Shown piece by piece: positions 1 through 64,000 of a stretch of 64,000 nt of DNA. The notes beneath the pieces were generated by a model. The model was given only the letters and a program-made list of their open reading frames with translations, searched no databases and was not told the DNA's origin. The position numbers were made by a program, and so were the translations under genes. The stretch covers positions 14,283 to 78,282 of the forward strand of contig VEMY01000009.1 in the NCBI GenBank assembly GCA_009711825.1, given 5' to 3'. Within the stretch, counting starts at the first letter, position 1. The number at the start of each line of letters is the position of its first letter. This DNA comes from Bacillota bacterium (lineage in GTDB: Bacteria > Bacillota > Proteinivoracia > UBA4975 > VEMY01).

Positions 1-1
1 C

Positions 2-181
2 ACTGCCCGGGAGTTGGAGATACTGACTTTGGTGGGGGAGGGCCTCTCCAACAAAGAGATAGCCCAGAAACTCTACCTCAGTGAAGGTACTGCCCGCAAT
101 TATGTGACTCAGCTTCTGGATAAGTTAAAACTGCGGGACCGCACCCAGCTGGCAATCTTTTACCTCAAGAACTTTCAATGA
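2..181 (+). CDS. LuxR/NarL-family response regulator, C-terminal HTH fragment (5' end outside window)
   Basis: Frame is open from the window edge. It reads TARELEILTLVGEGLSNKEIAQKLYLSEGTARNYVTQLLDKLKLRDRTQLAIFYLKNFQ*, a classic LuxR/GerE-type HTH. TGA at 179-181. Confidence 0.85.
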   Translation, partial: TARELEILTLVGEGLSNKEIAQKLYLSEGTARNYVTQLLDKLKLRDRTQLAIFYLKNFQ

Positions 182-241
182 GGGTTTGTTGCAGAAGTTA
201 ACAAAGAAGCAGGATAGACATTTTTAATCAGGGGTGATGTA

Positions 242-1804
242 ATGGAGCGGGCACGTTTGGGCATCAGTGTCAGAGATGCGCTCAAGCTGGAGGCCTTTGA
301 CGGTGTGGAGGTTGTCGCCGGTGCAGGTGGCTTAGATTCATTAATTTTTCATATCAACGTCATGGAGGTTCCTGATATCTTGGATTGGGTCAGGGAGGGT
401 GAGCTTCTTTTCACCACTCTTTATTCTCTGCGAGACAAGCCCCAGGAACAGGTCGAACTTATCCCCAGACTGGCGGAAAAAAAACTAGCTGGTCTGGCTA
501 TCAAGCCCAAACGATATATCGACGAAATCCCTTCTGAGGCGCTGGAGTTGGCCGACAAGCATAGTTTCCCCATATTACAGCTCCCCCCCAAAACAGCGTT
601 TGCAGCTTTAATGGAGCCGCTGCTGCAAGAAATTCTAGACTTTCAGACTGACCTGCTCCACCGCTCGGAGTTGGCTCATAATGCCCTCTTGGATGTGGTT
701 TTGCGGGGAGGTAGCCTTGAGGATTTGGCGAGACAGCTCAGCCAATTGGTCAATTGTCAGATTGTTGTGCTGAATAGAGATTTCCAGTCGCTTACTGAGG
801 AACCCCCTGATTTGCACCAATGGCTGGAGCATAATCGGCCTCGCAAAGATTACCGGCGATTAAATAAATTCAACGGGCAGTGCCCCGGAATTCTGGTGCC
901 GCTAATGGCTGGGGGTAGCCGACTGGGGTTTATATTGGCCATGGCCAAGTCTGGCGACTTCAGTGTCTTGGATGAGATTACCCTAGAACGGGGGGGCACT
1001 GTGGCTGCGCTTGAAATGATGAACGCCCGCACAGTTCAAGAAGTTGAACGGCGTTACCGCAACGAATTTCTTGTAGAGTTGGTTGAGGGGGCCTTTTCGG
1101 ACGATGTGGCCCGGCAGCGGGCTAGTATCAATGGCTGGCATTTACAGGATGAGATGCGAGTGTTTATGTACCGGTTTGAAGATTTTCGCAATCAGAGCCA
1201 AAAGGATAAATTACTGCAATTTTTACAAGAAAACTTTTGTAAGCGTTGCATTTCCGGCGAACTAGGGCGGGACGTTTTGGTTGTTACGCCTGTGGACCAT
1301 GACCTAGCAGAGTTTAGTTCTCGTAACATCGAGGCCATGGAACGAGCGGCCCAAAGCAGGTTGGTAATTGGCGTTGGCAGGGATTCTACCTCGATTCGGG
1401 ATATTAAATACAGTTTTCGCCAAGCCCGGGGAGCTGTCAAGACTGCAATGATAGTTCGTGGCTTGGGGACGGTGGTTCATTATAACCAGCTGGGAGTTTA
1501 TCGACTGCTGGAAGAAATGCGCGGCAAGCCGGAATTGCAGGCATACATCCAAGATAATTTGCAGGTGTTGCTTGATTATGACAAGGAAAACAATACTGAG
1601 TTGGTTAAAACGCTGCAGCGTTATTATGAGTTTGGGGGTAACCTGAAACAGGTTGCCCGGGAGTTGTTTGTGCACTACAATACCGTGGTATACCGAGTAG
1701 AACGCATCGAGAAATTGCTAAATGTGAGTCTTTCCAATCCCCGGCAGCGTCTGAGCCTGGAAGTGGCAGTTCGCGCTCTAGAAATGACCCGGGATAAACG
1801 ATGA
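242..1804 (+). CDS. PucR-family transcriptional regulator (purine-catabolism-regulator-like)
   Basis: 520 aa. C-terminal LVKTLQRYYEFGGNLKQVARELFVHYNTVVYRVERIEKLL is the PucR C-terminal HTH. RBS AGGGGTGA lies 4 nt upstream. Paralog at 46792-48405. Confidence 0.85.
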   Translation: MERARLGISVRDALKLEAFDGVEVVAGAGGLDSLIFHINVMEVPDILDWVREGELLFTTLYSLRDKPQEQVELIPRLAEKKLAGLAIKPKRYIDEIPSEALELADKHSFPILQLPPKTAFAALMEPLLQEILDFQTDLLHRSELAHNALLDVVLRGGSLEDLARQLSQLVNCQIVVLNRDFQSLTEEPPDLHQWLEHNRPRKDYRRLNKFNGQCPGILVPLMAGGSRLGFILAMAKSGDFSVLDEITLERGGTVAALEMMNARTVQEVERRYRNEFLVELVEGAFSDDVARQRASINGWHLQDEMRVFMYRFEDFRNQSQKDKLLQFLQENFCKRCISGELGRDVLVVTPVDHDLAEFSSRNIEAMERAAQSRLVIGVGRDSTSIRDIKYSFRQARGAVKTAMIVRGLGTVVHYNQLGVYRLLEEMRGKPELQAYIQDNLQVLLDYDKENNTELVKTLQRYYEFGGNLKQVARELFVHYNTVVYRVERIEKLLNVSLSNPRQRLSLEVAVRALEMTRDKR

Positions 1805-1828
1805 CCGTCTAATTCAGGCGGTTTTTTT
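1804..1828 (+). terminator. Weak rho-independent terminator after pucR-like gene
   Basis: ACCGTCT-aattc-AGGCGGT stem (one G-U pair) followed by TTTTTTT. Confidence 0.45.
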
Positions 1829-1931
1829 GTATTAGTTAAAATTGCTAACTTAGTGCCCTTGAGTTTGTAAACTGCTCACAAAGGCAAATCTCAGCGTTTG
1901 CTGTAACTTAATTACTAGAGGAGGTGGCGCT

Positions 1932-2735
1932 ATGGATTTTGTGGCTGAAACTGCAGGGAGAGGGGTAGGTAATATCTTGCGGGGAGCTGGCCAAGTTATC
2001 GGAATTTATGATCAGGTAGTTAACATCGAGCTTGCCACCGGATTCTGTCTCAGCCTTGTAAGCAAAAAAATAGATCTGGCTCCTAACCGGATTTTGCTGG
2101 CCGGCCTGGATTGCATCCACCGACAAGTGAAACCTGGCGATATGGTGCGAGTTGGCAGCCATCAACTTTGGCACACCCGGTTCAGCATCGCCTGGGCAGC
2201 GCCGCCATCACAAGAATCCATTGAGCTTACCCCATTGTTAGCTAGTCTTGGGACCCTGGAAAAAGAGTTACGAACGGGAACAGGTGCCTGCCGCAGCTAT
2301 TTTTCCGACAGCGTCGGGTCATTTATCGATAATCAGGTCGCAGTGGAAGCGAAGAATCTGGCTGCCGGTTCCGACGGGGAGAGTTTGCTGGGCCTGGGCG
2401 CTGGCCTTACCCCCGCAGGTGACGACGTTCTTGTTGGCTACTTGGGCGCCTGCAATCAATTGGGTTTGGAGCCTGGTGTCGCTAACGGTTTTGTTGGCAA
2501 AGCCTTCCTGGTCACCGGTTCGCTCAGTGCAACCGCCATTTATTTTGCCAGCCAAGGCCAGGTTCAGGAACGGTTGAGTGCAGTAATTCAGGCGCTGTCA
2601 GGGTCACAATCTGAGTTGACAATCAACGCAAGGACTTTGATGCAGGTAGGTAGTAGCTCTGGCAGTGATATGTTGCTGGGAGTATATCTGGCTCTTGTCA
2701 AGTATTTTAATCAGATTGGGAGTGAAATTGCATGA
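1932..2735 (+). CDS. DUF2877 (YlbF-like) protein, putative subunit of the FdrA-type carbamoyltransferase module
   Basis: 267 aa, RBS GAGGAGG, ATGA overlap with the fdrA-like gene. Motif GLGAGLTPAGDDVLVGYL is shared with the paralog at 41053-41919 (GLGVGATPTADDMIHGAL). Gene context matches E. coli ylbF-fdrA-ylbE. Confidence 0.55.
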   Translation: MDFVAETAGRGVGNILRGAGQVIGIYDQVVNIELATGFCLSLVSKKIDLAPNRILLAGLDCIHRQVKPGDMVRVGSHQLWHTRFSIAWAAPPSQESIELTPLLASLGTLEKELRTGTGACRSYFSDSVGSFIDNQVAVEAKNLAAGSDGESLLGLGAGLTPAGDDVLVGYLGACNQLGLEPGVANGFVGKAFLVTGSLSATAIYFASQGQVQERLSAVIQALSGSQSELTINARTLMQVGSSSGSDMLLGVYLALVKYFNQIGSEIA

Positions 2736-4264
2736 CAGAAAAGGTGCTGGTCAGGCCGAACGCTTATTATGATTCTGCAACGTTGATGTCTGTTGCGCAA
2801 AAGGTGAAGAGCGAACAGGGTGTCGACGAGGCCGTGGCTGTAATGGCCACTGAAGCAAACAAAGAGTTATTGGCGAATGTAGGAATGCTCAGTCAGGAGG
2901 CTGGTGCCGCCACAACCCGGGATCTGGTCTTGGCTGTTCGTGGTGATAGTCAGGAGGCGATCGAAGCCGCCTTTCAAATGATAGAGGCAGAGTTGGCCGG
3001 TGCCAAAGAGGAAATAGCGAAAGAAAAAGCACCCCGCTCTCTGGCGGAGGCGTTGGAACAGAAGCCTGATGCTAACTTGGTTGTAATTTCTGTAGCCGGT
3101 CAGTTTGCAGCCCGGGAGGCCCGCAAAGCTCTGGAGGCAGGACTCAATGTAATGTTATTCAGTGATAACGTGCCGCTGGAAGCCGAGATTGAACTGAAAA
3201 CGCTTGCAGCTGAAAAAGGTCTATTGATGATGGGCCCCGATTGCGGTACCGCACTGATTGGCGGTGCGCCTTTGGCCTTCGCCAATGTGGTGCGGAGAGG
3301 GAAAATTGGGATTGTAGCTGCCGCCGGTACTGGCCTCCAGGAGGTAAGCACTTTGATTCATCGCCTTGGCGGCGGTGTCAGCCATGGTATTGGCACCGGC
3401 GGACGGGACGTCAAGGCTTCCGTGGGAGGCAGGCAATTACTCTTTGGCATTCAGGCTTTGGAAGCGGATTCGGCCACTGAAGTGATTGTTGTGACCGGTA
3501 AACCGCCGGCGCCAGACGTGGAAGTTAAATTGCTTGATCTGATAAAAACGTGCAAAAAGCCTGTGATTGTGAACCTTTTGGGGGGTGATGCGGAGGCAAC
3601 TGCCGCGGTCGGCGCCACATTTGCCCCCACACTGGAGGAGGCAGCTCAGTTGGCTGTTCAGGCCACTGGACTGAGCGGTAAATTGCCAATCGTGGGAAGC
3701 GGAACCCCACACATTGATTTTGCGCCCAACCAACGATGGTTACGGGGCTTGTTTACCGGCGGCACCCTTTGTTATGAGGCCCAACTGGTATTGGCCAAGA
3801 AGCTGGGCCCGGTTTACTCAAATACACCGCTTAAACCTGAGCTAGCGGCGGATGACTTTGCTGGTTCTCGGCACATTGTGTTGGACCTGGGTGATGATCA
3901 GTTTACCAGTGGACGCCCCCACCCAATGATCGAGCCTTCTATTCGCGGCGAGTGGCTGACAAAGGTGGCCGCTGACCCGGAGATCGCTGTAGTATTGATG
4001 GATTTTGTCCTCGGTTATGGTGCCCATCGGGAACCGGTTGCGTCAATTGCGGACGAGATACAAGCTGCCCAGACGCAGGCTGCGGAACGGGGAGGCAATT
4101 TGATGATCATCGCTTCTGTAACAGGGACCAATGAAGACCCTCAGATTCTGGACAGACAGGTAGCGGAACTCGAAGCGTTGGGAGTTATCGTCCTGCCCTC
4201 CAATCGCCGTGCGGTGGAGCAGGCCGCGCTGGTGCTTCGCAACCTGGAAGGGAGGCAGAACTAA
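2732..4264 (+). CDS. fdrA: FdrA-family protein (acyl-CoA synthetase / succinyl-CoA-synthetase-alpha-like fold)
   Basis: 510 aa. Motifs GPDCGTALIGG, GIVAAAGTGLQEV, GIGTGGRD and LGDDQFTSGRPHPMIEP are typical of FdrA. Coupled start (ATGA). Confidence 0.85.
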   Translation: MTEKVLVRPNAYYDSATLMSVAQKVKSEQGVDEAVAVMATEANKELLANVGMLSQEAGAATTRDLVLAVRGDSQEAIEAAFQMIEAELAGAKEEIAKEKAPRSLAEALEQKPDANLVVISVAGQFAAREARKALEAGLNVMLFSDNVPLEAEIELKTLAAEKGLLMMGPDCGTALIGGAPLAFANVVRRGKIGIVAAAGTGLQEVSTLIHRLGGGVSHGIGTGGRDVKASVGGRQLLFGIQALEADSATEVIVVTGKPPAPDVEVKLLDLIKTCKKPVIVNLLGGDAEATAAVGATFAPTLEEAAQLAVQATGLSGKLPIVGSGTPHIDFAPNQRWLRGLFTGGTLCYEAQLVLAKKLGPVYSNTPLKPELAADDFAGSRHIVLDLGDDQFTSGRPHPMIEPSIRGEWLTKVAADPEIAVVLMDFVLGYGAHREPVASIADEIQAAQTQAAERGGNLMIIASVTGTNEDPQILDRQVAELEALGVIVLPSNRRAVEQAALVLRNLEGRQN

Positions 4265-5682
4265 TGTCTATTCTCCAAGAGAAGGTTAAAGTGATAAATA
4301 TTGGTCTGGGTAGCTTCGCCCGGGATCTGGAGTCGGCAGGTGTTGATGTAACCAATGTGGACTGGCACCCTGCAGCCGGAGGGGATGAAGAAGTCCTTGC
4401 TCTGCTAGACAAGCTGGCGCCGTTGGCTGAAGAAATAGACGCAGCCAATAAAGAAGCTTTGGGGCGGGTGCTCCAGGCCGAGCCGGTGCTGGTTGACCTG
4501 GGACCTGCCGGAGAGATGATTGCCGGGTTGCCGGAGCGAACCCTGCTTCATGCTGGCCCGCCATTGGAATGGAAGGAAATGAGCGGCCCGATGCGAGGCG
4601 CGGTCATTGGCGCGGTACTGTTTGAGGGATGGGCGGATTCTTCGGAAGCTGCGGAGGCTCTGGCTGCCTCAGGACAGCTTAACTTCGTCCCATGCCATCA
4701 TTATGATGCAGTCGGACCGATGACTGGGATGCTCTCGCCGTCGATGCCTGTGTTCGTTGTGGAAAACACCACCTTTGGCAACAGAGCATATTGTTCAATT
4801 AATGAGGGGCTGGGCAAGGTGCTGCGCTTTGGCGCCTATAGCCAGGAAGTCTTGAAACGGCTGGCTTGGTTACGGGATGAGTTTCATCCGCTGCTTAAGC
4901 AGGCGATTCTGGAAGTCGGCGGTATCCAGCTGAAGAACATCACCAGTCAGGCACTGCAGATGGGCGATGAATGCCATAATCGCAACAAGGCCGCATCTGC
5001 GCTGTTGTTACGGGAGTTGGCGCCCATCATCGCCGGCCTTGAGCTGCCCCGTGAAACCGTGACCCGGGCTCTAGACTTCATGCGTGGCAACGAACACTTC
5101 TATTTAAACGTTTCCATGGCTGCCTGCAAAGCCAGCCTCGACCCGGCCCGGGGGATCCGTTACTCAACAATGGTTACAGCCATGACTCGGAACGGTACCG
5201 ACTTCGGAATAAAAATCAGTGGCCTGGATGATCAGTGGTTTACTGCCCCCGCCCTGGCGGTGGACGGGCTTTACTTCCCCGGTTACAGCGCCGCTGATGC
5301 CAACCCCGACCTGGGGGACAGCACAATCACCGAGACCTTTGGGATTGGCGGTTTTGCAATGGCCAGTGCCCCTGCAATCGTAAAATTTGTCGGCGGCAGC
5401 CCCCAGGATGCCCTGGAATACAGCCGGTCGATGTACAGAATCACTCTGGGAGAGAACAGCAGCTACACCATACCAAATTTGAACTTCCGGGGTATTCCAA
5501 CCGGCATCGATCTGCGCAAAGTGTTGGAGGAGGATATTCTGCCGGCCTTGAATACCGGCATTGCTCATAAGGATGCCGGAGTGGGGCAAATCGGCGCCGG
5601 AGTCGTGAACCCACCATTGGCCTGCTTTAAAAAAGCCCTTGTTGCCTTTGTGGAAGCCCATCTTGGGGAGGAGGATAACTGA
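4264..5682 (+). CDS. DUF1116 (YlbE-like) protein
   Basis: 472 aa, TAATG overlap with fdrA. Collinear with the paralog at 43664-45073 (shared HAGPP, NFxPCHH, GDECHNR, DSTITET blocks). Confidence 0.8.
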   Translation: MSILQEKVKVINIGLGSFARDLESAGVDVTNVDWHPAAGGDEEVLALLDKLAPLAEEIDAANKEALGRVLQAEPVLVDLGPAGEMIAGLPERTLLHAGPPLEWKEMSGPMRGAVIGAVLFEGWADSSEAAEALAASGQLNFVPCHHYDAVGPMTGMLSPSMPVFVVENTTFGNRAYCSINEGLGKVLRFGAYSQEVLKRLAWLRDEFHPLLKQAILEVGGIQLKNITSQALQMGDECHNRNKAASALLLRELAPIIAGLELPRETVTRALDFMRGNEHFYLNVSMAACKASLDPARGIRYSTMVTAMTRNGTDFGIKISGLDDQWFTAPALAVDGLYFPGYSAADANPDLGDSTITETFGIGGFAMASAPAIVKFVGGSPQDALEYSRSMYRITLGENSSYTIPNLNFRGIPTGIDLRKVLEEDILPALNTGIAHKDAGVGQIGAGVVNPPLACFKKALVAFVEAHLGEEDN

Positions 5683-6875
5683 TGTTGTTAAAAAACTGCC
5701 GATTGCCCGACGGACGTCAGGTCGATATCCGCTTGGAAGGCGAAAACATCGTTGAAATTGCTTCTGGGCTCTCAGGAGATGAAGCGGATACCCTAGACGT
5801 AAAGGGCAAACTGGTCAGCCCCGGCTTTGTTGATTGCCACCTTCATTTGGACAAGACCTTGATCGCTCTAGACACTCCAAATGAAAGCGGCACTTTAGAT
5901 GAAGCTATCAAGATTACCCGCAGTCGCAAATCTGAGTTTACCAAAAACGAAGTAAAGGAAAGAGCTCGCAAAACCATTGAAAGGGCGATTGCCAACGGCA
6001 CAACATGGCTGCGCAGTAATATCGATATTGACCCGATTGTCGGGCTGACCGGACTTGAGGCGCTGCTTGAGTTGCGGGAGGAATACCGGGACAAGGTGGA
6101 CATGCAGTTAGTTGCCTTCCCTCAGGAAGGAATTAATAAGAGTCCAGGGACTCTAGAACTAATGATAGAGGCGTTAAAAAGTGGCGCCGATGTTGTCGGC
6201 GGCATTCCTGCCAAGGATATAGAGCCGGAGCTGCATATCACTAAGGTATTTGATTTAGCGGAACGATTTGCCGTGCCTTTGGATATCCATACTGATGAGT
6301 CGGACAACCCCGCTGATTTGACACTGGTGGAGATTGCCCGGCAGACCATGGCCCGTGGTCTTGAGGGCAAGGTTGCTGTTGCCCACTGTTGCTCTCTAGC
6401 TGCTTTGCCCCCGAACGCCCTGGAGGCGATTTTAACGGAGATTGCTCCCGCCCAGTTGAATGTTGTTTCATTACCTTCCACCAATCTCTACCTTCAGGGG
6501 CGTGGCGATAGCCATCGGGTGCGCCGGGGCATTGCCCCCGTACGGGCGCTTTTGGATAAAGGGTTCACAGTGGCGTTTGCATCTGATAATATCCGGGACG
6601 CATTTAATCCTTTTGGCACCGCTAATCTGCTACAAATCGGCCTGATGGCCGCCCACGGTTGCCATATGGGCGGCGTTGGCGACTTGAACCAGGTCTTTAC
6701 CATGTTGACCACAGCACCCGCCCGGATAGTTGGCGCGAACACCGGGCTTCGACCAGGAGCAAAAGCAGACCTTGTAATCCTGGATGCCGAATCACCGGTG
6801 CAGGCAATTATTGAGCAGGCACCGGTCCTGGAGCGGATCTACAGAGGTGTCGCCGATGGGAGGTGGTGTTACTAA
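5682..6875 (+). CDS. Amidohydrolase-superfamily enzyme, cytosine-deaminase/AtzC-like
   Basis: 397 aa, TGATG overlap with the upstream gene. N-terminal metal ligands GFVDCHLHLDK, then DIHTDE, HCCS and ASDNIRD blocks, as in the cytosine deaminase subfamily. Confidence 0.8.
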   Translation: MLLKNCRLPDGRQVDIRLEGENIVEIASGLSGDEADTLDVKGKLVSPGFVDCHLHLDKTLIALDTPNESGTLDEAIKITRSRKSEFTKNEVKERARKTIERAIANGTTWLRSNIDIDPIVGLTGLEALLELREEYRDKVDMQLVAFPQEGINKSPGTLELMIEALKSGADVVGGIPAKDIEPELHITKVFDLAERFAVPLDIHTDESDNPADLTLVEIARQTMARGLEGKVAVAHCCSLAALPPNALEAILTEIAPAQLNVVSLPSTNLYLQGRGDSHRVRRGIAPVRALLDKGFTVAFASDNIRDAFNPFGTANLLQIGLMAAHGCHMGGVGDLNQVFTMLTTAPARIVGANTGLRPGAKADLVILDAESPVQAIIEQAPVLERIYRGVADGRWCY

Positions 6876-6920
6876 ACACTTCCTGACGGAGGAAAAAATA
6901 TAATTGGGAGGGTCTAATAA

Positions 6921-8168
6921 ATGAATCTGTTCCTACTGGTATTACCCCTGTTGGTTATTGTCGGGCTGTTATTTTGCAAGACACACATGTTGGTCGCCGC
7001 CTTTATCGGTGGTGTCTTGGCCGCAATCATTGGTGGTTTGGACATGGGCACAGTAAACAGCAGCTTCACCGCAGGTGTTGCGCAGATGATGGGGATTACC
7101 GTGCCTATACTCTACGCCGCCACGGCTGCAATGGTGGCCAAGGGAGGAAGTATTAAGGCTATTGTCGATTTGGCCGGTCATTACCTCAAGGGGCGCTTGG
7201 CAATCCTTGCAGCGTTCCTGGTCATTATCCAGGCCTTGGCCACTTATATGGCTGGTATGGGCGCCAGCAACACTATGGTTATCGCGCCACTGATTGCCGC
7301 CGCGGTTGGGTTTGTGCCCGAAGTCATAGCCGGACTTGCAATCGCCACAGCCGTTGGCTTCACCACCTCCCCGGCTTCATCGGAGACTGCGCTTGCTGCC
7401 GAAATGGCTGGCCGTGATGTGGTGGAGCATGCCGCTGCAATGCGTCCCTTTACTATTGTCTTCTTCCTAATCGGTGCGGCCCTGGCCGCGTACGGTGTTT
7501 ACAAACGGGGCACAATGGTAAAGGAGAACAAACAAGCAGACAAAGAACAAATGTCCCTAGGCCTGATGTGGAAGACCGCGATTCCTGCTCTGGCACTGTT
7601 GGTAATGGTTGTTGCCGGCGGCAACCTCAACAACCTGGTTGGTTTTACAATTTTCACTCCGGGCACAACGGTAATGTTTACAACAGTCCTGACAGTTTTC
7701 CTGACCAAAATGAATGCCAACGAGTCGGCAAAAGCGTTAATTGACGGCTCGAAATTTATCCTAATGACTCTGTTCTCGGTCGGGATGTTTCTTGGCTTCA
7801 TCAATTTACTGGGTGAAATCGGCACTTTCAGTGAACTGGCTGCCCTGGCTGGCAGGGTGCCGGATGTTCTGGTTTTGCCAGCCGCAATGCTAATTGCATT
7901 TATCGTCGCGTTTCCCGCCGGCGCTTTTGCTGCCGGAGTACTGGCTCTGGTGCTCCCCACTTTAGCTAACCTGGGAATGCCCTCAGAGGCAATGGGCTTC
8001 GTTGCAATTGCGGTTGGTCTCGGTACTCAGATCAGTCCGGTGCAAATCAATGTTGCCGCTCTATCCGATGGTTTTGAGATATCAGTGATGGACGTCATCC
8101 GCGCCAATCTCAAATTTGTATTGGCAGCATTGGCCTTGCTTTTAGTGTTGGCGGTAATCTTTGTCTAA
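6921..8168 (+). CDS. Multi-pass membrane permease (ion-transporter-superfamily-like, family not recognised)
   Basis: 415 aa, almost entirely hydrophobic helices with one central hydrophilic loop (KENKQADKEQ). Lies in the operon between two hydrolases. Confidence 0.6.
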   Translation: MNLFLLVLPLLVIVGLLFCKTHMLVAAFIGGVLAAIIGGLDMGTVNSSFTAGVAQMMGITVPILYAATAAMVAKGGSIKAIVDLAGHYLKGRLAILAAFLVIIQALATYMAGMGASNTMVIAPLIAAAVGFVPEVIAGLAIATAVGFTTSPASSETALAAEMAGRDVVEHAAAMRPFTIVFFLIGAALAAYGVYKRGTMVKENKQADKEQMSLGLMWKTAIPALALLVMVVAGGNLNNLVGFTIFTPGTTVMFTTVLTVFLTKMNANESAKALIDGSKFILMTLFSVGMFLGFINLLGEIGTFSELAALAGRVPDVLVLPAAMLIAFIVAFPAGAFAAGVLALVLPTLANLGMPSEAMGFVAIAVGLGTQISPVQINVAALSDGFEISVMDVIRANLKFVLAALALLLVLAVIFV

Positions 8169-8217
8169 TGACGGGGAGGAGTAATCCTCCCCTATACCCT
8201 CACAAGGAGGTAATAAT

Positions 8218-9321
8218 ATGTTAAACGCAAAAGTGTTTACTGTGGAGATGAATGCACCCGATGATGTTTCCGGGTTGAAAGACCTATTAGACAGCGGCGC
8301 AATAAAGCCAGAAGAAGTCCTGGCAGTGTTGGGTAAGACAGAAGGGAATGGCTGTGTAAACGATTTTACCCGCGGGTTCAGCACCATGGCCTTTAAGCAA
8401 CTGTTGGCCGACTATCTTGACACCTCTCCGAAGGAAGTGGAGAAGCGGGTGGCTTTTGTCATGTCTGGTGGCACCGAAGGAGTAATGACTCCCCATGCGA
8501 CAATCTTCGCCCAGAGCGAGGAAAAAGCTTCGGCGCCAGCTGAGCCGGGTTTGTCCATCGGAGTCGCCTTCACGCGGGACTTCTTGCCCGAGGAATTGGG
8601 CACTATGACCCAAGTTGAGGAAGTAGCGAAGGCTGTCGAAGCGGCTATGGCCGAAGCTCGTATTGATTCCGTGTCAGATGTACACTTTGTGCAAATAAAA
8701 TGCCCGCTACTCACTTCGGAGAGAATTAACGATGCTCTCAAGCGGGGAAGGAAAGTGGTTGTCAGCGATACCTACAAATCTATGGGTTATTCTCGAGCTG
8801 CCTCCGCCTTGGGCATCGCCCTTGCTTTGGGTGAGGTCAACAAAGAACAATTGGCAGACGAAAAAATCGCCAGCGACTGGAGTTTATATTCGGCGTTGGC
8901 ATCCACATCTGCTGGTGTTGAACTTGAAAATTGTGAGATTATTCTTATGGGCAATTCCAGACATTCGGTGAGCAAGTACAAAATTGGCCACAGTGTGATG
9001 GAAGACGCCATTGACATCCAGGCCGTTTTGGCCGCTATGCGGGACGCTGGACTGGAATTCGCAGGCCTACCTACGGCAGAACAGATGAAGCGTGTGGTGA
9101 ACGTATTCGCCAAGGCTGAAGCTGATCCCACCGGTTATGTGCGTGGGCGTCGCAACACAATGCTAACCGACTCAGACATCAACCACACCCGCCATGCCCG
9201 GGCGGTAGTCAATGCTGTTGTCGCTTCCGTTGTCGGCGACCCAATGGTCTATATCTCCGGGGGCGCCGAACATCAGGGTCCTGCCGGTGGCGGCCCAGTT
9301 GCTGTGATTCTGGAAAAGTAA
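8218..9321 (+). CDS. Ring-opening cyclic-amide hydrolase (AtzD/TrzD cyanuric acid hydrolase / barbiturase family)
   Basis: 367 aa, the family-typical length. N-terminus [45 protein letters not shown], plus the FVMSGGTEG block and the three-fold internal repeat pattern characteristic of this family. Confidence 0.8.
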
Positions 9322-9356
9322 CCACTCCTTGCCGACATCGAGAGGAGGAATTATAA

Positions 9357-10664
9357 ATGTCCGACCAGGAAATTAAAAGGGTCATTCAGCCTGTCTACGA
9401 CATTGAGGACAATCCCCCGCTAAAAGAAGGTTTTCCCCTGGCGGTGCAACACATTTTGGCCATGTTTGCTGGAAACATTACGGCCCCAATTATTGTCGCT
9501 TCAATGCTGGGGCTGGCGGCTGCCGATCAGACCTTTCTGATTCAGTCTGCCCTGTTGGCGGCAGCCATCGGGACCTGGATTCAGGCGGGGCGCAGGTTTA
9601 AAGTCGGCTCAAGCTTGCCGATTGTAATGGGCACAAGCAATGCGTTCATTCCTACCATAACGGGAATCGCCAGCCGGTTCGGCATTGGTGCGGTCCTGGG
9701 CGCCGGCTTTGTCGGCGGCATATTTGAACTACTTCTGGGCGGCGTCATGCCCAAGATCAGAAAGCTCTTCAGCCATCTGGTGATGGGAATTGTCGTCCTG
9801 ACCATTGGTATCACCCTGATTCCCGTCGGTATCCGGCAAGCAGCCGGTGGTAATGTCGATTTTGGTTCGGCAACCAATTTACTGTTGGCTGCACTGGTTC
9901 TGGTAACAATCATTTTGCTCAATCAGTTTGGCAAGGGATTCTTCCGCGCTTCGGCAATTCTCCTGGGAATCGTTGTCGGTTATGTCGCAGCGATTATTCT
10001 CGGCATGGTTGATTTTACATCGGTGGCCGAGGCCAGTTGGGTGGCATTCCCCACGCCCTTCCGTTATCAATGGAGTTTTCCGCCCTCGGCAATTATTGCG
10101 ATGGTAATGATGTATATTGTAACTGCCGTAGAAACCGTTGGCGACGTGTCTGCGATTACCATGGGCGGCGCCGGCCGGGAGGCGACAGAGGAGGAGGCCA
10201 CCGGTGCGGTACTGGCCGATGGCGCAGCCAGCAGTATTGCTGCGATTTTCAATGCCTTCCCCAATACTTCATACAGCCAAAACGTCGGTGTGGTTACGTT
10301 GACAGGTGTCATGAGCCGCCATATTGTGCGGTTGGGGGCAATAATCCTTTTGGCCATGTCATTGCTGCCTAAACTGGCTGCCGTCATTTCATTGATTCCG
10401 ACAGCTGTATTGGGTGGAGCAGCCATCATCATGTTCTCCATGGTGGCGTCCTCGGGATTTGTGCTCTTGCAGCGAGTGCAGCTGAACAGGCGTAATCTGC
10501 TGATCATCGCCGTTTCTTTGGGGTTGGGTGTCGGCTTTAATGTTGTTCCTTCGGCTTTGGATATTCTGCCGGACGGTCTACGTCTAATCTTTGCGGAGAC
10601 CGGTGTGGCAACGGCAACTTTGACAGCAATATTCCTCGATCAGACGCTACCCCGGGAAGAATAA
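9357..10664 (+). CDS. NCS2-family nucleobase (uracil/xanthine-type) permease
   Basis: 435 aa. PLAVQHILAMFAGNITAPIIVA and NTSYSQNVGVVTLTGV are signature NCS2 segments. Confidence 0.85.
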   Translation: MSDQEIKRVIQPVYDIEDNPPLKEGFPLAVQHILAMFAGNITAPIIVASMLGLAAADQTFLIQSALLAAAIGTWIQAGRRFKVGSSLPIVMGTSNAFIPTITGIASRFGIGAVLGAGFVGGIFELLLGGVMPKIRKLFSHLVMGIVVLTIGITLIPVGIRQAAGGNVDFGSATNLLLAALVLVTIILLNQFGKGFFRASAILLGIVVGYVAAIILGMVDFTSVAEASWVAFPTPFRYQWSFPPSAIIAMVMMYIVTAVETVGDVSAITMGGAGREATEEEATGAVLADGAASSIAAIFNAFPNTSYSQNVGVVTLTGVMSRHIVRLGAIILLAMSLLPKLAAVISLIPTAVLGGAAIIMFSMVASSGFVLLQRVQLNRRNLLIIAVSLGLGVGFNVVPSALDILPDGLRLIFAETGVATATLTAIFLDQTLPREE

Positions 10665-10706
10665 GCGACTGACAGGTAACTGTATCTAATCAATTTAAAT
10701 CTAATA

Positions 10707-10736
10707 AAATTACCACTGCTCCGGCAGTGGTAATTT
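10707..10736 (+). promoter_or_regulatory. Intra-operon stem-loop between permease and carbamate kinase (attenuator/processing site or weak terminator)
   Basis: Perfect 13-bp stem AAATTACCACTGC-tccg-GCAGTGGTAATTT, 17 nt upstream of the arcC start. No long U-tract. Confidence 0.4.
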
Positions 10737-10753
10737 ATGAGAGGAGACAAACT

Positions 10754-11686
10754 ATGGCAAAAATTGTTATAGCTCTGGGCGGGAATGCAATTCTGCGTCC
10801 TGGCCAAAAAGGTACTTTTGATGAACAAATGGCGAATGTGCGGCTCACTGCCGAAAAAATTGTTCAACTGGTGCGAGCCGGTGATCAGGTGATAGTTACC
10901 CATGGTAATGGCCCTCAAGTGGGGAACTTGCTTATTCAGCATGAGGCGGGACGGAATCAGGTGCCGGCGCTGCCCCTGGATGTATGCGGCGCCCAGACCC
11001 AAGGCCAGATTGGCTATATGATTCAACACGCGCTGACAGAAGAGCTAAATAAGCTAAGTATAGACAAGCCAGTGGCAGCGATAATTACCCGGGTGCGGGT
11101 GGACGAAAATGACCCGGCCTTTGCCAATCCCACCAAGCCGGTGGGGCCATTCTTCAGCGTCGAGCATGCCAAGCAGCGGAGAGAAGCAGGTGAGCACTGG
11201 GTAGAAGACAGTGGCCGCGGCTGGCGGCGGGTAGTCCCTTCACCACGACCGGTGGAGATCATGGAACTTACGACCATTGAGGCCCTGGCTGCCCAAGAGG
11301 GAATTGTAATTGCTGCCGGCGGCGGTGGAATTCCCGTAGTTCAGCGGGACGGCGGCCTGGTTGGGGCAGAAGCCGTAATCGATAAAGATCTTGCCGGCTG
11401 TCGCCTGGCCATGGATGTCCAGGCCGATATGCTGATGATACTCACGGACGTAGAAAAAGTAGCGATTGACTTTGGTAAACCTAGTCAGGTGGATTTGGCG
11501 CAAATTGATCTTAGCGAGGCCCAGACCTATCTGGATCAAGGCCAGTTTGGCGCCGGCAGTATGGGGCCGAAAGTACAAGCGGCGATGGAATTTGTCAAAA
11601 CCACAGGTGGCCGGGCAATCATAACATCACTGGTGAAAGCGGTCGAAGCTGTTGAGGGCACCGCTGGGACAAGCATTGTCAAATAA
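10754..11686 (+). CDS. arcC: Carbamate kinase
   Basis: MAKIVIALGGNAIL..THGNGPQVG..AAGGGGIPV are canonical carbamate kinase motifs. ATG at 10754 is preferred over 10727 because GAGGAG lies 7 nt upstream. Confidence 0.9.
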   Translation: MAKIVIALGGNAILRPGQKGTFDEQMANVRLTAEKIVQLVRAGDQVIVTHGNGPQVGNLLIQHEAGRNQVPALPLDVCGAQTQGQIGYMIQHALTEELNKLSIDKPVAAIITRVRVDENDPAFANPTKPVGPFFSVEHAKQRREAGEHWVEDSGRGWRRVVPSPRPVEIMELTTIEALAAQEGIVIAAGGGGIPVVQRDGGLVGAEAVIDKDLAGCRLAMDVQADMLMILTDVEKVAIDFGKPSQVDLAQIDLSEAQTYLDQGQFGAGSMGPKVQAAMEFVKTTGGRAIITSLVKAVEAVEGTAGTSIVK

Positions 11687-11714
11687 CATGGTTCACAGTT
11701 ATAAAACACCACTA

Positions 11715-11760
11715 ACACCCTGAACTTATTGCCCCGCAGGGTGTACAAAAAACACCCTTT
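11715..11760 (+). terminator. Putative operon terminator region (alternative hairpins)
   Basis: ACACCCTG...CAGGGTGT...ACACCCT: the middle arm can pair with either flank. Only a short T run follows. Confidence 0.4.
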
Positions 11761-12056
11761 GCTGGTAAAATGGAGGTATCAAACCCCAACAACCAGCAAG
11801 GGGTATTTTTGGATTACCATATAATCTGCTTGCAGAAAATATCGTTTAGCCCTTAATATTTTCATCTTGCTTGAAAGAAGCCCTATCGCAACTATCCTGA
11901 TCCACTCTTTCCTCGCTTCAGTTCTCATATAGTTTTTATAGAGGACATCGAACACTTTGGGAGAAGCTATATAAAGGCACAATTGCGGAAAAGTGCCATT
12001 CTGGCAGCGGATGAGTTAAAAGAACAACTTATAATATAAACAAAGGAGTGTTATGT

Positions 12057-13235
12057 TTGCTTAACTTTGACTATCAGAACCGGACGCGAATCATATTCGG
12101 CAAGGAGACTCACAAAGACATCGGTACGGTGCTAAAACCCTATTCCAACAGGGTATTGCTTCATTACGGCGGCGGTAGCATTAAGCGCACCGGTGTCTAC
12201 GACGACGTGACGACATCCTTGAAGAACAGTGGCATCGAGTATGTCGAACTGGGCGGCGTTCGACCCAATCCCCGTCTCGAGTTGGTACATGAAGGGATTG
12301 AACTGTGTCGCCAAGAGGGCATTGATTTTATCCTCGCTGTTGGTGGCGGTAGCGTCATTGACTCGGCCAAGGCAATCGCCTTGGGGGTTAACTATTCCGG
12401 CGATGTCTGGGACTTTTTTATGCGGAAAGCCGAGCCGGGTGAGGTTCTGCCCTTGGCCACAATCCTTACCTTACCCGCCGCCGGTAGTGAATCCAGCACC
12501 AGTACAGTGATTACCAATTGGGATGAGAAGATCAAGCGGGGCTTTGGCAGTGAAAAGATCCGTCCCGTCTTCAGCATCATGAACCCGGAACTGTATTTTA
12601 CCCTGCCGGATGAACAGATCGCCTACGGGGTCTGTGACATGATGAGCCACATCTTCGAGCGTTACTTCACAAACACCCTTAACACTGACTTGACCGACGG
12701 CCTCTGTGAAACTACCCTCAGGACAATTATGAAAAATGCTCTGCTCCTCAAGCAGGATAATAAGAACTATGATGCCTGGGCAGAGGTTTCTTTTGCTGGT
12801 AACATTGCCCACAACGGGCTCCTTGGCTTGGGCCGGGAGATGGACTGGGCCAGCCATGCCATGGAGCATGAACTCAGCGCCATCTATGATGTGGCCCACG
12901 GGGCAGGTCTGGCAGTGGTGACCCCAGCCTGGATGAAGTATGTGTACAAGACCAATATGCCCATGTTTGTTCAATTTGCCGTCAATGTTATGGGTGTGGA
13001 AGGGAGCTTCCGGGATCCTGAGGCGATTGTCCTGGAGGGGATTGAGCGCTTGAAGGAATTCTTTGTCAAGATGGGGCTACCGGTAACCATGCAGGAGTTG
13101 GGCATCAAAGAAAGCGATTTTGAACTGATGGCGAAAAAGGCTACAGGCCTGGCCTACGGCAAAGAGACGGGTATTGGTGGCCTGAGGAAGCTTAAGTGGG
13201 AGGATGTTGTAGCCATATATCAGCTGGCTCGATAA
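12057..13235 (+). CDS. Iron-containing alcohol dehydrogenase (butanol dehydrogenase / YqhD-like)
   Basis: LNFDYQNRTRIIFGKE N-terminus, GGGSVIDSAK glycine motif and the HAMEHELSAIYDVAHGAGLA metal site. TTG at 12057 is chosen because AAGGAG lies 8 nt upstream. Confidence 0.85.
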   Translation: MLNFDYQNRTRIIFGKETHKDIGTVLKPYSNRVLLHYGGGSIKRTGVYDDVTTSLKNSGIEYVELGGVRPNPRLELVHEGIELCRQEGIDFILAVGGGSVIDSAKAIALGVNYSGDVWDFFMRKAEPGEVLPLATILTLPAAGSESSTSTVITNWDEKIKRGFGSEKIRPVFSIMNPELYFTLPDEQIAYGVCDMMSHIFERYFTNTLNTDLTDGLCETTLRTIMKNALLLKQDNKNYDAWAEVSFAGNIAHNGLLGLGREMDWASHAMEHELSAIYDVAHGAGLAVVTPAWMKYVYKTNMPMFVQFAVNVMGVEGSFRDPEAIVLEGIERLKEFFVKMGLPVTMQELGIKESDFELMAKKATGLAYGKETGIGGLRKLKWEDVVAIYQLAR

Positions 13236-13278
13236 TGAGCGGCATTGATTTGCTATCCCAATGAGTTGTCAAGAAGGT

Positions 13279-13329
13279 TAAACATAATAATAGCCGGAGC
13301 ACCTCAAGCTCCGGCTGTTATTATGTTTA
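13279..13329. terminator. Bidirectional rho-independent terminator
   Basis: About 22-bp inverted repeat TAAACATAATAATAGCCGGAGC-acctca-AGCTCCGGCTGTTATTATGTTTA between convergent genes. Confidence 0.75.
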
Positions 13330-13340
13330 GCGGCTTTCAA

Positions 13341-13778
13341 TTATGCTTGTTTTCCGTAATTCAGTGCAAATACAATTCCCTGTACCATGTAAGCGGCAAA
13401 CAGAAATCCAAATGTTATCCACCAGCCAACAGCTTCAAAAATATCCCCCGGGACCAGGAAGGTATAGCCCAGGAACACAAGGGTCAGAGCCCAACGCAGT
13501 CCCCGAAAGGTGACCGAGTCGGCCTCATTTCTGACGGACATTACCCGTTCATCATTCTCGGCGATAATCAACGGGTTCATCCCCTGAGGATTTCGCTTTA
13601 TCAGGATCAAATTGATAAGCAGGCCCAGGGCATAGCCAAAGGGAATCAGGGATAAACCAATTAACGCCCGTGAATTATCGACCAGATCAAGGAGTAAGCC
13701 GCCAGCAAGTAATGCCATGCCAACCAGCAGATTGGCAGCTAAATGGAGTCTCTTGGTCCGCACATATTTTTCTTTCAT
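13341..13778 (-). CDS. Small membrane protein partnered with an XRE regulator (DUF2178-like)
   Basis: About 145 aa with four hydrophobic helices. ATGA overlap with the upstream XRE gene. Confidence 0.6.
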   Translation of the reverse strand: MKEKYVRTKRLHLAANLLVGMALLAGGLLLDLVDNSRALIGLSLIPFGYALGLLINLILIKRNPQGMNPLIIAENDERVMSVRNEADSVTFRGLRWALTLVFLGYTFLVPGDIFEAVGWWITFGFLFAAYMVQGIVFALNYGKQA

Positions 13779-13978
13779 TCTTCTTCCTCCCAAAATAAAT
13801 CGTTTAGGGTTTTGCCCAGAGCTTTACAAATTGCAATACATAAGTTTAACGTCGGGTTATAATTGCCAGATTCGATCATGCCAATGGTCTGCCTGGTTAC
13901 GCCGACTATTTCCGCCAGTTGCTCCTGGGAGAGGTCATTTTCGACTCTGGCAATCTTCATGCGTTTGTTTTTCGCCAA
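13775..13978 (-). CDS. XRE-family HTH transcriptional regulator (YozG-like)
   Basis: 67 aa. LSQEQLAEIVGVTRQTIGMIESGNYNPTLNLCIAICKAL is a Cro/CI-type HTH. RBS AAGGAGG lies 7 nt before the TTG start. Confidence 0.85.
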   Translation of the reverse strand: MAKNKRMKIARVENDLSQEQLAEIVGVTRQTIGMIESGNYNPTLNLCIAICKALGKTLNDLFWEEEE

Positions 13979-14135
13979 AGAATCGCCTCCTTACGTGACA
14001 TATTGTAAAGCATATATTGTTAAGTGTCAAGTATATATTACATAAAGCAATATATTTTTGTTGGTAAGTGCCCATAAACTGCCAGTAGAATTAACCTGCC
14101 TCCTGCAGACAGTAAGAAAGACAGGAGGCAGAACA

Positions 14136-15248
14136 ATGTTCAAGAGATATCTGCTAATAATCATCTGCTTAATTGCGCTTTTGCCGGTTCCCGGTCATAC
14201 TGTAAGTCCGGCCCCACAATTAACTCTGAATCCTTACGCAGGGGTCAGCTGGCAAAACCAGCATCGGGCGAATTTTCATGCCCACACAGTGCTAAGCGAC
14301 GGCGTGCTGAGCCCACGGCAGGTGATTGACGCCTACCATCAGCGGGGTTATAAGATTCTTGCCCTCACCGACCACGATACCAAAGGCCCTCCAGATACAA
14401 CCTGGCCCTGGCATGTGCATGGCCGGGACCCGGAAACTCTGGGGATGTTGCCAATTGAGGGCAACGAGCTTTCCCACCACGACCACGTCCTCAGCCTGTT
14501 CAACTCCCATTCAAGTATGAAGGGCGACAGCCTTGAGACCAGTCTCAAGGCAATCGGGGAGCGGGATGGGCTGGCGATTCTCTGCCATCCCGGCCGCTAT
14601 AAGGAGCCCCGTCAGTGGGCATCATACATGCCTTACTTTTTACGCCATCCCCATTTAGTGGGGATAGAAGTTTATAATCAAGGCGACCGTTATCCCGGGG
14701 ACCGTGAGCTTTGGGATAGACTGCTTACTGTGTTGATGCCAGACCGACCGGTCTGGGGCTTTTCCAATGACGACCTGCATAGGGCCAGTCAGCTTGGCCG
14801 CAACTGGAACAATATTCTTGTCAGTGAGCTCAGCGAACGGTCGGTCCGAGACGCGCTGATTGGCGGTGAATTTTATATCACTCATCAACCGGGAAAGGAA
14901 CCAGCGCCGGAGATTACCAAGATTCTAACCGACGAAGCCGGCCTGACCATCCGGGCGAACAACTATACAGAAATTCGCTGGGTTTCCGAAGGCAAAATCA
15001 TTCACAGAGGCGAAACCTTGGACTATCAAAGACATCCTGGCGTCGGTGTTTACGTGCGGGCTGAAGTGGAAGGGAAGGGAGGCGTTGTCCTCACCAATCC
15101 CTTTGGTTTTCAAATCAGCGGTCGTCCACTGAGCGTTGATCAACCGGCTATGGCCAGTGAACAAGCAGGCACAGCTCCGGATTTATCACGGCTTTTGCTC
15201 ATAGTCGTCGTAAGTTTAGTTGTAATGCTCTTGATAATCAGGAGATGA
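14136..15248 (+). CDS. Exported PHP-domain phosphoesterase with C-terminal membrane anchor
   Basis: ATG at 14136 follows AGGAGG. Signal peptide MFKRYLLIIICLIALLPVPG. PHP motifs NFHAHTVLSDG and ALTDHD. Hydrophobic C-terminus LLLIVVVSLVVMLLII. Confidence 0.7.
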   Translation: MFKRYLLIIICLIALLPVPGHTVSPAPQLTLNPYAGVSWQNQHRANFHAHTVLSDGVLSPRQVIDAYHQRGYKILALTDHDTKGPPDTTWPWHVHGRDPETLGMLPIEGNELSHHDHVLSLFNSHSSMKGDSLETSLKAIGERDGLAILCHPGRYKEPRQWASYMPYFLRHPHLVGIEVYNQGDRYPGDRELWDRLLTVLMPDRPVWGFSNDDLHRASQLGRNWNNILVSELSERSVRDALIGGEFYITHQPGKEPAPEITKILTDEAGLTIRANNYTEIRWVSEGKIIHRGETLDYQRHPGVGVYVRAEVEGKGGVVLTNPFGFQISGRPLSVDQPAMASEQAGTAPDLSRLLLIVVVSLVVMLLIIRR

Positions 15249-15316
15249 AATTGCTAATATATTGTAAATGACCTTCTTGTTTAGTACAATTAAATTAATT
15301 GCGTAAACATAGTGGT

Positions 15317-15370
15317 ATAGACTGAGACTCGGTATCTTGCCGAATATAGATTCTCAGTCTATATTTTTTC
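15317..15370 (+). terminator. Rho-independent terminator
   Basis: ATAGACTGAGA...TCTCAGTCTAT stem followed by ATTTTTT. Confidence 0.7.
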
Positions 15371-15486
15371 GGGAACTGGCGTAACACCAGGATCTGTATG
15401 TCGGGGAATATAAGGGAGTTTATTTTTACGCATTATAAGTTCCCAGCTTATATTGTTGCATCTATACTATGGGAGGGTTGAGTGAT

Positions 15487-16398
15487 ATGGATATCAAGAG
15501 CATAATCGTCCAAAGCTATGAAATTGGCCCGATTGGTGAAACAGAAAATCCCCGACACGGCAGCGGTAATACCACACTGCTCGAGGCCGGGGGAAAGAAA
15601 TACGTGGCCAAGTGTAACGAGCGCCCGGACTTCATCCGTACCTACGCCCAGGCCCAGGTGTATCTGGAGCAGGAGGGCTTGCGACATCCCCGTCTCGTTA
15701 AAACCAGGGCAACCGCCTGGATGACGCCGGAGGGTGTGGCCCTGTATGAGTTTGTCGAAGGCGAGACAGTAGATATCTTTTCCAGCAGCCAACTGACAAC
15801 TGCCCTGAAATATTTGCGCCGTTATAATCAAACTTTAAAACAAGTTCCGCTAGCCCAAGATGACCTTGAATTTCGCAACCACTGGGACCAGGCGCGCTCA
15901 CTGCCCTTCTTAGTCTCGGAACTGCCAAGTTTCCTCGCTACAGCAGATATTCCCGATAAATTCAAGGCGGTTATCAATGTGGCGCTGGCCAGTTTTGCCC
16001 CTCTCCAGCAAGCGCTTAGCGCCAACAAGCAGTTGATTCATGCAGACCCCGGCCCTGGTAACTTTCTCCTCTCCGGTGACGAAATTGTTGCCATCATCGA
16101 TTTCACCCCGGACTATAATCATCAATTTTACTCCCTAGCCCAGTTTGTCTATTGGACCCACCTTTGGCCCGGTGCGGGAATTAACCGCGATGCTCTTGAT
16201 TATTATCTCATTCAGTACTTGGGGGAGAAAGTAACCGATTCCGATCGACTGTTGTTCTTTTACTTTCTAATATACGCTGCCCTGTTCCGGGTCACCGGCC
16301 CCTTGCTGGATTGTCTGCAGCGAGACGGTGATGTTACCCGTCTAAGCAAGCGGGTGGAGGTATTGGCCCAGCTTGTTGGGATGGTCAATAAAATCTAA
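15487..16398 (+). CDS. Phosphotransferase-family kinase (APH / choline-kinase-like fold)
   Basis: Brenner motif LIHADPGPGNFLL plus IIDFTPD. ATG at 15487 lies 9 nt after GGGAGGG. Confidence 0.7.
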   Translation: MDIKSIIVQSYEIGPIGETENPRHGSGNTTLLEAGGKKYVAKCNERPDFIRTYAQAQVYLEQEGLRHPRLVKTRATAWMTPEGVALYEFVEGETVDIFSSSQLTTALKYLRRYNQTLKQVPLAQDDLEFRNHWDQARSLPFLVSELPSFLATADIPDKFKAVINVALASFAPLQQALSANKQLIHADPGPGNFLLSGDEIVAIIDFTPDYNHQFYSLAQFVYWTHLWPGAGINRDALDYYLIQYLGEKVTDSDRLLFFYFLIYAALFRVTGPLLDCLQRDGDVTRLSKRVEVLAQLVGMVNKI

Positions 16399-16413
16399 AT
16401 ACTTATTAGCTTT

Positions 16414-16449
16414 AAAAAAACTCAGCCCGGGTTAATTGGGCTGAGTTTA
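16414..16449. terminator. Bidirectional terminator
   Basis: AAAAAAA-CTCAGCCC-gggttaatt-GGGCTGAG-TTT between convergent genes. Confidence 0.7.
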
Positions 16450-16450
16450 A

Positions 16451-17194
16451 TTAATTCTCCACTTGATAGACCTCGGTAGCTGCCTGTTCTGAGGTTATAA
16501 AGCCCATATCGACCATGCGATTGAGAACTACGCGCTGGCGGGTGATGGCCAGCTCCCAGCCCTTGGCCGGTGTATACGCGTTGGGCGCCTGGACCAGGCC
16601 GGCCAGCAGCGCCGCCTCGCCAATTGTCAGGTCGGCCACATCTTTATCAAAATACTTGCGAGCCGCTCTGACCACACCCCAATTGCCGGCGCCAAAGTTC
16701 ACCTGGTTGATATACATCTCGATAATTTCTTCTTTGTCATAACGTCGTTCTAATTGCAGCGCAATGCTTGCCTCGGCAATTTTGCGTTCTAAATTCTGAT
16801 CCAAGTTGAGGAACAGGTTTCGCGCCAATTGCTGGGTGATTGTGCTGCCGCCTTCCGCAATATCCCCCAGGCTCAAATTCGCCCGCAGGGCGCGGAAGAT
16901 GCCACGGTAATCAACACCTCTGTGGTCAAAGAAGCGCCGATCCTCCACTGCGACAAAGGCTTCAATCAGGTGAGGAGGCATATCCTCCAGCGGAATATAT
17001 TCAATCCGATATTGATCAAGATTGGCCACCAGTTTTCCATCCACATAATCGATAGAGTTGACATCGCTTTCCAAAAAAGGGCGCGGATTATCCCAGTCGA
17101 TTGACCAGATAAACATGCCATGGCTGAATATCCAACCAGCTAGGAGCACCAACAGCAGGCAGGCAGCTCCCCAGCGCAGTAAACGTTTTAACAT
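16451..17194 (-). CDS. Monofunctional peptidoglycan glycosyltransferase (GT51)
   Basis: N-terminal TM helix, then the GT51 motifs EDRRFFDHRGVD, GGSTITQQLARN and RKIAEA. ATG at 17194 follows AAGGGGTGA. Confidence 0.85.
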   Translation of the reverse strand: MLKRLLRWGAACLLLVLLAGWIFSHGMFIWSIDWDNPRPFLESDVNSIDYVDGKLVANLDQYRIEYIPLEDMPPHLIEAFVAVEDRRFFDHRGVDYRGIFRALRANLSLGDIAEGGSTITQQLARNLFLNLDQNLERKIAEASIALQLERRYDKEEIIEMYINQVNFGAGNWGVVRAARKYFDKDVADLTIGEAALLAGLVQAPNAYTPAKGWELAITRQRVVLNRMVDMGFITSEQAATEVYQVEN

Positions 17195-17236
17195 ATTTTC
17201 ACCCCTTCTGCATGCCTCAGCGGCCAAAGTACGGAG

Positions 17237-18229
17237 CTAAACAGCAGTCTGTGTTACCTTGATCAGCAGCCGACAGAGCAACCAGCCCAAGGCTGTACCT
17301 GCTATCAGGATTATTGCATAAACAATCGGGTAGGTCAGCAGCAGACTGCTGGCAATACCGCCGGCCAGCAGGCCAAAGCAGACTGCCACACCGACCTTGA
17401 GGAATGGATACATTTTCGGAAACACCAGCAATTCGCCATTGTTCTCCAGTTTGTTTCGCTTAAAAAGCCATAGTGAGAGCAGGAACAAGACAATGCTACC
17501 ACCTATTATTATATACCAATATGTCAATGCCGTGTCCGGACCAAGGTAGGTTGCCGGCGTGATTAACAGCGACCAGGCCATCAGGCGATTGAGGTTGGCG
17601 ATTAAACCGGGGTGGGATATTGCCCAAAGGTTGCCCAGTATAAGGCTGGCAAAACCGGTGGGGAAGATTCCAAATATCAGCGTAAAGGCGCTGGCTGCAA
17701 ACAGCGAACCAGAGATGGTCGCAAAGAATACGGTGAAACTGTAGGTTCCGACAGCAATCATGGTCTGCAACCCAAACATACGGAGCAGTGCGCCTGGCTC
17801 TATAACCGACTGCAACTGCACACTGGCGGTCCACATAGCCAGCATAATCAGCAGATTAACTAGGAACACGCCGACGATGGCTAAAGAATTAAAAACAAAC
17901 TTGTTTACAAATATTTGGGTGCGAGAAAAGGGCATCGACAGAAGCAGGCTGAATGTGTTTTCTTTGCGCTCTTTGGTCAGTGAGATAAGACCAAGCACTA
18001 AGCCAATGGTGACGAAAAACAATGGGGCGCCGCCACCTCCGTAAATCCGGATCAGCAGCGTTTGCATCCGGGTATAGAAACTGGCAGTGTCGGCGCTTTG
18101 GGCCAGTGCCAGGGCAATACTGCCGGGGTAGAAGCCCAAGAGGGCAGCTAGAAAGACGCCCAACGGCCCCCGGTAATTTATCCATTCTTTCCACAGCAAA
18201 GCTTTGCTGAATAGGTTGTCAATTCTCAT
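17237..18229 (-). CDS. ABC-2-type exporter permease
   Basis: About 330 aa, six or more TM helices. MRIDNLF start overlaps the ATPase stop by 11 nt. The longer ORF in the track is an out-of-context extension into the ATPase gene. Confidence 0.7.
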   Translation of the reverse strand: MRIDNLFSKALLWKEWINYRGPLGVFLAALLGFYPGSIALALAQSADTASFYTRMQTLLIRIYGGGGAPLFFVTIGLVLGLISLTKERKENTFSLLLSMPFSRTQIFVNKFVFNSLAIVGVFLVNLLIMLAMWTASVQLQSVIEPGALLRMFGLQTMIAVGTYSFTVFFATISGSLFAASAFTLIFGIFPTGFASLILGNLWAISHPGLIANLNRLMAWSLLITPATYLGPDTALTYWYIIIGGSIVLFLLSLWLFKRNKLENNGELLVFPKMYPFLKVGVAVCFGLLAGGIASSLLLTYPIVYAIILIAGTALGWLLCRLLIKVTQTAV

Positions 18230-19097
18230 CCTGGTAACCTCCCAGTTCAGACATAAATATTTCTTCAATACTGATATCCAGCTGTTCAAACAACAGCGGA
18301 CCTGAGTTCTTGATGATCTCCAGAAGTTCTGTGTCCTTGACCACCAGCGTATAGACCTTGCCCGTCTGTGTAGTCGACAACAGCCCGGGATGGTTGGCAA
18401 CCTGCTCCGGCAATTCGCCCCGGAAGGCGACTTGCAACTTGTGAACTGTTTGCTTGAGGGTGTCAACTTGCTCGCTGAGCACGACCCGACCTTTGTCGAG
18501 AATCGCAAACCCGTCGCAGATTCGCTCCAGCTCCAACAGGTTGTGGCTGGAAATGATGACCTTTGTGTTGGAGCTCGCCACTTGGTCGACGATCATGGTC
18601 AGTATCCGCTTACGCACAAAGGGGTCGAGGCCGGAAGTAGGCTCGTCAAGAATCATCAAATCCGGCTTAATCGCCAGGTTGAGCAAGAAGGCAATCTGGG
18701 TCTTCATGCCCTTGGACAGATGCTTAAACCGTTTATCCAGGGGAAGCTTGAAGGCGCGCTTCAGTTCTTCATAACGGTCTTCATCCCAGCTCTTATAGGT
18801 CAACCGGTAGAGTTTTGCCAGTTTTTCGCCGGTGAAGTCCGGATAGAAATGATGTACCTCTGGGATATAGGCGACCCGTTCCTTTAAAGACGGAGTGGCC
18901 AGCAGATCCCCATCGTCCAGCATTACTCGGCCGCTATCCGGCAGGACGATGCCCAGCAGTGAGCGAATCAACGTAGTCTTACCGGCGCCATTTGGACCCA
19001 CCAGCGCAAAAATAGCGCCGTCCGCTACTTCTAGATTAATATTATCTAGAACCAGGTGGTCATTAAAACTTTTACTCAAGTTCTCAACTTTTAACAT
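18219..19097 (-). CDS. ABC transporter ATP-binding protein
   Basis: Walker A GPNGAGKTT, signature LSKGMKTQ, Walker B LMILDEPTSGLD. ATG at 19097 lies 6 nt after GGGAGGA. Confidence 0.9.
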   Translation of the reverse strand: MLKVENLSKSFNDHLVLDNINLEVADGAIFALVGPNGAGKTTLIRSLLGIVLPDSGRVMLDDGDLLATPSLKERVAYIPEVHHFYPDFTGEKLAKLYRLTYKSWDEDRYEELKRAFKLPLDKRFKHLSKGMKTQIAFLLNLAIKPDLMILDEPTSGLDPFVRKRILTMIVDQVASSNTKVIISSHNLLELERICDGFAILDKGRVVLSEQVDTLKQTVHKLQVAFRGELPEQVANHPGLLSTTQTGKVYTLVVKDTELLEIIKNSGPLLFEQLDISIEEIFMSELGGYQDEN

Positions 19098-19488
19098 TTT
19101 CATTCCTCCCGGATGAGTGCAGCTCATTAATTAATCTTTCGACTAACTTCTTAACTTCCGCAGGGGACATTCCCAGGTGCAAGGCATCAATTATGCCCTT
19201 CCGGAAATGTTCCTGCAGTGTTTCCAGCTGCTCTGCATTTAATTTGTTTTCGCTTTGCTCTGCAATGTAGTTCCCCCGGCCGCGCACCGTAACAATCACC
19301 TTCTGGCGCTCTAACTCCTGATAGGCCTTTTGAATTGTGTTCGGGTTTATGGTGAGCGTTGTTGCCAGCTCCCGGACCGAAGGAAGTTTGTCTCCCGGGG
19401 CCAATACTCCCAGCAAGACCTGTTCTTTAATCTGGTCGATAACCTGTTGGTAGATAGGCGTATGACTGGAGACGTTTATCTGCAGCAT
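19084..19488 (-). CDS. GntR-family regulator, YtrA subfamily
   Basis: 134 aa. PIYQQVIDQIKEQVLLGVLAPGDKLPSVRELATTLTINPNTIQKAYQELE winged HTH, short C-terminal domain, and the typical pairing with an ABC-2 exporter. Confidence 0.85.
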   Translation of the reverse strand: MLQINVSSHTPIYQQVIDQIKEQVLLGVLAPGDKLPSVRELATTLTINPNTIQKAYQELERQKVIVTVRGRGNYIAEQSENKLNAEQLETLQEHFRKGIIDALHLGMSPAEVKKLVERLINELHSSGRNENVKS

Positions 19489-19503
19489 AGCGCACCTCCT
19501 TGC

Positions 19504-19542
19504 TGTACCATGTGTATTATACTATATAGTACACTTGGTACA
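19504..19542. promoter_or_regulatory. Imperfect 16-bp inverted repeat, candidate YtrA-type operator
   Basis: TGTACCATGTGTATTA-tactata-TAGTACACTTGGTACA (2 mismatches), immediately upstream of the ytrA-like operon. Confidence 0.5.
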
Positions 19543-19580
19543 CTGTCAAGCCTGAAAATAAAATTAATCCAAAAAATCTG

Positions 19581-19609
19581 TTGACGCTAAGTTAGCAGTG
19601 TAATACAAT
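19581..19609 (+). promoter_or_regulatory. Sigma-A-type promoter of the amino-sugar operon regulator
   Basis: TTGACG, 17-nt spacer, TACAAT. Confidence 0.6.
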
Positions 19610-19616
19610 AACGGTA

Positions 19617-19632
19617 AGTGGTTAGGACCACA
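19617..19632. promoter_or_regulatory. NagR/DasR (dre)-like HutC-family operator
   Basis: AGTGGTTAGGACCACA. The core TGGT-TAGG-ACCA matches 10 of 12 positions of the dre palindrome TGGTCTAGACCA. Confidence 0.55.
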
Positions 19633-19654
19633 TGACCATCAAGGTGGTGTCTAA

Positions 19655-20383
19655 ATGATGACAATAAACAAAGCCAGCCGATTACCTTTATATTGCCAGC
19701 TCGCTGATATTATAAAAGAGAAAATTGAGAGTAAAGAGTGGACTGAACACACCAAATTGCCACCGGAGCGTGAGCTGTGCGATATCTATGATGTGAGCCG
19801 GGCCACAGTCCGCCAGGCCATGCAGGAGCTAGAGGTCAGCGGCTATATCTACAAAGCCCACGGCAAAGGAACCTTTGTCCAGCCCCTGAAGATTAAGCAG
19901 GACCTTCTCAAATTTTATAGTTTCACCGAAGAGATGAAGAAACTGGGCAAGACGCCTACATCTGAAGTTATCGATTTTACGATTGTGGAGGCCAATGAAA
20001 AGAAAGCAGAGAAGATGCAAATTAGTGTTGGTGAGCCAATTTATAAATTCACCCGCTTGCGCCTGGCCGACAACGAACCGATGATGCTGGAGACAACCTA
20101 TGTGCCCTGCAGCCGTTTCCCCGGTCTTAGCAAAGAGCTTTTGGAGCAGCGCCCCCTTTACGATATCCTCACCAAAGATCACGGTATAACCCTGACCACG
20201 GCCGAAGAGCGCTTTGTCCCGGTTTTGACTAGGGATTACGAGGCCGAACTTTTACAATACAGGGAGAGCGCCCCCAGTATGATGATTGAACGTCTGACCT
20301 CTGCAGACGGGACGATTGTTGAGTATACCATTGGAATCGCCAGGGGAGATAAATTCGAGTATCGGGTTGTGCTGCAGCAATAA
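19655..20383 (+). CDS. GntR-family regulator, HutC/NagR subfamily (UTRA effector domain)
   Basis: 242 aa. PLYCQLADIIKEKIESKEWTEHTKLPPERELCDIYDVSRATVRQAMQELE HTH plus a UTRA-like C-terminal domain. Confidence 0.85.
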   Translation: MMTINKASRLPLYCQLADIIKEKIESKEWTEHTKLPPERELCDIYDVSRATVRQAMQELEVSGYIYKAHGKGTFVQPLKIKQDLLKFYSFTEEMKKLGKTPTSEVIDFTIVEANEKKAEKMQISVGEPIYKFTRLRLADNEPMMLETTYVPCSRFPGLSKELLEQRPLYDILTKDHGITLTTAEERFVPVLTRDYEAELLQYRESAPSMMIERLTSADGTIVEYTIGIARGDKFEYRVVLQQ

Positions 20384-20396
20384 GTTTTTTTTAGAC

Positions 20397-20416
20397 AAAT
20401 TGGTACTGACAACAGG
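20397..20416. promoter_or_regulatory. Weak dre-like site upstream of agaS
   Basis: AAATTGGTACTGACAACAGG shares the AAATTGGT..T..AC.AC.A pattern with the site at 28241. Only 8 of 12 core positions match dre. Confidence 0.3.
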
Positions 20417-20451
20417 ACAACATCACGACATTACAAAGGGAGGGGTTAGTT

Positions 20452-21594
20452 ATGAGCAAGATCAATAGTTTTATAACAACACAGGAAATTTGGCAGCAGC
20501 CCCGGCTTTGGAGGGAAACAACCGCAATAATTGAAGCCCGTCAGAGGGAAATAAAAGAATTCATTGAACGTGCCGGTAGCAAAGGAAGGCTGCGGGTGGT
20601 TCTGACTGGCGCCGGCAGCTCTGCATTTGTTGGCGAGAGTGTTTCTCCATACCTGAACAGGATTTCCGATTACCATGTTGAGGGAGTTGCCACCACCGAC
20701 ATCGTCGCCAACCCCCGAAATTATCTGCCCGATGTCCCTACACTGCTGATATCCTTTGCCCGTTCTGGCAACAGTCCCGAGAGTGTGGCGACAGTGAGTC
20801 TAGCCAATGAAATGGTATCCAACCTGCATCATATAATTCTCACTTGCAATCCAGACGGTTCCCTGGCCAGAGATGCACGAGATGATGAAAAGTCACTGGT
20901 CATCTTGATGCCCTCTGACTCAAACGATAAGGGATTCGCGATGACCGGAAGCTTTACAACCATGGTTTTGGCTTCGCTCCTGATTTTCAATCTGGATAAA
21001 TTGCCGATTTTCAACCAAGAGGTTGCTAAACTCGCGGACCGGGGCGACGCACTGTTGGAAAGCCCGGAGATTGCAGAACTGGCGTCCGAAGATTTTCAGC
21101 GCCTGGTCTACTTGGGTTCCTCCACTTTGCAAGGGCTTGCCCGGGAGTCGGCGCTGAAGATGCTGGAACTCTCCGCCGGTAAGGTCGTCGCTACATGGGA
21201 TTCACCTTTGGGTTTCCGGCATGGACCTAAGTCCATCATTAACGAGCAAACTCTGGCAGTGTTCTATCTCTCTGTTGACAGCCATGCTCGCAAATATGAG
21301 TTGGATCTGTTGCGGGAGATGGCTGCAGACAAGCAGGCAAAACTGGTTGCGTTGCTGCCTGCCCCTGCCCCGGAGGTTGCGGAGCTGGCAGACTATGCAA
21401 TCAGCGTGTCTGACACAGGCTTACAACTTGCCGATGATGTTTTCCTGCTCTTCCCCTATATACTCTTCGCCCAGTCCATTGCCCTCAGGAAGTCCGCGGC
21501 CTTGGGGATCAACCCGGACAACCCCAGTCCCAGCGGCACCGTAAACCGTGTTGTCAAGGGCGTTAAGATCTACCCGTTTGAACGGAAAGGATGA
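20452..21594 (+). CDS. agaS: Galactosamine-6-phosphate deaminase/isomerase (double-SIS AgaS)
   Basis: 380 aa. Blocks LTGAGSSAFVGESV, LLISFARSGNSPESVATVSLAN, GFAMTGSFTTMVLA, GFRHGPKSIINE and PSPSGTVNRVVKGVKIYPF align with my recollection of E. coli AgaS. Confidence 0.85.
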   Translation: MSKINSFITTQEIWQQPRLWRETTAIIEARQREIKEFIERAGSKGRLRVVLTGAGSSAFVGESVSPYLNRISDYHVEGVATTDIVANPRNYLPDVPTLLISFARSGNSPESVATVSLANEMVSNLHHIILTCNPDGSLARDARDDEKSLVILMPSDSNDKGFAMTGSFTTMVLASLLIFNLDKLPIFNQEVAKLADRGDALLESPEIAELASEDFQRLVYLGSSTLQGLARESALKMLELSAGKVVATWDSPLGFRHGPKSIINEQTLAVFYLSVDSHARKYELDLLREMAADKQAKLVALLPAPAPEVAELADYAISVSDTGLQLADDVFLLFPYILFAQSIALRKSAALGINPDNPSPSGTVNRVVKGVKIYPFERKG

Positions 21595-22058
21595 TTCCAG
21601 TGTTAACAAATCTACTGACGGATAAGGACATCAAGACTAAAGTAGAAGCTGATTCATGGCAGGAGGTGGGACGACTTGCCGGGCAAATCCTAGTGGATAA
21701 GGGTGCAGTTGAGCCCCATTATCCTGATGCGATGCTTGCTGCCGTGGAGAAACTGGGTATGTATATCGTAATCGCGCCTGGAATCGCTCTTTTTCACGGC
21801 CGTCCTGAGGATGGAGTTAACTCTGTTGGGTTGAGCATGGTTACACTGAAGGATGGCGTAAACTTTGGCGTCAAAGATAAGGACCCAGTTCGGTTGGCGT
21901 TTGCCCTGGCAGCCATTGATCATGACGCCCACTTAAATTTACTGGCAGCTTTGAGTAAAGTGTTGCAAGACCAAGAGGTTGTCCACGGTCTTATGGAGGC
22001 GGAGAGTCCGCAACAAGCAATTGCGTTGATTGAGAATAAGTTTTCGAGGGAGGTTTAA
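21591..22058 (+). CDS. PTS EIIA component (EIIA-2 / ascorbate-mannitol-fructose type)
   Basis: 155 aa. IALFHGRPEDG contains the phosphorylatable His context. ATGA coupling to agaS. Confidence 0.8.
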   Translation: MIPVLTNLLTDKDIKTKVEADSWQEVGRLAGQILVDKGAVEPHYPDAMLAAVEKLGMYIVIAPGIALFHGRPEDGVNSVGLSMVTLKDGVNFGVKDKDPVRLAFALAAIDHDAHLNLLAALSKVLQDQEVVHGLMEAESPQQAIALIENKFSREV

Positions 22059-22795
22059 TGATGTTATATAAGGAGTATTTCACGAAAATCAAGGATATTT
22101 TAGCGGAGGTAGAAGCGACCCAGGGAGAAAACATTGATAAGGCGGCAGAGTTGGTGGCTGATGCCATCGGCAATGGTGGCGTCTTGCATGTATTTGGTTG
22201 CGGTCATTCGCAAATGTACCCAATGGAAGTATTCTACAGAGCGGGTGGTTTGGTCCCGGTCAATGCAATCCTTACCCCGGCTCTGGCCTTAGAACCCAAG
22301 GCCCCCCTCAGCACCCACGCCGAACGTCAGGAGGGGTTGGCCAAGGCGATTCTGGACAATGAAGAGGTAGGCGAGAACGATGTTATGTTTATTGCCTCAA
22401 CTTCTGCCCGCAATGCAGTGCCTATTGAAATGGCGATGGAGGCGAAGGCCCGGGGGATTAAAGTGATAACCCTGTTATCTTATGATTTTGCACGCAGCGT
22501 AACTTCCAGGCACTCCAGTGGCAAGAAGACATATGATTTTGCAGATGTAGTTTTGGATAATTGCGGTGTGGCAGGGGATGCAGTTATGTCCGTGGAGGGA
22601 CTTGAGCCCAAGTTCGGTCCTAGCTCATCAATAATTGGATTTGCAATTCTGCAGGCAGTGGTAGTTGAGACTGTAAACAAGCTGGTCTCACAGGGTGTAA
22701 CCCCGCCAATCTGGGTAAGCTCTAACCTGGATAAAGGGGATGACATAAACAAAAAGTACATCCAGGAATACAGAGAGCGAATCAGTTGTCTCTAA
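22058..22795 (+). CDS. Single-SIS-domain sugar-phosphate isomerase-like protein (UPF0309-like)
   Basis: 245 aa. GGVLHVFGCGHSQM and IASTSARNAVPIEMA are SIS motifs. TAATG coupling to the upstream gene. Confidence 0.7.
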   Translation: MMLYKEYFTKIKDILAEVEATQGENIDKAAELVADAIGNGGVLHVFGCGHSQMYPMEVFYRAGGLVPVNAILTPALALEPKAPLSTHAERQEGLAKAILDNEEVGENDVMFIASTSARNAVPIEMAMEAKARGIKVITLLSYDFARSVTSRHSSGKKTYDFADVVLDNCGVAGDAVMSVEGLEPKFGPSSSIIGFAILQAVVVETVNKLVSQGVTPPIWVSSNLDKGDDINKKYIQEYRERISCL

Positions 22796-22823
22796 TAAAT
22801 AATAGCGATAAGGAGGTGAGTAG

Positions 22824-23090
22824 ATGCAGATAGTTACAGTCTGTGGCTTAGGAGTTGGCACCAGCTTAATGCTGAAGATGACCATTCAAGACATTCTCGA
22901 TGCGGAGGGCATCAGTGCCGACGTTGAGGCCTGGGACGCAGGTACAGTAAAGGGGAGGAGCGCAGATCTGTTTGTTGTGTCTGAGGACCTGAGGAGCAGT
23001 CTCGAGGGTTTGGACGGAAACGTGGTCTATATCAAAAATATAACCGATACCGATGAAATCCGGGAAAAGGTGCTTGCTGCCCTAAGGTAA
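22824..23090 (+). CDS. PTS EIIB component (ascorbate/UlaB-SgaB type)
   Basis: 88 aa. MQIVTVCGLGVGTSLMLKM carries the active-site Cys loop. Confidence 0.8.
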   Translation: MQIVTVCGLGVGTSLMLKMTIQDILDAEGISADVEAWDAGTVKGRSADLFVVSEDLRSSLEGLDGNVVYIKNITDTDEIREKVLAALR

Positions 23091-23111
23091 ATTTTTGAGA
23101 GGAGTGGCGAT

Positions 23112-24476
23112 ATGCTTTCAGTCTTTGTTGAGATTATTACTGAACCGGCGATTGTTTTGGGTCTGGTAGCTTTAATTGGCTTGGTATTACAAAGGAAGAG
23201 ATTCCCTGATGTTGTAAAAGGAACCTTCAAGACTATACTAGGGTTGTTAATCCTCAGTGCGGGGTCTGCTCTAATTGTGGACAACCTTGCACCCTTCGCG
23301 GATATGTTCACCGAGGGCTTTAATCTTACCGGTGTGGTGCCGTTTGATGAAGCGGTGATTGGCGCTCTCATTGAAAATGTATCCATAATTGCACGCACAA
23401 CTTCATTTATTCTTGCGCTCGGGTTTGCTGTCAACGTTTTGCTGGCACGCATTACACCTTTTAAGTACATCTTCCTGACCGGACACATGATGTGGATACT
23501 TGCAGGCGCCCTGGCATGGGCATTCCACGATCTGGGAGTAGGCGAGACCAATACCATCATCTTTGGTTCAATTCTGCAAGGTGCAATTCTTGTGTTATTG
23601 CCGGCAATCGCCCAGCCGATAATGCGTAAGGTTACCGGCGACAACAAGATTGCCTATGGCCATCTGACAACTATTGGCGTCGTGGCTTCTGCTTATGTTG
23701 GCAAGCTCTTCGGGGATCCTGAGAAGAGCAGCGAAGACATCAAGGTTCCCGAAGGCCTTAACTTTTTCAAGGACACTGCTATCTCGGTGTCGTTTGTAAT
23801 GGTTCTAGTCTATCTGATTACCGCACTGTTTGCTGGTCCCGAATTTGTGGGTGAATTTGCCGGCGAGCAACACTACCTGGTATTCAGTCTTCTTAAGGGT
23901 CTTGGATTTGCAGCTGGTGTTCTCGTTTTGCTGCAAGGTGTACGGATGTTCCTGGGTGAGATTGTTCCCGCGTTTCGCGGTATTGCCCTCAAGGTGGTTC
24001 CCGGCGCTAAGCCTGCTTTGGACGTGCCTGTTCTGTTCCCCTACGCACCCAACGCCCTGATGCTAGGCTTTATCTTTGCAGTGGCTGGAACTGTTGTCGG
24101 AATGTTTGCTTCCCGACTAATTGGAACCGTTGTTCCCGTTCCTTCAATCATCGGCGCCTTCTTTACAGGTGGTGTCGCTGGTATCTTTGGTAACGCTTTG
24201 GGTGGACGTCGAGGTGCCATGATTTCGGGATTTGTTTACGGCTTGTTCCTGTCGATTCCTGTTGCCCTGTTCTTCCCGCTCTATGACTTAGCTGGCTATG
24301 GAATTCAGGGTGTTGCGTTCCTAGTCTCTGATGGAATCGTTGCTCTGAGCCTGATTAAGGCCTTCTTTGCGGCCAATATCCCATACATTGGTCTTGGCCT
24401 GTTTGTAGTCGCAATGGCGCTTCTCAGCTGGAGGTTTAAGTCCAAGAAGACCCATACTGAAAACCCGTCAGCTTAA
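23112..24476 (+). CDS. PTS EIIC component (ascorbate family, UlaA/SgaT-like)
   Basis: 454 aa polytopic membrane protein. N-terminus FVEIITEPAIVLGLVALIGLVLQ and overall length are typical of UlaA. Confidence 0.85.
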   Translation: MLSVFVEIITEPAIVLGLVALIGLVLQRKRFPDVVKGTFKTILGLLILSAGSALIVDNLAPFADMFTEGFNLTGVVPFDEAVIGALIENVSIIARTTSFILALGFAVNVLLARITPFKYIFLTGHMMWILAGALAWAFHDLGVGETNTIIFGSILQGAILVLLPAIAQPIMRKVTGDNKIAYGHLTTIGVVASAYVGKLFGDPEKSSEDIKVPEGLNFFKDTAISVSFVMVLVYLITALFAGPEFVGEFAGEQHYLVFSLLKGLGFAAGVLVLLQGVRMFLGEIVPAFRGIALKVVPGAKPALDVPVLFPYAPNALMLGFIFAVAGTVVGMFASRLIGTVVPVPSIIGAFFTGGVAGIFGNALGGRRGAMISGFVYGLFLSIPVALFFPLYDLAGYGIQGVAFLVSDGIVALSLIKAFFAANIPYIGLGLFVVAMALLSWRFKSKKTHTENPSA

Positions 24477-24490
24477 GTAAAATTCCAACA

Positions 24491-24518
24491 GTCCGTGCCT
24501 TCGGGCACGGGCTGTTAA
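24491..24518 (+). repeat. Conserved stem-loop element, copy 1, upstream of HAD paralog 1
   Basis: GTCCGTGCC-ttcg-GGCACGGGC-TGTTAA. The stem and 3' tail are identical to copy 2 at 28289-28315; only the loop differs. Confidence 0.7.
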
Positions 24519-24542
24519 CTATATCCAGTAGGAGTGAGATGA

Positions 24543-25195
24543 TTGAGAGACACAATAATTCTCTCGGATTTTGATGGCACAATTACAAAGCAAGACTCGA
24601 ATACGCTTATGATTGAACGATATGGCAATCATCTGAACCATAAACTGGAACAACAGTTTACCTCGGGTGAGATTGGAACCCGGGAGGCAATGACTGGACA
24701 TTTTCAAAACCTCACGATTTCTGAACGAGAATATGACACCTTCATCAATCAGGAGATTGAGGTTGACCCAGGTTTCCCCGAATTTTATACTAAACTACAA
24801 GCCGTGGGAGTGCCCCTGGTAGTAATCAGCGGCGGCTATACAAATGCCATTAATGTTGTCCTCGGTCGGGAAGGGATTTTGCCCGAGGCAATTCTAGCAA
24901 ATACATTAGTTTTTACCCCAGATGGAATTGAGAATTGCTTTTATCATCAACAACCTGACTGTATTAAGCAATTTGGGCCCTGCGGCAACTGCAAAGCCAG
25001 TCATGTTCAACGTTATAAAAACCAGTACCGTAAGGTGATATTTATCGGTGACGGACTCACTGATCGATGCGGAGCCGAGCATGCCGATGTAGTCTGCGCC
25101 AAAGGACACCTGGCTGAATACTGCAGAGAAAATGGGTTTAACTACACAGAATATGAGGATTTTAATGACTTGCTGTATCTATTGGAGGAATTGAG

Positions 25196-25199
<4 letters not shown>
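24543..25199 (+). CDS. HAD-superfamily phosphatase, MtnX-like
   Basis: 218 aa. DFDGTIT motif I, GDGLTDRCGAEHAD motif, and the Cys cluster PDCIKQFGPCGNCKAS typical of the MtnX branch. TTG start after AGGAGTGAG. Confidence 0.7.
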
Positions 25200-28135
<2,936 letters not shown>

Positions 28136-28240
28136 CATTTAACAGTGCCTGTGCATGACCCATGCCCGGCGCTGCTGTTTTTTCGGGGCAAAACAGCCCG
28201 GGTGAAGTTTGACGGAAGCGCCTCAATAGCTTAAGATGAA

Positions 28241-28258
28241 ATTGGTCTATACCACCAA
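28241..28258. promoter_or_regulatory. dre-like HutC-family operator upstream of HAD paralog 2
   Basis: ATTGGTCTATACCACCAA. The core TGGTCTATACCA matches 11 of 12 positions of TGGTCTAGACCA. Confidence 0.55.
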
Positions 28259-28288
28259 CCATTTTTTCCATACCAACCGTTAACTACG

Positions 28289-28315
28289 GTCCGTGCCCTG
28301 GGCACGGGCTGTTAA
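28289..28315 (+). repeat. Conserved stem-loop element, copy 2, upstream of HAD paralog 2
   Basis: GTCCGTGCC-ctg-GGCACGGGC-TGTTAA. See copy 1. Confidence 0.7.
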
Positions 28316-28333
28316 TATTCACAGGAGGGCATA

Positions 28334-28987
28334 ATGAAGCACACGATAATACTCATCGATTTTGACGGCACAATCACCCAGCAGGATTCCAATGTTATTG
28401 TCAGTCGGCATTACGGCACTCCCCCCAGCAAGGCCATGTATGAAAAGGTTCATTCCGGCAAGATTCCCATTCGGGAATCAATGGGCGGGGGCTTCACCGG
28501 TGTTAAGCTCTCAGAGCATGAATACACGGAGTTTATTCGCCAGGCGGTAGAAATTGCCCCCGGCTTCCCCGAATTCTTCCGGCAGGCAGAGAGCAATAAC
28601 ATACCGCTGGCGGTTGTCAGCGGCGGTTATATGAACCCGATTCGGATTGTCCTTGACCGGGAGGGGATTACGCCTGCGGCTATTTATGCCAACCGGCTTG
28701 AATTTACCCCGGAAGGCATCAAGAAACAATTCTACCACCAAGCACCCAACTGCGATAAGGATTACGGTCCTTGTGGCAATTGCAAGGCCAGCCATGTCAA
28801 GCATTACAAAGAGCAGTATGACCGGGTGATCTTTATTGGCGACGGGTTCACCGACCGCTGCGGAGCGTTGCATGCCGATGAGGTGTATGCCAAAGACTGG
28901 CTCGCCGACTACTGTCGGGAGCATGGCCTGCCCTTTACCGAGTTCAACGACTTCTATGACCTCATGCACATACTTGGAGATGTTTAA
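28334..28987 (+). CDS. HAD-superfamily phosphatase, MtnX-like (paralog 2)
   Basis: 217 aa, collinear with 24543-25199 at roughly half identity by eye. Same DFDGTIT, GPCGNCKASHV and GDG.TDRCGA blocks. Confidence 0.7.
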   Translation: MKHTIILIDFDGTITQQDSNVIVSRHYGTPPSKAMYEKVHSGKIPIRESMGGGFTGVKLSEHEYTEFIRQAVEIAPGFPEFFRQAESNNIPLAVVSGGYMNPIRIVLDREGITPAAIYANRLEFTPEGIKKQFYHQAPNCDKDYGPCGNCKASHVKHYKEQYDRVIFIGDGFTDRCGALHADEVYAKDWLADYCREHGLPFTEFNDFYDLMHILGDV

Positions 28988-29004
28988 TTAAGGTTGTTTA
29001 CTCT

Positions 29005-29045
29005 AAAAAAACAGCGCCCGGGCAATATGCTCAGGCGCTGTTTTA
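29005..29045. terminator. Bidirectional terminator
   Basis: AAAAAACAGCGCC...GGCGCTGTTTT between convergent genes. Confidence 0.7.
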
Positions 29046-29066
29046 GTAGGAGGAGTTAGCCATTCA

Positions 29067-29348
29067 CTATGTCAAACGGGCTTTATCTAACTGATAATTA
29101 GTCTCGAGGTTCAACCAGAATTGAGCACTGGGGCCGAGTACCTTCTCTAGTTTCAGGGCGGTTTCGTAAGTTATGGGGGCACGGCCATCTATGATCTTAC
29201 TTAGATACCTGGTTGTTATTCCTAAGCGTCTGGCTAATTCAGCTTGATTTATGTAGAGATACTTCATGTCTTCTCTGATTGATTCCCCAGGAGGTATTGC
29301 CACCGTCGGCTTGAAATGGTTATCTTCTTTACTTCCCAAGGTAGTCAT
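29067..29348 (-). CDS. higA: HigA-family antitoxin / XRE HTH protein (apparently orphan)
   Basis: IPPGESIREDMKYLYINQAELARRLGITTRYLSKIIDGRAPITYETALKLEKVLGPSAQFWLNLETNYQL is the typical HigA layout. ATG at 29348 follows GAGGAGG. Confidence 0.75.
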   Translation of the reverse strand: MTTLGSKEDNHFKPTVAIPPGESIREDMKYLYINQAELARRLGITTRYLSKIIDGRAPITYETALKLEKVLGPSAQFWLNLETNYQLDKARLT

Positions 29349-29460
29349 CCACCTCCTCAAAACGAAATTCCCTTGCAGTAGTGATTTTGTGCAGTGCAAT
29401 TTTAGCATATGTGGTGATCATAATCAATAAATTCTGTCTTTTCACGTTCATTATCGGTAG

Positions 29461-29491
29461 AAAAAAACACACCCACAACGGGATGTGCTTG
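29461..29491 (-). terminator. Rho-independent terminator directly after the cysS 3' remnant (probable ancestral cysS terminator)
   Basis: Minus strand reads CACATCCC-gtt-GTGGGTGTG followed by TTTTTTT. Confidence 0.55.
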
Positions 29492-29502
29492 CTCACTAAT
29501 TG

Positions 29503-29538
29503 CCGGGCTTATACTCCCAGACAGTCCTTTACTTGGTG
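29503..29538 (-). repeat. Degenerate copy of the last about 12 codons of cysS (left direct repeat)
   Basis: 20 of 20 then 12 of 16 nt identical to 36702-36737. In the cysS frame it reads [12 protein letters not shown], versus authentic [14 protein letters not shown]. Confidence 0.8.
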
Positions 29539-29674
29539 CCATGGGATTATCTTTTTTGCGTGTCTGAAAGAGCCTTCTGGCTGATCCGCACGAAAAAATA
29601 TTACAAAGTACCTAATACATTCCTGTCATGTGAGCACATTAACTCAATTTAACACGTAAATTGTTACTTTTTGC

Positions 29675-29703
29675 TTGACCAGCTAGTTTAATACGCGTAT
29701 AAT
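29675..29703 (+). promoter_or_regulatory. Sigma-A-type promoter of the islet operon
   Basis: TTGACC, 17-nt spacer, TATAAT. Confidence 0.65.
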
Positions 29704-29766
29704 ACAGATGTAACAAAAGTTAACTAATTTAATGACAACAAACTGTTTGGTGCGGAGGTTGATATT

Positions 29767-30528
29767 ATGAATCCGACAGCACGACGTCTCTATATCCTCG
29801 ATTATTTGAAGGAGAAGGAAACTGTCGAGATAGGTGTCTTAGCAGAAGAACTTGGTGTTTCTACAATGACAATTCGCAGGGATCTAAACCAATTTGCTAA
29901 ACAAGGGCTGGTATCACTAACTCATGGCGGTGCAGTTCTTAATTACGGTGCTACGATAGAAGCTAATTATGCTATTAAGCAAGGTCATATGGTTGAAGAA
30001 AAGAAGAGAATTGGACAAGCTGCCGCCAAGCTTGTTGCTGAAGGCAGTGCTGTGTTTATCGATTGTGGCACCACCCCCCAGGAAGTAGCTGTGCAGCTGA
30101 TCCATTCTTCCAATATAACTGTACTTACTAATTCATTATTAGCAGCGAACACTTTTGCGCAATCACCTAAAGTGAAGCTAATCATGGTTCCCGGTCTTTT
30201 CCGCGCTAAATCTATGGGATTTCTTGGTCCCGCGGCAATCGAGTTTATATCTAGAATGCGATTTGACTATGTGTTTCTGGGGACTGAAGGAGTAGATTGT
30301 GAGACTGGAATAACAGTTCCCGATATTGATGATGGAGAAATGAAACGGGCGCTAGTAAGCCGAGCAAATAAAGTTGTTGTAGTGGCCGACCACACAAAAA
30401 TCGGCCAGAAATTTATGATGTCGGTATGCCCTGCTAGTCAGGTATCTACCTTAGTGACAGGAAAGGAGGCATCAAAGGATATAATCAGGTCTATGGAGCA
30501 GGCTGGTGTTTCCGTCGTGACAGTCTAA
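29767..30528 (+). CDS. DeoR-family transcriptional regulator
   Basis: 253 aa. RRLYILDYLKEKETVEIGVLAEELGVSTMTIRRDLNQFAKQGLV HTH plus a DeoR C-terminal sensor domain. Confidence 0.85.
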   Translation: MNPTARRLYILDYLKEKETVEIGVLAEELGVSTMTIRRDLNQFAKQGLVSLTHGGAVLNYGATIEANYAIKQGHMVEEKKRIGQAAAKLVAEGSAVFIDCGTTPQEVAVQLIHSSNITVLTNSLLAANTFAQSPKVKLIMVPGLFRAKSMGFLGPAAIEFISRMRFDYVFLGTEGVDCETGITVPDIDDGEMKRALVSRANKVVVVADHTKIGQKFMMSVCPASQVSTLVTGKEASKDIIRSMEQAGVSVVTV

Positions 30529-30575
30529 TGTATTGTCGGTAATTTTTAATGGTAAATTAACGAAAGGGTGTGTAA

Positions 30576-31859
30576 TTGTTGAAACCTGCAACAGGATTTG
30601 AACGTACCATGGGGACAGTTGGCAATTGGGTGGAAACAAAACTGTCGCCACCGTTGTTGCGTCTAGGTAATCAAAGGCATGTACTGGCGTTGCGGGGCGG
30701 TCTAATCAGGATAATTCCGCTTCTAATTATCGGTTCGATCCCACTGATTCTTGCTAACTTGCCAGTGGAGTCTTGGGCTAATGCCATGGCACCATATGAA
30801 GCCGCTTTGATGACTTTATTCTCCATGTCCTTTGGATTCCTCAGTTTATATCTTTCGATTAGTGTTGCAGCTGAACTTGCCCGGGGATATAAACTTGAAG
30901 TTACCTCGGTTAGTATTATTTCTGCAGCTTGTTATTTAATCACGGTCGCGCCAATAGATTTAGAAACAGGAACGTTATCTACACAACATTTTGGCGCAAC
31001 AGGGATGTTTGCGGCCTTCCTTGTCGGTATAATTGTTGTAGAAGTGATGCGTTTTATGCGCGACAGGAAACTAATGATTAGAATGCCTGCTGGGGTTCCA
31101 GACAATATTTCTGCTAGTTTTTCATCTTTAATCCCGTTGCTTGTTCTATTTGTCTTCTTCTGGTTACTCAGAGTAGTATTGAATTTCGACCTTGCAGAAG
31201 CTATTAGTTTCATTGTAAGTCCATTATTGATTCTTGCTGATACATGGTATGCAGTTCTTGTTACATCACTTCTCCTCACAATGTTGTGGTTTGTCGGGAT
31301 TCACGGTGGCTCCTTGACCGTACAAGGCGCGATGTACGCTTTTCTGTTTTCTAATATTGCCGCTAATGCTGCGGCTCACCAAGCTGGTATGCCACTACCC
31401 CATATTTTTACTGAGCCGTTTGTATTTACGTATGGGATGCCATCTGGAGTTGGCATTACCTTGCCCCTGATTTTAATTTGGTGGCGTTCACGTTCTGTAA
31501 AGTTGCGGGAAATTTCCCGCGTGTCACTTGCACCAGGAATCTTCAATATCAATGAGCCAATTAACTTCGGCGCACCAATAATCTTGAATCCATTGATGTT
31601 CCTACCCTTTGTCTTTGGCACCACTACACTGGGTATGATGTATGGGTACATTATTACAAAGATTGGTTGGGTCACTGCTCCGTTTATTCAAGTGCCCTGG
31701 ACGACGCCGCCCCTTATTCAGCCTTACTTGGCGACTGGTGGTGACTGGCGGGCTGTAGTTGCGCAGTTGATTCTCTTTGTGGTTGTTGGATTGATATGGT
31801 TCCCGTTTGCAAAAATTTGGGAACAGCGGTGTATAGCTGAAGAGCAGGAGAGCGCTTAG
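30576..31859 (+). CDS. PTS EIIC component (lactose/cellobiose family)
   Basis: 427 aa. LSPPLLRLGNQRHVLALRGGLIRIIPLLIIGS N-terminus and the GIHGG block are typical. Start is uncertain (TTG 30576 or ATG 30609). Confidence 0.85.
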   Translation: MLKPATGFERTMGTVGNWVETKLSPPLLRLGNQRHVLALRGGLIRIIPLLIIGSIPLILANLPVESWANAMAPYEAALMTLFSMSFGFLSLYLSISVAAELARGYKLEVTSVSIISAACYLITVAPIDLETGTLSTQHFGATGMFAAFLVGIIVVEVMRFMRDRKLMIRMPAGVPDNISASFSSLIPLLVLFVFFWLLRVVLNFDLAEAISFIVSPLLILADTWYAVLVTSLLLTMLWFVGIHGGSLTVQGAMYAFLFSNIAANAAAHQAGMPLPHIFTEPFVFTYGMPSGVGITLPLILIWWRSRSVKLREISRVSLAPGIFNINEPINFGAPIILNPLMFLPFVFGTTTLGMMYGYIITKIGWVTAPFIQVPWTTPPLIQPYLATGGDWRAVVAQLILFVVVGLIWFPFAKIWEQRCIAEEQESA

Positions 31860-31869
31860 GGATAGACAA

Positions 31870-31894
31870 GCGGGCAGAAACTCTGCCCGCTTAT
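31870..31894 (+). terminator. Intercistronic hairpin / partial terminator after EIIC
   Basis: GCGGGCAG-aaact-CTGCCCGC followed by TTAT. Confidence 0.5.
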
Positions 31895-31924
31895 AAATAA
31901 ACAATTATTGAAAGGGTGAAGCAG

Positions 31925-32233
31925 ATGAAGATTAAAATGGTTTTGCTCTGCGCGATGGGTATGTCCTCAAGTATGATTGTTAAGAGCATTCTCAGTGCAT
32001 CGGAGCCCCGGGGGTTGGAGATTGAACTGCCTTCTCATCCGGTTGTACATTACAAGGAGCTGGATTATAGTGATGTGGACCTGATTCTGCTAGCACCCCA
32101 GGTGCGGAACCAGAAAAGTGAAATTGAAACATATTGCGAAGGGGTACCAGTTGTTCAAATCGGTATGCGTGAGTATGGGCTAATTAAAGGCGAAGAAATT
32201 CTTGAACAGGCCTTAAAAGAGTTAAAAAAATAA
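31925..32233 (+). CDS. PTS EIIB component (lactose/cellobiose family)
   Basis: MKIKMVLLCAMGMSSSMIV active-site Cys loop. ATG at 31925 is preferred over GTG at 31916 on RBS spacing. Confidence 0.8.
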   Translation: MKIKMVLLCAMGMSSSMIVKSILSASEPRGLEIELPSHPVVHYKELDYSDVDLILLAPQVRNQKSEIETYCEGVPVVQIGMREYGLIKGEEILEQALKELKK

Positions 32234-32254
32234 TTACATCAAGAGGTGTTTGAC

Positions 32255-33262
32255 ATGAATCCATTTGTTCAGGAGATGCTTACTCAGGGTGAGGTCATGC
32301 GTGAGTGTATTAAGCAATATAATTCTGAGAATATAAATAATCAGGAAGCTCTTGATAAAATAAAGTTGTTATTTCAGTCCGATCGGTATAACCGTATAAT
32401 ATTTGCCGGAATGGGCAGTTCTTATTATGCACCTTATTCTGTCGCCGGGTATTTGACCTCACAGGGAATTCCGGCAATTGTTTCTAATGCCTACGAGTTA
32501 TGTCACCATCAATTTGAGTTGTTGTCTGAGGATACACTACTGGTGGTTGTGTCTCAATCTGGGGCATCTCCGGAAGTTGTTGAATTGATTGAAAAAGCTA
32601 AGGCGAGAACTACAGTAGTTGGGATTGTTAATCAACCAACCAGCCCAGTTGCCGCTCGAGTTGATATTTCACTCTTTATGCACTCTGGTTATGAAGCACA
32701 CATTTCCAGTAAAAGTTACTTGTGCACTTTGGTGGTGCTCCAAATGTTAGCACTACATCTAACCGGTGGAGTGAAAGCTCAGCACACTAAATTATTTGAG
32801 GAGATTGCCGATTGGGTATCCGACTACTTGGCAAGATTCACTGATGATACACCTGCATTAGGTGATTTTCTTAATGGGACAACCAGTTATGATTTTTTAG
32901 CTAGCGGTGCTGCTATGAGTTCGGCACGCCAAGCAGCCCTTATATTCCGTGAAGGGCCCTGTGTAACCGCCACAGCAGTAGAAATCTCTGATTTTTCCCA
33001 TGGCTGGGATCTTTCCGTTTCCCCCGGCTACACCGCCTTTATTTTTGACTCTGATGGGAAAAAAGACTCTATAGAGGAAAAAATGAGGAACCACATCATT
33101 GACAAGGGTGGAAAAGTTGTGTTGATTACATCTGCTTCAGTTCAGTCTACAGAATCGCTCATGGTTATCAAGCACCCTAAAGTACAGGAAGATTGGGCGC
33201 CTATGCTGCAGATTATACCTTGTAATACCATCATGGGTTGGTTAATGGGGGCTGAAAGTTAA
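32255..33262 (+). CDS. Double-SIS protein, FrlB/GlmS-isomerase-like (sugar-amine phosphate deglycase/isomerase)
   Basis: About 335 aa. IIFAGMGSSYYA and VVVSQSGASPEVVE are SIS motifs. Size matches FrlB-type proteins. Confidence 0.75.
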   Translation: MNPFVQEMLTQGEVMRECIKQYNSENINNQEALDKIKLLFQSDRYNRIIFAGMGSSYYAPYSVAGYLTSQGIPAIVSNAYELCHHQFELLSEDTLLVVVSQSGASPEVVELIEKAKARTTVVGIVNQPTSPVAARVDISLFMHSGYEAHISSKSYLCTLVVLQMLALHLTGGVKAQHTKLFEEIADWVSDYLARFTDDTPALGDFLNGTTSYDFLASGAAMSSARQAALIFREGPCVTATAVEISDFSHGWDLSVSPGYTAFIFDSDGKKDSIEEKMRNHIIDKGGKVVLITSASVQSTESLMVIKHPKVQEDWAPMLQIIPCNTIMGWLMGAES

Positions 33263-33993
33263 TGATATTTGATGCTCATAATCATATCGGATTTCGCAAA
33301 GGTCTTGAGTATCCTGTAGAAAAGCTAATAGGAGAAATGGATGCCGCTAATATAGACAGGGCTGTGGTTTTTAGTTTTCCTGAACAAATTGATAACGATT
33401 ATGTTGCTGAAAGTGTTAAGAGGTTTTCTGATAGACTAGTGGGGTTCGCTCAGGTTAACCCTTGGAGCCAAGACGCTGAGTTAGTATTAAAGCGTTGCGT
33501 AGAAGACTTGGGTCTAAAAGGCTTAAAATTACACCCTGTGAGACATGGCTATGCCTTTGACAATCACACCATATTGGATCCAATTTTTTCATTGTGTGAG
33601 AGATATTCTATACCAGTTCTTGCATATGGCGGTGCCAATGTATTGAGTAGTCCCAATATGTTCGAGGAAATGGCTCAGACGTTTCCCTCAGTTAATTTCA
33701 TTCTCGCCCACGGCGGCCAAATGTATGAAACGCGGTCTGCAATAGGTGTGGCTAAGCGCAGGCCAAATGTATATATTGAGACTTCGGCGATGTTCGCAAA
33801 TAGAGTCGAATCTTTGTATAAGGAAGTAGGGCCTGAGAAGATTGTTATGGGGACAGATAAACCATATGGTGATTTCGCAATCGAACTGGAGAAAATTCAA
33901 CTGGTGATTGCTGAGCCAGAAGTCAGAGAAAGAATTACTTGCCACAATTTGAGAAAACTGTTGGGTGAAAAGGTGATGAACTATGATTATTGA
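33262..33993 (+). CDS. Amidohydrolase-2 (TIM-barrel metal-dependent hydrolase/lactonase-like), copy 1
   Basis: 243 aa. MIFDAHNHIG metal-binding start, LKGLKLHP, ILAHGG and GTDKPYG blocks. TAATG coupling to the upstream gene. Confidence 0.7.
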   Translation: MIFDAHNHIGFRKGLEYPVEKLIGEMDAANIDRAVVFSFPEQIDNDYVAESVKRFSDRLVGFAQVNPWSQDAELVLKRCVEDLGLKGLKLHPVRHGYAFDNHTILDPIFSLCERYSIPVLAYGGANVLSSPNMFEEMAQTFPSVNFILAHGGQMYETRSAIGVAKRRPNVYIETSAMFANRVESLYKEVGPEKIVMGTDKPYGDFAIELEKIQLVIAEPEVRERITCHNLRKLLGEKVMNYDY

Positions 33994-34711
33994 TTCTCAT
34001 AACCATCTTGGTACACGAAAAGGGGAGCATTTTCCCATCGAAGAGTTGCTTAAGTGGCTTGAAAACGCAGGGGTTGATGCCTGCGTGGTCACTACTCATC
34101 CAGAGGCAATTAATAATGATTATGTGGCGGAAGCTCAAGCTAATTACTCTGACCGCATCATTGGGTTTGCGGTAGTTAATCCTTGGGATTGGGAGGCTGA
34201 AAGTGAGTTAGAACGTTGCCTAGGAACCCTTAATCTTAAAGGACTTAAGTTGAATCCTATCCGACATGGCTACGCATTAGACAGGCATCAAATTGTCGAT
34301 CCGTTATTTGCGATTTGCGAAAAATACCATGTACCTGTCCTATGTCATGGGGGTTCGGATTTGTTTACGATGCCTGGGAAATTTGCGGAGATGGCGGCCA
34401 GTTTCCCGAAAGTTCCGCTAATTCTTGCCCATATCGGCGAACCGGACGCTGTGGAAAGTGCTATACAGGTTGCCAAGCGTTATGACAATGTCTATGTTGA
34501 TACTGCTGGCATTAGGCTAGATACGTTGAAACAGGCTATCGAGCACTTGGACCCTGAGAAGATTTTAATGGGTACCGATGCATCTTGGGGTCGGTTCGAA
34601 TTGTCGATGGAGTTGGTCCGGAAAGCAACTTCAGACCAAAGAACAAGACAATTAATAATGGGTGAAAACATCGCAAAATTGTTATCTTGGCCCGTAAGTG
34701 AAAGGAGCTAA
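33983..34711 (+). CDS. Amidohydrolase-2, copy 2 (tandem paralog)
   Basis: 242 aa. MIIDSHNHLG, LKGLKLNP, ILAHIG and GTDASWG are collinear with copy 1. 11-nt overlap with copy 1. Confidence 0.7.
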   Translation: MIIDSHNHLGTRKGEHFPIEELLKWLENAGVDACVVTTHPEAINNDYVAEAQANYSDRIIGFAVVNPWDWEAESELERCLGTLNLKGLKLNPIRHGYALDRHQIVDPLFAICEKYHVPVLCHGGSDLFTMPGKFAEMAASFPKVPLILAHIGEPDAVESAIQVAKRYDNVYVDTAGIRLDTLKQAIEHLDPEKILMGTDASWGRFELSMELVRKATSDQRTRQLIMGENIAKLLSWPVSERS

Positions 34712-34714
34712 CTT

Positions 34715-35041
34715 ATGAATCTTCAGGAACTCGAAGCCGTGTGCATGGAGATGATTGCTAACGCCGGCGAAGGCAGGTCAAAGGTCTTGGAGGCTGCAGA
34801 TTGTTTTGCTGATGGAAACCCACAACGAGGCGCACAGTTATTAGAAGAAGCAGAGAAGCACATACATGATGCTCATCAAATACAGTTTTTAAAACTTTTG
34901 CAACCTCAGGCTGCGGGTGAGACAATTCCGTTTCACTTGCTTCTGATTCATGCTATGGATTTGTTGATGATGGCAATGTCAGAAAAAACATTGGTTGAGA
35001 AGATGGTTAGGATGAACAAGTCAGATACGGGGGGCTCTTAG
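34715..35041 (+). CDS. PTS EIIA component (lactose/cellobiose family)
   Basis: 108 aa helical protein. EMIANAGEGRSKVLEA...HDAHQIQ contains the conserved His context. Confidence 0.8.
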   Translation: MNLQELEAVCMEMIANAGEGRSKVLEAADCFADGNPQRGAQLLEEAEKHIHDAHQIQFLKLLQPQAAGETIPFHLLLIHAMDLLMMAMSEKTLVEKMVRMNKSDTGGS

Positions 35042-35397
35042 TGAAAATAGGAAGAAAAATTGTAGAAAAACCGTGGGGTACTGAGGAATGGATTGCGCAT
35101 AATGAATTTTACGTGTTAAGAATCCTCAATATCAAGAAAGGTGCCCGGGTTAGTCTGCAGTATCATGAGCAAAAAGTTGAGAGTCTTTATATTGATAAGG
35201 GCTCCGCCATCTATACGTTTCAACGCCCCGGAGGTGAGGTGGAGGAACGGATAATTAAGGCCGGGGATATCCTGGAGCATCGTCCGTATGAGATCCACCG
35301 TGAAGAGGCTTTGGAAGATATGAGAATCATTGAAGTCTCCACTCCAGAGATAGATGATATAATTCGGTTGGATGACGATTATGGCCGAAAATCTTAA
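35041..35397 (+). CDS. Cupin-domain protein (type II mannose-6-P-isomerase C-terminal-like)
   Basis: 118 aa. KPWGTEEW...GARVSLQYHEQKVESLYIDKGSA cupin motif. Confidence 0.65.
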   Translation: MKIGRKIVEKPWGTEEWIAHNEFYVLRILNIKKGARVSLQYHEQKVESLYIDKGSAIYTFQRPGGEVEERIIKAGDILEHRPYEIHREEALEDMRIIEVSTPEIDDIIRLDDDYGRKS

Positions 35398-35456
35398 TAT
35401 AGCTTAACGGGGTCTGAAACAGGCTCCGTTATTATTATTGAGGAAGGTGAAAATAT

Positions 35457-36578
35457 TTGAAAACTCTTAGAATAGGAATGTTAGGTTTTGGGAATATTGC
35501 AAAAGTTCATGCTCTTGCCATTGAAGCAATGCCCTATATACTTGATAACGTAAGTTATGTTCCTTCAATTAAAAAAATCTATAAACCAGGAAAGCTCAAG
35601 AACAGATGGTTGCAGTCAAAGCATGTATCCAATATAGAAGCGATTGTTGAAGATAAAAAAATTGATATTGTTGATATATGCAGTCCGAATAGCGCACACA
35701 GGCAACAGGCTTGTACAGCGATTCAAAAAGGTAAAGCAGTATACCTGGAAAAGCCATTAGGATTAAACCTTAATGAAGCCAAACAGATTACTGACGCGTT
35801 AGGTTGCTGGGGTCCAGTGTTGAATCAGGTTGCTTTTATGTACAGGTTCATGCCAGCGATGGTTGCATTGCGTGATCTTGTGCAAGATGGACAATTAGGT
35901 GAGATCTTTAACTTTCGATTTGATGCTCTGCATTCCAGCTATTTAAGCGAAGAAAGAGCTTTAGGCTGGAAGTTGAATGCAAAGGAGTCTGGGGGAGGAC
36001 CACTGCTAGATTTAGGAGTGCACCTTGCCGATTCAATTCGCTTCTGTCTCGGAGAAATAAAGACAGTATCTACTACACTAGGGACTGTTGTCAAGGAGCG
36101 TCCTTTGGCAGATGGCTCTCGTGGAACAGTGGACGTTGAGGACTGGGCATATGTCAATATGAGGTTAAGGAATGGTGCTAGGGGAATATTGAACGTTTCC
36201 CGGGTTGCCGCGCTTGCGGAAGAGCGCACGACGTTTGAGGTTTACGGAAGTCTGGGTAGCGCACTTTTCGAAATCCGGCAGCCTCGTTCGCTTCGCGTGT
36301 TCAGGCATAAAATTGGAAAAGAAGAACTAGTCGCTAACCCTGTTTATTCCGATTGGGGGGAATACCTGTCAACAATATATCCTCCCAAAAAGCTGTCCCT
36401 AGGCTGGTTGGCTGACGCACACTTCGCTAGCATGGCGAACACATTTAACAGCTTCACTGCAGGAGAGATTCTAAGAAAGGAAGCCCCTGATTTCCATGAG
36501 GCGAGAATGTCTCAAGCTGTTATAGAGGCTGCTTACACTTCTGCTGTTAGAAGTGCCCCTGTAGAGGTTAGCAATTAA
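35457..36578 (+). CDS. Gfo/Idh/MocA-family NAD(P)-dependent oxidoreductase
   Basis: 373 aa. LRIGMLGFGNIAKVH Rossmann start and the AVYLEKPL motif. Confidence 0.8.
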   Translation: MKTLRIGMLGFGNIAKVHALAIEAMPYILDNVSYVPSIKKIYKPGKLKNRWLQSKHVSNIEAIVEDKKIDIVDICSPNSAHRQQACTAIQKGKAVYLEKPLGLNLNEAKQITDALGCWGPVLNQVAFMYRFMPAMVALRDLVQDGQLGEIFNFRFDALHSSYLSEERALGWKLNAKESGGGPLLDLGVHLADSIRFCLGEIKTVSTTLGTVVKERPLADGSRGTVDVEDWAYVNMRLRNGARGILNVSRVAALAEERTTFEVYGSLGSALFEIRQPRSLRVFRHKIGKEELVANPVYSDWGEYLSTIYPPKKLSLGWLADAHFASMANTFNSFTAGEILRKEAPDFHEARMSQAVIEAAYTSAVRSAPVEVSN

Positions 36579-36694
36579 ATCTTCTTTTTGGTGTTTCACA
36601 TTGTGTTCTATCACGTTTCCTCGTCAATCCTTTAAACATAAATCCCCCAAGGCAGCGATAGCATGACCTTGCTACTGCAATGGGGGAATATTAT

Positions 36695-38077
36695 TTAGTG
36701 ACCGGGCTTATACTCCCAGACGGTACCTTCCTTGGTGTCCTTGACCACGACACCCCGCTCTGCCAACTGGTCCCTGAGCTCATCGGATTTGGCCCAGTCT
36801 TTGTTGGCCCGGGCCTGGTTCCGCTCTTCCAGCATGGCCGCCAGCTCTGCCGGTAGCTCTGCTTGCTCCTGGGCAACTTCCTGGTCCAGCTTCAGGCCTA
36901 AGATTTCATCGAAGCGGGCGATAAGGGCCCTGCTGCCCGGCTCGCCGGATTTAACCGCTTCCCAGGCGTAGGAGAGGGCCAAGGGCACGTTGAGATCATC
37001 ATTTATCGCGGCGTTAAACTTATCCAGCAGCTGCTGGTTGGGGGCAGCATTATCTTCCGGCAGCTTCTGGAACCCTTGCCGCAACCGCTTCAGCGAGACC
37101 TGGGCTGATTCGAGGATATCCCAGGTAAAGTTCAGCGGCGTGCGGTAGTGGGCGTTCAGGCAGAGGTAACGGAAGGCCAGCGGGTCATAATTTCTTTTCA
37201 CCACGTCGGTGATTGTATAGAAATTGTTTAAGCTCTTGGACATCTTGCCGCCGTCTACCTGGAGAAACTCGCCATGAAGCCAGTAGTTGACCCACTGCTT
37301 GCCGGTATAGGACTCGGTCTGGGCAATCTCGTTCTCATGGTGAATGGGAATGTGATCGATGCCGCCGGTATGGATGTCAATTTGTTTACCCAAATACTTC
37401 ATCGCCATGGCCGAGCACTCGATATGCCAGCCCGGATATCCCGGCCCCCAAGGGCTGGGCCACTGCATAATATGGGTGGGCGGCGCATCCTTCCAGAGGG
37501 CGAAGTCCGCCGGGTGCCGCTTCTTATCGTTTACTTCAATCCGGGCGCCGGCCTGGAGCTCCTCCAGGCGGTTGCCCGAGAGCTTGCCGTACTGCTCCTG
37601 TTTCTGGACATCGAAATATATCCCGTCACCTTCAATTCGGTAGGCAAAGCCCTTTTCCAGCAGGCCCTGGGTAAGCTCGATCATCTCCTGAATATGGTCG
37701 GTGGCCTTGCAGATGATGGTCGGCCGCTTGATGTTTAAATACTCGCTCTGCTGCATAAAATTCCCTGTGTAATACTCGGCCAGCTCCCAGGGAGTTTTCT
37801 TCTTTTCCCGGGCGCTTTCCACCATTTTGTCCTCGCCCTCATCGGCGTCAGACTGCAGGTGCCCCACATCGGTTATGTTCATGACATGGGTTACTTCCAG
37901 GCCATTATATTCCAGAACCCGGCGCAATAGGTCGGCAAAGACATACGAGCGCATATTTCCGATATGGGCATAATCGTAGACCGTGGGACCGCAGACATAC
38001 ATGCCCGCTTTCCCCGGAACAAGGGGCTTAAAGACCTCCTTGGAACGACTGAGGGTATTGTATAATTTCATCTCCAT
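36695..38077 (-). CDS. cysS: Cysteine--tRNA ligase
   Basis: HIGH-type motif [14 protein letters not shown] motif GKMSKSLNN, and CysRS blocks GWHIECSAM and [11 protein letters not shown] at 38077 lies 9 nt after AAGGAGG. Confidence 0.95.
36702..36737 (-). repeat. Right direct repeat (authentic cysS 3' end)
   Basis: See 29503-29538. Confidence 0.8.
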
Positions 38078-38225
38078 ATGACGCATCCTCCTTAGGGCAT
38101 ATCTTATCTGTACTCAATATTTTTGGCAACAGTCACGGGCAAAAAAGGAGCGCTTATCCTTTCTTGTTCCGGACATTTTTGTTATACTCGTAAGCAACAC
38201 TCTTCTTGGTAAAGGGGGCGGAAAG

Positions 38226-40157
38226 ATGTCAAAGTATCGCCACTATTTTTATCTAGCACTCGGGCTCCTCTTAATCCTTATATATAATGAAGCTGTTTTA
38301 AGATTGGCTACCACCGGCGATTATTATTTTGCCGGGACTGCCTACCGCTTACTATTCACTATACCATATGCGCTGGTGTTTTTCCTGATTTGCACCCTGG
38401 CCACCGGCCAGCGAAACAAAATTATTCTTCCCGTCCTGTTATTAATTAACGCCTTTGTTTTTGCATCCCAGCTGATATATTTCCAGGTCTTCAAGACCTT
38501 TTACTCCGTCTACTCGGCCGGTAATGCCTCCCAGATTATCGAATTCTGGTTCGAGACCTTCATGGTTGTTGTCCGCAACACCCATTGGGTGCTGATGCTC
38601 TTTGTGCCGCCTGTACTCCTGCTAATCTTCAGGAAGCGACTGCCTTTGGTCTCGGCAGCGTCTTGGAAGCTGCGTATGCTTGTCATTTTACTGCTCGTTG
38701 TCAGCCAGGTCTTGGGCTTAACCACAGTCAACCTGGGTGACAGAGGCATCAACTCCGCTTATGATGTCTACTACCAATCCAGTTATCCGGTTGCTGCGGT
38801 CCATAACTTCGGACTGTTGACGACAATCCGCCTGGACTTACAGCGGGCAGTCATGGGCTGGACGCCGCAGATAGATGTGCCGGTGGATGCCTTCCCCGAT
38901 ACCGATCCCCAACCCGATCCCAAAAAGTATAATGTCCTCGACTTGGACTTTCAGGAGCTCTTAGAAACCGAAACCGAGGAGGAGTATAAGGAGCTGCACG
39001 AATACTTTTCCCTGGTGCCGGCCACCGAAAAGAATGAATACACCGGCATGTTCGAAGGTTATAATCTGGTCTTCATCACGGCTGAGAGTCTGGCGTCCTA
39101 CGCAGTCCACGAAGACGTGACGCCCACCCTGTACAAGCTGGTAAACGAGGGTTTCAAGTTCACCAAATTCTACAACCCGTACTGGGGCGTAAGCACCTCC
39201 GACGGCGAGTACGTGGCCACCCAGGGCTTAATCCCCCGTAGTGGCGTCTGGAGCATGCTGATGTCTGCCGATAACTACCTGCCCTTCACCATGGGCAACC
39301 AACTGCAAAAACTTGGCTACAAGACTATGGCCTACCACAACCATGACTATGACTTCTACCGGCGCCACATCTCCCATCCCAACTTGGGCTATGAGTTCAA
39401 GGCCGTCGGCATGGGGCTGGACATCACTCCTGCCTGGCCCGAGTCGGACCTGGAGATGATGGAGGAGACAATCCACGAATACATTGACCACCAACCCTTC
39501 CATGCCTATTACATGACGGTGAGCGGTCACCATCAGTATAATTTCCTTCGCAACGATATGGCGATCAAAAATCAGCACCTGGTGGAGGACCTGCCCTATT
39601 CTACCGAGGCCCAGGCCTATCTGGCCACCCAGATTGAGCTGGACAAGGCCCTGGAATACCTGTTGGATCAGCTAGAGGCAAAAGGCGTCGCTGACGAAAC
39701 CCTGATTGTCCTCAGCTCCGACCACTATCCTTATGCCCTCAGTCCGGAGGCGATGGAGGAGCTGTCCGGCCACCCGGTGGAACAACATTTTGAGATCCAC
39801 AGGAGCCCCTTGATCATCTACACCCAGGGGATGGAGTCGGAGACAATAGACAAGCCCGCATCCAGCCTGGACATCATCCCCACCATCTCCAACCTGCTGG
39901 GCCTGGACTACGACTCACGGCTGCTAATGGGCCAAGACATCTTCTCAGACGACGACCCGCTGGTGATGTTTGTCGATGGTAGCTTCATCACCGACAAGGG
40001 GAGATACAACTCCTGGACCGGCGAGTTCATCCCAAACCCGGGGGTGGAGGTAGATGAAGGTTATTTGGAGAGAATGACGATGCTGGTGCGCTCAAAGTTC
40101 CATTACTCGGCCAGGATACTGGAGACAGACTATTACCGGCATATCCTGGGGCAATAA
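38226..40157 (+). CDS. LTA-synthase-family / alkaline-phosphatase-superfamily sulfatase-domain membrane protein
   Basis: 643 aa. Five N-terminal TM helices, then an extracellular sulfatase-type domain (FITAESLASY, SSDHYPY). Confidence 0.8.
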   Translation: MSKYRHYFYLALGLLLILIYNEAVLRLATTGDYYFAGTAYRLLFTIPYALVFFLICTLATGQRNKIILPVLLLINAFVFASQLIYFQVFKTFYSVYSAGNASQIIEFWFETFMVVVRNTHWVLMLFVPPVLLLIFRKRLPLVSAASWKLRMLVILLLVVSQVLGLTTVNLGDRGINSAYDVYYQSSYPVAAVHNFGLLTTIRLDLQRAVMGWTPQIDVPVDAFPDTDPQPDPKKYNVLDLDFQELLETETEEEYKELHEYFSLVPATEKNEYTGMFEGYNLVFITAESLASYAVHEDVTPTLYKLVNEGFKFTKFYNPYWGVSTSDGEYVATQGLIPRSGVWSMLMSADNYLPFTMGNQLQKLGYKTMAYHNHDYDFYRRHISHPNLGYEFKAVGMGLDITPAWPESDLEMMEETIHEYIDHQPFHAYYMTVSGHHQYNFLRNDMAIKNQHLVEDLPYSTEAQAYLATQIELDKALEYLLDQLEAKGVADETLIVLSSDHYPYALSPEAMEELSGHPVEQHFEIHRSPLIIYTQGMESETIDKPASSLDIIPTISNLLGLDYDSRLLMGQDIFSDDDPLVMFVDGSFITDKGRYNSWTGEFIPNPGVEVDEGYLERMTMLVRSKFHYSARILETDYYRHILGQ

Positions 40158-40175
40158 TCCAATACTCAGCAGGAC

Positions 40176-40203
40176 GAAAGCCAGCCCACCCGGGCTGGCT
40201 TTC
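40176..40203. terminator. Bidirectional terminator
   Basis: GAAAGCCAGCCC-accc-GGGCTGGCTTTC. Confidence 0.75.
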
Positions 40204-40220
40204 TAGCTATCTAATTAAAT

Positions 40221-40961
40221 CTAAGCAAAAACCTGGCTTAAGCTTACCTTTAACCCTGGAAATATCACCGAGCTTGCGGCCTCATCGCCTTTGAATGCCA
40301 GGATCTTATCTATCCGTTCGTTTGTAAGCACGTAGATGTAAATCTCGGCGCTGTCCGTGTTAACTACCCAGTATTCTTGAACACCGCTTTCCATGTATAG
40401 GTCCAGCTTCTGCACCATATCTTTGCTTCTTGTGGATTCGGAGAGCACTTCCACCACCAGGGAAGGGGTTCCCCGGTACTTGCCTTTTTCATCAATTTTG
40501 TCCCGGTCACAAATGACAATTATATCGGGCTGGACCGAGTTAACCTTTTCAGAATCGCCGAGACGATGGAGTACGACATCGAAGGGTGCAGCCAGGGGCT
40601 CACAATCTTTACCCCTGAACCAGACAATAAATTCACCAAATATTTCACGGACTGCTTTCTGGTGGGGGTATAGAGGGGAAGCCAGGAGGACAATCTCTCC
40701 GTCGATGTATTCATAGCGGTTTTCACTTTCCTCCGTCATCTTCAGATACTCTTCGTAAGATACCCGGATACCTTTTGGGTTGTACCTGGGGGAGCCTTCA
40801 CTGACCGTCCAGCGTCCCAGAGTTTTGTTCTCGGTGTAGGGTAGCAGTTTAGCCAGTGGTTTGCCGTTCTTTGTGATGATGATCTCCTCAGTCTGGCAGA
40901 GCTGAAGGTATTTGCCGAAGCTGTTTTGCAAGTCTGTGGTAGTGACAATCATCTTCGCCAC
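40221..40961 (-). CDS. Fusion protein: Phd/YefM-type antitoxin-like N-terminus + Uma2 (DUF820) PD-(D/E)xK endonuclease-like domain
   Basis: The N-terminal 45 aa MAKMIVTTTDLQNSFGKYLQLCQTEEIIITKNGKPLAKLLPY are Phd/YefM-like. The rest (YEYIDGEIVLLASP..H..., PDIIVICD, PSLVVEVLSESTRSKD, KLDLYMESGVQEYWVVN) is Uma2-like. Confidence 0.7.
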   Translation of the reverse strand: MAKMIVTTTDLQNSFGKYLQLCQTEEIIITKNGKPLAKLLPYTENKTLGRWTVSEGSPRYNPKGIRVSYEEYLKMTEESENRYEYIDGEIVLLASPLYPHQKAVREIFGEFIVWFRGKDCEPLAAPFDVVLHRLGDSEKVNSVQPDIIVICDRDKIDEKGKYRGTPSLVVEVLSESTRSKDMVQKLDLYMESGVQEYWVVNTDSAEIYIYVLTNERIDKILAFKGDEAASSVIFPGLKVSLSQVFA

Positions 40962-41052
40962 CTCTTATCTTAATATTAAGACTATTGTCCCACAGTTCTT
41001 GGCTAACGTCAATTAAGTTAGCTAAAATCTTAGGCAACTTTAGTCCGATGGT

Positions 41053-41919
41053 TCAGATTACCGCTTCTAGCATACTGTATATGCCAATCATTATGTCGTA
41101 ACCACTGGTTGCTCCAATGCCAGCTACCTGGGCAGCTGACTCGGCCAAATCCTTTCCTTCAAAGATGTTTATCAGCAAATCTCTTACTGGTTCGGCGGCG
41201 AGTCCCTTCTGTCCCATGTGCAACATGTGAAACCCGAGGGTGGTAGTTTTGACGTCAAGGCCGCAAGGTAGTTCGTGGTAGATTGGGTCCAGAATGCCGG
41301 TTGCCCCGAGATAAGTCCGGGTTATCAAAGCTCCATGTATCATGTCGTCCGCTGTTGGGGTGGCGCCCACGCCCAGGCCTGCAAGACGCAAACAGGTTCG
41401 TTGGAATAAACCAACATCGCAATGCACCAATGCTTTGACCAGGCAGGGAAAGTGAAGAAGCAATTCCTGCTCAAAAGGACAGTTTGTGCTTGCGCCGGCC
41501 AGGGCAGAGCTGGCGGAGCGGGGCATGGAAACCAGTAAGTTTTTTAAAGAGTTTGTGCTGTCGCTGAGAATCGTCGGATCTGTTTTTAGACCGTTCGGTA
41601 TGCCAAAGTCGATTGCTGGCGTTGTTTCAAAATACATCTTTATCGAAGAGTTCACATTGTTAAATTCTATACATCCCTGTCCAACACGGCAGGATTGGTT
41701 ATCATCAAAATAGTTATATATTGTAGTAAAATCTTCGTGGGAGAGTCCCATAGCTGATGGACCTTTGTAGATCTGTGGCGACGAAATCATCACCAAATCC
41801 GGTGTGTCTCCAATGCGCAGATTAATTACTGTCTGGTGTCTGGAAACCGGGAAAAGCTCTTTGGTTTTCGTGAGTTCTAAATCGGTGGCCACCCATAAGG
41901 CTTCGACAGCGGATTTCAA
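41053..41919 (-). CDS. DUF2877 (YlbF-like) protein, paralog 2
   Basis: 288 aa. GLGVGATPTADDMIHGAL motif. TTG start 6 nt after AAGGAGTGA. Last gene of the second FdrA cluster. Confidence 0.55.
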   Translation of the reverse strand: MKSAVEALWVATDLELTKTKELFPVSRHQTVINLRIGDTPDLVMISSPQIYKGPSAMGLSHEDFTTIYNYFDDNQSCRVGQGCIEFNNVNSSIKMYFETTPAIDFGIPNGLKTDPTILSDSTNSLKNLLVSMPRSASSALAGASTNCPFEQELLLHFPCLVKALVHCDVGLFQRTCLRLAGLGVGATPTADDMIHGALITRTYLGATGILDPIYHELPCGLDVKTTTLGFHMLHMGQKGLAAEPVRDLLINIFEGKDLAESAAQVAGIGATSGYDIMIGIYSMLEAVI

Positions 41920-41946
41920 CGGGTTTCACTCCTTTGAATAGAAATA

Positions 41947-41979
41947 TTTAAGCGGCTGAATGTTATCAGCCGCTTAAAT
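41947..41979 (-). terminator. Hairpin between the permease and the DUF2877 gene
   Basis: TTAAGCGGCTGA-atgtta-TCAGCCGCTTAA. Confidence 0.55.
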
Positions 41980-41994
41980 TATACCATTGTTTGA

Positions 41995-43542
41995 CTAGCC
42001 GGCGATTTTGCTCTCTCCGCCTAAATCTTTCCGTTCTTTGGCCGATAAATAATATAGTCCGAAGAACAGTACAGACAGGAAGGCGTAGCCAATTGCCTGA
42101 TCGACAGCGGCACCGACACCAATCGCGTCGGCATGGACAAAACCGAAAAAGGAGAACACTGCGCCAGCCAAGGCATAGATTGCTGCGTGCTTAAACTTAT
42201 GGTCGATCACGTAAGCGGCAACTGATGCAATGACCATACTGGTGATAATTGCGCCGTTGCTGAGGATATTCATTCCGTTATAGAGGACGCTGGCGTTCTC
42301 TAGGGCGCCAATGCCAACTTCATAGGCGTTGGTCCCAGCAGCATTTAAGGCGTTATCTACCAGGTTGATGCCCCACATCGCAACCCAGGGGATAATTGCC
42401 AAAATAACGACCGGCGCGTGCTGTTTGGGTGTTGCCTGGAAGGCCTGGGCGCCCATTACCAAGCCAATGTAAAGCAGGATTGGCAAGACCGCCACCAGCG
42501 GAACCACATTAAGCAGGATTGGCACTACACCCAAGACACAGATTAGCAGCGAAGCGATACCGGTGGCAACCGAGTAACCGGCCCGGGCACCGATGTTCTT
42601 CCAGCCTGCATGACCAATGTAGACAGTGGTTGTGAACGGACTACCCAGCATGGCGCCGATCAATGTTCCTACACCATCAACAATCATACATTCTCTGGTG
42701 TCATACTCATCGCCGGCGGCAGCGGCGCTTTCGATGTTGTTCAATGTGGAGACTGCGTTGCCAATACCCAGTGGCAGTGCTACCGCCAGGTAGGGAGTAA
42801 TCCCCTTGAACCCTTCAATTACGTCCCCGAACCGGAACCAGGGCAGTGATACAGACATGTTGGATACTGATTCCACCAGGGGTTCCGGACGCATATACCC
42901 GGTGATCCAGCCGATGGCAGTACCGATGATGATAATTGCCAGACCGTGGGGGATGTTCCCCGGCAGTTTTTTGTTGGCCAGCCAGCCCAGAAGCACAAGG
43001 CCGAGACTGACAAAGGCGATGTAGGGAACTTCCCAAGTTTCAAAGGCTGGCCGCATTGCAATCAGGGTCAAAGATAACCCGGCTACAACACCAAGCATGG
43101 CAGCGCGAGGTGTGTGTTTGCGGACAAAAGGACCAATTGCGAAACCAAAAATCTCAATGAATGCTTCAATTACACACCAGGCAATACCCACCTGCCAGGC
43201 CAGAACCGGATTCCCGGTGCTCCAGAAAACAGGACCAATTATGAGGAAGGAAACGATAAACATGTGGCCAACAGTCGGGCCATAGGGCAGAGCGGTAACA
43301 TCATCACGTTTTTCCTTGTGGGCCAGTCTACGGGCAGCAAATCCATAGTACACGTTACCAATGATTAGTGCGACACCGACTGCAGGCATTACCCGTCCAA
43401 ATACGATGTTTGCGGGAATGCCTACGGCAAAGAGTAATAATCCGGACATAACCATCAGGTTGGTGATAATGTTGGTGAACAGGCCGAAAAATCCGTTCCA
43501 GTCACCTCGTGTCCACCAGGAGAAATACGTCTGTTCTTTCAC
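41995..43542 (-). CDS. Xanthine/uracil/vitamin-C-permease-superfamily (NCS2/AzgA-like) transporter
   Basis: 515 aa polytopic protein. N-terminus FSWWTRGDWNGFFGLFTNIITNLMV is reminiscent of the AGZA-type branch. GTG start 9 nt after AAGGAGG. Confidence 0.65.
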   Translation of the reverse strand: MKEQTYFSWWTRGDWNGFFGLFTNIITNLMVMSGLLLFAVGIPANIVFGRVMPAVGVALIIGNVYYGFAARRLAHKEKRDDVTALPYGPTVGHMFIVSFLIIGPVFWSTGNPVLAWQVGIAWCVIEAFIEIFGFAIGPFVRKHTPRAAMLGVVAGLSLTLIAMRPAFETWEVPYIAFVSLGLVLLGWLANKKLPGNIPHGLAIIIIGTAIGWITGYMRPEPLVESVSNMSVSLPWFRFGDVIEGFKGITPYLAVALPLGIGNAVSTLNNIESAAAAGDEYDTRECMIVDGVGTLIGAMLGSPFTTTVYIGHAGWKNIGARAGYSVATGIASLLICVLGVVPILLNVVPLVAVLPILLYIGLVMGAQAFQATPKQHAPVVILAIIPWVAMWGINLVDNALNAAGTNAYEVGIGALENASVLYNGMNILSNGAIITSMVIASVAAYVIDHKFKHAAIYALAGAVFSFFGFVHADAIGVGAAVDQAIGYAFLSVLFFGLYYLSAKERKDLGGESKIAG

Positions 43543-43663
43543 AGCGATTTGCCTCCTTATTCCTATAATTTTGTATTACTTTTAATATTTGACACCATAC
43601 CAGCCACTGAGTCAGCCGGGGTGATCAAGCCCGGCGCTGGTGGCCGTCGTCAAATAGAAAAGC

Positions 43664-45073
43664 CTAAACCGAACTGTGTAATGCCTTCAGGGCTGTGACA
43701 AAGCATTCCAAGGGGATTTCCGTAATTCCGGCCCCGACAATACCATGGCCCGGTTCGCGATGGGCGATGCCGGTATTGATTTTCGGGTGAATGCCCGTTT
43801 CCACAACCTTGCGGATATCTATACCGGTGGGGGCGCCGATAAAGTCCAGGGCAGGGATGGTGTACGCCTTATTTTCAGCATGAGTTATTTCCGCCATGGA
43901 CTTTGTAAAGCCAATTGCTTCTGAGAGCTTACCGCCAACCAACTTGACCATTGCTGGCGCCGCTGCCATTGCGAAGGCGCCGATGCCGCATGTCTCGGTG
44001 ATGGTGCTGTCTCCTATGTCTGGGTTGGCATCTTCCTTGGTAAATGGTGGGAACATTATCCCTCGAACGGGCGGGGCTGGTGCGGTAAACCATTGGTCAC
44101 CCAATCCACTGACCCGGACACCTGCTTCCACCCCATTCCGCGCCATCGCAGTGACGATGGTGCTCATTGGGATTCCATGGCCCGCGTCTAGGGTTGCTTT
44201 GCAAGCGGCCATAGAAAAGTTGAGGAAAAACCAGTCATTATGCTGCATGTAGTCTGCCAACTGGGCCAAATGTTCGCCTGGTCTCTCCAGCCTAGTCAGG
44301 AAGGGCATAATCTCCCGCAGGAGCAGCGATGTTGAGGCGACATGCCTGTTATGGCATTCATCACCCATGTGCAAAGCGCGGGCTGTAATTGCTTTGAGAT
44401 CGATGCCGCCGCTCTTGCGCACTGCTTCGCCCAGCATCGGCCCCATTACATCCCGCTGCCAGGCCAGGATATCCTGGACGTCAGAGTCAAAGGCGCCGAA
44501 GCTTAAGGCCTTACGGTTTTTCTCGCTATTGAAATTGCTATACGCCCGGTTGCCATCGGTGCGGTTCTCAACTACCATAATAGGCATTGATGCGGTAATT
44601 ACACCGGACATAGGGCCAACGGTATTGAAATGGTGACAGGGAGAAAAGTTCAGCACACCGGAAGCCGCCAGGGCCATCGCTTCATCCTTGTCCTTGGCCC
44701 GGCCCTCAAAAATCAGGGCACCGATGACCGCACCCTTCATCGGGCCACACATATTCTCCCAGCTAACCGGCGGGCCGGCATGGAGGACTGTGTCCGGGGT
44801 AAACCCGGGTATTACATCCAGTGCTGGTCCCACATCAATCCAGACGGGCTGGGCGTTTAGTATTTTCTCCAGGGCTTTGTCATTGGCCTCCTGAATCGCC
44901 TCGTAGTGGTCCTCCAGGGCCAGCAGAATACTATTTAATTCCTGGTCTCCCTGGGCGGGTGGGCGCCAATCCACCTGAACACTGTCTGAACCGGCTGATT
45001 TCACTGTTTCCCCAAAGCTGTCCACACCGACGTTGACGACCTTTGGCTTGGACCCTAAAAGCTTGTCAGACAT
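43664..45073 (-). CDS. DUF1116 (YlbE-like) protein, paralog 2
   Basis: 469 aa from ATG 45073 (AAGGAG 8 nt upstream). Collinear with 4264-5682. Confidence 0.8.
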   Translation of the reverse strand: MSDKLLGSKPKVVNVGVDSFGETVKSAGSDSVQVDWRPPAQGDQELNSILLALEDHYEAIQEANDKALEKILNAQPVWIDVGPALDVIPGFTPDTVLHAGPPVSWENMCGPMKGAVIGALIFEGRAKDKDEAMALAASGVLNFSPCHHFNTVGPMSGVITASMPIMVVENRTDGNRAYSNFNSEKNRKALSFGAFDSDVQDILAWQRDVMGPMLGEAVRKSGGIDLKAITARALHMGDECHNRHVASTSLLLREIMPFLTRLERPGEHLAQLADYMQHNDWFFLNFSMAACKATLDAGHGIPMSTIVTAMARNGVEAGVRVSGLGDQWFTAPAPPVRGIMFPPFTKEDANPDIGDSTITETCGIGAFAMAAAPAMVKLVGGKLSEAIGFTKSMAEITHAENKAYTIPALDFIGAPTGIDIRKVVETGIHPKINTGIAHREPGHGIVGAGITEIPLECFVTALKALHSSV

Positions 45074-45074
45074 C

Positions 45075-46625
45075 TCAATCACTCCTTTCCAATATTTCGC
45101 TAATTATTCTCCCAGCTACTTGAGCAGCGTACGCGTTGGAAGGTAGCACCAGCACTCCAGCGTCAGTTAGCAAAGATTCTTGAGCAGAGAGCACCTGGGG
45201 ATCTTTCTCGGTCCCACAGACTGATGCCACAACAGTCACACTTTCACCATACTGTTCCCGGGCCTTTTTAACTGCTTCAGCAAGAGGCGCGGCAGGATTT
45301 GGATGGGAGCCGTGGCCTAAGACAACATCGCAGAGAATTACCGCCACCTCGGGGTCTGCCCATTCTTGCAACAATTGCTCTGCCCGGAAACTGGGATCAA
45401 TCATGGGGTGGGGCCGGCCAAGGGTATACTGGTCATCACCCAAATCTAATAGCACATGTCCAGATGTATTTTGAAAGTCAGTGATTCTCAGCTCGGGGTT
45501 ATGATGAATATTGGAATATATGGGAGACAGGTTCTCGCCCAGTATCAGCAGGGCTTCGTCCGCCAAACTGCCGCCGGTGTAGAGCCCGCGGATATATCTT
45601 CTTTTTCCTGTAAGGTTTTTGGCGCTCGCCGCTAAAATTTTCGAAATGTTGTCACGGCTGAACGCATTCATTTCAGGCACTGCGTCCTTTCCTGACTCAA
45701 GAGCGACGGCCATCGCCGCGGCCTCTTCAAGGTTGGCTGCAGCATAGCTGGCGCCGGAAACGAGCTCAGGGTCACCGCCCAAGAAGGCCAGGACCACCGG
45801 TTTAGTGCAGGATTTAACTCGCTCGACGATCATTTTCCCGGTGTTGGCGCCAGGTGGCTTGGAAACCAGAACGATTACCTTGGTCTGTGGATCAGACTCT
45901 AGATAATCTAATCCCATGCCGACAGTAATCCCCCCTACCTCATCGGAGAGGTCGCGCCCACCGGTGCCGATTGCGTGAGATATACCTGAGCCAAGGCGAT
46001 CAATCAAGACTGTTACTTGTTGGATCCCGGTCCCGGAGGCCCCGACAATCCCAATAGCTCCAGATGCTACTTCGTTGGCAAAACAAACTGGCACGCCACC
46101 GATGATCGATGTTCCGCAGTCCGGTCCCATTACCAAAAGTCCTAACCGTTGTCCAAGCTTTTTAAGCCGAACCTCCTGTTCAACAGGCACATTGTCACTA
46201 AAAATGTGGACATTCATGCCCGAGCGCAAGGCTTTAAAGGCTTCCAGGGCTGCATATTCACCCGGCACTGAAATCAGGGCCAGATTTGCCCCCGATAAAG
46301 TCTTTTCTGCCTCGCCAAGCGAGCGGAGGCCGACATCTTGAGCTCCTTCGGTTTGGCCGTGCTCGTCCAACAGGGCCTGGTAGCGGTCCAAAGCCGCATC
46401 CGCCTGCTCTTTAGTTTCAGCCTCGACCAGAAAAAGCACGTCGTTTGGACCGGCGGCTTCCAAATCTGCCAAGTTGAATCCGCCTCGCACCAGGGTCGCT
46501 TTGTTGTTTTCTGTACCCATGATTGCTGCTGCGCGGGAAATACCTGGCAAGTTTTTTACTTGCTCTGTCAGCTGCATTAACTTTACCGAATCCTGGTATG
46601 TGTTCTTTCGAACAACTACATGCAT
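45075..46625 (-). CDS. fdrA: FdrA-family protein, paralog 2
   Basis: MHVVVRKNTYQDSVKLM start (or TTG at 46631). GPDCGTSIIGG, GIVGASGTGIQQV, GTGGRD and LGDDQYTLGRPHPMIDP blocks. The ORF-track N-terminal extension has no RBS support. Confidence 0.85.
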   Translation of the reverse strand: MHVVVRKNTYQDSVKLMQLTEQVKNLPGISRAAAIMGTENNKATLVRGGFNLADLEAAGPNDVLFLVEAETKEQADAALDRYQALLDEHGQTEGAQDVGLRSLGEAEKTLSGANLALISVPGEYAALEAFKALRSGMNVHIFSDNVPVEQEVRLKKLGQRLGLLVMGPDCGTSIIGGVPVCFANEVASGAIGIVGASGTGIQQVTVLIDRLGSGISHAIGTGGRDLSDEVGGITVGMGLDYLESDPQTKVIVLVSKPPGANTGKMIVERVKSCTKPVVLAFLGGDPELVSGASYAAANLEEAAAMAVALESGKDAVPEMNAFSRDNISKILAASAKNLTGKRRYIRGLYTGGSLADEALLILGENLSPIYSNIHHNPELRITDFQNTSGHVLLDLGDDQYTLGRPHPMIDPSFRAEQLLQEWADPEVAVILCDVVLGHGSHPNPAAPLAEAVKKAREQYGESVTVVASVCGTEKDPQVLSAQESLLTDAGVLVLPSNAYAAQVAGRIISEILERSD

Positions 46626-46710
46626 CGCCAAATTCAACACTCCTTTCCCAAGAATAAACCTGTTGCTAAAATTGTAACAAAAACTTAACTTGACAAGATA
46701 TATCTCCCGG

Positions 46711-46738
46711 TGCCAAAAAAAGAACCGCTTTTTTGGCA
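46711..46738. promoter_or_regulatory. Perfect A/T-rich inverted repeat between pucR2 and fdrA2 (terminator or operator)
   Basis: TGCCAAAAAA-agaaccgc-TTTTTTGGCA, about 85-110 nt upstream of the fdrA2 start. Confidence 0.4.
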
Positions 46739-46791
46739 CATACAGACAAAAAAAGGGCGACTAGTGCCCAAGATTTTGTAACTATTATTCT

Positions 46792-48405
46792 CTATTTACG
46801 ATTTAGTTGTTTAATCATCAAGGCTAATTGTAAGTTCAACCGACCTTCAGATGTGCCCAAGTCTTCACCGGTAATCTCCTGTATCTTGTTGACCCGGTAG
46901 CGCAGGGTGTTGTAATGAACATACATTGAACGGGATGCTTCCCGCAGATTGCCGTTATGGCTCAGCAGGGCTGACAGGGTTTTAATTAGGTCATCATGTA
47001 AGCTCAGCTCACCAAGCAATTCAGTTGCAAAACGCTCCAGCTCCGGGTTTTTCCGATTGGAGGCAAGCAATCTATAGGCACCCAGGTCATCAAAGAAAGT
47101 AATTCTGCCAGAACCCTTAATCATTTTCCCAAGCTCCAGGGCCTGGGAGGCTTGTTTGTAACTGCCCTTGAGGACCATAACATCTTCCGCTTGCCTGCCC
47201 ACCCCGGCAGAAATAGTAACATTGTCTTTTAATCCCTGTTGCATCTTTAAAATCAGGTCCATTATCTGCTGTTTCGGGGAATCACTGGCGGGTTTAGTCA
47301 GCACCAACATGCGCGTGCCCATCTCCACCCCAATTGATCCGGGCGCATAAGACTTGATCGCTTCACTAACCAGGCCCCTGAGGTTTCCCAATATCCGGGC
47401 GGACTGGTGAGTGCCCTGAATCAGGGTGTCAAAATCATCGATTTCTATCAGTAGCGGGACAAAGCCTCCAGACAAGTCCCAGCCATACTTTTCCCCCCGG
47501 GACAGCACTTCTGTTTTTGACGCTAACCTGCCAAAAACAAGCTCCTCCATAAAATGGCTGCGAAACCGCCGCTCAACTTCATTAACTGCCCGCAGCTTGG
47601 CTGTTTCCAGGGCAACAATGGTTGCAGCCTGCTCTATAACGTTAAGCTCACATTCTGCTCCCGGCTGGAGCCAGATTCCGAGAATCGCATAATCCTCTCG
47701 GGCAACAGTGACCGGATGCGCCAAAAACTCCAATGCGCTCCCCTGATTATCAACTTTAAATCTGCCTCTCCTGTTCGCAGCTAAACGTTGCAGGTAATCA
47801 GGTTGGCCCGCCAGGTCAGAAGCTAACTCAACCCAGTCGTAACCGGCAAGTTCACCGCCATCAAAGGCCAGCAGGCGCCAACTGGTGGAGTGAACAGAAA
47901 CCGGGGTCTCGAGGATAACTGCGAGCATATGGGCAACTTCACAGATGCTTCCTCCACCAAGCACTATGTCGGTAAATTTTTGATGAATTTCTTCGTTTCG
48001 TTGCAAAATCCGCGTTTGCCTGTTGAGGATTTCTCCGAGAACAGGGTTGAGGATATCATTAAACGACGCATCCCGAGGCAGGCAAATTATTGGAAAGTCC
48101 GCTTCATTTGCCTGCTCAATCATAAGTTTGGGAACAGCGTTATCATAGAACACAGGCTTAATTGCTAGGGCTGCCACGCCATGCTTAACCAATGTGGGAA
48201 TCAAGGTTTCTTGGGCATCTTTATCAGTTCTAATTGGGTAGGTGGTGGTCACCAATAATTCGTCTCGCTTGATAAAGCGCTTAATATCTGGGACCTCCAT
48301 AATATTAACAGACTTAATCAGCCGGTGCCTGCCGTTTTTGCCTGCCACGAGTGTAGCGTTTTTGAGGGCCTCCATCTGCATTGCTTCCGCAACTGTAATC
48401 CTCAT
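46792..48405 (-). CDS. PucR-family transcriptional regulator, paralog 2
   Basis: C-terminal LIKTLSALLSHNGNLREASRSMYVHYNTLRYRVNKIQEITG PucR HTH. ATG at 48405 lies 8 nt after CAGGAGG. Confidence 0.85.
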   Translation of the reverse strand: MRITVAEAMQMEALKNATLVAGKNGRHRLIKSVNIMEVPDIKRFIKRDELLVTTTYPIRTDKDAQETLIPTLVKHGVAALAIKPVFYDNAVPKLMIEQANEADFPIICLPRDASFNDILNPVLGEILNRQTRILQRNEEIHQKFTDIVLGGGSICEVAHMLAVILETPVSVHSTSWRLLAFDGGELAGYDWVELASDLAGQPDYLQRLAANRRGRFKVDNQGSALEFLAHPVTVAREDYAILGIWLQPGAECELNVIEQAATIVALETAKLRAVNEVERRFRSHFMEELVFGRLASKTEVLSRGEKYGWDLSGGFVPLLIEIDDFDTLIQGTHQSARILGNLRGLVSEAIKSYAPGSIGVEMGTRMLVLTKPASDSPKQQIMDLILKMQQGLKDNVTISAGVGRQAEDVMVLKGSYKQASQALELGKMIKGSGRITFFDDLGAYRLLASNRKNPELERFATELLGELSLHDDLIKTLSALLSHNGNLREASRSMYVHYNTLRYRVNKIQEITGEDLGTSEGRLNLQLALMIKQLNRK

Positions 48406-48637
48406 TGCCTGCACCTCCTGAACATGTTAGGGTAAATATTCTAGCTAAATAGTGTTTATCCTGCCCGGCTTTTCGCACACATTTTGGAAGCCTACAAAAT
48501 TAACGGATTAAATTTTTACATAAGCCAAGCTCTCCAAAGCTCTAGAACAATCTGAGTAAAGGGTTAGCGATAACTACGTTGAATAGTAATAATAGTGCAG
48601 AAACTTCGCGTAAAAAGAATACTCGGTGGAGGTGACA

Positions 48638-50251
48638 ATGCTGAAGCGATTTCTTGGTGTAACTGTTTCCCTGTTGCTCCTATTTACAATGGTCGGCTGC
48701 AAGGGCTATGAAGGCAGCACAGATACTGTCAACAGTGTCCAGCTCACTGACGACGGCGGCTATATCCTCGCCGGAGATACTGTCTACCGCAATCAGGGGC
48801 GGGAGGCCCTAATTATTAAGACTGATGCGGATGGCAATGTGGAGTGGCGCCTTAATTTTGCGGGCCTTGGTCTCGCTATCGCCCGTGACGTTCAACAGGC
48901 GGACGATGGCGGCTACATCGTGGTGGGAACTACACAGCTTTCTGAAGCAAGCAATAATGATGTTCTGCTTGCCAAGGTGGACGCCCAGGGAGATAAGGAG
49001 TGGTTCCAGACCTATGGTGGCGACGGAGCTGACTATGCTTACTCTGTGCAACAAACCCCCGACGGGGGCTATGTTTTGGCTGGTAGCACCAATTCTTTGG
49101 GCACCGGCAATACTGATGCCTGGCTGATCAAGACCGACGCCGGGGGGGAAGAGGAGTGGTCCCAAACCTACGGTGGCCCAGAAAGAGATTACGCCAGCTC
49201 ACTGCATATCTCTCCCGACGGCGGCTATATCCTGGCCGGAACTGCGACCAAGGATAGTGTCAACGGGTGGTTAGTCAAGACCGATGTCCGGGGCAATAAA
49301 GAGTGGGACCAAAGCTATGGCGGCGACGAAAATGACTATATCCTCTCCATGCAGGCTACCGCAGACGGCGGCTATGTCCTGGCAGGCAGCTCGTGGTCTC
49401 TGGGCGACGATTATTCTGCCGGCTGGTTAGTAAAGACTGACGCCCAGGGGAATGAAGAGTGGGGCCAAAGCTTTGGCGGAAATGCAGGGGATGTGTTCAC
49501 CGATGTCCGCCAAACCCGAGATGGGGGATATATTATCTCGGGCGATACCCGCTCTTATGCAACTGAGGACGCATATGTCGTCGGTTGGTTGGTGAAGACC
49601 GATGCCGGAGGTAATGAGGAATGGTCGCGAACTTTCGAGGAACCCCTGCTGAGCTTTATTTATGCAGTCCGGGAACTTCCGGGAGATGGCTATATTCTCG
49701 TCGGTACAGACCACAGCACCAGCCTGGCGACCAGCTATTTGCTGAAGGTAGACCCTCAGGGGGATGTGGAATGGTTCCAGACCTTTGAAGGCGCCGCAGG
49801 TGTAGCCGATACAATTCTGTTGCTTGCCCTGCTCTTAACTGTGCTGTTGTTTAGCGCGCTCTACTTCCTTACTTACTATCGGGACATGGAACAGAGGGGG
49901 GAACGTAAACTAATCTGGCTGCTCAAATTCTTGTTCCTCGGCCCCATCGCCGCCGCCTGGTATAAGGTGTACCGCAAGCAGGAGGCGGAAACGGATCAGG
50001 GAAGCAATATTTATCGGTTGGCCAAGGGTTTTCTCTTGCCCTGGAGCTTGTATGTGTTGGCGCTACCGGCCTTGCTCTTTGGGATAATTGTGCTCTTTGA
50101 CACCTCGGTGGGCGTGGAGCATATCGGCGAGTCGGCCTTCTGGGGCGTAGTAGTCTACATGCTTTATATCTTGCCATTCTGGGTGCTTTCGTTAATTGTC
50201 CCGATTGCTGTCATGATGTTTAGCAGGGGGCCAAAGAAAACAAAATTGTAG
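48638..50251 (+). CDS. Lipoprotein-signal protein with seven tandem about 52-aa repeats (beta-propeller-like) and a C-terminal 4-TM domain
   Basis: Lipobox LLFTMVGC. Seven DGGY(I/V)LAG...WL(V/I)KTD..GNEEW.Q.(Y/F)GG units. Four hydrophobic helices after aa 390. Confidence 0.65.
   Translation: MLKRFLGVTVSLLLLFTMVGCKGYEGSTDTVNSVQLTDDGGYILAGDTVYRNQGREALIIKTDADGNVEWRLNFAGLGLAIARDVQQADDGGYIVVGTTQLSEASNNDVLLAKVDAQGDKEWFQTYGGDGADYAYSVQQTPDGGYVLAGSTNSLGTGNTDAWLIKTDAGGEEEWSQTYGGPERDYASSLHISPDGGYILAGTATKDSVNGWLVKTDVRGNKEWDQSYGGDENDYILSMQATADGGYVLAGSSWSLGDDYSAGWLVKTDAQGNEEWGQSFGGNAGDVFTDVRQTRDGGYIISGDTRSYATEDAYVVGWLVKTDAGGNEEWSRTFEEPLLSFIYAVRELPGDGYILVGTDHSTSLATSYLLKVDPQGDVEWFQTFEGAAGVADTILLLALLLTVLLFSALYFLTYYRDMEQRGERKLIWLLKFLFLGPIAAAWYKVYRKQEAETDQGSNIYRLAKGFLLPWSLYVLALPALLFGIIVLFDTSVGVEHIGESAFWGVVVYMLYILPFWVLSLIVPIAVMMFSRGPKKTKL
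48737..49792 (+). repeat. Intragenic tandem repeat, 7 units of about 155 nt
   Basis: GGY tripeptides recur at aa 44, 95, 147, 199, 248, 300 and 355 (spacing 49-55 aa). Confidence 0.8.
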
Positions 50252-50257
50252 ATGAAG

Positions 50258-50288
50258 ACACCCCCAACCACAGCGGTTGGGGGTGTTT
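50258..50288 (+). terminator. Rho-independent terminator
   Basis: ACACCCCCAACC-acagc-GGTTGGGGGTGT followed by TT. Confidence 0.65.
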
Positions 50289-50538
50289 AGATGGTGGTAC
50301 TAATGCCATGTAGCAACTAGCTTGCGGATGAACAAGACGCCCGTAGAACTATCATGCAATACAGCTTATGCTGCGAAGAAAGCGTAAAGAATTTGCTTGG
50401 CTGCCCGGGAAATGATGGGAAATAATCCCTGCAGCAAGACACCAATAATGAAATTCTGCTCATATAGCAAGAAAAGTATAACCTCCCGGTAGCCTGTGGG
50501 TCATAATATAAGCAGGCTTATCAATGGGGGGAGATATA

Positions 50539-51600
50539 ATGTTATCAACAGATGAGGCGCTGTGGTTTATGGATGAACGGATGCATCACCACCATATCCC
50601 GGGGGTGAGTGTTGCTTTGCTCTCTGGGGGCCGGATGCAGTGGGTAAAGGCCTGGGGCCAGGCTGACAGCCGCACCAAGGCCCCGCTGACCGAGCAGCAT
50701 CTTCTGTATGCTTGTTCCATGACCAAATTCATCACTGCTCTGACAACAGTTGCCCTTGCCCAGGCAGGAAAAGTAGATCTGGACGAAGATGTAAGCCGGC
50801 TTCTGAAGAGTTGGCAGCTGCCACTTGGCTCAAGCAGCCCGACTTTGCGGCAGCTTCTTGGCCATCAGGGCGGCATCATTGATGGGGAGGATTGTTTCCT
50901 GCCCCTAGAGGACGGCCAAAAAGTGCCTGCGCTTACTGAAATCCTGGCAGGAAGTAGCCCGGTAAACACCAAGGCTCTGACTGTGGAAAGACCGCCTGGC
51001 AGCACCTTCGCCTACTCAGACAACGGCTATTGTTTGGTGCAGCAGGTGCTGGAGGATGTAACGGCAAAATCCCTGGCCAGTCTAGTCCAGGAGTATGTAT
51101 TTGCGCCGTTAGGCTTCGGGGCAAGTTTCCTTGAGCAACCCTTGAGCCGGGAGCGGCATCACTATGCCAGCTCCGGCCACAACCCTCATGGCAGTGTCAT
51201 TGCCGGCAAGTTCCCAGTTTACCCTTTCCTAGCTTCGGCCGGTCTCTGGTGTGCAGCGGAGGAATATGCCCTGGCTGTTAACGAGCTGTATAATGCCCTG
51301 CAGGGCCGGGGTAAAATCCTCAGCACAGATAGCGCCAAGGCGATGATCATCCCTGATAATGTGGATTGTATTGGTCTTGGTAACTTCTCCGGTGGCAGTG
51401 GAGAAGATCGGCATATTTATCATCTTGGCTGGGGGGAGGGGTTCCAGTGCGCATTTGTAGCTTGGCCCTGGCTGGGTAATGGGGTTGTGGTGATGACCAA
51501 TTCCCAGCCCGGTGTGCCCCAGGATCAGTCGCTTGTTGGCGCTATAATCAAGGCCCTGGCCCAGGAATATGATTGGGGATCAGTGAGCTGGCTACCATAA
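50539..51600 (+). CDS. Serine hydrolase, beta-lactamase/PBP4*-like family
   Basis: S-x-x-K motif CSMTKF and a YSDNGY segment. ATG at 50539 lies 5 nt after GGGGGGAG. Confidence 0.8.
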   Translation: MLSTDEALWFMDERMHHHHIPGVSVALLSGGRMQWVKAWGQADSRTKAPLTEQHLLYACSMTKFITALTTVALAQAGKVDLDEDVSRLLKSWQLPLGSSSPTLRQLLGHQGGIIDGEDCFLPLEDGQKVPALTEILAGSSPVNTKALTVERPPGSTFAYSDNGYCLVQQVLEDVTAKSLASLVQEYVFAPLGFGASFLEQPLSRERHHYASSGHNPHGSVIAGKFPVYPFLASAGLWCAAEEYALAVNELYNALQGRGKILSTDSAKAMIIPDNVDCIGLGNFSGGSGEDRHIYHLGWGEGFQCAFVAWPWLGNGVVVMTNSQPGVPQDQSLVGAIIKALAQEYDWGSVSWLP

Positions 51601-51609
51601 GCATAAAAC

Positions 51610-51642
51610 ATCACCCCGTGCTATAATTTACACGGGGTGATT
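51610..51642 (+). terminator. Hairpin between the hydrolase and araC-like genes
   Basis: ATCACCCCGTG-ctataattta-CACGGGGTGAT. Confidence 0.55.
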
Positions 51643-51647
51643 AACGT

Positions 51648-52514
51648 ATGGCAGATAATGAATACCTAAACCGGGTTCAATTAGCGATAGATTTTATCGA
51701 GGCGAATATTACCGAGCCCCTTACTTTTCAGGCTGTGGCCCGGCAGGTGGCGTTGTCTCCCTACCATTTTCACCGGCTATTTAGGGCGCTGGTAGGAGAA
51801 ACCGTAACTGATTACATCCGAAAGCGTCAGCTTAGTGCAGCGGCCCAAGAGCTACTATCTGGTAGACGCCGTATTCTGGACATTGCTGTGGATTATCAGT
51901 TTGGCTCCCAGGCTGCCTTTACCCGGGCTTTCAAGCGGGTTTATAACACTACTCCCCATGCTTATCGCCGGCAGGGCCAAGCCCATATCCTGCTGGAGCG
52001 AAAAGTTCTCACGCCCCAGGTTTTGACCCATCGGGCAGGGCAGATAACCTTGGAGCCAAGGATTGTCCAGCTGGCGGGTTTTTCGGTTACAGGTATGGAA
52101 TACAGGGGGAGGAACACCAACCAAGAGATCCCCGCTCTGTGGAGTGAGTTCGCAAAACGGGCCAACGATATCCCCGGGCGTATAGATCATCGTGTTACCC
52201 TGGGAGTGTGTGAGATCCTTATTCCCTTCACCGAGAGTAGTGTCTTCACTTACTTGACCGCTGTGAAAGTAGAAGAGGATAGTCCGGTGCCCACAGGTAT
52301 GAGGAAGATTTATATTCCCGCCCAGTCCTACGCTGTGTTTACCCATACCGGCTCTCCAGAATTGCTGGGCCATACCTATGAGTATATACACGGCGCCTGG
52401 CTACTGAAGTCCGGGTACGAACTGGTAGAGGCGCATGATTTTGAGTGGTATGATCAGCGCTACTGCCCACAAGATAAGCACTCCCAACTGGATATCTATG
52501 TGCCAGTAAAATAA
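51648..52514 (+). CDS. AraC-family regulator with GyrI-like effector-binding domain
   Basis: SPYHFHRLFRALVGETVTDYIRKRQL and SQAAFTRAFKRVYNTTP double HTH. C-terminal half is GyrI-like (WYDQRY..., LDIYVPV). Confidence 0.85.
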   Translation: MADNEYLNRVQLAIDFIEANITEPLTFQAVARQVALSPYHFHRLFRALVGETVTDYIRKRQLSAAAQELLSGRRRILDIAVDYQFGSQAAFTRAFKRVYNTTPHAYRRQGQAHILLERKVLTPQVLTHRAGQITLEPRIVQLAGFSVTGMEYRGRNTNQEIPALWSEFAKRANDIPGRIDHRVTLGVCEILIPFTESSVFTYLTAVKVEEDSPVPTGMRKIYIPAQSYAVFTHTGSPELLGHTYEYIHGAWLLKSGYELVEAHDFEWYDQRYCPQDKHSQLDIYVPVK

Positions 52515-52718
52515 ATAGGCCAAACTCAAACTCGGGCGCTGTCCTCAAACTAGGTTCCTTGGGTACAGTTTATGGCCTTAGATACGACAGGATTTAGGTT
52601 TTAATCGTCAGGGGGCCCCTTTGTTACTTAGGAGCAAAGGGGAAGTGGTACGTTTTTACAAGGAAGGAGTAGTTGGCCTATTTAGAGAACTTGTGATTCA
52701 GAAAGGGAGTGTTATAAA

Positions 52719-53402
52719 ATGCCTCACGAGCAGTTAAGAACAATAGAAGGTGGAAGGGTTCTCGATCTTTGCACAGGGGATGGTGGTTTTGTCCACCATT
52801 ATATAAAACAGTATATTAATTATACAGAGATAATTGGTATCGACACAGATGAGCAAATTCTACAGGCAGCAAGGGAAAAGTTTAAAGACGAGCAAATTTC
52901 CTTCGAGTTTGCCGACATATACAACTTGGCTTATCCGCAGGAGAGTTTTAACACTGTTTGTTTGTCCAATTCCCTGCACCACTTACCGGAACCCCAAAGG
53001 GTCTTAGAAATTATGCAGGGCCTTGTTCCCAAGGGGGGATACGTAATAATCAATGAGATGTTTAAAGATAACCAGACGCTGCAGCAACAGTCCCATGTGG
53101 ATATACACCATTTCTTTGCCCAAATCGATGAGATTAGGGGGATGTATCACCAAGAGACTTACAGAAAACAGGATATCTTAGCTATGGTAAAGTCCTTGGA
53201 ATGGGAATCCCTGACCTGGTATGAACATATGTGGCCCAAGACCTCTGACGATGTGGAACCCTTGTTGGAAAGTTGCTATAAGTTTCTGGAGCAGTTTCAG
53301 GAACACCAAGGATTAAAGGCAGAGTTTGACTCCATCGCTAGCCGGATAAGGAAGAACGGGTATGCCTTTGCTACCCAGCTAATGGTGATCGCAAAAAAGT
53401 AA
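52719..53402 (+). CDS. Class I SAM-dependent methyltransferase
   Basis: Motif I VLDLCTGDGGF, post-I GIDTDE, and NSLHHL. Confidence 0.8.
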   Translation: MPHEQLRTIEGGRVLDLCTGDGGFVHHYIKQYINYTEIIGIDTDEQILQAAREKFKDEQISFEFADIYNLAYPQESFNTVCLSNSLHHLPEPQRVLEIMQGLVPKGGYVIINEMFKDNQTLQQQSHVDIHHFFAQIDEIRGMYHQETYRKQDILAMVKSLEWESLTWYEHMWPKTSDDVEPLLESCYKFLEQFQEHQGLKAEFDSIASRIRKNGYAFATQLMVIAKK

Positions 53403-53466
53403 TCTCCGAACCAAGTCCTCACAGCCCTCTTCCATACAAAGCCCGGGAAAGGAAATAATGCGGTCG

Positions 53467-54081
53467 TCATTGCTCGGATTGCAACAGGCGGGCAAAAAAG
53501 TCAGCGTTTCGCAGCATCTTTTTCACGATCGGCGCCACATCATCAGCCAAGGCATATTCCTCGGTGAGGGCTGCCAGTACATAATTGTATTGCTCAGCAT
53601 AGAGTTCGAAGTCCACAGGTCTAATCAGGCCAAGTTCAGCCATCAGCGCAAAGACATGGACATAATAGCCGGCTGGTTCCCTAAACACAGTTTCTATATA
53701 CAGTTCCTTCGCCCGGGCATTGCGGTATTTCTCGCCGTAGATGACCCGGGCTGCTTTGTCCATGTCTTCACCCAATTGTTTGCCCACCTGCATCACCAGA
53801 TACTTCAAAAACTCTTCCGGGGATAGATAGCTCAGCAGTTCCCGGGCCTCGGCCTGGGAAGGGCGGGCGCTCTGCACTCTTGCGACAAAGAATTGAAAAA
53901 TCTGCTCCAGAATCTCTTCCTTGCTGGCATAGTGATTATAGATGGAACTCTCCTTGATGCCTACGGCGCCGGCAATCTCCCGGATCGAGACAGCATCATA
54001 GCCCCGTTGGGAAAAGAGCTCCAGGGCGGCTTGAAATATCGCTTCCTTTGTCTGTTGGCCACGCCGGGTTCTTGTTGTCAT
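53467..54081 (-). CDS. TetR/AcrR-family transcriptional regulator
   Basis: TKEAIFQAALELFSQRGYDAVSIREIAGAVGIKESSIYNHYASKEEIL is a canonical TetR N-terminal HTH. Confidence 0.9.
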   Translation of the reverse strand: MTTRTRRGQQTKEAIFQAALELFSQRGYDAVSIREIAGAVGIKESSIYNHYASKEEILEQIFQFFVARVQSARPSQAEARELLSYLSPEEFLKYLVMQVGKQLGEDMDKAARVIYGEKYRNARAKELYIETVFREPAGYYVHVFALMAELGLIRPVDFELYAEQYNYVLAALTEEYALADDVAPIVKKMLRNADFFARLLQSEQ

Positions 54082-54093
54082 AAGCCCACTCCT

Positions 54094-55089
54094 CTATTCC
54101 ACATATTCACGCAGAAAACGATCAATTTCTCTTTGCACAAGGTCTTCGCTGCCAAACATCAGGTGACCGCCTTTTTCAATCGTCACCAAGCGGGCATTTG
54201 GTATTCGTTGCTCCATTGCCACTGCAGCCTCATACTGGGCGGCCGGGTCATCCTTGGCGTTAATCAGCAGGGTGGGGACAGTAAGTTCCTCCAATTTATA
54301 CTCCTCGCTGTTCTTAACAGTGTCTGTGTTGGAGACATAAAAGTCAAAGAGAAACCCTTCCCGGCGTGGGCGCATTGGCAGCAGACTGCCGATTATCTCC
54401 GCCGCCTGTTCGTCTTGTTCCGCAGACAATTCGTAGTTGGCCTGGATAAACATTCTCTGGGCCAGCGGGCGGAAGGGGTGGGTCATTAGCCAGAACATAA
54501 AGTCAGAACCGGCCACCCAACTCATCACTGCCTGGGGCGGCAGTGATATTTCTTCGCCCTCTGAGAGCGCGGTAGAAATGAGGATTAGGGCAGAGACTCG
54601 CTCTGGATAGCGATTAGCAAGCTGGAAGGCCGAGGCCCCGCCTGCAGAATATGCTATGACTGCCACCTGCTCCAGGCCAAGCTCATCCAGCAGGGCAATA
54701 TAGGCATCTGCCTGCATTGCCACGGTTGCATCCTTCGGTAAAGATGTGCCCAGATAGCCGAAGCGAGAAGGGACAATTGCCTGAAAGGTAGCGGGGACAT
54801 GGTCAGCGGCCAGGTTCAGGCCCTGGTCGAAGCCTCCGGCGGCTCCATGGAGCAAGAGGACCGGAGCACCGGAGCCACGGACACCATATTCGATTGGGCC
54901 ATGTGGAGTGTCTACCACTTCACGCTCCAGGTTGTCTAGGCGTGAATAGGCCGTCTTGATTGCAGGGCCATAGAAAAAAAGGCGGATGAAGATGCCAGCA
55001 ATGACAAGGGTGATGAGGACATAGAGAAGAATTTTGATACGGCAGGACCCCTTTCCTGGTGGGATTATAAGCGATAGTTTTATCCTCAT
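54094..55089 (-). CDS. Alpha/beta-fold hydrolase with N-terminal membrane anchor
   Basis: HGAAGG oxyanion region, nucleophile elbow AYSAGG, C-terminal GGHLMF. No clear RBS at ATG 55089, so the start is uncertain. Confidence 0.75.
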   Translation of the reverse strand: MRIKLSLIIPPGKGSCRIKILLYVLITLVIAGIFIRLFFYGPAIKTAYSRLDNLEREVVDTPHGPIEYGVRGSGAPVLLLHGAAGGFDQGLNLAADHVPATFQAIVPSRFGYLGTSLPKDATVAMQADAYIALLDELGLEQVAVIAYSAGGASAFQLANRYPERVSALILISTALSEGEEISLPPQAVMSWVAGSDFMFWLMTHPFRPLAQRMFIQANYELSAEQDEQAAEIIGSLLPMRPRREGFLFDFYVSNTDTVKNSEEYKLEELTVPTLLINAKDDPAAQYEAAVAMEQRIPNARLVTIEKGGHLMFGSEDLVQREIDRFLREYVE

Positions 55090-55092
55090 ATT

Positions 55093-55110
55093 AACTAACG
55101 TTTGTTAGTT
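55093..55110. promoter_or_regulatory. 7-4-7 palindrome, candidate TetR operator
   Basis: AACTAAC-gttt-GTTAGTT, immediately upstream of the hydrolase-tetR operon. Confidence 0.45.
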
Positions 55111-55186
55111 TGTAAAGAGTGCCTGCTTGCTGTTGCGGATTTGTAATATAGTAGCCTTGTTAGGCTGTTTCTAGCATAGGGCCTCA

Positions 55187-55231
55187 GAAATGAAAGGATG
55201 TTCTGGGAAAATGTAGAATATCTTAGTATGT
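55187..55231 (+). repeat. Promoter-like 45-nt repeat, copy 1 (upstream of the 173-aa membrane-anchored protein)
   Basis: GAAATGAAAGGATGTTCTGGGAAAATGTAGAATATCTTAGTATGT. Contains TGAAAG, a 17-nt spacer and an extended -10 TGTAGAAT. About 40 of 45 nt identical to copy 2. Confidence 0.65.
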
Positions 55232-55272
55232 ATACATCTATATTCGGATTACTGGTATGAGGGGGTATAGGG

Positions 55273-55794
55273 ATGTCAGGGAAATTGGGTGCAGTACTGA
55301 AAAGGTTATTTATGGTCGCCTTGGTAGCTGTCATGGTGCTTTCGATTGTTTATTCAATTCAGTTCTACCGTGTAACCGATAATGTTCAGAGGCGTTTTGT
55401 CCTCAATAGTCAAGGTGCATATGCTCAACTATCAAATGCAATCCGAATGGTTGAGGCAGGAAGTCTTCATAGTGCTGTATGGTATTTGACTGATGCCAGA
55501 ACATATGCGTTTTCCAATCATCAAGTTTTGTCCGAAAGTGGTATTTTCTCAGGAGTATGGTTCTTTAAGCCCGTTTCTCATGAGGCAATAATTCTAACAG
55601 ATGACACTATACAGGCCGTTGATAGTGCTATGACGGGGTTTTATAATGGCAGCGGCGAACTGAACCCGGGGGATATGGCGCGGATTGAGCAAATCCGCGA
55701 AAAGTATAAAGCCTTTCTGGATTATATCGACATTTCATCAGAGCCATCTTACTTTACACTGAGGCGTAAGTTAAGAGATTATGCCAGTCCTTAA
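55273..55794 (+). CDS. Hypothetical protein with single N-terminal TM helix
   Basis: 173 aa, RBS GAGGGGG. TM LFMVALVAVMVLSIVYSIQFY. No recognisable domain. Confidence 0.5.
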   Translation: MSGKLGAVLKRLFMVALVAVMVLSIVYSIQFYRVTDNVQRRFVLNSQGAYAQLSNAIRMVEAGSLHSAVWYLTDARTYAFSNHQVLSESGIFSGVWFFKPVSHEAIILTDDTIQAVDSAMTGFYNGSGELNPGDMARIEQIREKYKAFLDYIDISSEPSYFTLRRKLRDYASP

Positions 55795-55800
55795 GCAGCG

Positions 55801-55842
55801 AAGGTGCCGACTCCGGGGGAGGGAGGTGGCACCTTTTTATTT
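55801..55842 (+). terminator. Rho-independent terminator
   Basis: AAGGTGCC...GGCACCTT followed by TTTATTT. Confidence 0.65.
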
Positions 55843-55879
55843 GCCGTGCTGCAGGCAGTTTTTGCTACAGAGATTTTGG

Positions 55880-55925
55880 GAAATGAAAGGATATTCAGGC
55901 AAAATGTAGAATTATCTTACTATGT
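55880..55925 (+). repeat. Promoter-like 45-nt repeat, copy 2 (upstream of the PLD-helicase gene)
   Basis: GAAATGAAAGGATATTCAGGCAAAATGTAGAATTATCTTACTATGT. Same -35 / extended -10 layout as copy 1. Confidence 0.65.
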
Positions 55926-55960
55926 CACGGGTTTGGTTTAAAATTGATAGGGGTGGTTTA

Positions 55961-58312
55961 GTGCGTAACTCCATCGTTGGTCTTGATGACCACCTTATTT
56001 TGCATCTGAGTGATTCCATCAGGCGGGCAAGGCGCATCCGCTTTATTGTCGCGTTCTTAATGGAGTCTGGATCCAAATTGTTGGCAAGCTATCTGGCAGA
56101 AGCAGCCCAGAGGGGTGTACCCATCCAGATTCTCACTGGCAAGTATATGAGCATCACTGAGCCCTCAGCAATATACCACTTGTATAATGTGCTGGGTAAC
56201 AATGTAGAAATCCGTTTCTTCGATGAGAAGGTTCGGTCTTTCCACCCCAAAGCTTATTTGTTCGATTACGACGATGACAGCGAAATTATAATTGGGTCAT
56301 CGAACATATCCCACTCCGCGCTGACAACAGGTGTGGAATGGAATTACCGGTTTAAAAAGAGCATCGCTCCTGAAGACTATGAGATTTTTAGCAGAACATT
56401 TGATGATATGTTTGCCAACCGCTCTGTCCCCGCAACAGCTAAAGAGTTGACCGCATACTCCTTGAACTGGCGGAAGCCGAGATTAGTAGTAGTTGAGTCT
56501 CCTACTGCTTTACCTGAGGCCCCAGAGCCCTTTGGTGCCCAGGTAGAGGCTTTATACCACCTGAACCGAGCCCGAGAAGAGGGAATTGACAAGGGACTTG
56601 TTGTGGCTGCCACCGGGGTGGGTAAAACCTATCTTAGTGCATTCGACTCAGAGAAGTTTAAACGGGTTTTGTTTGTGGCTCACAGGGAAGAAATTCTACG
56701 CCAAACCGAAGCCACCTACAGAACTGTTAGACCAAATGCACACATCGGCTATTACACGGGTACCCAAAAAGACGAGCGTATGGATGTTTGCTTGGCTACG
56801 GTCCAGACCTTGGGCAGGGAGAATCATCTGCTCAACTTCCCACCGGATTACTTTGATTACATGGTTGTTGATGAATTCCATCATGCCGCAGCTGACAGTT
56901 ATGTGCGGATAATAGAGCATTTTAAGCCTGAGTTTCTGCTGGGGCTTACTGCCACACCTTACCGAACTGACAACCGGGACATTTTCGCTCTCTGCGATGA
57001 CAATGTTGTTTATGAACTGTACCTTAAAGATGCCATCAACAGGGACATGCTGGTACCGTTTCGATACTACGGCATTTATGATGCCACCGACTATTCGGGA
57101 ATTGCTGTCAGAAACGGTCAGTATGTAGTAGAAGAGCTGGAGAAAGAGCTGTCCCAAAAAGAAAGGGCCAATTTGGTGTTGGAGAAATATAAGGCTCTGG
57201 CTGGCCAAAAGACCCTGGGTTTCTGCGCCAGTATTGCCCATGCAGAATACATGGCTAGATATTTTCAGGAACAGGGGATTGCTGCCTATGCTGTCCACAG
57301 CGGGGAGGATACGGAATATACGCTTGAACGCAAACAAGCTGTGAAGGCGCTGGAAGATGGGAAGATAAAGGTGATATTTGCTGTAGATATATTTAATGAA
57401 GGCGTTGATATCCCTGCTCTGGATACCGTCCTGTTTTTGCGACCGACAGAGTCTTTTGTAGTCTTTCTGCAGCAACTGGGACGGGGGTTACGGAAGTATG
57501 ACGGCAAGGACTATCTGACTGTCTTGGACTTCATTGGCAATTACAAACGTGCCCATTATATTCCTGCCCTGTTGGCGGGGGAGAATCCCCAGGATGAAAG
57601 CGGGCGCAGAAGACGGCCCCAGGAGCAGGAGTATCCAGCAGAATGTCATGTGCAGTTTGATTTCCGTGTTCTGGATCTTTTCCGGGAGATGGTCAAACGG
57701 GACCCGCTCGCTCAACGCATGCGTGATGATTATTACCGGATTAAAGATGAACTGGGCAGGCGGCCTACGAGGGTGGATGTCTACCTGGGTTCTGACATAC
57801 CGATGCGAGAATTCCTTAAACAAGGTTGGTTGGCTTTTCTCAACAGTGTTGAGGATTTAAGTTCTATTGAGCAAGCATGGATTGATACCGAAGCAGAGAA
57901 GTTTTTGATAAATATCGAGAAGACGTCAATGTCCAAGGCCTATAAGTTGCCTACCATCGGTGCTCTGCTGCAGGGCGGGACAATTAGAAAACAGGTCAGT
58001 ATGGACGAGGTTGGTAAACGGTTCATGGATTTCTATGTGAATAAGAAACTGCACCAAAAGGATTTGCAGGATAAGAGCAATCGGAATTGGCCAAAGTGGA
58101 GCCAAGAGCAATTTACGAAACTGGCCCGGAAAAATCCGGTTCACTTCCTGTCCAAAGGCAAGTTCTTTAACTACGACGAGATAAACCGGACTTTCTATCT
58201 GGATTCCGAGCTGGAGGATTATTTATCGCCGGCGCTGGCTGAGCACGTGCAAGATATTCTGGAGTATAAGCGGATTGATTATTTCCGCAAACGTTACCGG
58301 GAGGATGATTAA
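55961..58312 (+). CDS. Fusion protein: PLD (HKD) nuclease domain + SF2 (ResIII/DExH) helicase + DUF3427-like C-terminal domain
   Basis: HKD motif HPKAYLFD...GSSNIS (His codon at 56243). Walker A ATGVGKTY, DExH VVDEFHHAA, TATPYR, QQLGRGLR. C-terminal about 200 aa are DUF3427-like. GTG at 55961 (GGGGTGG 4 nt upstream) is preferred over ATG 55922, which lies inside the promoter repeat. Confidence 0.85.
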   Translation: MRNSIVGLDDHLILHLSDSIRRARRIRFIVAFLMESGSKLLASYLAEAAQRGVPIQILTGKYMSITEPSAIYHLYNVLGNNVEIRFFDEKVRSFHPKAYLFDYDDDSEIIIGSSNISHSALTTGVEWNYRFKKSIAPEDYEIFSRTFDDMFANRSVPATAKELTAYSLNWRKPRLVVVESPTALPEAPEPFGAQVEALYHLNRAREEGIDKGLVVAATGVGKTYLSAFDSEKFKRVLFVAHREEILRQTEATYRTVRPNAHIGYYTGTQKDERMDVCLATVQTLGRENHLLNFPPDYFDYMVVDEFHHAAADSYVRIIEHFKPEFLLGLTATPYRTDNRDIFALCDDNVVYELYLKDAINRDMLVPFRYYGIYDATDYSGIAVRNGQYVVEELEKELSQKERANLVLEKYKALAGQKTLGFCASIAHAEYMARYFQEQGIAAYAVHSGEDTEYTLERKQAVKALEDGKIKVIFAVDIFNEGVDIPALDTVLFLRPTESFVVFLQQLGRGLRKYDGKDYLTVLDFIGNYKRAHYIPALLAGENPQDESGRRRRPQEQEYPAECHVQFDFRVLDLFREMVKRDPLAQRMRDDYYRIKDELGRRPTRVDVYLGSDIPMREFLKQGWLAFLNSVEDLSSIEQAWIDTEAEKFLINIEKTSMSKAYKLPTIGALLQGGTIRKQVSMDEVGKRFMDFYVNKKLHQKDLQDKSNRNWPKWSQEQFTKLARKNPVHFLSKGKFFNYDEINRTFYLDSELEDYLSPALAEHVQDILEYKRIDYFRKRYREDD

Positions 58313-58708
58313 ATGAAGGAATGTATTTTCTGCAAGCTGCCGGAGACAGAGCTGCTTTGCGAGAACGATCTGGCCAGGGCTTTTTATGACAAGTTTCCGG
58401 TAAACGAGGGCCATGTTCTGATAACGCCCAAGCGGCATGTGGTTGATTATTTTGGTGCTACTCCGGAAGAGCTGGCGGCTATAAATGAATTGGTTGCCGA
58501 GGTTAAAGAGATTCTGGACAAAAAATATAACCCCGATGGCTATAACATCGGGGTAAATGTGGGACATGCCGGTGGGCAAACGATATTCCATTTGCACGTT
58601 CATGTGATTCCGAGGTTCGAGGGGGATGTTGAGGATCCTAGGGGTGGGGTCAGGAATTTGAAGCCGAATCTGGTTGAGTATGTCGCTAAAACCACTCAAG
58701 ATTTATAA
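58313..58708 (+). CDS. HIT-family (histidine triad) nucleotide hydrolase/transferase
   Basis: 131 aa. CIFC N-terminal zinc-type motif, NEGHVLITPKRH, and the histidine triad HLHVHVIPR. The ATG directly abuts the helicase TAA. Confidence 0.9.
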   Translation: MKECIFCKLPETELLCENDLARAFYDKFPVNEGHVLITPKRHVVDYFGATPEELAAINELVAEVKEILDKKYNPDGYNIGVNVGHAGGQTIFHLHVHVIPRFEGDVEDPRGGVRNLKPNLVEYVAKTTQDL

Positions 58709-58820
58709 GCCTGTTCGATTACGATAGTGAGGACGGATAGTGGTATCTCTTGAACAGCTTGTCTGCGCACTCTAATTAAAACTCAATTCTTTGCGATAAA
58801 ACTACAAGCATACCTCTACC

Positions 58821-60659
58821 TCACTGATTGCAGATTTCTTTAAAGAAGCCTATGTCTTTATCTTTAAGCGTTCCAACAACTACGCCTCGATCTAACAGAC
58901 GGTTACCAGATTCGCAGCAGGTTTCCGGGAGCAAAGAACAATTGTGACAAGCAGCAAGATTACATGATTCTGGCCCCTGCCCAGCAGACTGAATACAAAT
59001 GGGGTCAGACGTGCACCACTGCGCATTTTTCACAGCATCAACTATGGTATCCTCGATACGACCAGTCTCGCCCTGACGAACCAAGCCGCCAAGCGATCCT
59101 TCAGAATCACCAGAAGCCGTATAAATTAATACCCCATACATTTTGTGTTCATTGTGCGTCTTCTCGCAATAGATACGTTCGCGAAGCGCTGAGCTCCCAT
59201 ACCCGCAGTCAAAGCTAAATTGATTAACTAGCAAATGTGCAAAGGTATGAATTAATACAAATTCAGGGCGAAGATTACCTTCGGCTCTTTGCCCGAAATT
59301 GGATTCTTTGTGTGCGCGATTCAATGTTTCAATACGTTCCCGTACATTTCTTTTTTGCGCCCATCGCTGTAGCTCCTCCACATTAAATTCGAAGAAGATA
59401 CCTTCGCCGTATATTTCAATAGCTGGTAACCAATTCTCGCTACCGGTTCGAAGCAATTTTTTCCTTTCGGACACAGCAGCATCATTTGGTTCCAATCGGG
59501 AGAATCCAACAAATGCACGTGTTTCACGAAGTTTCGGCACCAGTGATATGCTCTTAAAATATCTCCTTATTATCGGATTGTAGCGGTCAATGGGATAATT
59601 TTTCGAGTGAAAGTCCTGCGCATCGCTTCCGCTATCCTTGATTAGTACTTTATACTCCGCAAGGCGGTACTCGTCTTCTGACGTCTCTTCAGTAACATCT
59701 GATATACCTTTGATGTTTGCTTCACGATTAAGGAAAGCCATATAAAGAGTATCGCGCTCAATTCCGAAGTTGTCGGCAAGGTAATTTATTATCTCACGAT
59801 TCCATTCTCCATTGACCCGATGGGTTCTCAGCTTGTTATAATGCAAATCAAGAATACCAACAACCTTACGGCTGGTCGATTCATCGTCCGTTGGGATATG
59901 AATGGAGCTGCGATTATCTGCGAACCAGACATTTGTAGCACCTCTCAGAAGAACTTTTATATCTTCATTGCCGCAAATGTGTTCATCATCACCCTCAATA
60001 CCGAGCCAAGGTTTTGCACCTTTACATATGTAAGCAATTCTTTGAAGGGCGCCTGGGCGGGTTGCGCCGGCAATGGACTTTCTGGCTCCACAAGAACACT
60101 CGTAAAACACACCTGTGAGGGCAGCTGACGTGCCGCCTGTACTCCTGCGGATTTTGCAGGTGTCCGGGCTATATGGATGATCCTCTCCATTGTGCAGCCA
60201 TTCGGCCACGGGAAAATCATCAATATGCCCCTCGGGACATACTACTACAAAACGTTCTGGCACCAGCTTTTTCTTCCTGTACTTCGGGTTACATTTTCTA
60301 CCATTCGGCCATTGGTGACCATCACATTCTGGGTGTGGTTCATAGTAGGTGGTTTTGCGCATGGTTCCACAAAAGGGGCAATAATGCCAAGTTGGGAATC
60401 TAACAGCAGGTATCTTAAGGTGACAATTTTCCGGATCTGCGTTGTGTTCTCTGAAATCTGGTGGCCAGCGCAACTCTTTTACGCCAAGTCTTTTTTGCAA
60501 ACGCTCATCCTCAATAAGGAAAGGATGAATGTTATTATATCGCCACATATCAAGTCCGGCAATCATCAACGACTCATCGTTTGGGAATGGGACAATGGCA
60601 CCTACTCCCCACGGACCAATTAAGGCACTTCGCCGAATAGGTCTGTTTGAATATGCCAT
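58821..60659 (-). CDS. DUF1998-domain protein, DISARM DrmB-like
   Basis: 612 aa from ATG 60659 (AAGGAGG within the end of the upstream gene). N-terminus RRSALIGPWGVGAIVPF...GLDMW, zinc-ribbon-like CPFCGT, VVVCPEGHIDDFPVAEW, and C-terminal CNLAACHNCSLLPETCCESGNRLLDR, the DUF1998 Cys cluster. Confidence 0.8.
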   Translation of the reverse strand: MAYSNRPIRRSALIGPWGVGAIVPFPNDESLMIAGLDMWRYNNIHPFLIEDERLQKRLGVKELRWPPDFREHNADPENCHLKIPAVRFPTWHYCPFCGTMRKTTYYEPHPECDGHQWPNGRKCNPKYRKKKLVPERFVVVCPEGHIDDFPVAEWLHNGEDHPYSPDTCKIRRSTGGTSAALTGVFYECSCGARKSIAGATRPGALQRIAYICKGAKPWLGIEGDDEHICGNEDIKVLLRGATNVWFADNRSSIHIPTDDESTSRKVVGILDLHYNKLRTHRVNGEWNREIINYLADNFGIERDTLYMAFLNREANIKGISDVTEETSEDEYRLAEYKVLIKDSGSDAQDFHSKNYPIDRYNPIIRRYFKSISLVPKLRETRAFVGFSRLEPNDAAVSERKKLLRTGSENWLPAIEIYGEGIFFEFNVEELQRWAQKRNVRERIETLNRAHKESNFGQRAEGNLRPEFVLIHTFAHLLVNQFSFDCGYGSSALRERIYCEKTHNEHKMYGVLIYTASGDSEGSLGGLVRQGETGRIEDTIVDAVKNAQWCTSDPICIQSAGQGPESCNLAACHNCSLLPETCCESGNRLLDRGVVVGTLKDKDIGFFKEICNQ

Positions 60660-60661
60660 TT

Positions 60662-63600
60662 CTAGTCCTCCTTTGTCGTATATCGGTTGGCGAGCACATC
60701 TGCTTCGCAAGATGCATCTACACTGCGCATGGATGACGGGGTTTCCATACCACGTTGCCCCCAAGCTTCATTCCTGTGACCTCCAGCAAAATACATCAAC
60801 GGCACAACATTACCATAAGACCAGTCCCTGTTACGCTCTGGCTCCCATTTCTGAGGATTCCAATCCTCCCAACGCTGGATGATGTGTTCCATTTGTGTAA
60901 GAGTGGCTTCCAACTCGTCAGGGTCAATAGCCTCGATTCGGTTTTCAATAACTTGGCGTATATGATTGTAAAGAGCCTCATCTGGCAGGTGTGGAGGGTC
61001 AGCATTGAAAGCTGCATCGCCCTTCAATCGCATCATACCAATCATTATTGCATGGAGGGCCCGCTCCCGAACCGGAGCAGAGAATGGGGTAACACTGGTC
61101 GGCTCTACATTGCAATATACACGAGAATGATATCCCTTAAAATGCTCATAGTGTGATTTATCTCTCGGCCTGCCTGGACGATACAGGACAAACACAATAC
61201 CTGGAGCTTTTGCAGGATTTCGGCCTACGCGGCTGGTCGCCTGTATATATTCAGACGTGGTCTTTGGCTGACCTGCAACCGTCATTAGACCTAATCTCGG
61301 AACATCTAGGCCAACAGAAATCATGTTGGTTGCCAGACAGATGTCAATAGGATGTTCTCTGACCTTTCCGTTTTCATCAAGCTCTGCCGGGTATCGAGTG
61401 TTCAGATTCGCTAGGCTGGCTGTAACTTTATCTCCAGCGATCCGACTGGTCAGTTCTTCGTCGCAATAAATGTATCTCCTACGCTTATTATATTCCTCTT
61501 TGGAGTACCGCTTATTGTAATATCTGCGCTTGTACATCACGTCAAGATGCTGATCGATGTCTGCGCGAATCCAGGTGGCGGCTTGTCCGAGCTCGCGAAT
61601 ACTGTTGAAGTAGCCCACGTTGGTCCAATAAGGATCTCTGTGGGTTTCGTCGCCAACATCCATTGCTTTGGCACCATACAACAAAGCCGAAAACAGACGT
61701 ATGGCCGTCGTGGTGTCCGAGGGGGAGCCAGTGGCCAAGATTCCAACATATTGACGACCATTTTGCTTCCGATCTTCCTTAGCAAAAAAGGAATTCCCTG
61801 CATCAAGGCCGGAAGGAGGGAACTGGAATACCTTACTGGTCCCACAACCATACAGTGAATGACACTGCTCCTTTGCACGACTGATTGTAGCCGTAGAGGC
61901 GATCACCTTCGGACGAATTTCCCTGCCGTTCGCTCTTGTTGTGCACAACTCGCTTATCAATGTCTCATAATGACCAACCATAGAGCCTAACGGGCCTGCA
62001 ATCAGATGCAGCTCGTCCTGAATGATAAGGTCAGGAGATGTCACCTTTATCCCGTCCTTATATCCAAAGAGGCCCTGTGCCTGAGGACGAAAAGGGAGCA
62101 TAGCAAACTTATCCACAGTCCCCAAAAGCAATGTGGGTGTGGATTCATAAATGCTATCATCTATAACATACATAGGAAGAGCATAGCTGCCTGTAGAGAA
62201 ATCACAAGCATTTTCTGTATTTCTGCACTGAAAAATGATCCTGTATTTGCCTTGTTGTCCTCTGGCTTTTCTATATCCAGGAGTCTCATAGATACCATGC
62301 TTTCGCTCAACAACTCCCATTTGCGCACCGCACCAAGGGCATTTGAGCACGACAAAAGGGTTGCTGCCGCCACTGTTTTTCATTTTATTGTATTTCTTCA
62401 CGGCATCATCCATTTTGTTAGGGGTCGTCGTGCCACCAACCCATAATCCAATACTGATCCTCGCCTTCCCATACAAATCTTCGTGATCTCTCCGAATCAG
62501 GTCGCAGGCGCAAATCATAGCAGCTGCACGTTCGTACTGTTGTGCTGTCAATAATCGCAACGTATATCTCATCAGGATGGCCGTTCCGGAATCATTCTTG
62601 TCCATAAGCCTTCTGATAAAAATCGCATAGGCCGACAGCCCAAGATAGGCCTCGGTTTTTCCTCCGCCGGTGGGAAACCAGATTAAATCAACAATCTCGC
62701 GTTCATCGCAGCTGCGGTCATACATAGAATGTAAATTCATTAGAATAAACGCGAGCTGAAATGGCCTCCATTTACCGTATTTATCCTTTTCTCCATACCA
62801 CGTGTTTTTATCGGTCACAGAAGGCAAGGTTTTTATAGGATCTACAAGGCGAATATCTCGAACTCCGTCATCCTCCCATTTTTGCAGAGGAAGATTATAG
62901 TGCAACTGCTGCATGAGCATGGCGAGATTCATGTGCTGAAAAGCCGTGCGAATCAACTTGTTTTCTTCCAAGAGCTTCACTCCGCTGCGCATACGGTTTA
63001 GGCAGGATTTGCAGTTTTCAATATGCCTTTCGGCCGTGCGGACATATCTGCCCTCCAGCTTTGACTTTTCGATCTCGAGACGGTTAATCCACTTCCCGTA
63101 CTCGGTGCACATGAGTTCCAGTTCGCGGACTGTATCCTCGAAGTCACCATGGGGACTCATTCCACGCATATCAAGTGTTACACCGGGAATAGTGCTCGGA
63201 ACAATAGGCTTTATCTCGTATGAGGGGAACACAGCGGATGAAATCCAGGATACTTTTTCAGCCGATTCGTCCCAATCGGCCGCACATCCATGCCCGATAG
63301 CATAATTGTGTACGTTGCGATAGAGCAGTTGGTTTGAGTCATAATCATTGTCCTGTGTATTGATACGCTGACTATTGGGTAGCGGGCAAAATCCCAGCTC
63401 CGAGTAGAGTTTAAACTTCACCTGAAAGAAACAATCGTCGTCCTTTACGGCATTTCCATCGTTCCTGTTTGTGTTTTCCAAGGTGAAAGTATAAATGGAG
63501 TAATCACCTCTGTTGTAGCGGTACGTCATGTCAAATTGCAGTCCCCGTGTGCCTGAAGGTATTTTGACTATGCCGTCCTGGGGTGATGGTAAATCAATGG

Positions 63601-64000
63601 GTTTTCCCTCATTATTCCAGAAGATTGCCCTTCGAGGGTATCGAACAATATCATTACCAGTAACCTTATCGGCCAATTTCAAAGTAGTATATACGCCTGC
63701 AGAGACCTCAATGTGAATTGTATCATTCTTTTTGAGAGCAGCGGTTAGGCTGATTGCCGACTGTCTATATGCATTGGAACGATTAATCAGCTCTTCGGCA
63801 TCCTCAAGATACTCTGTGCCATCTCCCGACCCTTTAGTCCAAGAATCAGGCTCTCCGGGATCTTCACGATCGTCTCCTCCGGCTTCTATTCCTTCTTCTT
63901 CCCGCGTTTCGGCATCACTATCAGTTGTCTTATGAGGAAATAGTACTCCTGCAATATAGCGAGTACGTGGCGGGTCAGTCATAAGAACTTCTTCACCATT
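60662..64000 (-). CDS. Large SF2 helicase, DISARM DrmA-like (probably 5'-truncated by the window edge)
   Basis: Motif I WFPTGGGKTEAYL (62651-62680), motif II IIQDELHL (62006-62017 region), ASTATIS, QATSRVGR. N-terminal RYIAGVLFP region. First in-window ATG is at 63982, but the frame stays open to nt 64000 and that ATG has no good RBS. Confidence 0.8.
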   Translation of the reverse strand, partial: NGEEVLMTDPPRTRYIAGVLFPHKTTDSDAETREEEGIEAGGDDREDPGEPDSWTKGSGDGTEYLEDAEELINRSNAYRQSAISLTAALKKNDTIHIEVSAGVYTTLKLADKVTGNDIVRYPRRAIFWNNEGKPIDLPSPQDGIVKIPSGTRGLQFDMTYRYNRGDYSIYTFTLENTNRNDGNAVKDDDCFFQVKFKLYSELGFCPLPNSQRINTQDNDYDSNQLLYRNVHNYAIGHGCAADWDESAEKVSWISSAVFPSYEIKPIVPSTIPGVTLDMRGMSPHGDFEDTVRELELMCTEYGKWINRLEIEKSKLEGRYVRTAERHIENCKSCLNRMRSGVKLLEENKLIRTAFQHMNLAMLMQQLHYNLPLQKWEDDGVRDIRLVDPIKTLPSVTDKNTWYGEKDKYGKWRPFQLAFILMNLHSMYDRSCDEREIVDLIWFPTGGGKTEAYLGLSAYAIFIRRLMDKNDSGTAILMRYTLRLLTAQQYERAAAMICACDLIRRDHEDLYGKARISIGLWVGGTTTPNKMDDAVKKYNKMKNSGGSNPFVVLKCPWCGAQMGVVERKHGIYETPGYRKARGQQGKYRIIFQCRNTENACDFSTGSYALPMYVIDDSIYESTPTLLLGTVDKFAMLPFRPQAQGLFGYKDGIKVTSPDLIIQDELHLIAGPLGSMVGHYETLISELCTTRANGREIRPKVIASTATISRAKEQCHSLYGCGTSKVFQFPPSGLDAGNSFFAKEDRKQNGRQYVGILATGSPSDTTTAIRLFSALLYGAKAMDVGDETHRDPYWTNVGYFNSIRELGQAATWIRADIDQHLDVMYKRRYYNKRYSKEEYNKRRRYIYCDEELTSRIAGDKVTASLANLNTRYPAELDENGKVREHPIDICLATNMISVGLDVPRLGLMTVAGQPKTTSEYIQATSRVGRNPAKAPGIVFVLYRPGRPRDKSHYEHFKGYHSRVYCNVEPTSVTPFSAPVRERALHAIMIGMMRLKGDAAFNADPPHLPDEALYNHIRQVIENRIEAIDPDELEATLTQMEHIIQRWEDWNPQKWEPERNRDWSYGNVVPLMYFAGGHRNEAWGQRGMETPSSMRSVDASCEADVLANRYTTKED

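Follow-up and report, generated by a model that had tools for sequence, protein, structure and literature searches.

Gene content of the locus

The window, by which we mean the full 64-kb stretch analysed, comes from an uncultured Clostridia-type bacterium and carries on its + strand a block at 1932-11686 of eight genes in the same direction, downstream of a gene for a PucR-family regulator. Re-reading of the ORF coordinates and profile searches against Pfam and NCBIfam bore out the positions and family identities given in the original prediction. That prediction had counted nine genes; eight lie within the interval, and nine are reached if pucR is included. The features, in order, are:

242..1804, + strand: PucR-family transcriptional regulator (PF07905, PF17853 and PF13556 matches)
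1803..1823, + strand: terminator-like hairpin and T-run, immediately 3' of the pucR stop
1932..2735, + strand: AllH/DUF2877 subunit of an AllFGH-type carbamoyltransferase (PF11392, 75.9 bits)
2732..4264, + strand: AllF/FdrA subunit, succinyl-CoA-synthetase-alpha-like (NF004760, 482 bits; cutoff 433)
4264..5682, + strand: AllG/DUF1116 subunit (PF06545, 319 bits; PDB 3CLQ, 431 bits)
5682..6875, + strand: CodA/AtzC-subfamily metal amidohydrolase containing GFVDCHLHLDK
6921..8168, + strand: multi-pass permease of an unclassified family (PermX)
8218..9321, + strand: cyanuric acid hydrolase (CAH), AtzD/TrzD family, Toblerone fold, 367 aa (PF09663; NF052395 CyanAcHdlAtzD, 562 bits; cutoff 360)
9357..10664, + strand: NCS2 nucleobase:cation symporter, pbuX-like (TIGR03173, 432 bits; cutoff 414)
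10707..10736, no strand: perfect 13-bp inverted repeat with a 4-nt loop, between the NCS2 and carbamate kinase genes
10754..11686, + strand: carbamate kinase (CK; TIGR00746 arcC, 417 bits; cutoff 358)

Direct reading confirmed the overlaps ATGA at 2732 (4 nt, between allH and allF), TAATG at 4264 and TGATG at 5682. The first four genes are thus translationally coupled, and strong Shine-Dalgarno sequences precede the later genes; a GGAGG lies 8 nt upstream of the allH start (ATG 1932). A preceding AGGAG Shine-Dalgarno sequence makes ATG 10754 the most likely start of the carbamate kinase, in preference to GTG 10727, where the ORF opens. In a hairpin scan, none of the + strand terminator candidates within the block had a strong stem (>6 pairs), and the few short + strand matches did not exceed chance expectation. 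From this context, we infer that the block is cotranscribed. The hairpin at 1803..1823 would separate pucR from the operon, of which PucR is the likely regulator; a pucR gene also lies near 17 of the 30 AllFG-linked AtzD loci among the best 80 AtzD genome loci (see below), and PucR was found at loci L082, L086 and L088 as well. The repeat at 10707..10736, with no T-tract after it on the + strand, might serve as an operator or form a stem-loop in the mRNA.

The ring-opening enzyme

The 367-aa protein had been described as AtzD/barbiturase-type. Profile searches matched it to the ring-opening amidohydrolase family (PF09663, NF052395), and it shares 66% identity with the characterised CAH of Moorella thermoacetica, scoring 502 bits against that enzyme (PDB 6BUM) versus 324 bits against barbiturase. 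All three Ser-Lys dyads, whose inspection had been proposed, are in place, as are three arginines (Ser83/231/347, Lys40/161/299 and Arg52/193/328); barbiturases have Gln at the position of Arg193. Its sequence thus places the ring-opener with the cyanuric acid hydrolases and not with the barbiturases, so that only the AtzD side of the description stands. On this identity, carboxybiuret (or allophanate, or biuret) is favoured as the downstream compound, and the proposed ureidomalonate/substituted-uracil branch is disfavoured.

AllHFG, carbamate kinase and accessory genes

Identities to the E. coli proteins are 32% for AllH, 39% for AllF (K-12; 303 bits to E. coli FdrA, PDB 3DMY) and 51% for AllG1. 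AllG bears at its N-terminus a domain of roughly 50 aa that in E. coli is joined to the C-terminus of FdrA instead: it aligns to FdrA model positions 505-554 and, at 50% identity (E=1e-15), to the K-12 FdrA C-terminus. The carbamate kinase shares 39% identity with E. coli AllK and 54% with the pADP-1 ArcC adjoining atzC. The original prediction had named FdrA-YlbE-YlbF as oxamate carbamoyltransferase, which we verified (Kim & Kim 2024, PMC11326118); E. coli AllFGH is the only characterised AllFGH, and its known activity is confined to oxalurate/oxamate (PMC11326118).

The amidohydrolase reached no NCBIfam cutoff. Its PDB matches are cytosine deaminases (216-232 bits) and AtzC (167 bits), and it carries equivalents of the AtzC-type Lys65 and Asn304 plus the CodA-type HxxE Glu (residue roles from PMC4577212). 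The AtzC-type Lys and Asn agree with the suggested role of a deaminase feeding the pathway; against it, few clusters carry this accessory gene, and in E. faecalis a divergent homologue belongs to an allD-containing cluster. The protein could conceivably be an ammelide-type deaminase that makes cyanurate, as an optional feeder. PermX matched no Pfam family, even at E=10. Its homologues occur in 21 of the 30 AllFG-linked AtzD loci (among the best 80) and in Zhaonella, Moorella and an E. coli island, making PermX a candidate cyanurate transporter. NCS2 genes occur in 15 of the same 30 loci.

The paralogous AllFGH cluster

A paralogous cluster lies on the opposite strand:

46792..48414, - strand: second PucR-family regulator, heading the cluster
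45075..46739, - strand: AllF2, about 42-45% identical to AllF1
43664..45082, - strand: AllG2, 54% identical to AllG1
41995..43542, - strand: 515-aa multi-pass membrane protein of an unclassified family (no Pfam/NCBIfam match)
41053..41919, - strand: AllH2 (PF11392, 56 bits)

Homologues of the 515-aa protein adjoin BiuH-like genes in AtzD/AllHFG clusters of other genomes (L001, L007, L009, L018 and L019; E=1e-127 to 1e-160) and occur at 8 of the 80 AllG-centred metagenome loci. The AllF of Zhaonella is nearer to AllF2 (~53%), which is not AtzD-linked, than to AllF1 (~47%). Neighbour-joining trees of AllF and AllG, built without support values, did not cleanly set apart an AtzD-specific subfamily. 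Locus L082 holds a second AllF'-AllG' pair.

Linkage across genomes

We surveyed AtzD neighbourhoods at the best 80 of at least 600 matches listed, a biased sample from which the AtzD-locus frequencies derive. In 30 of these 80 genome loci, AllF/G was no more than 10 kb away from AtzD; among the 30, AllH was present in 23, CK in 22 and PermX in 21. The linked loci come from Bacillota, Enterobacteriaceae, Actinomycetota, Rokubacteria, Bathyarchaeia and Nitrososphaera. Because the linkage recurs in 30 of the best 80 loci, which are independent and span many phyla, the AtzD-AllFG arrangement is far beyond chance. It is also clade-specific: in the window's AtzD clade, 18 of the 21 loci whose flanks both reach 5 kb or more were linked (among the best 80), compared with one locus in the other clades, which have AtzE, AtzF or BiuH in place of AllFGH. 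The predicted linkage of ring-opener and FdrA module is therefore kept across phyla, and we found no description of AtzD-AllFGH-CK linkage in the searchable literature.

Spacing is tight in several lineages, with AtzD starting 7-38 nt past AllG. In Zhaonella and Moorella sp. Hama-1, whose CAHs are respectively 94% and 85% identical to the Moorella CAH, AtzD lies 35-38 nt downstream of AllH-AllF-AllG; both clusters have PermX, PucR and NCS2, and that of Zhaonella has CK. Some E. coli drafts carry an island flanked by IS/Tn3 elements with the order PermX-AtzD-NCS2-AllH-AllF-AllG-CK-LysR, a self-contained mobile unit alongside the native oxalurate allFGHK. Its proteins are only 39% (AllF), 48% (AllG) and 29% (AllH) identical to their native K-12 counterparts and it has its own CK, which marks the island as a module in its own right and not a duplicate of the oxalurate enzyme.

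AllFG linkage and hydrolytic-route genes are largely mutually exclusive, with AtzE/AtzF-type amidase genes at 16 of 50 unlinked versus 2 of 30 linked loci and BiuH-type genes at 12 of 50 versus 5 of 30 (best 80), which we count in favour of a phosphorolytic reading. Linked loci L102 and L146 also have BiuH-like or allophanate-hydrolase genes. No AllC, AllD, AllE or GlxK homologue was found at any linked locus (best 80) or within the 64-kb window, and no BiuH within the window. Around AllG at 80 metagenome loci, the neighbours included AtzD at 8, BiuH-like genes at 15, amidase genes at 14 and AllD at only 2.

A proposed phosphorolytic route and its alternatives

We favour, at a probability of roughly 55%, the reading that the operon is a phosphorolytic, energy-conserving route for cyanuric acid. 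Cyanurate would be imported by PermX and/or the NCS2 carrier, and the AtzD-type hydrolase would open the ring to 1-carboxybiuret, a chemistry established for the family. AllH-AllF-AllG, a complex paralogous to the E. coli oxamate carbamoyltransferase, would then pass the carbamoyl group at the end of the opened N-acyl-urea on to phosphate, giving carbamoyl phosphate, from which carbamate kinase, by the established chemistry of its family, would make ATP, NH3 and CO2 with ADP. The preferred substrate of AllHFG would be 1-carboxybiuret, yielding allophanate; alternatives or further rounds would convert allophanate to carbamate or biuret to urea. AllHFG and CK would thus stand in place of the hydrolytic AtzEGH/AtzF or BiuH/AtzF steps. 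The CodA/AtzC-like protein might make cyanurate by deaminating ammelide or another amino-dioxo-triazine, and PucR would control expression. Phosphorolysis of a cyanurate-derived ureide, ATP yield and anaerobic use are each inferred from gene context; the original prediction's observation is confirmed and its interpretation supported in part.

1-Carboxybiuret is the product common to AtzD and TrtA. It decarboxylates spontaneously, so its capture would need fast coupling of both enzymes. In Pseudomonas sp. ADP, too, the next enzyme uses 1-carboxybiuret, not biuret (PMC6219798). Since L102 and L146 carry BiuH-like or allophanate-hydrolase genes, carboxybiuret, allophanate and biuret all stay candidate substrates. 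Against the phosphorolytic reading count the known restriction of E. coli AllFGH to oxalurate/oxamate, the 51% identity between AllG1 and its E. coli counterpart, since proteins this similar often keep the same function, and the lack of a clean AtzD-specific subfamily in the AllF and AllG trees. PucR and the xanthine-permease-like carrier would also suit a purine-derived inducer or substrate.

The block might instead be a mixed nitrogen-scavenging unit, in which AllHFG and CK act on oxalurate and AtzD acts separately on cyanurate under PucR co-regulation, with no common intermediate. The characterised activity of E. coli AllFGH, the similarity of AllG1 to its AllG, the purine-related signals suggested by PucR and the pbuX-like permease, and a PucR-FdrA-DUF2877-arcC cluster with allD in E. 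faecalis all fit this, and the authors of a 2025 mSystems study took collocated allFGHK as oxalurate degradation (PMC12625717). We nevertheless consider it improbable: the AllB/C/D/E route to oxalurate is missing from the window and all linked loci (best 80), AllD is rare around AllG (2/80), the E. coli island repeats AllHFG and CK despite native allFGHK, AtzD follows AllG by 7-38 nt in several lineages, linkage is near-universal within one AtzD clade (best 80) across bacteria and archaea, and AtzD without a downstream enzyme frees no nitrogen. Just as improbable is action of AllHFG on allophanate alone (with Pi, to carbamoyl phosphate and carbamate), as a phosphorolytic substitute for AtzF after spontaneous carboxybiuret decarboxylation and biuret hydrolysis by a BiuH whose gene lies elsewhere. 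AllHFG and CK do occur together with true BiuH or BiuH-like genes in 15 of 80 metagenome loci, 5 of 30 linked genome loci (best 80) and nitrifier MAGs, and, on chemical reasoning only, allophanate resembles oxalurate in being an N-carbamoyl compound that ends in a carboxylate. But BiuH is absent from the 64-kb window and out of reach in most Bacillota clusters, the minimal islands of E. coli and Zhaonella hold, regulators aside, just AtzD, AllHFG, CK and transporters, and the allophanate-hydrolase-type amidase beside AllHFG in L102 and L146 would be redundant.

The remaining alternatives change the substrate of the ring-opener. The enzyme might act on another natural triazine or cyclic ureide, such as an oxidised-purine product that is oxalurate-like once opened; in vitro cyanurate hydrolysis would then be this same activity or a secondary one. 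Whence cyanurate arises in nature is debated (PMC4051656), the regulator and carriers are of purine type, and the AllF'-AllG' pair of L082 and the window's second AllFGH cluster suggest several related substrates; yet the active site equals those of characterised CAHs at every catalytic position, published CAHs have narrow specificity, and cyanurate is reported as a natural secretion product widespread in waters (PMC12342508), and we rate this reading below the two preceding ones. A barbiturate or substituted pyrimidine, with AllHFG converting ureidomalonate to malonamate and carbamoyl phosphate, is the least likely. Barbiturase is a member of this family too, ureidomalonate and carboxybiuret are isosteric and the cluster has nucleobase-type permeases, but the bit scores, Arg193 and the passed CAH equivalog cutoff (NF052395) all point away from it, CAHs bind barbiturate as an inhibitor without turnover (PMC4051656), and the cluster lacks a malonamate or malonate enzyme. 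If true, the phosphorolytic cyanurate route would be an undescribed, probably ATP-yielding breakdown of cyanuric acid in many bacterial and archaeal phyla.

Comparison with known systems

E. coli allFGH (fdrA-ylbE-ylbF) and allK, from its anaerobic allantoin branch (Kim & Kim 2022, 2024; PMC9843812, PMC11326118), comprise the same three subunit families and a carbamate kinase, with the same proposed logic of N-acyl-urea phosphorolysis to carbamoyl phosphate and then ATP and NH3. The window differs in gene order (H-F-G versus F-G-H), in the fusion of the 50-aa FdrA tail to the AllG N-terminus, and in its inferred substrate. It lacks allB/C/D/E of the E. coli branch and has AtzD and cyanurate-type transporters instead.

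The atzD-atzG-atzE-atzH-atzF system of Pseudomonas sp. ADP shares the first enzyme, the intermediate (1-carboxybiuret) and the end products CO2 and NH3, and the biuret route AtzD/TrzD-BiuH-AtzF, with TrtA/TrtB for triuret, is a hydrolytic counterpart with the same intermediate and end products. Downstream, these routes use amidases or isochorismatase-type hydrolases, whereas the window has an AllFGH-type transferase and CK; energy would therefore be kept as ATP, and urease and allophanate hydrolase would not be needed. The window's route also has an AtzD of a different clade (best 80 loci), found in mainly anaerobic or facultative taxa. The CAH of Moorella thermoacetica ATCC 39073 (PDB 6BUM; PMC6557486) has identical catalytic residues with the same numbering, and its 94% and 85% relatives lie in clusters of the window's type; it was studied as an isolated catalyst, its genomic partners not being discussed in the accessible literature.

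In comammox Nitrospira and ammonia-oxidising archaea, allFGHK is collocated with trtA/biuH/atzF of the triuret/biuret branch (PMC12625717), which matches the BiuH-like neighbours at 15 of 80 metagenome loci. Those MAGs lack atzD, and the authors read allFGHK as a separate oxalurate pathway and not as one for ureides derived from cyanurate or triuret; the carboxybiuret decarboxylase trtB is missing from the comammox clusters with allFGHK (PMC12625717). The arginine and agmatine deiminase pathways likewise phosphorolyse a ureido group to carbamoyl phosphate and gain ATP by substrate-level phosphorylation but, unlike AllFGH, they use an unrelated transferase of the ATCase/OTCase fold and amino-acid-derived substrates.

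Organization of the operon

The operon under study (window 1932-11686) lies on the + strand behind a PucR-family regulator. It combines genes for an AllHFG complex (DUF2877, FdrA and DUF1116 proteins, respectively), a ring-opening hydrolase of the AtzD family, two permeases, an amidohydrolase and a carbamate kinase (CK).

Features of the operon and its upstream region (window coordinates, strand, description)
242-1804, +, PucR-family regulator, heading the gene block
1803-1823, +, terminator-like hairpin right after pucR and ahead of the operon
1932-2735, +, AllH/DUF2877 (PF11392), with a GGAGG Shine-Dalgarno sequence ahead
2732-4264, +, AllF/FdrA (NF004760, 482 bits, cutoff 433)
4264-5682, +, AllG/DUF1116 (PF06545)
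5682-6875, +, CodA/AtzC-like amidohydrolase, no NCBIfam equivalog cutoff reached
6921-8168, +, permease without a Pfam family (PermX)
8218-9321, +, AtzD-family protein of 367 aa (NF052395, cyanuric acid amidohydrolase equivalog)
9357-10664, +, NCS2 permease (TIGR03173)
10727-11686, +, carbamate kinase ORF (TIGR00746, 417 bits, cutoff 358)

The ORF list and profile scans bore out the gene order and family assignments of the original prediction, and the ATGA, TAATG and TGATG overlaps it had described were all found in the sequence. The genes do form a same-strand block, although we counted eight of them rather than nine. The allH, allF and allG genes are translationally coupled, all three subunit families being encoded together (matches to NF004760, PF06545 and PF11392), and a catabolic carbamate kinase (TIGR00746) is encoded in the same operon. 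Each of the later genes has a strong ribosome-binding site ahead of it; the CK probably starts at ATG 10754, not at 10727. For PermX, relaxing the threshold to E=10 still gave no match in Pfam or NCBIfam.

Scanning for terminators revealed no strong + strand terminator inside the block, the hits being short stems of 5-6 pairs, within chance expectation. This absence of a convincing internal terminator, together with the gene overlaps, suggests that the operon is co-transcribed. No intrinsic terminator was detected 3' of the CK gene by the scan, and by eye we saw a weak hairpin without a T-tract. The operon probably ends here, given the 360-nt gap ahead of the next gene, which encodes an iron-containing alcohol dehydrogenase (window 12048-13235). 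No such gene adjoined an AtzD cluster elsewhere (0 of the best 80 genome loci), so the dehydrogenase is probably unrelated to the operon. The gap between the NCS2 and CK genes contains a perfect 13-bp inverted repeat (10707-10736; AAATTACCACTGC-TCCG-GCAGTGGTAATTT) with no coding-strand T-tract after it; this repeat may serve as an operator, or act in RNA processing or stability. The host belongs to a Bacillota lineage without cultured members. Its CysRS is 75-81% identical to the closest proteins, those from MAGs included, and the nearest cultured relative is Anoxybacter fermentans (64%).

The ring-opening enzyme is of the cyanuric acid hydrolase type

The 367-aa protein had been described as either AtzD-type or barbiturase-type. 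It matched the ring-opening family over its full length (PF09663, 555 bits, cutoff 25; TIGR02714, 548 bits, cutoff 153) and passed the equivalog for cyanuric acid hydrolases (CAHs; NF052395, 562 bits, cutoff 360). The nearest solved structures are CAHs, with that of Moorella thermoacetica (6BUM) scoring 502 bits, followed by TrzD and AtzD; barbiturase scored 324 bits. The M. thermoacetica CAH is also the closest assayed relative, with 66% identity and the same numbering. Enzymes of this family have three Ser-Lys dyads, each with an Arg partner and one set per repeated domain (residue roles and numbering from PMC6557486). All three sets are complete in the window AtzD (Ser83/Lys40/Arg52, Ser231/Lys161/Arg193 and Ser347/Lys299/Arg328), and Glu87, Glu235 and Glu351 are also conserved; both checks set beforehand, the AtzD/TrzD family match and the three dyads, thus came out in favor of the prediction.

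The position of Arg188 in the Azorhizobium enzyme distinguishes the subgroups, being Arg in CAHs and Gln in barbiturases (PMC4051656). The window AtzD has Arg193 there, within GYSRAAS. This residue, the structure scores and the equivalog match indicate a cyanurate-type enzyme, and we dropped the barbiturase reading. The window AtzD is a CAH-type protein, for which cyanurate hydrolysis is predicted.

AtzD is linked to AllFGH across genomes

We scanned genomes with an AtzD alignment, one genome per species, and kept the best 80 loci, a biased sample. Profile searches of the ORFs placed AllF and/or AllG within 10 kb of AtzD (linked loci) in 30 of these 80, so the co-occurrence for which the original prediction had proposed a neighborhood survey does exist. 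Among these 30, AllH was present in 23, CK in 22, PermX in 21 and PucR in 17. The carriers, among which MAG taxonomic labels may be wrong, include Tepidimicrobium-like Clostridia, Proteiniclasticum, Amphibacillus, Enterococcus, Carnobacterium, Hungatella, Oscillospiraceae, Acholeplasmataceae, Rubneribacter (Actinomycetota), Huaxiibacter (Enterobacteriaceae), Casimicrobiaceae, Baltobacteraceae, Rokubacteria, Chloroflexota and Thermodesulfobacteriota, as well as the archaea Bathyarchaeia and Nitrososphaera.

AllFG linkage is clade-specific among AtzD proteins. In our tree, the clade containing the window AtzD has 21 genome loci flanked by 5 kb or more on either side, of which 18 were linked; the unlinked loci of this clade mostly lay on contigs that end early. 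The alpha- and beta-proteobacterial and Paenibacillus clades contained one linked locus only, and have the known hydrolytic partners in its place. Within the best 80 loci, amidase genes occurred at 16/50 unlinked versus 2/30 linked loci, and BiuH-type isochorismatases at 12/50 versus 5/30; the hydrolytic partners were verified with NCBIfam models (AtzE, 678 bits, cutoff 461; BiuH, 414 bits, cutoff 370). Neither the operon nor the whole 64-kb window encodes an AtzE/AtzF amidase or an isochorismatase-type biuret hydrolase.

The context of the assayed CAH, from Moorella strain ATCC 39073, was read via relatives, the AtzD proteins of Zhaonella formicivorans (94% identical to it) and Moorella sp. 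Hama-1 (85%). In both, AtzD lies 35-38 nt downstream of AllH-AllF-AllG, in a cluster with PermX, PucR and NCS2, and Zhaonella also has CK. Since these close relatives sit in it, the cluster type includes a verified CAH lineage.

Some E. coli drafts carry an IS1/Tn3-flanked island, PermX-AtzD-NCS2-AllH-AllF-AllG-CK-LysR (loci L089, 8706-19309, and L090), in which a LysR-type regulator takes the place of the PucR of the window operon. The island proteins are 39% (AllF), 48% (AllG) and 29% (AllH) identical to their native K-12 counterparts, and the kinase is 39% identical to AllK. Megablast searches of 5,426 complete E. coli genomes and of PLSDB plasmids did not find the island; it is rare and was seen in draft assemblies only. 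This complete second set, gained together with AtzD by a species that already owns AllFGH and AllK for oxalurate, argues that the island is a self-contained module serving another function, and for AllFGH paralogy over orthology. The gene set of Huaxiibacter chinensis (L023) resembles that of the island.

The nearest relative of the window cluster is in Bacillota MAG GCA_900198705.1 (with related contigs, L082-L085, about 4300-20000), with an AtzD 80% identical to ours. This cluster also encodes an NCS1 permease, CK and an OMP-decarboxylase-family protein, and in L082 the same operon has a second AllF'-56-aa-AllG' set without an AllH of its own. Two AllF/AllG pairs would be consistent with a pair of steps, in succession or in parallel.

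The accessory amidohydrolase and atzC of pADP-1

The protein encoded at 5682-6875 falls in the CodA/AtzC subfamily, and its gene is found in few clusters only. Alignment with AtzC and CodA showed that the residues of the mononuclear metal site (HxH, His, Asp) and the catalytic His249/His246 equivalent are kept (equivalents of His60, His62, His217, His249 and Asp303). The known subtype III pockets comprise Lys65, His219, Asn304 and Trp309 in AtzC and Thr66, Glu217, Asp314 and Trp319 in CodA, and AtzC Lys65 and Asn304 contact the extra ring oxygen of the amino-dioxo-triazine (PMC4577212). The pocket here is a hybrid, with AtzC-like Lys65 and Asn304 equivalents, a CodA-like Glu (HTDE) and Phe for Trp. 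This enzyme may plausibly deaminate ammelide-like compounds, giving cyanurate, although its residues suggest this only weakly. An E. faecalis homolog (43% identical) has lost the Asp303 and Glu equivalents.

On plasmid pADP-1 (L094, 20219-22447; NC_004956.1, 70219-72447), arcC precedes atzC on the same strand, with IS elements around the pair. The arcC kinase is 54% identical to the window CK and 40% to E. coli AllK, which suggests that a CK-containing cluster of the present type was the source of atzC.

A second AllFGH cluster in the window

Features of the second cluster (window coordinates, strand, description)
46792-48414, -, second PucR regulator (PucR2)
45075-46739, -, AllF paralog (AllF2)
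43664-45082, -, AllG paralog (AllG2)
41995-43542, -, unclassified 515-aa membrane protein, unmatched in Pfam and NCBIfam at E values up to 10
41053-41919, -, AllH paralog (AllH2)

This cluster (41053-48414) encodes neither a carbamate kinase nor a ring-opening enzyme, and may borrow the kinase of the first cluster. Homologs of the 515-aa protein occur elsewhere inside AtzD/AllHFG clusters, beside BiuH-like genes, so the second cluster may serve a related ureide, perhaps biuret or triuret. The ORF directly downstream (window 40221-40961, - strand) has an N-terminal Phd/YefM antitoxin domain and a Uma2-family putative endonuclease domain.

Neighbors and architecture of the AllFGH family

We searched all loci and the window for AllB, AllC, AllD, AllE, GlxK and AllW and found none linked, with weak generic amidohydrolase matches only; AllC, AllD, AllE and GlxK homologs were absent from the linked AtzD loci among the best 80 and from the whole 64-kb window. 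Metagenome contigs scanned with an AllG alignment gave 80 AllG-centered loci. Their neighbors included AtzD (8), BiuH-like isochorismatases (15), amidases (14, among them proteins of allophanate-hydrolase type that scored 520 and 588 bits against a cutoff of 487) and the 515-aa permease family (8), versus AllD in 2 and AllB in 1; neither AllC nor AllE occurred in any. Environmental AllG genes thus mainly neighbor cyanurate, triuret and biuret genes.

In neighbor-joining trees, which carry no support values, the E. coli sequences fell outside most AtzD-linked ones and the window AllF2 nested among AtzD-linked ones; Zhaonella AllF is closer to AllF2 than to AllF1, the operon copy. Pairwise identities overlap, and the trees, though suggestive, only partly set apart an AtzD-specific AllF/AllG subfamily; our case does not rest on phylogeny.

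A domain of ~50 aa (V-x-V-I-N-I-G-L-x-S-F-A ... W-x-P-x-A-G-G-D) switches fusion partner within the family. In E. coli it is fused to FdrA at the C-terminal end (L081, 12190-12348), in the window to AllG at the N-terminal end (4264-4420), the two copies being 50% identical (E=1e-15); between AllF' and AllG' it stands alone as the 56-aa ORF (L082, 15361-15531). It is probably a subunit-docking element. The annotated fdrA of E. faecalis NZ_CP143580.1 (L092, 1998-13218) is a 1003-aa AllF-AllG fusion, in a cluster with PucR, DUF2877, an MFS transporter, arcC, allD and the diverged CodA/AtzC-like amidohydrolase.

A candidate phosphorolytic route

AtzD-type enzymes convert cyanurate to 1-carboxybiuret (H2N-CO-NH-CO-NH-COO-), and carbamate kinase produces ATP from carbamoyl phosphate. 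We propose that the AtzD-linked AllHFG complex would phosphorolyse the ring-opened product: 1-carboxybiuret + Pi -> carbamoyl phosphate + allophanate. With a second round, allophanate + Pi -> carbamoyl phosphate + carbamate, each cyanurate would give up its three nitrogens and yield two carbamoyl phosphates, and hence two ATP, without urease or allophanate hydrolase, and anaerobes could then ferment cyanuric acid. The minimal gene sets of the E. coli island and Zhaonella fit two rounds. On the more tentative wider proposal given below, the two AllF/AllG pairs of L082, and the two AllFGH clusters of the window, would divide the steps or substrates. The lifestyles of the carriers point to an anaerobic setting.

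1-Carboxybiuret is the most economical candidate for the AllHFG substrate. It is the direct product of AtzD and, like oxalurate, carries an N-carbamoyl group and ends in a carboxylate. In Pseudomonas sp. ADP, moreover, the enzyme acting after AtzD uses carboxybiuret, not biuret (PMC6219798). It is also the product of TrtA: in comammox bacteria and ammonia-oxidizing archaea, allFGHK adjoins trtA, biuH and atzF, and the comammox clusters are without trtB, the carboxybiuret decarboxylase gene (PMC12625717). The authors of that study noted no atzD there and took allFGHK as a separate oxalurate pathway. The operon subunits are 39% (AllF), 51% (AllG1, the operon AllG) and 32% (AllH) identical to those of E. 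coli, the AllG value counting as a caveat. Possible alternatives are that AllHFG acts on biuret, yielding urea, or on allophanate only, once a BiuH encoded at another site has acted. Carboxybiuret remains our favored substrate. More tentative is the wider proposal that AllFGH-type carbamoyltransferases are the core of a widespread but so far unrecognized energy-conserving cyanurate/triuret/biuret pathway, acting on carboxybiuret and then allophanate, and are not primarily allantoin enzymes; we would give it about three chances in ten.

Significance and comparison with known systems

Industry uses cyanuric acid in high volume, as a pool chlorine stabilizer, and the breakdown of s-triazine herbicides and of melamine shares it as an intermediate. 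To our knowledge, every genetically defined cyanurate route is hydrolytic and stems from aerobic members of the Proteobacteria or Actinobacteria. Earlier analyses of CAH co-occurrence reportedly considered BiuH and AtzE, not FdrA-type genes. A recent report describes cyanuric acid as a naturally secreted compound (ISME J 2025, PMC12342508) and cites studies of how microbes degrade it under anoxic conditions. For AtzD/cyanurate or biuret chemistry joined to AllFGH and CK, the searchable literature, outside which some subscription papers lie, gave PMC12625717 only.

The route proposed here would join known families into a third branch of cyanuric acid catabolism, phosphorolytic and energy-conserving, and would imply a new class of AllFGH substrate. 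If correct, it would provide a genetic basis for anaerobic cyanurate turnover, give the newly discovered AllFGH family a second physiological substrate class and explain why the thermophilic acetogen Moorella has a "herbicide-pathway" enzyme. The nitrifier allFGHK genes beside biuret and triuret genes would then need reinterpreting, AtzD plus AllHFG plus CK could serve as markers in metagenomic surveys, and the enzymes could be of use in bioremediation.

Compared with the classical AtzD-AtzEGH-AtzF and AtzD-BiuH-AtzF pathways, whose hydrolytic partner genes are found mainly at AtzD loci without AllFG, the window operon has an AllFGH-type carbamoyltransferase module and a kinase. E. coli FdrA-YlbE-YlbF (AllFGH) is an oxamate carbamoyltransferase (oxalurate + Pi <-> oxamate + carbamoyl phosphate), as the original prediction had it, and its genes share an operon, located downstream of allECD, with the gene for AllK, a catabolic carbamate kinase (Kim & Kim, PMC11326118). 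The window has the same three subunit families and an adjacent CK but, unlike E. coli, no associated allantoin-to-oxalurate genes (allB, allC, allE, allD). The E. faecalis cluster, in which allD is present, provides an oxalurate-type context, in contrast to the AtzD-linked type to which the window operon belongs.

Follow-up and report, generated by a model that had tools for sequence, protein, structure and literature searches.

The window, that is the whole 64-kb stretch of DNA that was analysed, contains on its plus strand a gene predicted to encode a SauUSI-family PLD nuclease/SF2 motor protein (55961..58312, from ORF and translation; 783 aa when started at the GTG at 55961) and, immediately behind it on the same strand, the gene of a 131-aa HIT (histidine triad) protein (58313..58708; Pfam HIT PF01230, E = 7.6e-26). 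An alternative ATG at 55922 would give a nuclease of 796 aa (55922..58312, plus strand, ORF and translation); it is the GTG at 55961 to which the N-termini of homologues align, and 4 nt 5' of this GTG a Shine-Dalgarno-like GGGGTGG (55950..55956, plus strand) can be read directly from the sequence. As had been noted in a previous reading made from the sequence alone (the sequence-only reading), the TAA of the nuclease gene (58310-58312) directly abuts the ATG of the HIT gene at 58313, whose HLHVHV triad is intact. Direct reading also reveals a Shine-Dalgarno sequence for the HIT gene, GGGAGGA (58299..58305, plus strand), within the 3' end of the nuclease gene, and translation of the two genes is predicted to be coupled.

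On its 5' side the two-gene unit is bounded by a terminator-like hairpin with a U-tract at the end of the upstream gene (55800..55842, plus strand; RNA fold dG = -23.2 kcal/mol, z = -2.9), which parts the pair from that gene. An upstream ORF of 173 aa was considered as a third component and rejected, being conserved in none of the homologous loci and matching no family. The sequence-only reading had also given the pair a promoter-like element of its own, but six sigma-70-like sites were found where 5.4 were expected by shuffling, i.e. not above chance, and the site at 55883-55912 matches at only 9 of 12 positions. The low GC content was borne out, with 42–48% over 55–60 kb compared to ~50% for the whole window, and so was the tail-to-tail arrangement with two DISARM-like genes on the minus strand, drmB (58821..60764; NCBIfam DrmB_fam 454 bits, PADLOC DrmB 4.3e-68) and drmA (60662..63982; NCBIfam DISARM_DrmAS 918 bits, just below the cut-off of 950; PADLOC DrmA 2.4e-220), which are given here as context only.

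The nuclease and motor domains and their kinship to SauUSI

Pfam searches of the large protein agreed with the previous reading of a single ORF that combines one HKD PLD domain with a complete SF2 motor. The PLD nuclease domain occupies residues 32–161 (56015..56404, plus strand; one copy of PLDc_2, E = 1.2e-12), the His codon of its HxK motif being located at 56243 as stated earlier, and is followed by an SF2 DExH helicase-like ATPase core at residues 205–542 (56534..57547, plus strand; ResIII at residues 205–348, E = 1.1e-35, and Helicase_C at 424–524, E = 1.3e-13) with the Walker A motif GVGKT at 56615-56629 (plus strand). When aligned with 20 homologues, H108 and K110 of the HxK motif and G125-S-S-N128 in the PLD domain were invariant, as were G232/G234-K235-T236 of Walker A, D317-E-F-H320, T343-A-T-P346, Q517-Q-L-G-R-G522 and R524 in the motor, L523 being nearly invariant.

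A sequence search of the PDB revealed SauUSI, the Type IV restriction enzyme of S. aureus (7CLG), as the closest solved relative (E = 7.5e-95 over residues 24–562), the PLD region aligning to residues 39–190 of SauUSI, and the PADLOC model mREase_IV matched the protein at 2e-101. Foldseek comparison with 7CLG gave 3.4e-40 and 763 aligned columns of 796 positions. By sequence and structure the large protein is a member of the SauUSI family, whose enzymes are ATP-dependent and restrict DNA as Type IV systems. It shares with them the single-chain layout, in which an N-terminal single-HKD PLD domain is joined by a linker to an SF2 DExH translocase and the motor is followed by a helical region, together with the absence of a DNA methyltransferase gene within the two-gene unit. 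The sequence-only reading had not recognised the pair as any named system, a view that has to be revised for its larger member. Homologues were found across Bacillota and also on contigs binned to Methanobrevibacter and Chloroflexota MAGs. A phage origin was considered and dropped, since IMG/VR held no full-length homologue and its best match, with 42% identity, covered the motor only.

The C-terminal region lacks a reader domain

The protein is about 160 aa shorter than SauUSI and differs from it in the C-terminal SRA-fold target recognition domain (Pfam DUF3427; residues 806–953 of SauUSI), which is missing. A DUF3427-like tail had been proposed from the sequence, but Pfam gave no match to residues 543–796 even at E ≤ 10, a profile of residues 560–796 searched against PDB sequences did not retrieve SauUSI/7CLG, and the AF2 model of residues 560–796 (57599..58309, plus strand; pLDDT 89) consists mostly of helices and small hairpins with no SRA barrel. 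Foldseek of this tail model found nothing at E ≤ 1e-3, the weak matches being mostly winged-helix proteins, and the domain is best described as helical and winged-helix-like. The same method detects DUF3427 in three longer relatives (L098, L118 and L125), and hhalign matched the tail to the post-helicase region of DUF3427-bearing L125 (probability 96.9%, E = 1.5e-10). The domain is internal in relatives of 990–1140 aa and terminal in those of ~780–840 aa, and the chain stops where the extra C-terminal domains of the relatives begin.

By sequence comparison and model, the final ~235 aa are the counterpart of the helical coupler that follows the motor in SauUSI-like enzymes, and the SRA/DUF3427 5-methylcytosine reader is absent. 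Since this target-recognition domain is lacking, a specificity for 5mC/5hmC is unlikely, and the target recognised as foreign is probably something other than 5mC. With the tail profile, 257 representative clusters were retrieved at E ≤ 1e-10.

The HIT protein

The HIT protein matches PF01230 with 91 bits (cut-off 21.5) and shows both the HIT fold and the HxHxHxx triad (HLHVHV, codons 58589-58603), in addition to a CxxC motif at residues 4–7. In an alignment of 15 partner HIT proteins H93, H95, H97, C4 and C7 were invariant, as were G104, D105, P109, G111, G112 and R114 of a C-terminal GD..P.GG.R motif. It is matched by 46 HIT proteins in the PDB, with 3IMI as the best (5e-21); the top matches are uncharacterised structural-genomics proteins, and Ap4A phosphorylase, Fhit and Hint follow between 1e-8 and 1e-14. 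All its NCBIfam scores were below cut-off. The PADLOC model of ThsC ('Thoeris type II'), like this protein a HIT-family putative accessory of a defence system, was matched at 1.6e-11 through the generic HIT core only, and PADLOC scanning of seven adjacent proteins gave no match to ThsA or ThsB, so that the locus does not qualify as Thoeris type II. Because some HIT proteins of 46–51% identity are found in AprA-like metabolic clusters, the HIT clade is not exclusively defence-linked.

Partner genes across homologous loci

To the extent that it was taken to be a unit, the pair was confirmed as a conserved, co-oriented module and not a chance neighbourhood. In 33 of 80 homologous loci the nuclease gene has, no more than 600 nt away, a HIT gene whose product is 50–81% identical; in 21 of these it follows directly downstream with gaps of at most 44 nt. 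The identities of the HIT and nuclease proteins co-vary across loci (Mantel r = 0.71, 0 of 2000 permutations). HIT is, however, not the only partner, a MazG-like one being commoner (52 compared to 33 of the 80 loci). Among 52 well-flanked homologous loci a partner gene was located within 1.5 kb of the nuclease gene in 51: MazG-like only in 18, HIT and MazG in 17, a methyltransferase in 7, HIT only in 6 and a methyltransferase with an HD-like gene in 3, leaving one locus with no partner. HIT is one of several interchangeable, near-obligate partners (MazG-like NTP pyrophosphatase, HIT, TehB-like SAM methyltransferase sometimes with the HD-like gene, and combinations), and all that unites them is action on small substrates, either nucleotides or bases.

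Several partners were also found as fusions: HIT to MazG in L003 and L005, MazG to PLD-helicase in P0215, P0237, P0253 and P0260, methyltransferase to PLD-helicase in P0220, and HIT-PLD-helicase-S24-DUF3427 in one metagenomic protein, L125. Partners also accompany DUF3427-bearing relatives that have their own reader. Neither a MazG-like gene, a second HIT nor a c3-type methyltransferase was found elsewhere in the 64-kb window; the 227-aa methyltransferase encoded at 52719-53402 was considered as a partner and rejected as a generic class I relative only (22% identity, E = 1e-5).

Xu et al. (2011) had already described, for at least 60 SauUSI-like genes, linkage to a putative pyrophosphohydrolase. 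The MazG-like partner, present in 52 of the 80 loci, represents the same phenomenon as their SauUSI-linked pyrophosphohydrolase SAUSA300_2432, likewise a small putative nucleotide hydrolase gene conserved beside SauUSI-like genes; the window differs in having HIT in place of a MazG-like gene. Beyond this 2011 remark, searches for publications that connect HIT or MazG to nucleases of restriction or defence yielded only the His-Me finger group 23, the PADLOC ThsC model and the PUA-HAD systems, which have a predicted MazG-like effector, and no mention of the fusions or of partners of the HIT, methyltransferase or HD type was found in the searchable literature. BfiI, NgoAVII/CglI and the END nucleases, which are PLD-nuclease restriction enzymes with swappable sensor domains, resemble the large protein in their HxK PLD nuclease, with two copies per active site, and in their modular architecture; they differ in that the motor is absent or on a separate subunit, and none has been described with a HIT partner.

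Proposed function and alternative explanations

The best reading of the pair is a restriction-like defence role, and we consider it somewhat probable that the two genes form a restriction-like defence module built on a SauUSI-family nuclease. By analogy with SauUSI, two chains would pair through their single-HKD PLD domains to form one catalytic site, and the SF2 motor would translocate along DNA with ATP, the DNA being cut afterwards. Beside the nuclease, the HIT protein may hydrolyse a non-canonical or phage-derived nucleotide, whereby either phage replication would be starved or such nucleotides would be kept out of the host DNA and not provoke self-cleavage; this role is plausible, at rather less than even confidence. 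Fusion to the nuclease is unneeded for sanitation of the pool and would suit regulation or sensing no less well, and replacement of a hydrolase by a methyltransferase is hard to fit to any single chemistry. The roles named for HIT in the sequence-only reading, processing of an adduct and a safety catch, are conjecture. The surroundings of the homologous loci are not conserved (184 Pfam families among 123 neighbours): Cas3, GmrSD, dGTPase, AriA, AbiLi, NERD and SNF2/DrmD-like genes occur there, in keeping with defence, but many flanking genes are of the housekeeping kind, e.g. ABC transporters and chemotaxis receptors. Further points against the main reading are the lack of both a reader and a DNA methyltransferase for telling self from non-self, the HIT relatives in metabolic clusters and the similarity of the helicase core to the repair helicase RadD.

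It is possible, if doubtful, that the partner, HIT in this case, is instead the specificity arm, which would bind or turn over a small nucleotide born of infection and so toggle a nuclease that has no reader, comparable to the timing exerted by ring nucleases. The near-obligatory pairing in a subfamily with no reader domain, the fusion of partner domains straight to the nuclease chain in several relatives and the conserved catalytic residues of the partner all speak for this explanation; the disparate partner chemistry, hydrolases as opposed to a methyltransferase, and the partners of relatives that own a reader speak against it. Taken further, and held slightly more doubtful still, the nucleotide pool and its state, and not a mark on DNA, might give reader-less SauUSI-type motor nucleases in general their licence to act. 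A module of the HIT, MazG-like or methyltransferase kind, attached or fused to the nuclease, would sense or consume a phage-made or damage-derived nucleotide and thereby gate it.

An operon for repair and sanitation with no part in defence, in which a RadD-like helicase-nuclease would clear DNA that is damaged or non-canonical and the pool would be kept clean by house-cleaning enzymes, is unlikely. The helicase core does resemble that of RadD (NCBIfam E = 4.6e-35; Foldseek 8e-18), known house-cleaning enzymes exist in every partner family, RadC-like genes are close by in a few loci and the S24 domains of longer relatives are LexA-like. However, with 121 bits the match to RadD falls far short of the cut-off of 720, SauUSI is much closer with a full-length alignment, and the genomic location is variable in a sample that reaches, by contig assignment, other phyla and an archaeon.

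A toxin-antitoxin-like pair, where binding of HIT would neutralise a self-toxic nuclease and HIT catalysis would be irrelevant, could account for the abutting stop and start codons and the near-obligatory pairing, but is highly improbable given the invariant His triad and GD..P.GG.R motif, the variable gene order (HIT upstream of the nuclease gene in 12 of 35 HIT-carrying loci) and the fact that the partners are enzymes with unrelated folds.

Least probable of all is an accessory role of the pair in the neighbouring DISARM system, where its PLD domain would replace the missing DrmC, for although no drmC follows drmB in the window, the PLD domain matches DrmC models weakly (PADLOC 1.8e-6) and the pair in L080 also flanks a DISARM cluster (DrmMII, DrmA), directly adjoining the gene of the DISARM class-2 C5-methyltransferase, NCBIfam DISARM_DrmC_I gives the nuclease only 17.2 bits against a cut-off of 133, which does not identify it as DrmC, the nuclease gene is on the strand opposite to the drm genes with an orientation of pair to DISARM that is not the same in the window and L080, and DrmA was found in only two of the 80 homologous loci, L080 (strong) and L076 (weak, ~7 kb from the nuclease gene), DISARM adjacency being limited to the window and L080 among 81 loci.

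Significance and related nuclease pairings

It is chiefly SauUSI that bars the transfer of DNA into S. aureus, and its conserved nucleotide-hydrolase neighbour has remained an unexamined footnote since 2011. The sizeable subfamily described here (the 257 clusters), which has lost the methyl-cytosine reader and is nearly always accompanied by a small nucleotide enzyme, sometimes as a fusion to the nuclease, offers a clean system for addressing both the function of the partner and the choice of target by a reader-less restriction motor. The answer could show a link between restriction and nucleotide-pool control, and licensing by the nucleotide pool would, if true, mean a restriction enzyme under small-molecule surveillance. 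The answer could also explain the similar pairings of HIT and MazG with HNH nucleases.

The genes of close metagenomic relatives of the HIT protein adjoin a nuclease gene, either HNH or PLD/SF2, in 17 of the 27 cases with at least 2 kb of flank on both sides. For the HNH partners it was considered that HIT might desulfurise nucleoside phosphorothioates released by an HNH enzyme with a sulfur-binding domain, an idea that was dropped as unsupported when the HNH partners of distant HIT proteins matched none of the solved sulfur-binding domains in sequence. The His-Me finger group 23 HNH nucleases are stand-alone nucleases encoded beside a MazG (nucleotide pyrophosphatase) gene, similar in this to the pair in the window but with a nuclease fold other than PLD, and the HNH-HIT pairs among the HIT relatives parallel these HNH-MazG pairs.

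Identity of the nuclease

The open reading frame of the nuclease runs from ATG 55922 to TAA 58312 on the plus strand (796 aa). The product is likely to be 783 aa long and to start at GTG 55961, since the N-termini of 20 full-length homologues fall at this position and GGGGTGG (55950–55956) precedes the GTG, while no ribosome-binding site precedes the ATG. Pfam searches identified a single PLDc_2 domain (residues 32–161), a ResIII domain (205–348) and a Helicase_C domain (424–524), and the motifs HxK (H108, K110), GSSN, Walker A (G232/G234-K-T236), DEFH, TATP and QQLGRG are kept in the family. The sequence-only reading, which had proposed a single-HKD PLD domain and a complete set of SF2 motifs in one chain and had placed the codon of the HxK histidine H108 at 56243, is hereby borne out. 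It had recognised the pair as no named defence system; the large protein itself is no novelty, the comparisons placing it among the SauUSI-type restriction enzymes. The top PADLOC models are those of a Type IV methyl-directed restriction enzyme (E 2.1e-101 and 3e-94, residues 28–559) and the closest solved relative is SauUSI of S. aureus (PDB 7CLG; E 7.5e-95, residues 24–562). When the full-length AlphaFold model (pLDDT 79.8) was run through Foldseek, 7CLG came first (E 3.4e-40, 763 aligned columns) and RadD second (8e-18, about 378 columns). A repair operon was weighed as a rival explanation; the NCBIfam matches of the protein (RadD, EcoAI HsdR and others) without exception fall far short of the cut-offs.

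SauUSI consists of a PLD domain (1–191), an ATPase (221–617), a helical coupler (618–805) and an SRA-fold target recognition domain (806–953) (PMC7913695), the last part being Pfam DUF3427 (PMC3141236). The DUF3427-like tail suggested earlier for the window protein was not recovered: residues 543–796 matched no Pfam family with E values up to 10 allowed, a profile of residues 560–796 (16 sequences) did not find 7CLG among PDB sequences, and the tail model, confidently predicted (pLDDT 89, pTM 0.82) as helices and two small hairpins, gave no Foldseek match at E ≤ 1e-3, the weak ones being mostly winged-helix proteins. The profile aligns to the post-helicase region of the protein of metagenome locus L125 (hhalign probability 96.9%, E 1.5e-10, 168 columns), where DUF3427 is present further downstream. 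A search of 1.84 billion representatives with the same profile yielded 707 proteins at E ≤ 1e-3 and 257 at E ≤ 1e-10; the tail domain forms the extreme C-terminus in proteins of about 780–840 aa and is internal in those of 990–1140 aa, with more domains after it or an N-terminal partner fusion before it. Because the tail corresponds to the post-helicase region of L125 and is C-terminal in the relatives of similar length, the window nuclease is, as judged from sequence and model comparisons, a SauUSI-type enzyme which ends after the coupler-equivalent region, without the 5mC reader.

The HIT gene and the borders of the pair

The HIT gene (58313–58708, plus strand) encodes 131 aa with HLHVHV intact (PF01230, E 7.6e-26). 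The nuclease TAA (58310–58312) abuts its ATG at 58313 without any gap, as had been read earlier, and GGGAGGA is found 7 nt 5' of the ATG. The upstream gene ends in a stable hairpin followed by a U-tract (55800–55842; dG = -23.2 kcal/mol, z -2.9), whereas the 112 nt from the HIT stop to the convergent drmB stop show no evident terminator. A sigma-70 scan gave 6 sites compared with 5.4 in shuffled sequence, and the promoter-like element previously ascribed to the pair is therefore not supported, while the location of the pair in lower-GC DNA is confirmed (42–48% over 55–60 kb, roughly 50% for the whole window). A 173-aa ORF at 55273–55794 (plus strand) has an N-terminal hydrophobic helix; it matched nothing in Pfam, PADLOC or NCBIfam, and the homologous loci lack a counterpart.

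Partner genes in homologous loci

The partners were analysed in 80 genome loci with full-length nuclease homologues (44–71% identity), mostly from Bacillota together with single contigs binned to Methanobrevibacter and Chloroflexota MAGs. The nuclease-HIT association proposed from the window recurs, a HIT 50–81% identical to that of the window being situated within 600 nt of the nuclease in 33 of the 80 loci: immediately downstream, separated by no more than 44 nt, in 21 and just upstream in 9. Two further loci have it upstream but 5–7 kb off. Over 33 genomes, the pairwise identities of the nuclease vary together with those of the HIT (Mantel r 0.71, 0/2000 permutations), which is expected of a co-inherited pair, though shared species history contributes too.

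Neighbour clustering also revealed a ~104-aa all-alpha MazG-like protein with EExxE and EELAD motifs (E 3e-5 against Pfam MazG-like, under the family cut-off), a ~200-aa TehB-like class I SAM methyltransferase and a ~180-aa, weakly HD-like protein. When profile models made from these clusters were run on the 52 loci flanked on each side by at least 1.5 kb, some partner was found within 1.5 kb of the nuclease in 51: MazG-like only in 18, HIT and MazG-like in 17, methyltransferase in 7, HIT only in 6 and methyltransferase with HD-like in 3, leaving one without a partner. The HIT-only layout of the window, which has no MazG-like gene anywhere in its 64 kb, is thus a minority form, common to the closest relatives L001 and L080. 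For every main partner type, fusion proteins provide a link to the nuclease. HIT and MazG are fused in L003 and L005, L125 is a single 1367-aa ORF (HIT-PLD-ResIII-Helicase_C-Peptidase_S24-DUF3427), and among further relatives a MazG-like domain is N-terminal in P0215, P0237, P0253 and P0260 and follows the tail in the fragment P0133, while P0220 has the methyltransferase at its N-terminus.

Two paralogous PLD-helicase genes lie close together in L023 (8010–13844, where they flank MazG-like and HIT genes), L014 (2356–7915), L017 (2308–8300) and L032 (7989–13879). Just 3' of the HIT in L001, a 200-aa ORF (10475–11074), which may be a gene fragment, matches only the N-terminal ~170 positions of the PADLOC models PbeA and 'PLD_Helicase'.

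In the reverse direction, the neighbours of the 80 closest HIT relatives from metagenomes were read. Those at least 58% identical mostly adjoin the nuclease (L082–L086), while at 45–57% the majority are not beside it, several of these lying near DUF3427-bearing PLD-helicases (L098, L118). More distant relatives at this level of identity (L089–L160; e.g. L093 2544–3629, L117 4424–6597) adjoin HNH endonucleases of ~350 aa, in 29 of the 80 loci, and some of these HITs carry a fused N-terminal class I methyltransferase domain (L109, L117); the N-terminal half of the HNH proteins matched no solved structure by sequence. Eight relatives occur in clusters with an AprA-like flavoprotein (FAD_binding_2 and Succ_DH_flav_C). 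In L126, L132, L139, L147, L150, L151 and L154, a HIT at 46–51% identity ends such a conserved cluster, which looks like a metabolic rather than a defence context. The HIT clade is mainly but not exclusively a nuclease companion, since a nuclease gene is found within 2 kb in 17 of the 27 metagenome loci that have 2 kb or more of sequence to either side.

Genomic neighbourhood

Left of the pair, ordinary genes are found (for purine-catabolism-type enzymes, a PucR regulator, a beta-lactamase-fold protein, an AraC/GyrI regulator, a methyltransferase, TetR and an alpha/beta hydrolase), and the 64-kb window contains no tRNA genes. To the right follow DrmB and then DrmA of a DISARM system (58821–63982, minus strand, up to the window end; no drmC after drmB), in agreement with the tail-to-tail arrangement described before, the convergent drmB being 112 nt from the HIT stop. 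DrmA scores 918 bits, just under the NCBIfam cut-off of 950, and the TTG start of drmB at 60764 is probably over-extended because about 100 nt of the listed ORF lie within drmA.

L080, the closest well-flanked relative (nuclease 69%, HIT 80% and DrmA 89% identical), has the order GajB-like UvrD helicase, nuclease, HIT, DrmMII (a C5 methyltransferase, E 1e-165), an 870-aa ORF without PADLOC match, NERD helicase and DrmA (5885–16909). That the pair is a DISARM accessory was weighed as a rival explanation: it flanks DISARM in both the window and L080, in differing orientations, and the only other DrmA among the 80 loci is a weak match in L076, some 7 kb away from the nuclease. In these loci the nearest large neighbours comprise 123 proteins with 184 Pfam families, including defence types by Pfam (AAA_21 four times, NERD three times, GmrSD and SNF2 twice each) and by PADLOC (Cas3, dGTPase, MzaB, AriA, AbiLi) as well as transporters, kinases and chemoreceptors, a mixture which fits a mobile accessory gene often located in variable regions. 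No full-length nuclease homologue was found in IMG/VR viral contigs.

Elsewhere in the window, a low-GC region (29000–36600, 41–45%) with a DeoR regulator, PTS EIIC, a SIS-domain protein and a GFO/IDH/MocA oxidoreductase looks like an island for sugar utilisation and not for defence, and a 541-aa ORF (48626–50251, plus strand) has no Pfam match.

Proposed function

Family membership, intact catalytic motifs, the absence of the reader, the abutting stop and start, the near-obligatory and interchangeable partners and the fusions are directly supported. By analogy with SauUSI (PMC7913695; bioRxiv 10.1101/2025.10.16.682607), two nuclease chains would dimerise through their PLD domains, and ATP-driven translocation on DNA would be followed by DNA fragmentation. 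The context, namely the missing reader and the C5 methyltransferase of the DISARM cluster beside the pair in L080, makes 5mC an unlikely target. The sole common trait of the partners is that they act on small nucleotide or base substrates. We prefer a reading where the partner would remove a non-canonical or phage-derived nucleotide, which would thus be denied to the phage or kept out of host DNA; a gating or sensor role is also compatible with the fusions and the missing reader, and an antitoxin was weighed as a further rival.

A putative pyrophosphohydrolase, SAUSA300_2432, is linked to sauUSI, and such a neighbour accompanies at least 60 SauUSI-like genes (Xu et al. 2011). A survey of His-Me nucleases describes one HNH group encoded beside MazG genes, and PADLOC lists the HIT protein ThsC in some Thoeris loci. 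No report of a HIT partner of SauUSI-like enzymes, of the reader-less subfamily or of the fusions was found in the literature searched, most subscription journals being outside its reach. The nuclease-HIT pair makes the SauUSI-linked hydrolase, a 15-year-old loose end, experimentally tractable and is for this reason of moderate interest.

After the coupler region, some of the longer relatives have a LexA-like Peptidase_S24 domain (L125 5980–10083; P0244, P0250, P0253), in L125 between the coupler and DUF3427, which hints that these variants are under RecA or DNA-damage control.

What the first reader, a model, noticed from the sequence alone, without database searches (positions are those of the whole stretch)
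58821..64000. DISARM-like DrmA/DrmB core with no DrmC or methyltransferase downstream
Seen: a helicase of more than 1100 aa (GGGKTEAYL, DELH, QATSRVGR) is followed 2 nt later by a 612-aa protein ending in the DUF1998 Cys cluster (CNLAACHNCSLLPETCCESGNRLLDR). Both lie in about 40-45% G+C DNA. Downstream of the DrmB-like gene there is only a 112-nt spacer and then the convergent HIT/helicase genes, so no PLD (DrmC) or methylase gene follows on this strand. Established: DrmA (helicase) + DrmB (DUF1998) are the conserved core of DISARM. Class 2 places DrmC and DrmMII after DrmB, while class 1 places the SNF2 protein DrmD and the DrmMI methylase before DrmA. Inference: this is either a class-1-type system whose upstream half lies beyond nt 64000 and which lacks DrmC, or a methylase-less DrmAB variant that may work with the neighbouring PLD-helicase in place of DrmC.
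Basis: partly seen in the sequence, partly recalled or inferred. Interest (0 to 1): 0.7.

Follow-up and report, generated by a model that had tools for sequence, protein, structure and literature searches.

The report
DISARM operon cut by window edge
The two genes are genuine DrmA and DrmB of a DISARM anti-phage system. The "missing" methylase and partner genes most likely lie just beyond the window edge, so this is a class-2-type DISARM without DrmC, not a stripped-down or class-1 system.

Summary
Window 58821-60659(-) is DrmB, and 60662 to beyond 64000(-) is DrmA. DrmA is 1143 aa in full, and its first 31 codons lie outside the window.

The DNA is 91% identical to a relative (L003) right up to nt 64000. 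In 18 of 18 relatives with upstream sequence, drmA is preceded by a NERD-nuclease/SF1-helicase gene and drmE. A C5 methylase (DrmMII) is present in 17 of those 18.

A DrmE protein (MTI94708.1), 86% identical to L003's, is recorded on a single 157,136-bp contig. DrmA also scores better against the short (DrmAS) model than the long (class 1) model. So this is the tail of a class-2-type operon, not class 1 and not methylase-less.

No PLD DrmC gene occurs in any relative, and DrmC-less DISARM is already documented.

The 112-nt "spacer" holds a decayed 27-codon remnant of an accessory gene ("p339") that follows drmB in many relatives.

The neighbouring PLD-helicase is SauUSI-like, is always paired with the HIT gene, and occurs elsewhere without DISARM. 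It does share a C-terminal domain with p339, which leaves a weak case for a functional link.

Overall this is a modest variant of a known system.

The parts
60662..64000 (-). drmA, the SF2/YprA-family helicase of DISARM. The window holds codons 32-1143 plus the stop. The start codon lies about 93 nt beyond the window edge.
   Evidence: PADLOC DrmA 2.5e-220. NCBIfam DrmAS 929.6 bits against a cut-off of 950, and DrmAL 615 bits. PDB 7s9v_A 7e-136. P0001 is 1143 aa with an N-terminus conserved in P0002. Motifs GGGKTEAYL, DELH and QATSRVGR and the CxxC...C zinc motifs are present.
58821..60659 (-). drmB, 612 aa, the OB-CON-DUF1998/MZB zinc-cluster partner of DrmA. It starts 2 nt after the drmA stop.
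   Evidence: PADLOC DrmB 3.5e-68 over its full length. Pfam MZB 31.2 bits against a cut-off of 24.2. NCBIfam DrmB_fam 454 bits against a cut-off of 240. PDB 7s9v_B 5e-71.
58731..58811 (-). Pseudogene remnant (27 codons, in-frame stop at codon 12) of the accessory gene 'p339', which follows drmB in relatives. It keeps the same ribosome-binding site 9 nt after the drmB stop.
   Evidence: tblastn of L002 p339 gives 67% identity over 27 aa, E 9.6e-6. The remnant reads MLVVLSQRIEF*LECADKLFKRYHYPS, against MIVVLSQRIDIQSEYEDELFKTYHYPS in L002. Identity to L003 (91% at the DNA level) ends at 58782.
58313..58708 (+). HIT-family hydrolase, 131 aa, with an intact HLHVHV triad. Its ATG directly follows the PLD-helicase stop codon. 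It belongs to a neighbouring, separate two-gene module.
   Evidence: Pfam HIT 7.6e-26. Sequence. The same pairing occurs in L003, L020-L023 and L024.
55922..58312 (+). SauUSI-like PLD (HKD) nuclease plus ResIII/SF2 helicase, 796 aa. Its C-terminal domain (about residues 656-794) is homologous to the C-terminal domain of p339. It is a neighbouring module, convergent with drmB.
   Evidence: PDB 7clg_A 7.5e-95 over residues 24-562. PADLOC mREase_IV 2e-101. Pfam PLDc_2, ResIII and Helicase_C. HKD motif HPKAYLFD...GSSN. The C-terminal domain matches p339 by hhalign at 96.4% probability, E 1.4e-9, and by reciprocal HMM hits.

Best explanation
The window ends inside a DISARM operon transcribed on the minus strand. 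It contains only the last two genes, drmA (an SF2 helicase of the YprA family) and drmB (the separately encoded OB-CON-DUF1998 zinc module).

The proximal genes lie beyond nt 64000. By comparison with L003, which is 91% identical at the DNA level, they are most likely a C5 cytosine methylase (DrmMII), DrmE, and a 580-aa protein that overlaps the drmA start. That 580-aa protein joins a NERD (PD-(D/E)xK) nuclease domain to an SF1/UvrD-like helicase.

The mechanism is inferred by homology to the studied systems:
- DrmA and DrmB form a 1:1 complex that loads on single-stranded ends or 5' overhangs of incoming DNA and translocates using ATP.
- DrmMII methylation marks the host's own DNA.
- DrmE is an essential partner of unknown role.

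This lineage has no PLD DrmC gene. I infer that DNA cleavage, if it occurs, is carried out by the conserved NERD nuclease-helicase.

An accessory gene (p339) that follows drmB in many relatives has decayed here to a 27-codon remnant. Next to that scar sits an independent SauUSI-like PLD-helicase plus HIT module, making a small defence island that begins near 55.2 kb.

Shown directly: the identity of DrmA and DrmB, the truncation at the window edge, the p339 remnant, the operon structure in relatives, and a DrmE recorded on a contig of the same length as the window's. Inferred: adjacency of DrmE, the NERD-helicase and DrmMII in this genome, and all biochemical steps.
For: - DrmA and DrmB identity.
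- True drmA start outside the window.
- Nucleotide identity of 91% to L003 from nt 64000 down to 58782.
- Operon in relatives: DrmE and the NERD-helicase in 18/18, the C5 methylase in 17/18, AIPR in 15/18 (absent from L003), and p339 or its N-terminal half in 11/19. Three further close relatives (L028-L030) show the same core.
- DrmE on the window's contig: P0242 (MTI94708.1, FH749_04345) is 86% identical to L003 DrmE and has a Pfam DrmE_C hit of 36.7 bits. It is recorded on one contig of 157,136 bp, the same length and sources as the window's P0001 and P0121.
- NERD domain: Pfam NERD 38.2 bits against a cut-off of 22.1. The D...ExK motif (GE.DF...ALEVKGG) is invariant in 17 homologues. PADLOC NERD-helicase models hit at 1e-41.
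- No HKD/PLD reading frame within 10 kb either side in the 19 relatives, apart from L003's PLD-helicase.
- Literature: DrmC is dispensable and often missing, and DrmAB loads on 5' overhangs (PMC9142583). Class 2 comprises DrmMII with or without DrmE, and drmA, drmB and drmE are essential (bioRxiv 10.1101/2021.12.28.474362).
Against: - The sequence beyond nt 64000 could not be read. The window's own contig is withheld from the look-up tools.
- Adjacency of DrmE, and the presence of the NERD-helicase and DrmMII in this genome, rest on synteny and on a match of contig lengths.
- DrmA scores just below NCBIfam's DrmAS equivalog cut-off (929.6 against 950).
- PADLOC's DrmE models do not detect this DrmE. 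The lineage is therefore divergent from the reference class 2 system, and transferring the mechanism to it is an assumption.
- The absence of DrmC in relatives was tested only by an HKD motif scan and by annotating the larger genes.
- No experiment links the NERD nuclease to DISARM.
Confidence: 0.8

Rival explanations
1. DrmAB cooperates here with the neighbouring SauUSI-like PLD-helicase (plus HIT). In this reading the PLD-helicase supplies the nuclease that DrmC provides in canonical DISARM, or replaces the lost p339 accessory.
For: - The PLD-helicase's C-terminal domain is homologous to the C-terminal domain of p339, the gene that normally follows drmB: hhalign 96.4%, E 1.4e-9, with reciprocal HMM hits of 1e-9 to 1e-6.
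- In L029 a different nuclease-ResIII-helicase carrying the p339-type C-terminal domain sits in the operon directly after drmB.
- The two genomes with a decayed p339 remnant (the window and L003) both have a PLD-helicase plus HIT module next to DISARM, apparently acquired separately.
- The PLD domain hits PADLOC DrmC weakly, at 1.8e-6.
- Bravo et al. proposed that DrmAB may recruit alternative PLD nucleases (PMC9142583).
Against: - The module is convergent with drmB, not co-transcribed with it.
- It occurs without any DISARM in L020-L024.
- Only 1 of 19 representative relatives, and none of 3 further close relatives, has it.
- Eight relatives lack p339 and have no PLD-helicase nearby.
- Its closest solved relative, SauUSI, is an autonomous restriction enzyme.
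Confidence: 0.13
2. A decayed or orphan DrmAB pair: the upstream genes have been lost or disrupted in this genome, so the pair is non-functional or acts without a methylase.
For: The downstream accessory gene has already decayed. DrmAB pairs with no adjacent methylase exist on plasmids, for example in B. toyonensis and Nostoc. The region beyond nt 64000 was not read.
Against: Both reading frames are intact and 91% identical to L003's. The conserved drmA N-terminus continues beyond the window. An intact 861-aa DrmE is on a contig of the same length. All 18 relatives with upstream sequence keep the upstream genes.
Confidence: 0.04
3. A class 1 DISARM (SNF2 DrmD plus N6 methylase DrmMI upstream) that lacks DrmC.
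For: DrmA and DrmB are clearly homologous to the class 1 Serratia proteins.
Against: DrmA fits DrmAS better than DrmAL, 930 against 615 bits, and is 1143 aa against 1325 aa for Serratia DrmA. None of the 18 relatives has a DrmD or DrmMI. All have DrmE, which PADLOC treats as prohibited in type I (PMC9252829).
Confidence: 0.02
4. An MrfA/YprA-like DNA-repair helicase pair rather than a defence system.
For: The Pfam domain in DrmB is named for MrfA (MZB).
Against: The best matches are DISARM-specific profiles with very strong scores. A helicase split from its DUF1998 module into separate genes is the DISARM hallmark (Bell et al. 2025). There is no MrfB-type exonuclease. The pair sits in a defence-gene neighbourhood.
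Confidence: 0.01

Closest known systems
Class 2 DISARM (Bacillus paralicheniformis type: drmE, drmA, drmB, drmC, drmMII; Ofir et al. 2018, as summarised in the papers read)
   Same: A split DrmA helicase and DrmB DUF1998 pair. A DrmE-family protein (NCBIfam DrmE_fam 454 bits in relatives, and DrmE_C in the protein on the window's contig). A C5 cytosine methylase that matches PADLOC DrmMII at 1e-165 in relatives. A short-form DrmA.
   Different: No PLD DrmC. The methylase lies at the 5' end of the operon instead of the 3' end. An extra NERD-nuclease/SF1-helicase gene lies between drmE and drmA in all relatives. An AIPR (MzaE-like) gene is present in most relatives, though not in the closest one. 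A p339 accessory follows drmB and is decayed here. DrmA scores just under the DrmAS equivalog cut-off, and PADLOC's DrmE models miss this DrmE.
Class 1 DISARM of Serratia sp. SCBI (DrmAB structures 7S9V and 7S9W)
   Same: DrmA (7e-136) and DrmB (5e-71, full length) are homologous. The mechanism of loading on single-stranded DNA ends is borrowed from this system.
   Different: Class 1 has SNF2 DrmD, the N6 methylase DrmMI, and a longer DrmA (1325 aa) with an N-terminal EVE-like domain and trigger loop. None of these is seen in the relatives here.
ARMADA type II (ArmABCD; Bell et al. 2025, and PMC13463889)
   Same: A DISARM-related system that lacks DrmC and includes an essential UvrD/GajB-like helicase (ArmD). 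The NERD-SF1 helicase here also hits GajB models, at 1e-9 to 1e-12.
   Different: In ARMADA the YprA helicase is fused to DUF1998 and to Vsr-type nuclease domains, and the system uses an SNF2 helicase and an adenine methylase. Here the helicase and DUF1998 module are split, and the partners are DrmE and a C5 methylase.
SauUSI (PDB 7CLG), a type IV modification-dependent restriction enzyme. This comparison is for the neighbouring gene at 55922-58312.
   Same: An N-terminal single-HKD PLD nuclease plus an SF2 helicase, alignable over residues 24-562 (7.5e-95).
   Different: The C-terminal region is not the DUF3427/SRA-like reader. It is a helical domain with no significant PDB fold match, and it is homologous to the C-terminus of p339. 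The protein is always paired with a HIT hydrolase and often sits beside C5 methylases.

Membership tests
DISARM (core) | DrmA: an SF2 helicase of the YprA family | tested here: met
   PADLOC DrmA 2.5e-220. PDB 7s9v_A 7e-136. Helicase motifs I, II and VI are present.
DISARM (core) | DrmB: a DUF1998/MZB protein encoded as a separate gene directly after drmA | tested here: met
   2-nt gap between the genes. PADLOC DrmB 3.5e-68. Pfam MZB above its cut-off. NCBIfam DrmB_fam 454 bits against a cut-off of 240. PDB 7s9v_B 5e-71.
DISARM (core) | DrmC: a PLD-domain nuclease gene following drmB | tested here: not met
   After drmB there is only a 27-codon remnant of a non-PLD gene and then convergent genes. 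No HKD reading frame occurs near the operon in the 19 relatives. DrmC is reported as dispensable and often absent (PMC9142583).
DISARM (core) | A DNA methyltransferase in the operon | not testable with these tools
   The region beyond nt 64000 could not be retrieved. In relatives a C5 methylase is present in 17/18, matching PADLOC DrmMII at 1e-165.
DISARM class 2 | A DrmE-family protein | tested here: met
   P0242 (MTI94708.1) has Pfam DrmE_C at 36.7 bits against a cut-off of 27, and is 86% identical to L003 DrmE. It is on a single 157,136-bp contig, as are the window's proteins. Its position next to drmA is inferred from 18/18 relatives.
DISARM class 2 | Short-form DrmA (NCBIfam DrmAS equivalog) | tested here: inconclusive
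   929.6 bits against a curated cut-off of 950. This is the best-scoring model but falls marginally below the cut-off.
DISARM class 1 | SNF2 DrmD, N6 methylase DrmMI, and long-form DrmA | tested here: not met
   DrmAL scores 615 bits against a cut-off of 999. None of the 18 relatives has an SNF2 or N6-methylase gene in the operon. For this genome the upstream genes themselves were not read.
MrfAB/YprAB repair helicases | Helicase fused to DUF1998, with an MrfB exonuclease partner | tested here: not met
   The helicase and DUF1998 module are in separate genes, and no exonuclease partner is present.
SauUSI-type type IV restriction enzyme (neighbouring gene) | PLD nuclease plus SF2 helicase | tested here: met
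   PDB 7clg_A 7.5e-95 over residues 24-562. Pfam PLDc_2, ResIII and Helicase_C.
SauUSI-type type IV restriction enzyme (neighbouring gene) | A C-terminal DUF3427/SRA-like modified-cytosine reader | tested here: not met
   No Pfam hit on residues 540-796 even at E up to 5. The AF2 model (pLDDT 88.7) has no PDB fold match better than E 0.6.

The most novel reading that the evidence does not exclude
This lineage may be a distinct DISARM subtype with the gene order drmMII-(AIPR)-drmE-NERD/SF1 helicase-drmA-drmB-(p339). In it, a PD-(D/E)xK NERD nuclease-helicase would have replaced the PLD nuclease DrmC as effector. The position after drmB would be an exchangeable docking slot for proteins that carry a shared, uncharacterised C-terminal domain: p339, a nuclease-ResIII helicase in L029, and the SauUSI-like PLD-helicase here and in L003. 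If so, the neighbouring PLD-helicase plus HIT module would be functionally plugged into DISARM rather than merely adjacent.
Probability: 0.15. Interest if true: 0.55.

Novelty: new variant of a known kind. Interest (0 to 1): 0.3.

Why it matters
The apparent oddity, a DrmAB pair with no methylase and no DrmC, is mostly an effect of the window edge combined with a feature of DISARM that is already documented. It should not be ranked as a new minimal system.

What remains of interest is modest. The operon layout is widespread and transferred across phyla (Clostridia, Kosmotogaceae, Paludibacteraceae, Mailhella, Acholeplasmataceae). It differs from both textbook classes by a conserved NERD nuclease-helicase and by variable accessories.

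How DISARM destroys DNA without DrmC is an open question (PMC9142583). A conserved in-operon PD-(D/E)xK nuclease is a concrete, testable candidate. The domain shared between the post-drmB accessory and a free-standing PLD-helicase family gives a handle on how such systems exchange parts.

Tried and rejected
- Megablast of the region and its flanks against E. coli genomes and plasmids found no match, so the source is not enterobacterial.
- Exact look-ups of the window's DrmB, DrmA (1106-aa and 1143-aa forms) and the contig's DrmE returned nothing, so the sequence beyond nt 64000 could not be read.
- Cluster look-ups with L003's NERD-helicase, DrmMII and HIT did not bring in the window genome's orthologues.
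- A metagenome scan with the PLD-helicase found no confirmed relative.
- The Foldseek PDB search with a confident model of the PLD-helicase C-terminus gave only weak winged-helix-like hits (E at least 0.6), so no function was assigned.
- A profile search of p339 against PDB sequences, and Pfam, PADLOC and NCBIfam scans of p339, gave nothing meaningful.
- The terminator scan found no convincing terminator in the 112-nt gap.
- The Ofir et al. 2018 paper is not in the library. Statements about the reference class 2 operon therefore come from later papers that summarise it.
- I considered that the ATG at 63982 is the true start, because relatives align from residue 1-2. I rejected this after seeing the conserved 37-residue extension, and a Val at that position in P0002.
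Full report
**What is in the window**

On the minus strand, a 612-aa gene (58821-60659) follows a long reading frame that ends at 60662 and is still open at nt 64000. The gap between them is 2 nt.

The long protein is DrmA:
- PADLOC DrmA 2.5e-220.
- NCBIfam DISARM_DrmAS 929.6 bits and DrmAL 615 bits.
- The solved Serratia DrmA, 7s9v_A, at 7e-136.

The 612-aa protein is DrmB:
- PADLOC 3.5e-68 over its full length.
- Pfam MZB/DUF1998 above its cut-off.
- NCBIfam DrmB_fam 454 bits against a cut-off of 240.
- 7s9v_B at 5e-71.

**Where drmA starts**

The protein database holds the window's own DrmA as a 1143-aa protein (P0001) from a single contig of 157,136 bp. Its first 37 residues (MSDNRRNQLLSFVERELIGPDPIDWEGLTQDNGEEVL) precede the Met encoded at 63982. 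They are conserved in the 91%-identical P0002, which has Val where the window has that Met. The real start is therefore about 93 nt beyond the window, and the window cuts the operon.

**What lies upstream in relatives**

A scan of species-representative genomes returned 19 loci with DrmA at 62-91% identity. Most are Clostridia MAGs. Others are Kosmotogaceae, Paludibacteraceae, Mailhella, an Acholeplasmataceae and a proteobacterial MAG.

Gene maps and family scans show one conserved operon. In order, its genes are:
- a 425-aa C5 cytosine methylase (PADLOC DrmMII 1e-165);
- an AIPR/MzaE-like protein of about 680 aa;
- a DrmE of about 860 aa (NCBIfam DrmE_fam 454 bits, Pfam DrmE_C);
- a 580-aa helicase;
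- DrmA;
- DrmB;
- often a gene of about 340 aa that I call p339.

Among the 18 loci with upstream DNA, DrmE and the 580-aa helicase are present in 18. The methylase is present in 17. The remaining locus, L008, is cut by the end of its contig inside drmE. AIPR is present in 15 and is absent from the closest relative, L003. Three further close relatives fetched by exact protein look-up show the same core.

The 580-aa protein has an N-terminal NERD domain (Pfam 38.2 bits against a cut-off of 22.1). Its PD-(D/E)xK signature (GE.DF...ALEVKGG) is invariant across 17 homologues. An SF1/UvrD-like helicase domain follows, which hits the PADLOC NERD-helicase and GajB models.

No SNF2 DrmD or N6 methylase DrmMI is present. 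No HKD/PLD reading frame lies within 10 kb either side, except for L003's PLD-helicase.

**Does this apply to the window's genome?**

Two indirect results are strong.
- The window is 91% identical at the nucleotide level to L003, from nt 64000 continuously down to 58782. L003 continues upstream with the NERD-helicase, DrmE and DrmMII.
- A search with L003's DrmE found an 861-aa DrmE (P0242, MTI94708.1, locus tag FH749_04345, 'Firmicutes bacterium'). It is 86% identical and is recorded on exactly one contig of 157,136 bp, from the same sources as the window's P0001 and P0121. It carries the DrmE_C domain.

The simplest reading is that drmE lies on the window's contig just upstream of drmA.

**Class**

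Four lines of evidence point to class 2 rather than class 1:
- DrmE and a C5 methylase are the class 2 markers.
- PADLOC prohibits DrmE in type I.
- DrmA fits the short-form model better than the long class 1 form.
- DrmA is 1143 aa, against 1325 aa for Serratia DrmA.

The lineage is nonetheless not canonical class 2. DrmC is absent, the methylase lies at the 5' end, and the NERD-helicase is an extra conserved gene. DrmA also falls just under the DrmAS cut-off, and PADLOC's DrmE models miss this DrmE.

Absence of DrmC is not new. [quoted passage not shown] Annotated plasmid loci with DrmAB also lack it, in several different contexts. Bell et al. 2025 note many uncharacterised DISARM-like classes.

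**The 112-nt 'spacer'**

Nine nt after the drmB stop, behind the same ribosome-binding site as in L002, the minus strand reads MLVVLSQRIEF*LECADKLFKRYHYPS. Intact p339 genes begin MIVVLSQRIDIQSEYEDELFKTYHYPS. This is a decayed 27-codon remnant of p339. L003 carries an even more decayed copy, and the similarity between the window and L003 breaks at 58782. The junction with the convergent genes is therefore a rearrangement scar, not an operon end designed around those genes.

**The neighbouring PLD-helicase and HIT genes**

The 796-aa protein aligns to SauUSI (7clg_A, 7.5e-95) across its PLD and helicase parts, residues 24-562. It has intact HKD, Walker A, DEFH and motif VI sequences. The HIT protein has an intact histidine triad, and its ATG directly follows the PLD-helicase stop.

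The pair is a module of its own:
- Full-length relatives of the helicase, about 785 aa, are abundant in Bacillota.
- The helicase-HIT pair occurs next to transposases, radical-SAM genes or restriction-modification genes with no DISARM in L020-L024.
- Among the 19 DISARM relatives only L003 has the pair. There it lies at the other end of the operon, in the other orientation, and is only 68% identical at the DNA level. That indicates a separate acquisition.

The flanking genes at 41-55 kb are metabolic, so the defence island starts near 55.2 kb.

**A residual link between the two modules**

The helicase's C-terminal region has no Pfam match. A confident model (pLDDT 88.7) has no significant PDB fold match, so it is not SauUSI's SRA-like reader.

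Its last 135 or so residues are, however, homologous to the C-terminal domain of p339. hhalign gives 96.4% probability and E 1.4e-9, and reciprocal HMM searches give 1e-9 to 1e-6 over the whole domain. In L029 the gene directly after drmB is a 775-aa protein. It has a putative N-terminal endonuclease-like region (judged by eye only), a ResIII helicase, and a p339-type C-terminal domain.

This keeps alive, at low probability, the idea that proteins with this domain work with DrmAB. Against it stand the module's frequent existence without DISARM and the eight relatives that lack both p339 and a PLD-helicase.

**Mechanism**

By homology to the Serratia complex, DrmA and DrmB should form a 1:1 helicase that loads on 5' single-stranded overhangs and translocates with ATP, while methylation marks the host's own DNA. 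In class 2 systems drmA, drmB and drmE are essential, and the C5 methylase protects the host.

For this lineage I propose that the conserved NERD nuclease-helicase provides the cleavage activity that DrmC was assumed to provide. This is an inference from gene order and an intact active site, not a demonstrated fact.

**Verdict**

This is a real DISARM DrmAB pair. The window edge explains the missing genes, the system is class 2-type rather than class 1, and the absence of DrmC is already known in the field. The operon layout with the NERD-helicase, and the shared accessory domain, make it a modest new variant. I found no description of this layout in the papers I could search.

Noticed in passing
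window 58731-58811 (-): A 27-codon pseudogene remnant of the accessory gene that follows drmB in relatives (p339). It has an in-frame stop at codon 12 and keeps its ribosome-binding site. L003 has a more decayed copy.
   Followed up: yes
window 57887-58303 (+), residues about 656-794 of the PLD-helicase; L002:15169-16197 (p339); L029:15230-17557: An uncharacterised C-terminal domain of about 135 aa is shared by three proteins: the SauUSI-like PLD-helicase family, p339, and a nuclease-ResIII helicase that follows drmB in L029. hhalign gives 96.4% probability. There is no Pfam or PDB match.
   Followed up: partly
window 55922-58708 (+); L003:1016-3756; L020-L024: The PLD-helicase is always followed immediately by a HIT-family hydrolase with an intact His triad. 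This was seen in seven loci, and the pair recurs without DISARM. The role of a HIT enzyme beside a PLD nuclease-helicase is unexplained.
   Followed up: partly
L001:8155-9897 and its equivalents in 17 other loci: A conserved 580-aa NERD (PD-(D/E)xK) nuclease plus SF1/UvrD-like helicase lies between drmE and drmA and overlaps the drmA start. It is not part of either published DISARM class.
   Followed up: partly
L001:3495-5534 and its equivalents in 15 of 18 loci: An AIPR-family gene (NCBIfam MzaE 424 bits, below its cut-off; PADLOC MzaE 8e-102) is inserted between drmMII and drmE. It is absent from L003, and only a 34-aa remnant remains in L029.
   Followed up: no
L003:17328-20486: The closest relative carries a second, distant PLD-helicase paralogue (1052 aa, 37% identity to the window's) downstream of DISARM. 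DISARM there is flanked by two such enzymes.
   Followed up: no
window 55273-55794 (+): A 173-aa reading frame directly upstream of the PLD-helicase has no match in Pfam, PADLOC or NCBIfam. It lies at the apparent edge of the defence island.
   Followed up: no
window 29767-36578 (+): A low-G+C stretch (42-44%) encodes a DeoR regulator, a PTS EIIC, a SIS-domain protein, two amidohydrolases and a GFO/IDH/MocA oxidoreductase. This looks like a sugar-utilisation island, and it lies next to cysS (36695-38086).
   Followed up: partly
window 63715-63862 (-), DrmA residues about 47-95 of the window translation: A strongly acidic, low-complexity stretch (DSDAETREEEGIEAGGDDREDPGEPD...EYLEDAEE) lies near the DrmA N-terminus. 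It might play the autoinhibitory 'trigger loop' role described for Serratia DrmA. This was not tested.
   Followed up: no
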